A stretch of DNA of 28,894 nucleotides from Bugula neritina (lineage: Eukaryota > Animalia > Bryozoa). Positions within the stretch are counted from its first letter, which is position 1. Each line of letters starts with the position of its first letter. Location: positions 1 through 28,894 of the forward strand of contig CAXIUT010000033.1 in NCBI GenBank assembly GCA_964035545.1. Reading direction: 5' to 3'. Both the position numbers and the translations under genes were made by a program. The notes under the pieces were generated by a model. The model did no database searches and was not told the origin of the DNA. It worked only from the letters and a program-made list of their open reading frames with translations. Shown in pieces: positions 1 through 28,894 of this stretch.

Positions 1-87
1 CCCAACCCCAACCCCAACCCCAACCCCAACCCCAACCCCAACCCCAACCCCAACCCCAACCCCAACCCCAACCCCAACCCCAACCCC
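1..87 (+). repeat. Left telomere, (CCCCAA)n
   Basis: Perfect C4A2 hexamer array from base 1 to 87, followed by AT-rich subtelomeric sequence. This is the Tetrahymena/oligohymenophorean telomere repeat. Confidence 0.98.
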
Positions 88-203
88 TTCTTGATTTATT
101 CTTAAAATAGAACATAATTGTTTAATTCTATTGAATCTAATATGGTTAGATATAAGTGAACTTCAATAATATGGGAACAAATTTAAATATACTAATATCT
201 CTA

Positions 204-734
204 TCAAATGTTTCTGGGTAACTTACTAACTACTCTGGGTTTATTGTCTTCTATAGCTTTGTACAACTCCATAAAAGATCTTGACATCTTTATTTATTCA
301 CATTTCTATAGGTAACTGAAGCCTCTAATCTCAAACCGCTTTTTAAATTTTATTGTCTTCTTCATCGGCGCAGAACCTGGAGGTTAAGCCAACTTCATAT
401 CCTGTCGATATTTTTGGTTTATATTATGAAAATATTTTGTTTTATCTCGAGCAGCCATCAAAAAATATTCATTCATTTCAGGATGCTCTGACTTGAACTT
501 CGCCCTTTACTCTTCAGAAAGGTTTGATATCTTCCTAGGATCTATCCTTCCTGTTCTTTTGGCAGGAACCTCTTCTTTTTAATTCTGGTATAGAAAATAA
601 AATACATCAGAGGAGGACCTTTCACTTGAATTTTCTTAACTCTAACTTGCTCCTTTAGCTTTGTCGACTTTTTGCTTTTTGATGCCTTTAGGACGGCCTC
701 GCTTAATCTTGTGGGTTTTCTTTGGTCGGGGCAT
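204..734 (-). CDS. Small basic AT-hook-containing protein (start and end uncertain)
   Basis: With TAR=Glu it reads MPRPKKTHKIKRGRPKGIKKQKVDK...LSEEERAKFKSEHPEMNEYFLMAARDK...PRVVSKLPRNI-TGA(204-206). KRGRPK is a canonical AT-hook core. The frame stays open upstream to ATGs at ~812 and 1406. There is a candidate in-frame 21-nt intron at 585-605, and a candidate 20-nt intron at 214-233 that would move the stop to 163-165. Confidence 0.65.
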
Positions 735-1441
735 TAACAGAGATTTAATTATCAGTTCAGCCCAACAGATTTGAGGAAAAGGTCTCCCAATTCTATTAAT
801 AGGACTAAACATTTCAAAAAGACCTATTTATTGACCTAAGACCTTTCTGGGAGAACAAATAAACTATTTTTTTATTTGCTACTACTTCTCTTATTATATT
901 TTCAATTCAATGTTTATAGGTTAATTCTCCTTCAAAAAGAAGCCTTATTTGCTCTTTTTTAATTAAAAATGATGGAAAAGATTGGAAATAACAAAGAAAA
1001 CTATCTATTAGATTTGTGTCTGAGAATATTTTAGTTTTCCTTCTTTTTTATCTGTCAATAGCTTATTATGAAAATATAGGGGTGTTTAAAAATAATTAAA
1101 AAAACAAAGAATAAAACTATAAGAACATGGAGATTGATTTGGAATGAGTGGCAGAAGCAAATAATAAAAATAATATTTTAAAACGTTTATGAAGGTTAGA
1201 GAGTATAGGGAGTATATATCAAAGTTGAAGAATATTAAAAAATAGATAAGAAAAAAGAGAGAATAAATTTGATTAAGCTCAAGATTTTGAATCAGAGTCA
1301 CTTATTTTTAATTGTTCTTATTTTTTATATTGTAATTGATAAAATTTCTTTCTAATCTGTCAATTCTATAAAGTAAATTACAAAATCTTCCGCCAAAAAA
1401 AATCATAATCTCTTTGAAAAATGTTTTACTATATATATACT

Positions 1442-2008
1442 ATGAACAACTTAAAAGAAGATTTTCTCTCAAAGAAACAATCTTTCGAAGTCATCAGAGA
1501 AAGAATAAATAATTACCTTCATCTTGAATCTCGATGTGGAGTCAGAGGAGATCAGTAAATTTAGGAGTAAGTCAGAAGATTACTGTTGAGAGATGAGATA
1601 AGTCAGAGGATAGTTTTTTCTATCATATGCTAAAGTATAAGATCTTTGTTATCAACTGGAATTCATGATCAGACCATGGAAAATATTCAAAACTAGAAAA
1701 TAAAAAAACAAATATTAGAATTGTTGATTATTATGATTAGATAGGAACATAAAATATTCAAAAAAAATATTTTTGCTTTTGATCTTTAAGAACCTCCCAT
1801 ATAAAACTCAAAAGTAAAATAATAAGAAGAATAATTTATCACTATAGATAAAAAACAATTAATTTTAAATGGTTAGTAATTTTATTTAGGTAAAAGAAAT
1901 AATATCAAAGATAAATAATATTTTTCAAAGAAGGAGGACTTGTCAAAGAATTACAGACACAAAGCTGATAAGAAATAAGTCAAGAGATAGGTAGCTACTC
2001 AAATATGA
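1442..2008 (+). CDS. Hypothetical protein (~188 aa)
   Basis: ATG 1442 to TGA 2006-2008, open under TAR=Glu: MNNLKEDFLSKKQSFEVIRERINNYLHLESRCG...KVKEEEEEFITIDKKQLILNGEEFYLGKRN... No family recognised. A possible 20-nt GTA..AG intron at 1991-2010 would end it at TGA 2011-2013 instead. Confidence 0.6.
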
Positions 2009-2077
2009 AGTGATAGAGTAAAGGTTTATAACAAATATAAAGTAATTTGATAATTTTAAGCATTATAATTATACACC

Positions 2078-4162
2078 ATGAAGAACAGAAAAATAGTATA
2101 ATATGTAATCTATCCTAGATTCTTCCACTCTATCTCCATTCTTTACAAAGGTATTTATTGCATATCTTTCAAACTCTACCAAATATCTCTGAGTAATACA
2201 ACTACCTATGCATTTCCCTTTCTGCTGTAGCACCAAGAACCATTATTCCTAAAATAATAAAACTCAGAAGAACCTAGTCTTCACAGCTAGTCTAATTTTT
2301 CATTCTAGACAGAAAAGTAAGTCTCAATTGATGTAGATTTGCAGTAATATATGAAGAGGATAAGAAAAAATTATTCTCTCAGTGTGTGTTTCGTTTATAG
2401 TATCAAGAAGGAAAAGAATATAGCACTTATTTGAGTTGTAAATTACTTAAAAAGATGAAAAAATAGAAACAAAGTGATAGCAATTTATGTACAAGAGCTA
2501 TTCCTGAACATAGATATGAAGCAGTTGATACACAAATACTAAAAATTAGATAAATAGAACGTTTGAATCATCATCAACGAGTCTACTTCTCTTCAGCTGA
2601 GTTTTATAGTTGTATAGATTTCAGAATTTGTAGTTTTCATGAGGGAAACAAGTGGTATCGTAATAAAGAACAAATTAGTGATCTTTTAGCGGGATATGAT
2701 CTGAGTAAATGTAGTCCTAGAGTAATATTGGAGGCTAAAAAAGAGAAAAAGTATCAAGCTGATAAGAAATATGATCAAGATAAACTAAAATCTGTCTTTA
2801 AAGATCTACCTAATACGATTGTATTGTGTCATCTTTAACAGCAAAATATGATTGAGTAGTATAGCTATTGGTATAGCGAGATCATTCGTTTTAGAAGTAA
2901 TATTCTGTCTGAATTTGATAGCAATGGAAGACGAATGACTCCACTTGTACTGATATTATAATAAAGAAATTAGCAGATTTATCTTTTTTGAGAAGAGATC
3001 GTCTTCAAAGTGAGGCAGATCTTCAATTAATATATGGAACTGATCGGCCTGAATAAACTTTGAATTGTATTTTAGAGGTATATTTTAGAATATTAAGGAA
3101 AAATAGTTAATTAAAGGTAATTTAAGAGCAATAAGGGAGTATTATTGTATGCTTCTATTTTACTAGCCTGAAAAGTTATTTAATTAGAATATTAAAAAGA
3201 CAATAGGACGAGAAGAAGATATACAATAGCAAAAATTTATTTATTTGAGATAAAATGTATAAAATTCATTGCCTGAATAATCAAAAAAAGAATCAACTGT
3301 TTAATTCAAGAAAGAGCTAATCCTTTACAACTAGAATATCAATCGTATTCCTTTTTTACTGTTATAAAATTATAATCCTATATAAAGAAAGAAATCAAAA
3401 CATGATTCATCGCTAACTGTTTTTGTTCATGGATATCAAGGAAATAGCTTTGATTTTCAGAAATCAAAAAACTTTCTTAAAAAACATAATAAATATACTA
3501 CACCTTTGATAGTTGAATCTATTACTAATGATATGAATAAATCTATTGCAGATTTAGGAATTAAAGTGGCTGAATAAGTTTTAAGATATGTTAGAAATTC
3601 AATGACTAGATATTCTCGAATCAATTTTGTTGGATTTTCTTTGGGAGGATTGATAGTTAGAGCATGTCTTTAGCATCTTTCTTAACTCAGAAATAAACTT
3701 GGTATATTTGTCACTTATTCATCTCCACATCTAGGTATTTCAGAATCAGAAAATAACTTTGTCAAATTAGGAGTGTGGTATTTGATCAAAGTAGATAAAG
3801 TTAAAAATCTCAAATAACTCAACTTCCAATCAGTACAACTCAACGATTCTATCTTAATGAAGCTATCTAAGTGTTCTTATATCAGCAATTTTAGCAAAGT
3901 GATTTTAGTGAGCTCTAAAGATGATGGATTTGTTCCTTTTTACTCGACTTTTTTGCAAAGAAAGAATTGTTAACAATAAATTTTAGGTCTTTGTAATAAC
4001 CTTATCAGTAAAATTAAATATCTTGAAAGGGTTTAGGTAATATTTAACACAGATCATGCAGGAACATTTGATAAAATCACAGGAAGAAAAGGACATATTG
4101 AGTTTCTAGACAACCAATACTTTTTATAATTGTTTTTTAGACTTTATGGACCTCTATTTTGA
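2078..4162 (+). CDS. FAM135-like protein with C-terminal DUF676 alpha/beta-hydrolase (putative serine esterase/lipase), 4 exons, ~674 aa
   Basis: The N-terminus IVEYVIYPRFFHSISILYKGIYCI resembles the FAM135 start (VEF...F..VDLFQRG.Y.I). The C-terminus has LTVFVHGYQGNSFD, LGIKVAEEV, the nucleophile elbow INFVGFSLGGLIVR, SSPHLG, DGFVPF and TGRKGHIEFL. Removing three 20-nt introns gives 2025 nt = 675 codons ending in TGA 4160-4162. Confidence 0.88.
2317..2336 (+). other. 20-nt spliceosomal intron (FAM135-like, intron 1)
   Basis: GTAAGTCTCAATTGATGTAG. Removal joins FETEK|FAVIYEEDKKKLFSQCVFRLE, matching the FAM135 F.I.Y..E...L....FR pattern. The unspliced frame hits TGA. Confidence 0.85.
2947..2966 (+). 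other. 20-nt spliceosomal intron (FAM135-like, intron 2)
   Basis: GTACTGATATTATAATAAAG. Removal avoids the in-frame TGA at 2989-2991 and opens the next exon. Confidence 0.75.
3147..3166 (+). other. 20-nt spliceosomal intron (FAM135-like, intron 3)
   Basis: GTATGCTTCTATTTTACTAG. Removal shifts into the frame carrying the DUF676 motifs. An alternative donor at 3117 (50-nt intron) would also fit the frame. Confidence 0.78.
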
Positions 4163-4260
4163 ATAAAAATCATCAAATAAACAATCTAACTCTTGAATGA
4201 TTGATATACTCATAATGCTAATTGATCGATAACTTATTAAGTATTATGGATGAATGATGA

Positions 4261-4926
4261 TCATTTAGTTTTCTTAACTTTTGCCTCAGCGAAAAGAGGT
4301 GAGTTAGCAAGAGGACCTTTATTTCTGAGAATTTTTACTCCAGAGCCATCTTTAGAGATAGTTCCTTCAGCTTTCTTTTTCTGATACTCGAGACGGGTCA
4401 AAGGAGTGAAGCCCCACTTGTTGGATACAACAATTTTCTGTCTTCCTGAGAATTTGTTTTTGGCTCTTCTGAAAGCTTCCATAGCGAATTTGATGTGTGG
4501 TTCTCTTAATCTGACTGAGTAAAGAATAGTTCCGATTTTGACTCTTGCGGCTTTACCATAAGATTTTCCAAAGGCTCTTCTCATTCCAGCTTGTAATCTA
4601 TCGGCTCCAGCGCATGACAACATCTTGTTGATTCTAAGGACATGCCAGGGGTGGATTCGGCAACGCATGTGGAAATTTTATTTACCAACGTGTTTGGTCA
4701 AATATTTGTTACAGGCGATTCTAGAGGCTTCAAGAGCTTCAGAGCAGATCTGTTCCACTTCATCTGAAACAATGTGGACGACAAAAGGGAAGACATCGGC
4801 GTCAGCTTTCTTCTTTCCAATATCATAAATTCTGAGCTTGGGGTCAGGAACACCTCTGTTGTATCGGGATTTAGGGTATGGTTTACCCTTGCAGACTCTG
4901 TAACATCTGGCTGGTCTTCGGCCCAT
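4261..4926 (-). CDS. RPL10: 60S ribosomal protein L10 (uL16), 221 aa
   Basis: [10 protein letters not shown]...[16 protein letters not shown]...SEALEA...[21 protein letters not shown]...KWGFT. The two ORF-track pieces join through one in-frame TAA (4678-4680) in GK[TAA]NFH, a position that is D/E in homologues. Ends at TGA. Confidence 0.98.
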
Positions 4927-5198
4927 TTGTGATTAAAAATATATATTAAATAATCAAATAATCAATAACTGCCAAAATCTCATCTATTTTTAGATCAAAA
5001 ATCAATCAAAATTTTATCTCATTTCTTTAAACAATATTTATTTGTCTTTCTTTGTCCTTCTCTATCAAAGAAAATAGACATGATGATAATATCAAAGTCA
5101 AAGGACTTAAATAAAATATTGATTAATGAGGTATAATACTAGTTGATTCAATAAATATGAATAATTTTTGGAGTATTTGATTGTCCATATTTATAATA
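4927..5198. promoter_or_regulatory. Short AT-rich divergent intergenic region (likely bidirectional promoter for RPL10 and Rab)
   Basis: 272 bp between head-to-head ATGs. Inferred from position only; no specific element identified. Confidence 0.4.
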
Positions 5199-5810
5199 AT
5201 GAATCGGACTTATGACTAAATGATTAAAATAATGATGGTAGGTGATAGTGCGGTTGGAAAAACATCTATTATGCGATCTTTTTGTTCCTCAGATTCTTTC
5301 AATATCAAAAGTATTAGTAGTACAGTTGGAATCTAGTATGGATAACGAGTTGTTAATATGCAAGCAAAAAATGTACTTGTTCAAATTTGGGATACAGCTG
5401 GACAGTAGCGTTTTCAAAATTTGACTCCTTCATATTATCGTTCAGCTATGGGCATTTTGTTAGTTTTTTCAGTAACTGATAAATCTTCCTTTAACTCAGT
5501 TTAACTCTGGATGCGACAAATCAAACAGTATTCAGCCTAGGACATTCCAGTGATAATATTGTGCAACAAAGTAGATATAATAGCTCGCGAAGTAAGTGAT
5601 GTGCAATGCAAAGCTTTATAAAAACGACATGGAGTAAAGACGATAAATACTAGTGTAGTAAATAATCATAACATTAATGATGCTATTTTGGCTCTTTATT
5701 CGCATATATCAGAAGAAAGAAAGATAAAACCATCAAATAAGAGTACTATTGTTTTAGGAGATAGTAAAAAATCAAATTCAACTTCAAATTAATCTAAATG
5801 CAAGTGTTGA
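5199..5810 (+). CDS. Rab-family small GTPase, divergent, 203 aa
   Basis: G1 GDSAVGKT, G2/RabF1 TVGI[TAG]Y, G3 WDTAGQ[TAG]RF, YYRSAMG, G4 NKVD, degenerate G5 NTSVV, and a C-terminal CKC prenylation motif before TGA 5808-5810. No intron needed. Confidence 0.95.
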
Positions 5811-5951
5811 AAATCTACTTTGGCTTGAAGTCATCATTTATAATGTTTATCTATATTTGATAACTTAACATTTATCGATTTTCTCAACAGTATGATATTG
5901 TTAATTTGCAGTATGACATATATATTATTCATTTATTTGGCAGTAGTTCAA

Positions 5952-6020
5952 GGGGTTGGGGTTGGGGTTGGGGTTGGGGTTGGGGTTGGGGTTGGGGTTG
6001 GGGTTGGGGTTGGGGTTGGG
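5952..6020 (+). repeat. Internal (GGGGTT)n telomeric tract; right telomere of the 6 kb unit
   Basis: 69 bp perfect G4T2 array, 141 bp after the Rab stop, in the orientation of a right chromosome end. No C4A2 tract follows it. Confidence 0.95.
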
Positions 6021-6703
6021 AAACTCACTAAAATGCTCATCTATCTCTTCAAATTAACTGACTCCATCATCACCATCTACAGACAATATCCCACCTACCG
6101 TATGGAAAGAATTTCTAGTAAAAACACTCTAACCCAGTACACTTCCAAAGAGCAAGACAGTTCATGCGACTTGGTAAATTCCTAATGGAATATCAAGAAT
6201 CTATCAGTCTCATTAACCGATAAACTAGAGATGAATTCGGTCGACTTACCAGCATCTTACTTCATGCCATCTTCAGTTTTTACTGGGCTTTAGATAACCT
6301 TTCCCTTGCCGCTGCATATGGCTTAGTTAATATAGCAGAACACTAGTTTTCACAATCAGCCATCACAGTCAAATTCATTGGAATGGCCATTGCAGCCTTT
6401 TTCAACTTGAGGACATGGCTTCGTTTACATCATCAAGAACTGCAACTGAGGAAACAATTGAAAATATTGAAAGGAAAGTAGAATTTGGAGAAAGATAAAG
6501 AATTGATGGAAATAGTGATAAAGCAGTGGAAAACATTTCTACTTTGTATTAAAATATATGCAGATATGCTTCCCACAATTGGAAAGTCTGATCTGGCAAA
6601 AAAAATTATAGGGAGAAAAATTCCAAGAATATTTCAAGCCTTAGGTGGACTTGTCAGTGCCCTCGTTTCTTGTTTGTTGGCAGGTGACAAATCTCTCGTC
6701 TGA
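6021..6703 (+). CDS. PEX11: Peroxisomal biogenesis factor 11 family protein, 5'-truncated at the telomere junction
   Basis: KLTKMLIYLFKL corresponds to the conserved GRDK..R..QY segment but lacks GRD. After a 20-nt intron: ISIHFQRARQFMRLGKF, FYWALDNL, IYADML, ALGGLVSALVS, TGA 6701-6703. Spliced length is 663 nt. Confidence 0.82.
6118..6137 (+). other. 20-nt spliceosomal intron (PEX11)
   Basis: GTAAAAACACTCTAACCCAG with a CTAAC branch motif. Removal exactly restores the frame into ARQFMRLGK. Confidence 0.85.
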
Positions 6704-6816
6704 TGCTTCATACTTCATTATTCTATGATTTTTATGAAGATTTATTGACTATGAAGGTGATAATAGCATAGTTTTCTGATTTTATTGATTGAAAAGTTAT
6801 ATTATTGTTGAATAAT

Positions 6817-6844
6817 AGAATAAAGAATAAAGAATAAAGAATAA
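6817..6844 (+). repeat. (AGAATAA)x4 short tandem repeat in the convergent 3' intergenic region
   Basis: Four perfect 7-mers lying between the PEX11 stop and the giant-gene stop. Confidence 0.8.
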
Positions 6845-6893
6845 TTTAATATGAAAATAAATAATGTAAAAATGATGAATATTTATGGATAAA

Positions 6894-9800
6894 TCAAGAG
6901 TGAGATCTTTTCTTTTTGGTTTTATCAACTCCATGTATTTTGCTTTGAGCTTTAACAAACCTCTGCATTTTTTCTGCCTCTTATCCCATCTCTGTATTTT
7001 AAGCCTTTATAGTTTCTATAGCTGAAACTTTATTTCTCTGCAAATTGGGATTCAATGAAGTATGTATTTAACTTTTCAAAATATTAGTGTCAGATAGTCG
7101 ATATCTTGATTCAAAAGGCAAACTATTCTCTGCACTTACAAAGATCTAATAGTCAGAGTTATCATCAAGCAATTTAAATTATATCTAACCAACTCCGTTT
7201 CTACTGCTGGTCACGTTGACATAGTGTTGACTGATAACTTGAGTGTTATTCTCATTGTATCCATTAATAACTTGATCTGATAATAAAGTTACACCGTTTC
7301 CAATCTTTTTCAAAATAACAGCATAGATGAAATTGCGACCCCAGAAGGCAACTTTCATCTTTACTCGATCATAATTCTTTTCAGTGATTTTGATAGCATA
7401 ACGAACGCGAGGTACTCGATTGAAAATCTTTTTGACTGGTGATCGATAAGATTTGATATATTATGGAATAAATTCTTTTAACATAGCTTTTGCATCTGCA
7501 TCTTTTTTGAAGTTTCTGAGAAGGTTTATAGGTCGAGTAGAATCATCAATAGGGTTGGGAGCCACCATTGTTTCATAGACATATAATCTTTTATTCATTA
7601 CATTCGATCTAAATGATGACTTCTTTCTGACTAAAATAGTGGAAGTTGTAATAATAAAGATTCTTGATTTTTCAATTCTGAGCACCTAAGAAAGGAATTA
7701 AATATAAGCTGTCTAGTTAATAATTTATTTCATAGCCAGTTTAATAGAAGCAGCATTTGACATTTTCTTAGTTCTGAAATTGAGGAAGAATATCTCTGAG
7801 TTGCCAATAGTTGAGTTGAGATAAACTGCTAGTCTATAACTAGTCTGGGCCTTGAGTCCTGTTGCTAACACAGTTGAAATAGTATTAACTCCTGTTCCTT
7901 GAAGAGCAGCTTTCTGAGAACCATAAGTAACTCCTGAAGTAACATTGTTATCATAGATATCTTTAATATTAATTCTAGTTTTAGGAGTACCTCGAGAAAT
8001 AACAGCATAGTAAACAGTGCCGATATATGAAGTAGTGATAGTAAAGTTAGCTGAGTTAGAACTGGTAGTGCCTTTAATTACCTCATAGACTTATGGAGCA
8101 TACTGCAACACATTAGTAGTAGATTGTTCTGTTGATACTATAGTATGACCTACATCTGTAGATTGTTTTGCTGTACTTGATAGTTCAAGTTTCATGGGAG
8201 ATTAAACTGAGGTCTTGTCAATAGAAAGAGAAGAAGAGTAGTAAACCACAGGATTTTCAATGTAATAATTGTTAGTAGTTAGAGATGAAAGGGTAAAGTT
8301 CTGAGAACAAGCTGCAGGAATGACATCACCTTTGTACTGAACTGTGAAAGAAGCATTGTTTGATTTGGCAGGTATAGTGATTCTATTGGTAGGAATAAAG
8401 GTAAAGTAAGAACTACAGTTAGTTTCAGTCAAAAGGGCAAGAGCAGTTTGAGTAGGAACTTCAAGAGAAATTATGACAGTGATAGCATTGCCTACTGATT
8501 TAGCTATGAAAGGTTGAATCTATATTTTATATTTTCTAGTAGGAAGCTCGATATTAAGAGTGATAAATTGAATATCGTTGTAGAAAATATAGGTTCCACT
8601 TTCCTACTTGGTAAAGGTCACATTGAAAGTGCCTTCTAATCCGTTAGCAGCACTGATGGTAAAAGCCTTTTCTAATTCTCTGTAACTACTGAAAGTTATG
8701 TTAGAAGGTTCAAAAGAAATAGCTGATGATTCGCATGATGGAATTACTGATAAACTTCTTGCTGGTTTTTGTAAAGATATCTTAAACTCTGAAGAAGAGC
8801 CTGCTGAGAATTTGGTGTTACCTGTCACATTGATGGCATAAAGGTGAGTACTGAAAGTTGGACAAACTTCTTTGTTGGAAAGAGTTTGAGAGTAAATGCT
8901 GTTGCCTTTGAAATCAAACAAAGAAATGGTAAACACTGGTAGAACTGTGCAGTCAATAGTTTCATTGGGATTTCTAAACCAGAAAGAAATATTGAAAGTT
9001 GTGAAATCAACTGCAGCAGGGAAAGAAGAAGGCTCATAGATTGCAAATAGATATCTTGGAGAGAGAGTCACATTGCTGGAAGTGTAAGTATCGCTGCCTA
9101 TGCTCATGTTCAGAGCATTGGGAGTTTTGATCTGGTTCCAAATGTCTGCATATTCTTCAGGGAAATGAATTATTACCCCTATTTTTGATTTTTCAGAAAT
9201 TGAGAAAGTAGCTCCACTAGCTGCATCCAAGGTAAAGGTGTAAAGACTTACTGAGAAATATTTATCATTGCTGAGAGTGATTCCTCCGATTTGCATATCA
9301 ATGGGAGGATCGCTAACACTGAAACTTAAAGGACTAGTGAACATCAAAGCTGCCTGAGTGTAACTACTAGTAGTATTAATAAAGGTAAAAGTAAAGTTAA
9401 CTTTTTTAACGTTTGTCTTAGGGTTGAGAAGACCGTTTACTGTTAAATAGAGGAAACTGTTTGCTCGAAGATTTTCTAGAACTGTAGTGAGACCCTTGAT
9501 GGTTATTTTCTGTCCATTCATACCACAAGACAAAACATTAGTACCTTCTTTTAATTTCAAGTTCATGTAATTATCAACTTGTATGTAGTTCTGGTAACCA
9601 CAAGAAATGCCTGCTTCGCTTGCAACTATATCACTTGCTATTTGGATTTCTAGAGTTGAAACTACAAAGTCAGGTTTAGTAATAGCAAAGGTATAGATAG
9701 AAGAATAAAGTCTGTTAAGTGGAGAGTTGGCACTTCTGATAGAGATGGCTTGTCCAGTAGAGGTGATGATAGTACCAGTTGAGCTGCTAGTAACAGAAGT

Positions 9801-12800
9801 AGCTGAAGTAGAAGAACTACTTGATGTGATATAGAAGGAATTACTTTAAGCAGTCATGTAGACAAATCCATTGAAGTTTATCTTAGATTAGAGAGTGTAT
9901 GTTCCAGAGTTAGGATTGGTTATACTACCAGTTACACTTACTAATTTCTGAGCAGTGATTGATCGCAAATATATACTTAGATAAGTAAGTTTTGTGGTTC
10001 CACTGTATTCATTTTTGATATTGCATTAACTGCTGTATAAAGTGGTGCTGTCACTTGTGCAAGTTCCTTTACCAACTGGAGGACTCCAACTCAAATATAT
10101 TCTTAACTATGAAGCTTCTTTTATTGAAGAAGGACAAATTAAACTAAGTTGATATTGGGCAGGCAAATCTGGGTTGCTGATCGAAAGATCCACTTGAAGT
10201 TTGCACGCTTTAACTGTAATGAGAGACAAAACTGGACTTGCAAATGTATTCTAACTGATAATGCTTGGTTTGTAAACGCTGGTAAAATAGAGAGTTTGGA
10301 TCTTAAACTTATATTTTTTGAGGTCAGTATTGGGATTAGTAATATTGGTAACAGTTAAGTAGTAAGGTAGAGTTTGACTAAGTAACACTCCATTGGGTAC
10401 CACTACCAGTTGATAGTTATTGATAATGGAACAATAGGCTTGAGGTCCAGCTAATTTTTGAGAATCAGCTCTTAAGAAACATTTAGAATTTACATTAAAT
10501 AGAGAAGTATAAATTTCAGGGAAAAATATAGCAATTTTGCCTTGTTCAGGAAGATATGAGTTGAGTTGGAAGGAGAAATAGTAGTTAATACCTGAGTCAC
10601 CTCCATAAATAGAGTCAATAGAAGTGATAATAGATGAAATATTTTTAGATGCTTGAGTAAACTTAAGGAATTTGGCAGTACCTAAAGCATCCACTTTACG
10701 GTTAACCACTGTGAAGAGAGTCACTGTTTTATTAACATACTCAATTTAATAGGCAGCATTGAGAAGCTTTGTAATCGTGAAGTTAAAATCTTCTGAAGTA
10801 ATGGAAGAAGAAGGTTGGATGTAAATTTGACTCGCAAGACCAAAGACATGACATTTATTTCCACTTGCCAAACTGCATAAACCTTTTTCGTTAAGGTTAA
10901 ATCTGCCTTCAAATGTGAACTTGGGGAATTGGATGACCAAGTAGTCAGAAGTTGTCACTGTTGCGAATCCAGCTCCAATTTTTCCTTGCAAAGTGTAGTC
11001 AGTAAGTTATCCAACATAATTATTACCTTGTTCAGTCACATTGAAGGTTATAGTTTTTGGTGTGACTGCAGCCGAAGGAGGACCTACTACAAAACTAACA
11101 GGTTCATAGATGTATCCATTGACTCCTCCATAGTTAAAGTAAGTCAGACTGACTCCCAATTTACAATAGTCAGTTATTCCTGAAGGTAGAGTTTTTAGGT
11201 TAGCAAATTGAACACGAACAACACTATTGGCATCAATACGGTCATAACCGGTAATACGGATAGTAGGGTAGGTAATTGTAGAAACAGAAGGATAGATTTG
11301 ACACTTGATTCGACCCATTGTATTGAATGTTAGACCTGAAATATCAAGGCAAGCTATTTAGTCTCCTGCCTGAAGACCAGTACCGAGGTCATTTTTGAAT
11401 GTGTTTGCAAATTCAACCTAAATGGAAGAAGTAATTGAGTTACTGGCTGAGCTATCATATGAAGGAAGAATATCACTAACTCCTAGCGTAAATTGAAGAT
11501 CAAATAATCCCATACTATCACCATCTTCAGGAATACTGAAAGTTATACTAGGAACATCAAGATAGTAGCCATAAACAGTTGTTAGGTTGACATATTGAGA
11601 CTCAACAAGAGCATTTCCTGATGTCCACAAATTAACTTGCATTTGATAGTGATCTCCAGGATATTTGGGTGCAGTGAAAAGTTGGCTGGCACTACTATGG
11701 TCAAGTCCAATCAAGTTATATCCTTGGTTGTAAGTATTACTTGAAGGAGTATAGCTGATAGTGATTTGTGAATTTTATCTTTCCACTCCACAACTAAAGG
11801 TCCAAAGAGAAGTAGTAGTAGGTTGGAGAGTACATCTATTAAGAGATCTAGTTGTTGTATAATTGAACTAACGAGGCAAAAGGAAAGTCATTTTACTGAT
11901 AAGTGAGAGAAGAGGTAGGAGTGGATGGTAGCAAGAAGCCATAAAACATGCACTGTTCTCCGACTTTACAAGTTCGTTGATTAAAAGATTTTGTGTAGAG
12001 ACTGATAACATAAAGATAAGGTAGCAAGAATTATTCGATAGGGAAATTACCAGTTGCCTGGGCTACATAGTAGTCACTACCTGTTGAAGTTTAGTGTGTG
12101 TAAGCATTGGCATACCATGATTTAGAAGTAGTATACTGCCAGTTTTGAATCGTGTATCTGAGGTAGATAAAGATAGATCTTCCCGTAAATTCACTGGTCC
12201 AGTCTGGGAAATCACTTTGGAAGTTAAGTCTGACCCAACTTGTGCCCATTCCTACACAGACAAATCGGTAGGGGTAAGGAAGAGCTTCTCCAGTATTAGT
12301 TTGCATAGTGGCGTTGCAATACTGAGTATCAATGCTAATATCGTTAGAAGAATATAAGTATATTTGTTTGATATTTTTATTTTGGAGCATATGTTTGATT
12401 TCTATTCTAGCGATGTTGTTGAAGCCATATTTGAGTTGATAGTTAGGAGTGAGGGTGGGTGTAAAGGAGATAGATAGAGGTTGCTGGTAGTAGGGTCAGT
12501 ATAGAATAATTCCACCTGAATAGCTGGTATAGAAACGATGGGATAAGACACCTCCTTTCCAAACTTATGAGTAAAATGTGTTTGTACCATAGTATCTTTG
12601 GTATGGATTAGTCATGCCACCTAATTGGAAGCTATAGCTACTATGAGCTGATGAAGCTTTGATCATGATAGTATTAGTAGTGGCATAGGAGTAACATTAG
12701 CCGTTGTTTGAAGTGAGAGTACAGACTGTAGGAATGGGTACTTCACTGTAATAAATAAGTTTGATCCAGTCTCCAGCACTAATGCTGTAGCCAGCACTTA

Positions 12801-15800
12801 CCGTGTGAACAGTGTTAGTAGCACTGACAATGGTTGGGTTGAAGGTAAGTGATCCAGTGGTTCCGATTCCTGGAATATAAGGAGCATTATTGAAAGTCAT
12901 ATAAGTAACTGATTTATAATAAGAACAAAGGTTATTGGAGTCAGACCAGCTGCAAGTGTCAGCCAACTTGAAGACCATTCCAATAGGATAGCTAGAAACT
13001 CCAGGATTAACAATATTCAAAATATTAAATTTGATAAGAGTATTAGCAGCAATATCTTTTGTAATAGGAATAGCAATAGTAGTAGGTCTAGGAGGAGTGG
13101 CTGATTTATCACCTTGGTATACTCTGCATTTTATTACACTGTCAGAAATAACATGAGCCCCGTAGAACTAGCTGCAGTCGAGAGATCCAGGATTCGGGTG
13201 AGGAATAGAAACTCCTAAAGTGTTAGAGAATAGTGTCTCTTGAAGTCCATCTCCAGTAGTAAATTCTAATAAAATTGTATCTCCAGCAGTGGCTGAAACG
13301 TTAGGAGTTACTGAAAATTCATAGAGTGTATTAGCATTGACATAGTCAAGAGCTGAATCGACTGCAAAAGAAGCATGTCCGTATGGTTAAGTCCATACTC
13401 TGTATACTTTTTGTTCGACGATAGTATTGGATTTGAAAGCAAATATTTTGAAGTTGTTCCATTGAATTGAAGGAATTTTAGCACCATAGTGTGTACTTGG
13501 AGCATGAGTATCAACCCAAAGGGTAATCTAATTGTTATGAGTCATGGAATAGTTGAGATAAACAGGAACTTTGAAAATATTTCCACTAACATGAGTAACA
13601 GCTGAAGGAACCCAATAGTTATTTCCATTAATCTGATACTTGATGATTCTTTTGCCTGTTGTAGCAGCATCTAGAACCCAATCTCCAAAATCAACATGAA
13701 GATAATCTCCATTGACAAGAGTATGCGATTTGAGAGTAAATTTGATGTAGAGTGGGAAGGTGCTAGTGGCAGTGTAAGGAGTGATCATAGTTCCTTGTAA
13801 AGCTACATTTTAACTGCCATGAATCAAATCAACATTGAGTGTGAGACTGTCAGTAGTTGCTGAGATGATGTTATTATTTTAACTTGATTTGACTGTGATG
13901 GTGGTACTTGGATTGTATGTTGAATTATTTGTAAGAGATGATTTTATTTTCATCCAGACTGTGATAGATAAGCTGGCACTAGATGCTAAAGCTGCATATC
14001 CACTGATTATTATCTGATTTGAAGCTAATCTCTTGCACACTAAGTTGCTGTTATCTTCTATGCCTTGAATAAAACCACTGTAAGAGTAGCAATGCTCATC
14101 CATAAGTTCAAGTTCTGAGGTAAATTCAATGATCATGTAGCTTCCTTCTGGGAACTGTAAGTAATCAGCAGACCATGAAAGGGTATATTTATCTTAAGAA
14201 TTTGTACCTTCAGTGTTGCTTCCTTTAGTGAAAGATGAGCTAGTCCATGAATTGGCAGCTGAAATAGAGTAAGTAGCTGTGTTAGAATTCGAGTGGAACC
14301 ATGCTTTTCTTCGATAAGTACCTTCAAAAGTTTGTACGAATGTTAGTTGGAAGTTTTGAACGTCAATAGAAGTTGGATAGGTTCCAAGAGAGAAAGTATC
14401 TGCTGATCCTGAACCAGTATATTTAAGTGAGCAGAGGTTGATATTTGGATAGTATTGATATTCATAATTGCTGTTACTGAGGGAAGTAAGTGTGCTAAGA
14501 CTTGTAAGTGCAGGAACAAAATTATTTTTAAACTTGACGAGAGTAGTATCTCCATTTCCAAAGTTGTAGGTAGAATATTTGAAACTTACTGACATTGTTT
14601 TTTGCACTTCATTGTTGCTAAGACTCAAATAGGCATGTTGGTTGGAATTACTTGTTGTACCTGTGCATCTTTGCTTGGCTTCATAATTGTAATAGCTGAT
14701 AATAGTCGGGTAAGGATTTGCACTTGAGTAATGGAGTAATTTGACTTTGTAAGTCAAAGGAACATTAGTACCAGATGGGAAAGTAATAAGAGGGAATCTG
14801 AAATAGTAAGTACTAGAAGTAGAGAGAGCTCCATAGTCAGTGATGGATAGAATTGCTGGAGCCCAATTTTGAGATTAAGAGTTTTTACCGCAACGAATTC
14901 TTGTGTTAGCATTAGGACCGCTTTGACTTGAGAAGTGACTGTATTAGACTCCACTATAAAAAGGCATATTATCAGGAGAAAACACTGAATCAATATTGAG
15001 ACAGTCATCATAGTATTTGGACTCAATTTAGAAAGAAAGGACAGATTCAGTGATAGGAGCTGAAGTAGAAGCAGCGGACAAAGCAAATGAAGGTCTTAGA
15101 TTAAATCCAAGCATATCATAGTATCCACTCTGAAGATGTGCATGATCAACTGAATAAGAGTTCATGTATCCAGCAAAGTCAAGAGTGTAGACATCTCCAT
15201 AGGCAATGTTGAGTTGACTGTTATAGATCAGAGAAATTTATACTCTTTGAGGAGTAGTTGGCATATTGAAAGTACTACTCATCTGTTTTCTGTCGATTAT
15301 AGTCAAGAGATATTCAGTATTGATGGCAAGACCTCCAATAGGAGCCTGAACTGTAAAGGCAGGACTATTGTAAATACATTATTGAGCTTGAAGACCTTGT
15401 CCATAAGAAACATATTGAGTGTTTGTGGGTTGAATGATGCAGAAAAGACCATTGTTTGGAGTAACTGGAGCAGGGAAAGTAGTAGATGAAGAAATAAAGC
15501 GGAATGTTTCGATCTAGGAAATGTCATAAGGAGCTTTAAACTTGAAGAAAAGTTTGCTTGTAGTTTGTCCACTCTTGGCATTTAAAGTTTTTCTTTGGAG
15601 TTAGTAGTATCCTTTAGTATATCTCATATGCTGATAAGTCCACATGTTAGGTGTTCCATAGTTGCTACTCGTGCTGAAACCGACATCAGATGGGCGGAAG
15701 TTGCTTGATCGAATGTTGAACTCTAATTATCCGTTATAGTTATAGACACTGGAAGTATAGTAAATTCTGTTATTACTATTAGCAAACAATCTAACTCTTA

Positions 15801-18800
15801 GATACCAGTGTTGATTATAGACGAAGGAAGAGTCCATCATTCCAGTAATGTTGACAAACCATCTGTTATTGTTAGTGTTGAAGCCAACAGTTGCGCTGCC
15901 AGTAGGATTGATGACTCCTGAGTAGTATCTGAACCAAGCAGTATCAAGTTATCTGACTCCACTTGTGAACTAGAGAAGGATATAGCTCATATTGCGACCA
16001 GAGTAGCCACTAGAAACAGGATCAAAATAGAACTAATAGGTCAGAGGGAAATATTGATGTGAGTTGAAGTGATTGGGTTTAGAGTTGGCTATGATACTGG
16101 GTGAAGAAGTGGCTAAAAAGTCATTGTTTCTATTGTAAGATGAGAAACTGTATTGAGAAACAGTATATATATTATAGGTTTTATAGCCACTATACCATTT
16201 GAAGGATACTTCAAGTCCCTTGTTATAAGTTTCTTTGTCTACTGCATTAGGATTCTTGACGTTATTGATTTCAAAGACAGTATTAGTATTTACATTTCGA
16301 CTTGGTAACTGATAAACAGAGGTGTTTGCTCTTGTATTAACCCACAACTTAGTGTAAGTCATGTAATTATCAGTTATTGAAGCCAAATTTGCAAAAGAAC
16401 TGCAGCAAGTAATACCACCATCAATTTTCATAACAAATTTATCATGTACATTAGAACCACTGGAATAAGGCCAGCCTACTGTTAACCTATGGTCAGTTGA
16501 ACTGCCTCTATAGGTGTTCTGAGGTGATAGACTTCCAGTAGATCTGACTGTGTTTCTGATATCGATGCTGTCAGAGTAGAATACGTTGGGGAAGAAAGAG
16601 GTATACATTTTTTCACCACTTGCATCTCTGTAGTTAGCTCTGATATTGATAGGTACTGCGAATAAGGTTTGTTTGGGAGGGTTATTGAAATTATCAAAAG
16701 CAAGTTGTATATTTTTATTGGCATAAAAACCTCCAAAGTTGAGGACTCTAATAGTGAGAGGAGATGTTCCGTTAGAATCAGGTCCATAGCCAAAACATTG
16801 AACTCCTTCTGATTTACCACTGTATGCTAATAGGTTGTTAATGTAGCAGGGAATTTTGTCTCCGTTTTTAATGTTGAAATAGTTGAGATCTAGATTGTCA
16901 ATAATGAACTCTAGATAGAAGGCGGTGGAAGTAGTTATTTTGAGTGTGAGGTCGATGTAGAGAGAGTTGGTAGTTGCTGCTTCTCTAGTGAGGATGTAAA
17001 TATTGTTGAGGTAGATGGGGTTTTTATGCTGATATTTGAAGACTGAAAATTGGTCGAAATATTTGGTTTGATATGAGCCTTGTTCTCCTGTACCGCTCCA
17101 GACTCGCACATGATAGTTATGAGCACTTGTAGAAGCAGAGATCAGCGCAGAGCTGCTCCCTTAGTTGGCATAGGCTATAATTTAATAATAATAGTTAGGA
17201 GATAAGATATGTGAGGGAATTGATTTGATTAATATCCTTGTACTGTCATAGCTTTTACATCCAATAGTATACTCATCATATAGATGGTAGGCTGTCTTAG
17301 TATATTCTCTGATCAGACATTTGTACTTTGCACTGGAGTAGAAGATGATGGCTTCAAAATTAAGATGGCATTAGATGAACTAGCAACTGCACCATGAGTA
17401 CTTGTGCTATAAACTGACACATACTGGTAGTTATTATTGATTGTTAGTCGAACTGGACCCATATCTGTTCTGAGTTACTTGTAGGCTTGTTTTCTCCAGA
17501 CGATGTCGGTGCTTGGTAAAATGGTTCGGCTGCTGGGATTGTTGGTGATAGTTTTGGTGACATATATCGATCTTCCAAAATCAGAGCTCGAGATATATTT
17601 GTCATAGAGTTAGAATGTGAAAGTAGTACTTGAGGGAACAGAACTTGTTGACAAAGTTATCACTAGAATACCAGTAAAATGTATATCAGAGTTGCTTCTA
17701 ATATTTATGACTGTACTGGATATTACATCACAGTAAAGGGCATTGTTATGGAATGATGGTTTGTTGTTGTAATGTAGATGAACTCCACAGCCATAGAGAG
17801 TGGTGAAGCTGCTGGCAGTGAGTTTGATAAAAGATCCTCTGAAAGGACCAGTAGTTCTTAGGTTGCTGTACAAGGAAAAGCCATTGAGTTGTACACTTAC
17901 AACAAAAGGAGTACTTGAAGTCTTCAGAGTATTTCCAAATATAGGAACAACTACACCGAAGCTGGGAGTAGCTGAGGTGAGAGCAGAATTGCCTCGATTT
18001 GTACTACTAATAGAATAGTAGGTAGAGTAGCCACCTCTTGTCCACCCAAGGTAGCGGTTATAGAAGTTTGTGCTTTGATCTCTGGAATCAGGGAAAGTAG
18101 CAGTTAAATCTATAGTGTTGTAATATTGACTACCATTACGACGAGCAACAAAGAAATACCTTCGATTGATAAAAGAATTATAGACTCTACATTCAACATA
18201 GTTGTTATTGTTGCAGAATGAAGTGGTTGGAATGGGATAATAACTTGAATAATAGATGAAAGGTTGGGAGTAGGTAGCATAGACTCTAAGATACTGGTAA
18301 AATCTTTTGCTTTATCTGACTTTTCCTCCAGCATTCCAGAAATAAGATGACTCATCAAAGTTACGCATTGAATTGCTTGTTCCAGTAGTGCTCAAATAGA
18401 CATGATGATCATATTTCATGTAGGGAGACCAATGGTGGTGAGGAAGGCCATGTTCTTGGATAAAATGCATTGTATTCCAGTAAAAACTCAAAGTTATTCT
18501 GTTTCCATTGGAGGATGACGAAGGAGTTCTGTAGCCTGGGAAGTAGCATCTCAAATAAGAATTAACTGGAACATCTCTTCTAATAGTAATGAATGGTTGC
18601 ATGCCTGATCTCAATGTACGAGTACAGTTGCCATCATAATAAGTGGTTGTTTAAGTGCTAGAAAATCCACTACTTGAATATCTGCAGCGGCATTCAATGT
18701 AGGCTACTTCTTAGCTGGAAGAAGTATGGGGGAATGGATTGTTATCTGCGTAAACAGTGTTGCCACCGGAAGTAAATTACATGATTAACTCTGCGTGGGC

Positions 18801-21800
18801 CCAGTTGGTAAATGAAGTCATGGAAGAAGTGATGGGTTTTTTGATTTTTTGAAGATAGAAACCAAATTAAGTTTAAACATTGTATTGATTACTGACGAGA
18901 GAGGCTGATACTGAATCTGCTAGGGAGTTGTAGGGTTGAGTATATCCAACACCTTGAGTACCTGTGAAGGTAAAGTAGTCATAGCCCATTATTTTTCTAC
19001 AACTGCAATATGTTCGACAGCAAGTAGAACAACATACATATTCATAATATGGGTATGTACTAATATGCCGAGTACAACCCGTTACGCAACAAGGTTGATA
19101 ACAACATCCACAAGTACTTGACTGATAGTAATAATAGCTATTTTACCAAACCATACTTGCTGACACCCATAGATGACGAGGGTAGTTGCCAACATTGCCA
19201 CTAACAGAAGCAAATGTAAAAGTAAATTAGTAAGTATCTCCATTAGAGTAGCTGGGCCACTGGTAAGGATAGCGACTACTAGTTGGTGTGTAGTACATAT
19301 CGAATATAGCATAAAAACGACGAGTATTATCACCTCCATTTCCACAATATACTCCAAAAGCACCAGGATTGTAGGCATTGCCATTGAAGTTATTGGTACC
19401 CCATCGACTTGTCCAAACTGATACACTATTGCAAGTGGTGGTCAGCAATCGAGGAGTATAAAATCTGAAGCCCATTCTAAAAGCTTTATGGAAACTATAT
19501 GAAGTAGAAGCATATAATTTAACTTTAATTTGAGTTGAAGAAACATAAGTAACAGTGGAGTAACCTTAGGTTCTGACATTGTTGCTAGTGGTAAGAGTAC
19601 GAGTTGACCCAGTATTACTTCCACTCAAGTCCATTACATTATTGCCAAACTACATTTAACTGCCACGTAATACACTGTGACCAGTATTCGAAGCATACTT
19701 GATATAATCGTAGTCCCAGTTCTGAGCAGTAGTTGATACGTACATAGGCCATGCTCGATTATTGTAGGCATCTTCATTAGCCCATACATAAACTATTACA
19801 TCGAAATTATTAGGTGCTGAGTTAGTAGTTCCATAGTAGTAGAGGTTAAATCTGGTATTAGTAAACCAAAACACATTTCTGAAGATGACTCTGTTGTTTG
19901 ATCTGTCTACAGTACATCTAATAGGGTTGAGAGGGTCGTTTCCGATCAAACCTGCCTACAAATTGCAATTTTTGCCTGTTGATGATAAAGAATCATACTG
20001 TCTCTTTTCACTACCATCTATCTTGAAGTAAACTTCAACTACTTTTTCTGATGGATCTTATTCGCTTCTACTCAAAGTTGACATGATGTTTCCTGCATTG
20101 ATGGAGGCATAGAACCAACTATTCCACCCTGATATTTTAACTTGAGTATCCAAGTCATACATGCTCATTTGTCCAAATATATTAGTTTTTCTGTGGCTAG
20201 AGATAAAGCTGCTTGGAACTGATGCTGTATAGACTTTGTATGCAGGTTTCAATAGCATATATATTTTATAGCTATTTACGATATGATGTTTCATTCTCAA
20301 TTGTCCGAATGCATGATAGCTACTTATTCCTCCGAAAGGTGAGTAGTTGGAGTGGTTACTTGTACTAGCTGACCATCCTCCAGTATATTTCTTAACAATA
20401 TAGACATAGTGTTCATTTTGACCTTCAGACATGAAGAAGTGATCGTAGGTGATACTAGATGAGTAGACATATTCTCCAATATTTTTGTAAGTATCATCTA
20501 CTAGTTGCCACTTCAGAATGGCATAAGTGTTATTTGTTAAATTTTATTGAGATGTGTAGCAGTGATATTATCCTCCTGTTTGCCAAAGAGATTTGGTTGG
20601 ATAGCAGGACAAGGAACCTGTTGAACTGTAGCCTACAGTAGTATAGATTTTAAAAGCATCTATAAGGTCATGTTCTCCCATGAGTTATGCTCCCATCAAG
20701 TTAGGAGTTGAAAAACTTCCTCCGAAAGCTTTCCATTTGAAAGAAGGAAATACATCTGGAATGTCAGGATTAGTAAATAACATTCTAAAGCTGAAGGTAG
20801 TACTCAAAGTATTAAAACCACTGACATAGATTCTAGTGGGAGATCCAAATCCATTTGAAGATCCTTTCTGATAGTAGCAGTAAACTTTAGAGTAGACTCC
20901 CATTGAACAAGGATATTCTGATCCTGACTGTAATCCCATAAGAGTAGGACTATTATAAATCTTAGTTCCATCTTTATTCACCACAGGAATTTCAATAACG
21001 AATCCATTGATGTCTGTTCTGGTAAGAGTTACATTGAATTCGAGATAGTTGAGAGCTCCTTGGGTTAGAGTACCATAAGTTACAGAAACATCTTGAATTC
21101 CATAAGAAGGATAAATTGCTGATGTGTTCGTTGCTCTGTAAAAGGTATGGAAAGGATCAGGTTCAATGCGATAGGTGACTCCTGAATTTCTGTTGTAGAT
21201 GTCGATTGGCATGCTGACTGTGGGATTGTTGAGGTTAGAAAGGATGAATCCTTCATCTGAGACATCTCTTGGGTTGAGGATTGTGAAGTAGGCAGCTACG
21301 TGTTGTCCATTGGTGAGAGATTGTTGGAACTGCATGGTAATGGTGGAACTTGAAATGGAACAGCTGTGTATTTTGAAGCCATTGAGTCTGCATTCAGGAG
21401 TGTAGAAGTATAGGTCATTGTTTCTTTGATTGAGAGTAGGATAGCTATAAACTCCACTGAAGTCAACTTTAATGTGATGATAGTTTGATCCTGATTGGCT
21501 GGAGAAAGTGGATGGTGCGATGAATTTGAAGGAAAAAGGTGATTTTTTCATATTATCAGCGACACCACTGTTAGTGAAGAAGTAAGAGGCGGGTTACCAT
21601 TCATTGACATAGAGTTCTTCTGGTGTAGAAAGATGACTGTGAAGAGGGTATGTTCCATTGGTATAACCGACTTTATTATGATTAACTGAGCTAAGTTTTG
21701 AACTATCTTGTTTCATGAAGCACCAATTATCACTGTCGCGAGTAATAGTAGGTTTGTCCATTCCATCAGGCCAAGTGTAGTATCTGATGACGAATTGGTT

Positions 21801-24800
21801 GTTATTGGTTGCTGATGCTCTGGCAATTTGTATAGCTAGCCCTGCAGTTTATATTGAAATAGCACTGCTATCAGTGTAACTACTTTTAATGACAGGTGTA
21901 ATCCACATCATTCGATTAGTAATATCGATAACACAATTTTAAACTTCAATGCTTGAGGTAAGATACTAGATACATTGTCTACTTTTGAGTTGAAGGTCAG
22001 TTGTTGATTCATTGGGAAATTGGATGGAAATATATTTGACGAGTGAGGTGGAGTTGGTTGGAGAACTGGTTGACATTCTGAAATAAAGTCTCCAATCATC
22101 TCTCATCTACATTTGTTCTACTGCATAGATTTTTGTAATAGTCCAAGTTGGACTTGAAGGTTCATTGGGAGTCAAAGTTGGGAACAAATCACTGTAATAT
22201 ACTCTCTCACATTAGTCATAAGAATTATAAATAGCATATGCCTTAATAGTAGCTTGAGCTGTTGTTAGTTGATAAGGAGGGTTATAGAATAATCCATTTA
22301 TTTTACCATTTAAAGTAGTTGAACCAGGAGTAAGCAAAGTCAAATCTACTGTACCAACTCTGAAAAGAACTGTTCTACAATTTTACATAAAAATAACATC
22401 ACCTGAACTGCCCAAACCTGGATTATACTTGAAGTTGTTATTGGAATTGGCTGCTTGTCTGAGATCGAATCCAAATTTCATAATATACCAGTCATCTTAT
22501 TTCATAATTTTGGTATTTCTGAGAGAGAAGCTCAAAGAAGTACTTCTTTCTTATCGAATAGCTGAAGAAGAGGCAAAATTTCCAAGATCACTGATAGGAG
22601 TAACAGTAATAGGAAGTAATCTAATACCTCCTTCCATCATCGACCAAACAAATTTACGAGCAGTTGGTTGATCATAAGCATAAATCTGAACTGGAATTGA
22701 TTGACCGATCAAAGTTGAAGGATTGAACACCCAGAAACCAAATTTGAGGGTGCTTGAAGTTGTAATACTTGAACTGAATGAAGAACAGACTATTTTAGTA
22801 GGTTGGCTAGAGCTGGCTTGACCTGGGTAGACTTTACATTTCATTGAGCTAATGGAGCTTTAATAGAGATCGAAGATTAAGTCATCGTTAGCTTTGTAGT
22901 CCATGCCAAGGTCTGCTGAAAAGAGATTTGTTCCATCGAGGGCGACAGTTGGTATTTCTAAGACAATTTGTTGTGTGGAGCTGATGGTGGTTGAAGGTGT
23001 GAGTTTGACCATGATGAAGTTATTTTAGTTGGGGATGGTGACTGTGCTATTGAATTCGAGGGTATTCCAGTTGGGACCATATACTTCAATGTATTGAGTT
23101 TGAGCTTTATTGTTGCTGCAAGAATCACAATAATTTATCTAAATTTATGTTTTATATGAACCGATGCTGGTAGGGAATGGAATACCTTCTGTTCCTGATC
23201 CATGTAAAGTAGTAATTGTCATCTAGAGAACTGTGTTTGCTGGTAAATTTTGATATGATAGAATTTGATAGCCATAGTAATCAGAATTGCCACTGTAGTA
23301 ATTTACTCCACAACCATACTTAAGTTTATTGCTTGGGTTGAAAATAGTGCAAACCAAGTTGGAAGGAGGTGCACCAAAACCTCCATTGTTGTTAGTTATA
23401 GAATTTCTATTAAGGTTGATATAAATTTATCCACTGGAGCCAGTTCCAAAGCTAGAACAGACGAATGTTGAACCAAAATTGACATAAAATTTAAGTTATC
23501 CGGTGTATCCGGTTCTTAAAGGAACAGTTTCTAGCATAGTGAGATCAGGATCAACTTTCCAGGTCAAATTTTGTACAGGCATAATAAAGCTAGTTGTCAA
23601 GTAGTCGATTGTTTTGGCATGGGTGAAGGTGTCAGATGAATGTTGATTTGAGTAGGTAGCTATGAATCCCATACCGAGAGTATTGACAGGAACAGTTGGA
23701 AAATCAATTACTCCAAATATTTTTACTTGACTACCAGCGGGTAACTCAGCAAAACCTGTTATAATCCAGGAGTAAGTATTTTGTACATTGCAGCCCACTT
23801 CACCTTGAACGTTAACTGCAGGTTTGCCAGTATCGTAGCCATATAGAGCAGATCCTAGAGTTACTGCTGATCGACAGTGTTGTTTTATTGCTGGAACTGT
23901 GCTTGAATTATTGGGAAACTTTATTTATATTGATCCTCCTTTAGGAACTTTGTGTTGAACTGTAAAACTAACAACCACTTAGACATCTTTCTGTCCTACA
24001 TTGAGTTTATTTTGTGAGCCAACCACTTAAAATTCATAACTAGAGATAATTCCTCTCAACTCAAGCCATCTGTAAGAAGCAGTGACAGTGTAGGTAATGG
24101 TTTATGTCCATCGACCTGAACGGAAAGTAAAGCACTGGAAAGTAGTATCAACTCTGGAGATAGAGAGAGGTAGTTGCGAAATGAAGGGTTGAAGAGCAAT
24201 CAAAGACCCATTTCCTATTTTGACAGCTAGCCAGTTAATAGTTGGGAAGATGATACAATATTTATAGAAGGGGTTTTGGCAGTTGTAGATGTTTCCACTG
24301 AGAGGGAACTGAGGATCTAAGTCAACAATCCACCAGTCATCTTCATTGAAAGATCCAGCGGAGTAGGGAGTAATATTGAAAAACTGATCGCTTTTGCCTA
24401 CTGAGGCACCTGCTTGGAAGAAGTTGGTTGTGCTATCGGGCTAATTTCTGTTGGTGATGCCTGCTGATACCATATCGATGAACATGTTGTACTTGGTATG
24501 ATAGAGAGGTGTTTCAACATTAGTAGTGACTGAAACAGTATCTACTTCAAGTAAAAAGTTGATATCAATTTGTTTTGAGGTAGGACTTTTTATTTTTGCA
24601 ATAATGACTCTGAATGTTGTATCAGCTGGAATAGGTTCAAAGTTAATGATCTATATCCAGACATAGTAGTTGTTAACATTTGATTTTCTCAACTTACAAA
24701 ACATCTATTTCCCTGAAGAAGCTTGTACGAATCCACTGGCTGTCTAAAAATGACAAGGAAGAACGTTTCCTTCAGTTAGAGTAGTAAAACCAAGATCAGA

Positions 24801-27800
24801 TTCGAAGATAGCTCCATTTCCATCATTTGTTGGAAACCCGATTCTTATTCTACCGGCATTAGCACCATCATTATAAGAGGGAATGGCATTGGCACCATTT
24901 TTGAACTAAACTGTGAAGATGTTATGCAAGCCGATATCTCGAATAGCCCATGAAACATTGAAATAACCTATATCATCAGGAAGGATGTCAACCATTTGTT
25001 GGACTTTTTATAAAATTTAGGTTGAACTTTGGTTCACTATTTCCAGTTGTATTTTGTATCGTCCTTGGGCGGTAGGATAGTATATTCCATTTTTGTTTTG
25101 ATATTCTGTTGTGATGTTCAGACTGTTGGTTCCTGCAGTAAAACTGCTGTTGGTGTCAGTGACACTCACTACGAAAGGATTTATTGAGTAGGAACAGGCG
25201 AATCTTATGTCATTGAGGAGACAACTAATAGGTAGACCAAGAGAATTGGTTGCTGGTTTGAATTATGAAGGGAAAGTTACGACTAATTTAGATCCATTGA
25301 TGACAGCTGAAGTATCATAGGGATCAAAGGTGATAAGCATGTGTCCGAAGTATCCTTTGGTGATTGCTCTTGTGGAAGTTGAGTAAGCTGGGACACTGAA
25401 GCTGGTGAGTACATCTAGGTTGGTGTTGGTGAGAGGAGTGGTAGCAAAAGGAACATTGAGGGCATGATCAACAATGGCTCCATTTCCATAATATGTTTTG
25501 ATGGTGACAGTAGGTGATACAGTTGATGCTGTATTGGTACTGGTCATTCTTAGATTAATTTTGAAGTTAGTGTTTGCTGGCACATCATCCAAATTATGGA
25601 TAGTAACTGTTGTTCCTCCAGCTACCATTTCACACAGAATTTGTCTGCCATCATAGGCACTAGCAGTAGTTACTAACTAACAATGATCAGAACTCAAACT
25701 AAAAATATTGTTGATTGTAATTATTATTTTAGCATTGCCTGATTGAGTAACTAAGTTGTTGGCTGTTGTCCATTCGATAGTGTAGAAGTAGTCGGCATTG
25801 GGATGTAGTTGAGTGATTGTCTCATTGGCATGGAAGTTATAGACTGTGTTTGTTAGTGTATCAGGGGTGATAGTGACATCGAAATAACCTTTTTTGGCTG
25901 TACTTCTGCTCTTGTAAACTCTAGTTTGGAACCTGAAGTCTCCACTATAGGCTGGAGTAGTTATAAAAGGGAAAGTCAAGGATGCTGATGTTCCAAGACC
26001 AGCTGAAGGGTATAGAAGGAAATATTGAATAGGAATATCAAATTTAGAGCAGGTGTGAGTACCGCATTAAACAGTTTAGCTTCTTCCGATGTTAGGGAAA
26101 GCAGTCTGGTCAACTTCAAAGACAAAATATTCTGGGTCAGTAGATGCAAGGTCATAGCTGTTGAGGGTGATGTTGGTAACTTTGTTGATGACTGAGTTGG
26201 TGAGTGTGATGCTTGGAGTTTCTAGATTATAGCTGTAACTTCCTCCACCAGTATTGGTATTTACATCGACAGTTTGAGTATAGATATAGACGATAGGAGA
26301 TGTGAATCCAGGAGTATCTTCAAGAATTGAAAACTTCAAATAAGCATAGTAGCCACTATTTCCACTTCTTTGCATTTTAGGTATTTAGAAAGTAATGCTG
26401 CTTCCTCCTTGAATAGTTTACAGTCCATAGAAGGTGACATAGTGGTAGCTGGTTGAAAGTTGTGAGGATTTGTATGGACCTGAAGTCCAAGTGATATAGT
26501 CGCATTTAACATATGGATCAGCTGAGATTCCTCCGAACATCAGACAAGGGTAATCAGGAATAACTTGGTTGGAAGTTCCAGTCCATCCATACCAACTATT
26601 TGGCGTAGAAAATTCTACTCTGAAGAAATGGATGTGTCCTGCATCATTGAGGACTTGATTAGGAGTTGTAACTGTGCATCTAACATGGTCGTATTCTCCG
26701 ACATTTCGGTTGATAGAAGTACATGAAAGAGTGCTGATAGGTATTGAGTCAGGTATCCACTAATCAAAGATGACTTCTAGGGGAGTAGGAGCAGGACTTT
26801 AGTTGCTATAGAATTGTATTTCAAAGAAGTATCTCTTGACAAGAGTATCTATAGTAATACCTTGGTTTTCAGGTTGCTGGAAACCTTCAGTAGTAATGGT
26901 CAGAGGCACCTCGCTCTGCTGGAAGTTGAAATCGATAGGAGTGTAGATAGTTACTACTGTTTTGGTGGGATCAGTTGAATTAAAACTACAATTTTTGGCT
27001 GGAATATCATAATAGAAATAACACTTAGGAACACCATTCAATGCAGTGATAGGTGCTGGAATATTAGGGAAGATATCGATGACGATTTAACCATAAGTGA
27101 GGACATTAGTTTTTGGCAAGTTATTTCTCAAGAAAAGGACGATTTAGATAGGACCTGTCTTGGCTACTGGTAATTTGATTGGACTTTGCATGGGATGCAT
27201 TTTCATCTCCTTGATGTAGCCAGTAGTTTTATTGATAGTGATGCTTCTTGTATATCGTTGCGCAAGTCCTCCATTTTGCCTGTAAGCACTAATAGTTAGA
27301 CTATAGGTGCTATCATCTAGAGGAGTTCTTAGAGGTTGGAAAAAGATGAGTTGTTTTGATTTCAGAATAGAAGAGAAGTCATATAGTTTGAGAGTAGTTG
27401 TATTAGCGGTAGTATTTTGTTTGACACTCCATTTGGCTTAATTTTGAGGGCTAGAAGAAACTCCTGTGATGATTCTGGTTGCATTGGTGAAGAGTGTCCA
27501 TTGTCCTGTGAACTAATAGGTGATATAATCTCCAGGTTTGAGATCTGTGTGAGCATTGATTTTGAATATATAGGTGACTGAGTTGTTTCTATACATGTTG
27601 GGTATGTTAACATCAGCAACTAAAGGTTTTTGTCTTACCACAGAAGTTGAAGTTGAAGTGATTACTTCTTGAACAATGATGTTGTTTGGCTATAGAATGT
27701 GTACTTCAATACCTGAAACAGTCGTCTGGTAGTTTGGATTCACTAATCCAGATAAAATAACTGTTATTTTTCCTGATAATTGTGTTTTCAAGTTGAGGCA

Positions 27801-28478
27801 ATCAAAAACATTTTGACTAGGAAATACTCTAGTTGCCATATTGGGATCAACTACTGAGGAAACATTACATTGAACTCTGTTAGAAGCGAATCCTTATGGG
27901 AAAATAAACCTCAAAGATGATTGTGCAGGGTAGGCTTTAGAAGGAGTGAAAGTAAATGTCCAACTTGCTCCCTGTTCTATGTAGTAGTTTCTGTAGTTGT
28001 AGAACTTTCCTCCTGAAGTGGGGACTGGAGCCTTTGTAAAAGGAGTTCTTCCAAATTCATTATTACTGGTAACTACAACATTCTGGAAAAGAGTTTCCAC
28101 GATGAAGTAGCTCGATACTGGGTGGTCGATTGGGTTGCGGATGTTGTCGATAACGATAGTCATGTTGCCGATGGGGATTCTATCGGTCCACATAGTGAAT
28201 TGATACCTGAAGACTTTCCAGGTCGCATTTCTGAGAGGTTAATCTCCAATGGCGTATCTGATTCTTGAGGCTTTTGCGAGGTGATTGGGTCTAAACTCGA
28301 AGGGGAAGGTGATGGCCACTTGTGCATTGGATGCGATGTTGGTGTCTGTGTGGAAGAGGAAGGAGTATGAAGTGACTTCATCTACAGTAGTTTAGACAGG
28401 CAAGATATAGTAGGGTTTGATTTTTTGCATCTGAGCTAGTCCCAGAAGCAAGATGATTAGGCAGAGGGATTTAATCAT
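6894..28478 (-). CDS. Giant (~7,190 aa, ~800 kDa) predicted secreted beta-rich repeat protein
   Basis: ATG 28478 begins MIKSLCLIILLLGLAQ (signal-peptide-like). With TAR=Glu, more than 20 minus-strand ORF-track fragments merge into one reading ending ...KTKKKRSHS-TGA (6894-6896). It is interrupted only by local frame breaks near 17342, 12505/12480 and 11901 (net zero). S/T/N/Y-rich, with recurring I.FP, C..C and (I/V).NP motifs. Confidence 0.88.
28431..28478 (-). other. Predicted N-terminal signal peptide of the giant protein
   Basis: M-I-K, then the hydrophobic core SLCLIILLLGL, then small residues (G-L-A-Q). Cleavage site not computed. Confidence 0.75.
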
Positions 28479-28789
28479 CTAATTGATCAATAAATAATTA
28501 TAGAGATTTAATGATTAATCTCTATTTGTACTCTGCAATAAAAAACTAATTTAATTTTTATTTATTATTTAGGAGAAGGTATTTGTGATTGGATGTTTAA
28601 GTTGTTCAATTTGAATCATTTTAGTCAAATATTGTTTTCAGAAAGATTAACTTTTTTAATTGAAGAAAATGGGTCTGAAAATATTCCTAAGACAAATGTT
28701 GATAGTGTATTTAGTATAATATTGATTTTTTAATAAGTTGTTTGAATTAAACGGTAGATTATGATATCATATTTTACTATAAAACTTTA

Positions 28790-28894
28790 GGGGTTGGGGT
28801 TGGGGTTGGGGTTGGGGTTGGGGTTGGGGTTGGGGTTGGGGTTGGGGTTGGGGTTGGGGTTGGGTTGGGGTTGGGGTTGGGGTTGGGGTTGGAG
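28790..28894 (+). repeat. Right telomere, (GGGGTT)n
   Basis: G4T2 array to the end of the window, with one G3T2 unit near 28862 and a terminal GGAG (probable read errors). Confidence 0.98.

What the first reader, a model, noticed from the sequence alone, without database searches (positions are those of the whole stretch)
6894..28478. Hidden ~7,190-aa, single-exon, unanchored secreted giant protein
Seen: under the standard code this region is shredded into dozens of small ORFs, but with TAR=Glu it reads as one 21.6 kb frame with a signal peptide. It has no C-terminal hydrophobic helix or GPI signal; the tail is basic (KTKKKRSHS). I do not recognise it as a named protein. Inference: an ~800 kDa soluble beta-sandwich array in a probable peritrich is a candidate extracellular structural or adhesive material (stalk sheath, scopula/holdfast glue, lorica, cyst wall or extrusome content).
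Basis: partly seen in the sequence, partly recalled or inferred. Interest (0 to 1): 0.85.

Follow-up and report, generated by a model that had tools for sequence, protein, structure and literature searches.

The report
Giant secreted beta-sandwich protein of a ciliate
A 21.6-kb gene on a small ciliate chromosome, caught as a passenger in an animal genome assembly, encodes a conserved ~7,190-residue (~800 kDa) secreted chain of immunoglobulin-like domains that is visible only when TAA/TAG are read as glutamate; the gene is real and matches no named family, but its role is still unknown.

Summary
The window is a whole contig (C42) with C4A2/G4T2 telomere repeats at both ends, from a ciliate using the peritrich code (TAA/TAG = Glu, TGA the only stop), inside a 216-Mb host assembly. 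Minus strand 28478-6894 is one gene of about 7,190 codons with 111 in-frame TAR codons.

As assembled it is not one frame. It has four single-base indels:
- 17336/7
- 12504 and 12478, a compensating pair that creates an in-frame TGA at 12496-8
- about 11901

Near-identical strains in other sequencing runs lack the first three lesions. A full-length metagenomic orthologue (7,134 aa, 55.5% identical, collinear) lacks all four. Of 40 listed strain SNPs, 34 are synonymous.

The start Met and signal peptide are conserved in 19 aligned relatives. No transmembrane or C-terminal hydrophobic segment exists, Cys is 92% conserved, and the basic C-terminal tail is conserved. Two modelled regions fold as ~150-residue Ig-like beta-sandwiches. 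No Pfam family, paralogue or characterised homologue was found, and there is no RNA evidence.

This is a new sequence family of a known kind: giant secreted beta-sandwich arrays.

The parts
6894..28478 (-). Whole gene: ATG at 28476-28478 to the TGA stop at 6894-6896. About 7,190 codons with 111 in-frame TAA/TAG read as Glu.
   Evidence: Collinear with a 7,134-aa orthologue at 55.5% identity over 7,078 aligned positions.
28425..28478 (-). Start Met plus signal peptide (MIKSLCLIILLLGLAQMQ). The mature end starts at the conserved motif I-x-P-Y-Y-x-L-P.
   Evidence: This is the highest hydropathy window in the protein. In 19 aligned relatives Met1, K3, Q18 and I20 to P22-Y-Y are invariant or nearly so, while the hydrophobic core between them varies.
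17337..28478 (-). Segment A of the coding sequence (first frame).
17336..17337 (-). Lesion 1: one base missing relative to near-identical strains, which read ACTTCCA or ACCTCCA where the window has ACTCCA on the minus strand. It shifts the frame.
   Evidence: read-laying table 4, runs X1 and X2. The orthologues are continuous here.
11902..17336 (-). Segment B of the coding sequence (second frame). It runs through the patch at 12478-12504.
   Evidence: Orthologue alignments. SNPs at 12265-12430 fall on codon position 3 of this frame.
12478..12504 (-). Lesion 2: a 26-nt out-of-frame patch between one extra and one missing base. It creates the only in-frame TGA (12496-12498). The window reads GGIILY*PYYQQP, the other strains GGIIYTDPTTSNP, and the orthologues ..DPTTxNP.
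11901..11902 (-). Lesion 3: one extra T (minus strand CTCAC-TT-ATCAG) that shifts from segment B to segment C. The orthologues read ..SS(G/L)(I/T)xIS(H/K)MTFLLP without a break.
   Evidence: Not tested in the near-identical strains, because the laid stretch began at 12200.
6897..11900 (-). Segment C of the coding sequence (back in the first frame).
8607..9845 (-). The 413-aa stop-free piece (aa 6212-6624). It models as two ~150-residue Ig-like beta-sandwiches plus the start of a third.
   Evidence: AlphaFold2 pLDDT 85, pTM 0.74. Foldseek and VIA matches are to Ig-like arrays.
16036..17160 (-). The 375-aa stop-free piece (aa 3773-4147). Low-confidence all-beta model; residues 43-198 form an Ig-like sandwich.
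   Evidence: pLDDT 60. VIA Z 6-8 to many of the same kinds of structure (SpaD pilin, YcnI, YweA, cohesin).
6897..7900 (-). C-terminal ~330 aa with a different make-up (K/R-rich). It appears to hold a probable alpha/beta module flanked by Fn3-like sandwiches. It ends in the conserved basic tail GVDKTKKKRSHS (6897-6932).
   Evidence: Four-way alignment. Fn3-like leads come from the Atlas and weak Pfam rows. This region was not modelled.
1..87 (.). Left telomere, (CCCCAA)n.
28790..28894 (.). Right telomere, (GGGGTT)n, about 310 nt upstream of the gene's start codon.
   Evidence: The orthologue's gene also starts about 460-480 nt from a telomere.

Best explanation
Shown:
- The minus strand of 28478-6894 is one protein-coding gene of a ciliate that uses the peritrich nuclear code.
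- It encodes a protein of about 7,190 residues (about 800 kDa). The protein has a signal peptide and no membrane anchor. Its body is a long chain of very divergent Ig-like beta-sandwich domains of about 150 residues each. Extrapolating from two sampled regions gives roughly 45-50 domains.
- It ends in a distinct C-terminal region with a conserved basic tail.
- It belongs to a family conserved end to end in many uncultured relatives and kept under purifying selection.

Inferred:
- The four 1-nt indels that break the frame in this contig are most likely consensus errors in a low-coverage passenger contig. Less likely, they are private lesions of this strain. They are not introns or programmed frameshifts.
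- The protein enters the ER and is folded with disulfides. This fits 92% conservation of Cys.
- It is released as a rod or fibre some hundreds of nanometres long, into the cell's surroundings or into a secretory compartment, where it acts as structural or adhesive material. I put about 0.35 on an extracellular matrix or adhesive role. Which structure it builds is unknown.
For: Genetic code:
- Alpha-tubulins on sister contigs have TAA/TAG at invariant Glu positions.
- RPL10 on this same contig matches the Ribosomal_L16 profile at positions 1-60 and 61-132 on either side of a TAR codon.
- TAR codons in the gene align mostly with GAR or TAR in the orthologues.

One gene:
- TGA occurs 1 time in frame, against 106 and 228 times out of frame.
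- Orthologous contigs have uninterrupted TGA-only ORFs of 4,963, 4,170, 4,715 and 5,840 codons.
- A complete 7,134-aa orthologue is collinear at 55.5% identity.

Lesions:
- Runs X1, X2 and X4 lack the 12504/12478 lesions, and X1 and X2 carry the base missing at 17336/7.
- The orthologues lack all four lesions.
- No further shifted patches were found.

Selection:
- 34 of 40 listed SNPs are synonymous, and 33 fall on codon position 3.

Secretion:
- The start Met and signal peptide are conserved in 19 relatives.
- There is no other hydrophobic segment.
- Cys is the best-conserved residue.

Fold.

Cryptic internal repeats appear only with profile HMMs.
Against: - There is no transcript or protein evidence. 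No RNA run holds the sequence.
- Lesion 3 could not be checked in the near-identical strains.
- Only about 11% of the protein was modelled, and one of the two models is weak (pLDDT 60).
- The signal peptide and the lack of an anchor rest on hydropathy and conservation, not on dedicated predictors.
- The fold matches are middling (Z 7-8) and generic, so they say nothing about function.
- The neighbouring genes are housekeeping genes.
Confidence: 0.75

Rival explanations
1. The gene is a recent pseudogene in the strain that was assembled. The four indels are real mutations, and the protein is no longer made in full.
For: - The indels are in the deposited contig.
- The Logan contigs of the probable source run X3 do not cover either lesion area, so nothing contradicts them there.
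Against: - Strains about 99% identical in three studies are intact at 17336/7 and 12478-12504.
- The only in-frame TGA is the one made by the shifted patch.
- The SNP pattern is strongly synonymous.
- The local contexts that could be read look like short homopolymer length changes, and the telomere tract also shows a dropped G. That is typical of low-depth long-read consensus.
Confidence: 0.17
2. The frame changes are programmed: ribosomal frameshifting and/or TGA read-through. This has been proposed for peritrichs and for another gene of this genome.
For: - A paper title cited in PMC12411067 reports more prevalent programmed frameshifting in peritrich single-cell genomes.
Against: - Near-identical strains and all orthologues encode the same residues in one frame at these places. 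No shift is conserved.
- The TGA sits inside a 26-nt patch whose other frame gives the conserved DPTTxNP.
Confidence: 0.03
3. The region holds several adjacent genes, or exons separated by tiny introns, rather than one continuous coding exon.
For: - Tiny ~20-nt introns exist in this lineage. The orthologue has one at codon ~151, and many relatives seem to share it.
- Peritrich intron lengths are narrow, like those of Paramecium (PMC13685798).
Against: - There is no extra sequence relative to the orthologues at any frame break.
- The five window-specific insertions of 5-12 aa lack an intron that could be removed in frame.
- Identity to the orthologue is uniform (38-68%) along the whole length, with no internal start or signal peptide.
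- 3n introns are rare in most ciliates.
Confidence: 0.03
4. The protein is not extracellular. It would be an intracellular scaffold of Ig/ASH-like domains, such as the giant central-pair proteins of cilia.
For: Foldseek and VIA list ciliary central-apparatus chains and MSP/ASH domains among the matches.
Against: - A conserved N-terminal signal peptide.
- Highly conserved cysteines.
- The same lists are dominated by extracellular adhesins and pilins with equal or better scores.
- The MSP/ASH-type matches cover only a 78-residue partial domain.
Confidence: 0.05

Closest known systems
Ig-like domain arrays of Gram-positive surface adhesins and pilins (PrgB Ig-like domains 8beg, antigen I/II C123 7l0o/3qe5, Cna/ACE collagen-binding domains, SpaD/BcpA pilins)
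   Same: Tandem beta-sandwich domains of about 130-150 residues strung into a rod. These are the best Foldseek (E 1e-9 to 1e-7) and VIA (Z 7-8) matches for both modelled regions. They are secreted and have a structural or adhesive use.
   Different: - Sequence identity is only 5-12%.
- No Pfam CnaB, DUF11, SpaA or Big match.
- The source is eukaryotic, with no sortase signal or cell wall.
- Isopeptide residues were not examined.
- It is roughly 5-20 times longer, and its repeats are too divergent to see without profiles.
Giant eukaryotic Ig/ASH-domain ciliary proteins (central-pair chains in 7som, 7sqc, 9ijj) and the Chlamydomonas mastigoneme protein (8wa2)
   Same: Very long chains of Ig-like sandwiches in a ciliated or flagellated protist context. 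They appear in the Foldseek list at E 1e-7 to 1e-6.
   Different: - The central-pair proteins are cytoplasmic and lack signal peptides.
- TM-scores are low (0.14-0.21).
- No sequence similarity was found.
Unannotated metagenomic orthologues (for example JGI 3300029955/3300029914 contigs = L019+L013; Logan SRR7182477 = L015; JGI 3300073936 = L016)
   Same: - True orthologues: collinear over the full length at 44-65% identity.
- Same code, start, signal peptide and C-terminal tail.
- In the L019+L013 relative, the same position next to a telomere and next to RPL10.
   Different: They are only DNA contigs cut into dozens of 'hypothetical protein' fragments by standard-code gene callers. None is characterised. 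Many carry a 20-nt intron at codon ~151 that the window lacks.

Membership tests
Peritrich nuclear genetic code (NCBI table 30) | TAA and TAG encode glutamate | tested here: met
   - Tubulins on sister contigs have TAR at invariant Glu positions.
- RPL10 on this contig is continuous across a TAR codon.
- TAR and GAR interchange in the orthologue alignment: window TAR aligns with E 15-27% and TAR 11-16%, against Q 8-13%. That alignment was made with TAR = E, which biases it slightly.
Peritrich nuclear genetic code (NCBI table 30) | TGA is the only stop codon | tested here: met
   - The gene and its orthologues end at TGA at the same aligned residue.
- The single internal TGA lies in a shifted patch.
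Secreted, unanchored protein | Cleavable N-terminal signal peptide | tested here: met
   Hydrophobic residues 5-15 follow a basic K3. The core varies while its flanks are conserved in 19 relatives. No dedicated predictor (SignalP) was available.
Secreted, unanchored protein | No transmembrane helix and no C-terminal GPI-type hydrophobic tail | tested here: met
   A Kyte-Doolittle scan finds no 19-residue window above 1.63 other than the signal peptide. The last 60 residues are polar and basic in all four species. This is hydropathy only.
Pfam Ig-like / Fn3 / CnaB / DUF11 / PKD / ASH families | Sequence match above the family's gathering score | tested here: not met
   14 stop-free pieces of the window (about 2,760 aa, 38% of the protein), one C-terminal piece of orthologue L016 (221 aa) and four homologous fragments gave no family at E <= 0.1 that reaches its cut-off.
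Isopeptide-forming Gram-positive adhesins and pilins | Ig-like (CnaA/CnaB-type) sandwich fold | tested here: inconclusive
   The best structural neighbours are of this kind, but at Z 7-8 and rmsd 3-4.5 A over 115-135 residues. That is the level the tool calls a common arrangement.
Isopeptide-forming Gram-positive adhesins and pilins | Lys-Asn/Asp isopeptide triad and a sortase (LPXTG) signal | not tested
   The residue geometry was not examined. A sortase signal is not expected in a eukaryote.
Giant central-pair / hydin-like ciliary proteins | Cytoplasmic protein without a signal peptide, built of ASH/MSP domains | tested here: not met
   A conserved signal peptide is present. The MSP/ASH resemblance is limited to one 78-residue partial domain.

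The most novel reading that the evidence does not exclude
This may be the founding member of a sequence family found so far only on peritrich-code ciliate contigs: ~800-kDa secreted rods of about 45-50 hyper-divergent Ig-like domains. On this reading it polymerises or cross-links, through its distinct C-terminal region and basic tail, into the extracellular attachment apparatus of sessile peritrichs (stalk sheath or holdfast matrix). That would make it the first identified protein of that material.
Probability: 0.15. Interest if true: 0.7.

Novelty: new variant of a known kind. Interest (0 to 1): 0.45.

Why it matters
- It shows how genes of code-variant protists are lost in public data. One conserved ~800-kDa protein appears in databases only as dozens of short 'hypothetical' fragments, in at least 19 lineages.
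- It gives a complete, comparatively validated gene model, with a full-length orthologue, for one of the largest predicted ciliate secreted proteins. That is a concrete candidate for proteomic or localisation work on peritrich extracellular structures, whose protein make-up I believe is little known.
- It is a caution for this assembly. The contig belongs to a passenger ciliate, not the host, and it carries small indel errors.

Tried and rejected
- **Internal repeats.** Self-BLAST and phmmer of 250-aa chunks found none, even at E 10-50. Only windowed profile HMMs built from four species gave weak reciprocal hits, best i-E 2e-6.
- **Periodic motif.** A recurring [hydrophobic]xNxxNP motif was not significant: 33 NP dipeptides against 26 expected.
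- **Paralogues in the assembly.** Two pieces and two profiles hit only the window itself. The other ~5,500-aa secreted protein noted in this genome (s1-435673) is therefore not detectably related over these regions.
- **Introns as the cause of the frame breaks.** Rejected: there is no GT..AG and no extra sequence relative to the orthologues.
- **Programmed frameshifting.** Rejected (see the rival explanations).
- **RNA evidence.** No run on record as RNA holds the sequence.
- **Language-model look-alikes.** Only unnamed ciliate clusters and weak Fn3 or BslA leads.
- **The peritrich stalk paper.** Jiang et al. 2025 is not held in the library, and a stalk/scopula proteomics search found nothing relevant.
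- **Species identity.** No tool could identify the ciliate by rRNA.
- **Limits of the searches.** The tools take no protein read through a stop. All searches used stop-free pieces, so full-length searches against annotated ciliate proteomes were not possible. The one exhaustive search (a 413-aa piece) returned 75 hits, none longer than 699 aa. No full-length annotated ciliate protein was detected for that region.
Full report
**Source and code**

The window is the whole of contig C42 in a 216-Mb, 321-contig assembly. The large contigs carry multi-exon genes of a host eukaryote. Small contigs carry alpha-tubulins with in-frame TAA/TAG at invariant glutamates (FFS*TGAGK, VID*VRTG, HWYVG*GME). This is the peritrich nuclear code.

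The code applies to this contig too:
- A ribosomal protein L10/uL16 gene at 4261-4926 (minus) matches the Ribosomal_L16 profile at positions 1-60 and 61-132 on either side of a TAR codon.
- In the giant gene, TAR codons align most often with GAR or TAR codons of orthologues.

The contig starts with (CCCCAA)n at 1-87 and ends with (GGGGTT)n at 28790-28894. It therefore looks like a complete small macronuclear chromosome of a passenger ciliate.

**The observation**

With TGA as the only stop, the minus strand has three very long open stretches: 17313-28637, 12496-17580 and 6894-12611. In the assembled reading path there is 1 TGA in 7,192 codons, against 106 and 228 in the other two frames. The chance of such a TGA-free run is about 1e-73. 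There are 81 TAA and 30 TAG codons in frame, which cut the gene into 114 pieces under the standard code.

**The frame breaks**

The window is not literally one frame. Contigs of four other public runs were laid on 12200-17700. These runs come from three studies under three organism labels.
- X3 is identical to the window and only 2x deep, so it is probably the source.
- X1, X2 and X4 are about 99% identical strains. X1 and X2 have one more base at 17336/7. X1, X2 and X4 all have one base fewer at 12504 and one more at 12478.
- Applying those changes restores the frame at the first break. It also turns GGIILY*PYYQQP into GGIIYTDPTTSNP, which removes the only in-frame TGA.

Orthologues read ..DPTTxNP at that spot. 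Orthologue alignments also place the last frame change at about 11,901 (one extra T), not at 12,496-12,611. SNPs at 12265-12430 fall on third positions of the middle frame, which confirms that frame. A scan for further hidden shifted patches found none.

The window therefore carries four single-base indels. The local contexts that could be read look like short homopolymer length changes, and the telomere tract also shows a dropped G. I read them as consensus errors of a low-depth contig (about 0.75) and less likely as private lesions (about 0.17). The third break could not be checked in close strains.

**One gene, conserved**

The protein searches returned only short fragments, as expected for standard-code gene calls on ciliate DNA. 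Fetching their contigs gave uninterrupted TGA-only ORFs of 4,963 (L013), 4,170 (L015), 4,715 (L016) and 5,840 codons (L018-L020).

L019 and L013 overlap identically. Together they give a complete orthologue with these features:
- a telomere at the start of the contig
- ATG at 506
- one 20-nt GT..AG intron at codon ~151
- a stop at 21,930
- 7,134 aa

It is collinear with the window protein at 55.5% identity over 7,078 positions. Identity ranges from 38% to 68% along the length, and only a few 5-12-residue gaps occur. None of the window's extra segments could be an in-frame intron, so this copy is intron-free as far as comparison can show.

Between strains, 34 of 40 listed SNPs are synonymous and 33 lie on codon position 3. 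RPL10 lies downstream of the gene in L013 as in the window, and the Rab-like gene and gene Y match the neighbours in L015.

**Protein features**

- Nineteen aligned relatives all begin M-(I/M)-K-S-L... They have a variable hydrophobic core followed by the invariant Q..I-T-P-Y-Y-x-L-P, the pattern of a cleaved signal peptide.
- No other segment reaches transmembrane hydrophobicity, and the C-terminus is polar and basic.
- The tail GVDKTKK(K/N)R(S/R)HS is conserved.
- Cysteine is the best-conserved residue: 92% against a 55% average. This fits disulfides in a secretory-pathway protein.
- No Pfam family was found in 14 pieces covering 38% of the protein, in an orthologue's C-terminal piece, or in homologous fragments.
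- BLAST and phmmer see no internal repeats. Profile HMMs built from four species give weak reciprocal matches between distant ~100-residue segments. This fits ancient, strongly diverged domain duplication.

**Fold**

AlphaFold2 with a 49-row alignment modelled aa 6212-6624 well (pLDDT 85, pTM 0.74). The model is two ~150-residue beta-sandwiches and part of a third. Foldseek and VIA place them among several groups at Z 7-8, the level of a common fold:
- Ig-like arrays of Gram-positive adhesins and pilins (PrgB, antigen I/II, Cna, SpaD)
- cohesins
- YcnI
- MSP/ASH domains
- ciliary central-pair chains and the mastigoneme protein

A second region 2,400 residues away (aa 3773-4147) gave a weaker all-beta model (pLDDT 60). 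Its best domain hits many of the same kinds of structure. Extrapolating from these two regions gives roughly 45-50 domains and a rod some hundreds of nanometres long. That figure is an inference. The C-terminal ~330 residues differ in composition and carry Fn3-like leads only.

**Function**

Shown: a conserved, selected, signal-peptide-bearing, anchorless, beta-sandwich giant.

Inferred: it is exported or stored in a secretory compartment, and it serves as structural or adhesive material.

Nothing ties it to the stalk, scopula, lorica, cyst or extrusomes. The neighbours are housekeeping genes. No RNA run holds the gene. No paralogue or characterised homologue was found. The one recent paper on stalk composition that I found cited could not be read.

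**Verdict**

The gene is real and well defined, and it is hidden by the genetic code. It belongs to a new sequence family of a familiar kind. Its frame layout needed correction, and its functional proposals remain open.

Noticed in passing
window 5952-6020: An internal telomere-like tract, (GGGGTT)x11.5, in right-end orientation. It lies about 140 nt after the stop of a Rab-like GTPase gene and 874 nt from the giant gene's stop. Bases 1-6020 thus look like a complete 6-kb minichromosome joined to the 22.9-kb part that carries the giant gene. Relatives link the same neighbours without any telomere repeat. It could be an interstitial tract, an alternative fragmentation site, or a chimeric join.
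   Followed up: partly
L019:960-979 (orthologue), equivalent to window ~28,020: A 20-nt GT..AG intron (GTACATTTAGAATCATTTAG) at codon ~151 of the orthologue. It is absent from the window. Many relatives diverge into read-through sequence at exactly this point, while at least four (P0127, P0136, P0142, P0145) continue in frame like the window. This indicates presence/absence variation of a tiny intron among species.
   Followed up: partly
window 4261-4926 (-), 5181-5810 (+), 3053-4159 (+), 6062-6700 (+): The neighbouring genes are:
- RPL10/uL16, with one in-frame TAR (..GK[E]NFH..)
- a Rab-like GTPase ending in CKC
- a DUF676-like putative serine esterase (weak Pfam match, E 7.6e-4)
- an unidentified gene Y

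The gene order is partly shared with L013 and L015.
   Followed up: partly
runs X1-X4: The same ciliate, 99-100% identical, turns up in sequencing runs filed under three different organism labels in three studies. It may be a recurrent associate or contaminant of several hosts or samples.
   Followed up: no
G000 contigs C87, C16, C255 (L001, L003): Alpha-tubulin genes with TAR = Glu on at least two small contigs (C87, C16) differ clearly from each other. They could be paralogues, or more than one peritrich-code ciliate may be in the assembly. C255 also holds a tubulin match with in-frame TAA/TAG but was not examined.
   Followed up: no
whole protein (window 6897-28478): There are only 69 N-x-S/T sequons in 7,194 residues, although N makes up 7.8% and S+T 21.7% of the protein. 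My rough expectation from composition is about 115, not a tool result. The sequons look under-represented for a secreted protein.
   Followed up: no

What the first reader, a model, noticed from the sequence alone, without database searches (positions are those of the whole stretch)
11200..26700. Nine degenerate ~630-aa super-repeats with no obvious DNA-level repeat
A motif of the form hydrophobic-E-(F/I)...(DLG)...G..(P)C...C...P..I....F...(I/V).NP recurs at about 26615 (RVEFST), 24839 (RIGFPT..DLG), 22958 (VLEIPT..DLG), 20993 (VIEIPV), 18779 (IMEFTS), 16911 (YLEFII), 15030 (SFEIES), 13266 (LLEFTT..TLG) and 11414 (EVEFAN..DLG). Spacings are 1776, 1881, 1965, 2214, 1868, 1881, 1764 and 1852 nt (mean ~1900 nt). 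A second marker, EDDW, recurs at 24344 and 22499. Each unit appears to hold several ~130-170-aa beta-sandwich subdomains, suggesting an ancient higher-order repeat and a periodic filament or molecular ruler.
Basis: partly seen in the sequence, partly recalled or inferred. Interest (0 to 1): 0.78.

Follow-up and report, generated by a model that had tools for sequence, protein, structure and literature searches.

The report
Giant ciliate protein with nine four-domain cassettes
A small ciliate chromosome that rode along in an animal genome assembly carries one roughly 7,200-residue gene for a secreted protein of about 46 beta-sandwich domains, 36 of them in nine very old, heavily diverged copies of a four-domain cassette; the family has no name and its function is unknown.

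Summary
The window is a complete 28.9-kb ciliate macronuclear chromosome with C4A2/G4T2 telomeres. Its minus strand carries one gene of about 7,194 codons (28478..6894), readable only with TAA/TAG as glutamate (peritrich code).

An iterative profile links seven anchors and finds nothing between them. All nine units share conserved cysteine pairs at about +40/55, +200, +340 and +510, so each holds four domains of about 155 aa (a-b-c-d).

In-phase similarity persists with the anchor domain removed: 71 window pairs against 29±10, reached by 0 of 2000 phase shuffles. U1 and U7 align in phase over 324 columns.

Four organisms with the same code have collinear, uninterrupted orthologues (51-67% identity, 0.5-2% gap columns). 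A homologue at about 25% identity shows the same cassette order and about 620-aa period. The array is therefore ancient and not homogenised, and the gene has no DNA repeats.

The fold is a generic Ig-like sandwich. There are no Pfam, PDB or named relatives.

A conserved signal peptide, no membrane segment and invariant cysteines point to a long extracellular rod. The "ruler/filament" reading is untested.

The window copy has four 1-nt frame breaks, probably assembly errors.

The scan's index lists no other report of this protein on other DNA.

The parts
1..87 (.). Telomere, (CCCCAA)n
   Evidence: Read directly from the window end.
28790..28894 (.). Telomere, (GGGGTT)n. The window is therefore a whole macronuclear chromosome.
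   Evidence: Read directly. The window is all of contig C42 of G000.
6894..28478 (-). Giant gene of about 7,194 codons. ATG at 28478, stop TGA at 6896..6894. TAA/TAG (about 110 of them) are read as Glu.
   Evidence: TGA-only frames. Start codon and signal peptide are conserved in orthologue L010. The gene is collinear with uninterrupted orthologous ORFs.
28425..28478 (-). Signal peptide (MIKSLCLIILLLGLA...)
   Evidence: Hydrophobic N-terminus, conserved in L010. The cleavage site was not predicted with a tool.
26652..28424 (-). N-terminal region (residues about 19-609). Beta-domain-like, but not demonstrably a cassette.
   Evidence: No significant hit of the cassette type HMMs or of hhalign. 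No Pfam family in the orthologous 1,409 aa.
24876..26651 (-). Cassette U1 (residues 610-1201; anchor 26615)
   Evidence: Cys pairs at relative positions 36/50, 196/201, 324/340, 477/486. hhalign U1 against U7 aligns in phase over 324 columns, probability 73%. The c-type leave-one-out hit scores 20.5 bits. The anchor domain itself is not recovered by HMM.
22995..24875 (-). Cassette U2 (1202-1828; anchor 24839; EDDW at 24344)
   Evidence: Leave-one-out a 31.5, c 12.5, d 10.0 bits, all in the right segment. Cys pairs. EDDW.
21030..22994 (-). Cassette U3 (1829-2483; anchor 22958; (TAR)DDW at 22499)
   Evidence: Leave-one-out a 25.2 bits. Cys pairs 53/70, 341/354, 535/545. The (TAR)DDW site is.
18816..21029 (-). 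Cassette U4 (2484-3221; anchor 20993). It is the longest unit because of the Cys-rich insert at 19112..18999.
   Evidence: Leave-one-out a 24.6 bits. Cys pairs and the 12-Cys insert are present in all five species, with variable sequence in the insert.
16950..18815 (-). Cassette U5 (3222-3843; anchor 18779). It has the most diverged anchor domain.
   Evidence: The anchor is not recovered. Cys pairs are in phase. There are 10 in-phase window pairs with U6. Slot 5 is also the one missed in L008.
15069..16949 (-). Cassette U6 (3844-4470; anchor 16911)
   Evidence: Leave-one-out a 29.0 bits. The AF2 model of 16036-17160 shows two sandwiches of about 155-160 aa.
13305..15068 (-). Cassette U7 (4471-5058; anchor 15030)
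   Evidence: Added by the iterative HMM. Leave-one-out a 12.9 and c 17.0 bits. hhalign with U1.
11451..13304 (-). Cassette U8 (5059-5676; anchor 13266)
   Evidence: Leave-one-out a 32.7 and d 10.1 bits. Six Cys pairs, all invariant.
9591..11450 (-). Cassette U9 (5677-6296; anchor 11414)
   Evidence: Leave-one-out a 37.6 bits. Cys pairs in phase.
6897..9590 (-). C-terminal region (6297-7194). It holds related domains out of cassette order, then about 470 Cys-free residues ending in a basic tail. No membrane segment.
   Evidence: SW hits from here to the b/c domains of U7-U9 are out of phase. No type-HMM hit. Translation read by eye. No Pfam family in the orthologous pieces.
17304..17345 (-). 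Frame break 1 (1-nt indel)
   Evidence: The orthologues read straight through and keep the ..YKCL(V/I)REY.. stretch. My earlier 20-nt intron model is rejected.
12486..12530 (-). Frame breaks 2 and 3, a compensating pair. Between them the uncorrected frame shows an in-frame TGA at 12498..12496.
   Evidence: The orthologues read ..DPTS.. there. That reading appears in another frame of the window.
11894..11911 (-). Frame break 4 (1-nt indel)
   Evidence: tblastn of L002 against the window switches frame here with no loss of residues.

Best explanation
Shown. The window is a complete macronuclear chromosome of a ciliate that reads TAA/TAG as glutamate (peritrich nuclear code). The ciliate is present as a cobiont in an animal genome assembly. 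Its largest gene (28478..6894, minus strand, about 7,194 codons, no introns needed) encodes a protein with a conserved signal peptide and no membrane anchor. The sampled parts fold as beta-sandwich domains of about 135-170 aa, and nearly all cysteines are invariant pairs. Residues 610-6296 are nine copies of a four-domain cassette, a-b-c-d, of about 620 aa. The copies arose by duplication of the whole cassette, and this happened before the sampled organisms with this code diverged. A homologue at about 25% identity has the same nine slots. The copies have since drifted beyond BLAST recognition without homogenisation, while each cassette remains 51-67% identical to its orthologue.

Inferred. 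The product is secreted and forms a long extracellular, or secretory-lumen, rod: about 46 domains, roughly 200 nm if fully extended. The cysteine pairs would act as disulfide staples. It would serve a structural or adhesive role, for example in the surface coat, stalk, holdfast or lorica matrix. The retained type-specific features, the conserved cassette number and the conserved length suggest that each position in the array is individually constrained. Where it sits in the cell and what it binds are unknown.
For: Chromosome and code:
- Telomeres at both ends.
- TGA-only frames of 3,774, 1,694 and 1,905 codons.
- Opposite TAR codons the orthologues have 148 Glu against 35 Gln, and the log-likelihood favours Glu by 310 nats.
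- A TAR codon sits at the invariant Glu of WDTAGQ-E-RF in the Rab-like gene on the same chromosome.

Super-repeat:
- Leave-one-out and iterative HMMs link seven anchors spaced 590-655 aa, with no hits between them.
- The in-phase excess without the anchor domain is 71 against 29 +/- 10, reached by 0 of 2000 shuffles. It is repeated in L007, with 70 against 34 +/- 11 and 6 of 2000.
- hhalign aligns U1 and U7 in phase over 324 columns at score 47.9, against 24.5 for the best reversed control. Of 21 hits above control, 13 are in phase.
- Leave-one-unit-out type HMMs fall in the right segment 18 of 36 times (binomial P = 0.001).
- In-phase Cys pairs occur in all nine units, and 90 of 107 Cys are invariant.

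Age and conservation:
- Uninterrupted collinear orthologues L002, L004, L006 and L007.
- 37 gap columns in 6,743 aligned positions against L002.
- L008, at 23-26% identity, shows a-b-c-d order and about 600-660 aa spacing.

Fold and secretion:
- AF2 gives an all-beta model.
- Foldseek matches tandem Ig-like adhesin arrays at E = 1e-7, and VIA-align gives Z up to 8.1 on generic sandwiches.
- The signal peptide is conserved, and there is no membrane segment or hydrophobic C-terminus.
Against: - Domain type b is supported only by its Cys pair and order, not by profile scores.
- Two anchor domains (U1, U5) are not recovered by sequence.
- The repeat of the phase test in L004 is weak (125 of 2000).
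- Optimal pairwise identity does not separate same-type from different-type domains (about 0.29 for both).
- The structure models have low confidence (pLDDT 60 and 48), and the fold matches are generic.
- The window copy has four frame breaks that I cannot check against reads.
- Function and location rest on sequence features alone. No expression, proteomic or localisation data were found.
Confidence: 0.75

Rival explanations
1. There is no higher-order repeat. The protein would be a plain tandem array of one beta-sandwich type, and the nine anchors would be eye-picked chance recurrences of a loose motif.
For: BLASTP of the protein against itself finds nothing at E < 1e-3. Two of the nine anchors fail leave-one-out. 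Pairwise identity does not separate same-type from different-type domains.
Against: The anchor profile hits one site per about 620 aa and nothing in between. The phase-shuffle test without the anchor domain gives 0 of 2000. U1 and U7 align in phase over 324 columns. Cys-pair geometry is type-specific and in phase. Type assignment is right 18 of 36 times, P = 0.001.
Confidence: 0.04
2. The primary repeat is a two-domain unit of about 310 aa, copied about 18 times. The 620-aa period would only reflect alternation of two subtypes.
For: There is a secondary bump in window similarity at a phase difference of about 0.4-0.5. Out-of-phase hhalign hits at offsets of 312-378 link domain a to domain c. 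The a-type HMM weakly hits c domains of U1 and U7, and the c-type HMM hits the a domain of U9.
Against: Profiles for a and for c each recur at about 620, not 310 aa, in the window and in L008. The Cys spacing differs between a and c, and between b and d. This fits an older a-b to a-b-c-d duplication that came before the nine-fold cassette amplification, so it is a deeper layer of history and does not replace the cassette reading.
Confidence: 0.15
3. The window copy is a decaying pseudogene and not a working gene.
For: There are four frame breaks (about 17340, 12525, 12490 and 11905) relative to uninterrupted orthologues. One creates an in-frame TGA at 12498..12496. No second copy exists in the assembly.
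Against: Apart from these single-base shifts there is no TGA in about 7,190 codons, whereas the other frames across the whole 28.9-kb window carry about 190-330 each. Identity to the orthologues is even along the gene. Two of the breaks form a compensating pair about 35 nt apart, which is typical of consensus errors in a low-coverage cobiont contig.
Confidence: 0.1
4. One reading: the nine cassettes form a molecular ruler or a periodic filament. The about 620-aa period would match a periodic partner, as titin's super-repeats match the thick filament.
For: The cassette number is conserved, with nine slots in the window and in L008. Length is conserved, with 0.5-2% gap columns. Type-specific features are retained after very long divergence.
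Against: No partner, no localisation and no periodic structure has been tied to it. Length conservation is also expected for any chain of folded domains. There are no data beyond sequence.
Confidence: 0.12

Closest known systems
Titin / twitchin / obscurin A-band super-repeats (7- and 11-domain patterns of Ig and FnIII domains), and nebulin 7-module super-repeats. This comparison rests on my own knowledge, not on a tool result.
   Same: A giant chain of beta-sandwich domains in which a fixed order of distinct domain types recurs many times. Domains at the same position in different super-repeats are more alike than neighbouring domains. The copies are old and diverged.
   Different: Those proteins are cytoplasmic, lack signal peptides and structural disulfides, and are recognised by Pfam (I-set, fn3). 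This protein has a signal peptide and invariant Cys pairs. Its domains are about 155 aa with no Pfam match. The organism is a ciliate.
Bacterial and fungal surface adhesins built of tandem Ig-like domains (SdrC, ClfA/B, FnBPA, Bap, AgI/II, SpaD pilins, Als)
   Same: They are the best structural matches: Foldseek E = 1e-7 to 1e-4 and VIA-align Z about 6-8. They are secreted, rod-like arrays of sandwiches of about 130-160 aa.
   Different: There is no sequence relationship (no PDB hit at E <= 1). TM-scores are about 0.2. The matches are generic for the fold. Many such adhesins have near-identical repeats visible in DNA, whereas this gene has none. No LPXTG or comparable anchor was seen.
The roughly 5,500-aa secreted 'lectin-bead' protein noted on another contig of the same ciliate (earlier finding s1-435673)
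   Same: Same organism, same genetic code, signal peptide, giant modular secreted protein.
   Different: By that note it has 15 near-identical domains on acidic linkers. The present protein has about 46 contiguous, strongly diverged domains with a four-domain higher order. I did not compare the two sequences.

Membership tests
Peritrich nuclear genetic code (NCBI table 30) | TAA and TAG encode Glu; TGA is the only stop | tested here: met
   Of 359 standard residues aligned opposite TAR codons, 148 are Glu and 35 are Gln. Glu beats Gln by 310 nats. A TAR codon sits at the Glu of DTAGQE in the Rab-like gene. TGA-only ORFs of up to 6,801 codons occur in the orthologues.
Ig-like beta-sandwich fold (fold level only) | Two-sheet all-beta sandwich domains in tandem | tested here: met
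   The AF2 model is all-beta, with pLDDT 76-85 in the anchor domain. Foldseek gives probability 1.0 and E = 1e-7 to tandem Ig-like arrays. VIA-align Z is at most 8.1, in the range the tool itself calls 'may mean only a common arrangement'. Domains c and d are only poorly modelled.
MSCRAMM / DEv-IgG adhesins (SdrC, Clf, FnBPA) | Sequence family membership (Pfam or PDB sequence match), cell-wall sorting signal, bacterial origin | tested here: not met
   No Pfam family in about 6,000 aa scanned. No PDB sequence hit at E <= 1. The gene is eukaryotic, on a telomere-capped chromosome. The C-terminus is hydrophilic and basic.
Titin-like super-repeat proteins | Domains are Pfam I-set or fn3; cytoplasmic | tested here: not met
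   No Pfam hits. The signal peptide is conserved.
Titin-like super-repeat proteins | A fixed order of distinct domain types recurring with a constant period | tested here: met
   a-b-c-d order with a period of 588-738 aa, nine times. The same order and spacing appear in L008.
Extracellular structural or adhesive protein (functional class) | Actually secreted and found outside the cell or in a secreted structure | not testable with these tools
   There is only indirect support: the signal peptide, the absence of a membrane segment and the invariant Cys pairs.

The most novel reading that the evidence does not exclude
The nine-cassette rod is an extracellular counterpart of titin. It would be a length-defining or periodically binding scaffold of a peritrich-specific secreted structure (stalk, holdfast or lorica fibrils). 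Each cassette, roughly 20 nm long, would match one period of that structure. That would explain why cassette number and length have stayed fixed over a divergence deep enough to erase BLAST-level similarity between cassettes.
Probability: 0.12. Interest if true: 0.75.

Novelty: new variant of a known kind. Interest (0 to 1): 0.45.

Why it matters
Giant proteins with higher-order domain repeats are best understood in muscle, where the period of the repeat matches a periodic partner. This looks like a secreted example in a protist. Its family has no Pfam model, no solved relative and no named member, and gene callers using the standard code cannot see it, so every database copy is a short 'hypothetical' fragment. 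It could give ciliate biologists a candidate building block for a peritrich extracellular structure, most likely the stalk, holdfast or surface coat. It is also a clean case of a repeat array that was fixed early and never homogenised. If the function turns out to be only generic matrix or adhesion, the value is mainly descriptive.

Tried and rejected
1. Introns. Earlier notes on this genome describe 20-22-nt introns, so I modelled a 20-nt GT..AG intron at 17326..17307 and a 28-nt one at 12551..12524. The orthologues read straight through both places, so these are 1-nt frame shifts and not introns.
2. TAR = Gln (table 6) was my first translation. It is rejected in favour of Glu.
3. The nine-anchor HMM finds no extra domains above controls. 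The N-terminal 609 aa and the C-terminal 898 aa could not be shown to be further cassettes.
4. A MAFFT alignment of whole units is noisy outside domain a and was used only as a guide.
5. Global pairwise identity does not tell domain types apart.
6. The block-by-block hhalign dot-plot was dropped as too slow. Unit-level hhalign with alternative alignments was used instead.
7. The ESM Atlas gave only unnamed clusters at 0.86. Pfam, PDB sequence search and cluster names gave nothing.
8. The second AF2 run (cassette U8 of L006, thin alignment) gave pLDDT 48. It shows little beyond all-beta secondary structure.
9. Literature searches found no description of this family or of peritrich secreted giant proteins.
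10. No tRNA gene lies on the chromosome.
11. The window pieces were never joined across the frame breaks. They were analysed apart, or with X at the break, and tools were given only stop-free stretches by reference. A search or fold of the whole joined product was therefore left out.


Full report
WHAT THE WINDOW IS. The window starts with (CCCCAA)n and ends with (GGGGTT)n. It is the whole of contig C42 of a 216-Mb, 321-contig assembly. Under the bacterial code it has no ORF longer than 358 aa. With TGA as the only stop, the minus strand opens into frames of 3,774, 1,694 and 1,905 codons. It is therefore a complete ciliate macronuclear chromosome. Earlier notes of this scan say the assembly is of a bryozoan with a ciliate cobiont; I did not test the host identity.

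GENETIC CODE. I marked TAA/TAG as unknown and aligned the gene with its orthologues. Of 359 standard residues opposite TAR codons, 148 are Glu and 35 are Gln. Using substitution frequencies from the same alignments, Glu beats Gln by 310 nats. On the same chromosome a Rab-like GTPase gene has TAR at the invariant Glu of WDTAGQ-E-RF. This is the peritrich nuclear code (NCBI table 30; that this code is known from peritrichs is my own knowledge).

GENE MODEL.
- The ATG is at 28478 and opens a hydrophobic signal peptide. The orthologue L010 keeps it.
- The stop TGA is at 6896..6894, giving about 7,194 codons.
- The frame changes four times: near 17340, near 12525 and 12490 (a compensating pair that exposes an in-frame TGA at 12498..12496), and near 11905.
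- I first modelled introns there, prompted by the 20-22-nt introns noted elsewhere in this genome.
- Four orthologous loci carry uninterrupted TGA-only ORFs of 5,547-6,801 codons, cut only by the ends of the fetched loci. They read straight through all four places with no residues missing.
- The breaks are therefore single-base indels. They are most likely consensus errors in a low-coverage cobiont contig, less likely real lesions. No other TGA occurs in the coding frames.
- I kept the four pieces apart throughout, or put X at a break.
- The composition is rich in Ser, Thr, Asn, Ile and Tyr, with 1.5% Cys. There is no membrane segment and no hydrophobic C-terminus.

CHECK OF THE OBSERVATION. 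All nine motif sites are at the stated coordinates, and the spacings follow by subtraction. EDDW is at 24344 and (TAR)DDW at 22499. There is no tandem repeat inside the gene, and direct repeats are only chance matches of 24-31 nt. BLASTP of the protein against itself finds nothing at E < 1e-3. The 'no DNA-level repeat' statement is correct.

IS THE SUPER-REPEAT REAL?
(a) Leave-one-out profiles of the anchors. Four anchors score 21-25 bits, one 11.5 and one 8.4, against control maxima of 5-10 bits in an 11-fold larger shuffled or reversed database. Three fail.
It gathers nothing in between. This domain type therefore recurs once per about 620 aa and not at every domain.
(c) Smith-Waterman scores of all 100-aa windows. 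Scores of at least 60 occur 51 times in the real sequence and 12 times in the shuffled one. Plotted against the difference in position within the unit, the excess peaks at zero. This holds even when all windows touching the anchor domain are removed.
(d) Phase shuffles. Shifting each unit's phase at random gives 29.3 +/- 10 in-phase pairs of at least 48, against 71 observed. None of 2000 shuffles reaches 71. The same test gives 70 against 34 +/- 11 (6 of 2000) on orthologue L007, and 33 against 19 +/- 8 (125 of 2000) on L004.
(e) hhalign on five-species profiles of each unit. U1 and U7 align in phase over 324 columns outside the anchor (137-460 with 136-460, probability 73%, score 47.9). The best reversed control scores 24.5. 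Of 21 hits above that control, 13 are in phase.
(f) Cysteines. Of 107 Cys, 90 are invariant in every orthologue present. All nine units have a pair at relative positions about 35-70. Six or seven have a tight pair near 195-210, eight have a pair near 325-372, and seven or eight have one near 465-560.
(g) Four segments were cut around those pairs. Type HMMs were built without the tested unit and then scanned over it. The best hit fell in the right segment 18 of 36 times, where 9 are expected (binomial P = 0.001). By type: a 7 of 9 (13-38 bits), c 5 of 9 (U1 20.5, U2 12.5, U7 17.0), d 4 of 9, and b not detectable by profile.

Together these results show nine cassettes (26651..9591) of four domains each. 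The N-terminal 609 residues and the C-terminal 898 residues contain related-looking domains but no demonstrable cassette. Weak a-to-c cross-hits, and a bump at half a period, suggest an older two-domain duplication underneath.

FOLD.
- AF2 on 16036-17160 with 17 orthologous fragments gives an all-beta model (mean pLDDT 60; 76-85 in the anchor domain).
- VIA-align delimits two sandwiches, model residues 43-203 and 203-365. This fits four domains of about 155 aa per cassette.
- The best matches are generic Ig-like sandwiches with Z at most 8.1.
- Foldseek ranks tandem Ig-like adhesin arrays first (SdrC, Bap, ClfB, FnBPA, Als, integrin alpha legs) at E = 1e-7 to 1e-4, but with TM about 0.2.
- A second model, of a whole cassette, is poor (pLDDT 48) and shows only beta strands.

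RELATIVES.
- The word search with a 375-aa stop-free piece found 16 fragments at 42-59% identity.
- Their contigs (Logan DRR438463, SRR14578334 and SRR24908198; ENA ERZ19568784) carry collinear orthologues at 51-67% identity over the whole length.
- Gap columns number 37 of 6,743 against L002 and 136 of 6,613 against L004.
- A profile search of 1.84 billion representatives found 113 hits. All are short fragments (45-1,366 aa), nearly all matched in a single stretch, and none has a name beyond 'hypothetical protein'. This is what standard-code gene calling makes of such a gene.
- One distant hit lies on a 62-kb JGI contig (L008). Its giant gene is 23-26% identical and collinear with U6-U10.
- The type HMMs, which were not trained on L008, hit it in the order a-b-c-d with spacings of 575-664 aa or multiples of that. 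They mark seven of nine a-slots, missing slots 5 and 7, which are also the weak ones in the window. These hits may be driven by unit-to-unit orthology. They show conserved architecture and are not an independent proof of paralogy.
- In G000, the closest relative of the L008 gene is the window gene itself, and there is no second copy.
- No Pfam family was found in about 6,000 aa scanned, including the N- and C-terminal parts. There is no PDB sequence hit.

HOW IT MOST LIKELY WORKS.
- Shown: the signal peptide, the lack of an anchor, a chain of beta-sandwich domains in the parts that could be modelled, near-invariant Cys pairs, nine conserved cassettes, conserved length, and no homogenisation.
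- Inferred: the protein enters the secretory pathway and forms a long, disulfide-stapled rod outside the cell or inside a secretory compartment. About 46 domains at roughly 4-5 nm each give about 200 nm; the per-domain length is taken from my knowledge of Ig-like domains.
- Such a rod would be structural or adhesive. In a sessile peritrich the obvious candidates are the surface coat, scopula, stalk or holdfast matrix, or a lorica.
- The Cys-free, basic C-terminal 280-470 residues may be an assembly or attachment module.
I give it about 0.12.

COMPARISON AND NOVELTY. The architecture works like the super-repeats of titin-family proteins and nebulin. The protein fails their membership tests: no I-set or fn3 domains, and it is secreted. 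Structurally it resembles bacterial and fungal Ig-like adhesin rods, but it has no sequence relationship to them and, unlike many of them, no recent repeats. I file it as a new variant of a known kind: an undescribed protist family of secreted giant beta-sandwich proteins with an ancient four-domain higher-order repeat. The literature searches found no description of it.

VERDICT. Interest is 0.45.

Noticed in passing
window 1-87 and 28790-28894: Both ends carry C4A2/G4T2 telomere repeats. The 28.9-kb contig is therefore a complete ciliate macronuclear chromosome sitting inside an animal genome assembly.
   Followed up: partly
window 5199-5810 (+): A Rab-like small GTPase gene. A TAR codon sits at the invariant Glu of the WDTAGQ-E-RF motif, which gives a one-line confirmation of TAR = Glu.
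   Followed up: partly
window 4261-4926 (-): A ribosomal protein uL16/L10e gene (Pfam PF00252, E = 6e-16 on its stop-free part). One in-frame TAR sits where I recall relatives having an acidic residue; that comparison is from memory.
   Followed up: partly
A Cys-rich insert is present at the same place in all four orthologues, but its sequence and length vary.
   Followed up: partly
window 17304-17345, 12486-12530, 11894-11911: Four single-base frame shifts relative to uninterrupted orthologues. Two of them form a compensating pair about 35 nt apart. They are probably consensus errors of a low-coverage cobiont contig. Other ciliate contigs of this assembly may have the same problem.
   Followed up: partly
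window 6810-6844: The heptamer GAATAAA is repeated 4.9 times about 50 nt downstream of the giant gene's stop codon, probably in its 3' UTR.
   Followed up: no
window about 5830-6400 (+): A simple repeat that translates as a (GV)n run lies in a TGA-free frame between the Rab-like gene and the giant gene. It is probably non-coding.
   Followed up: no
window 207-1490 (-), 3053-4159 (+): Two further TGA-free frames of 428 and 369 codons have AT-rich, low-complexity translations. They may be genes or spacer.
   Followed up: no
L008 (JGI 3300056850 contig Ga0558718_04239): The distant homologue also shows two frame changes within 19 kb, giving three overlapping TGA-free frames. This could be assembly error or something real.
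   Followed up: no
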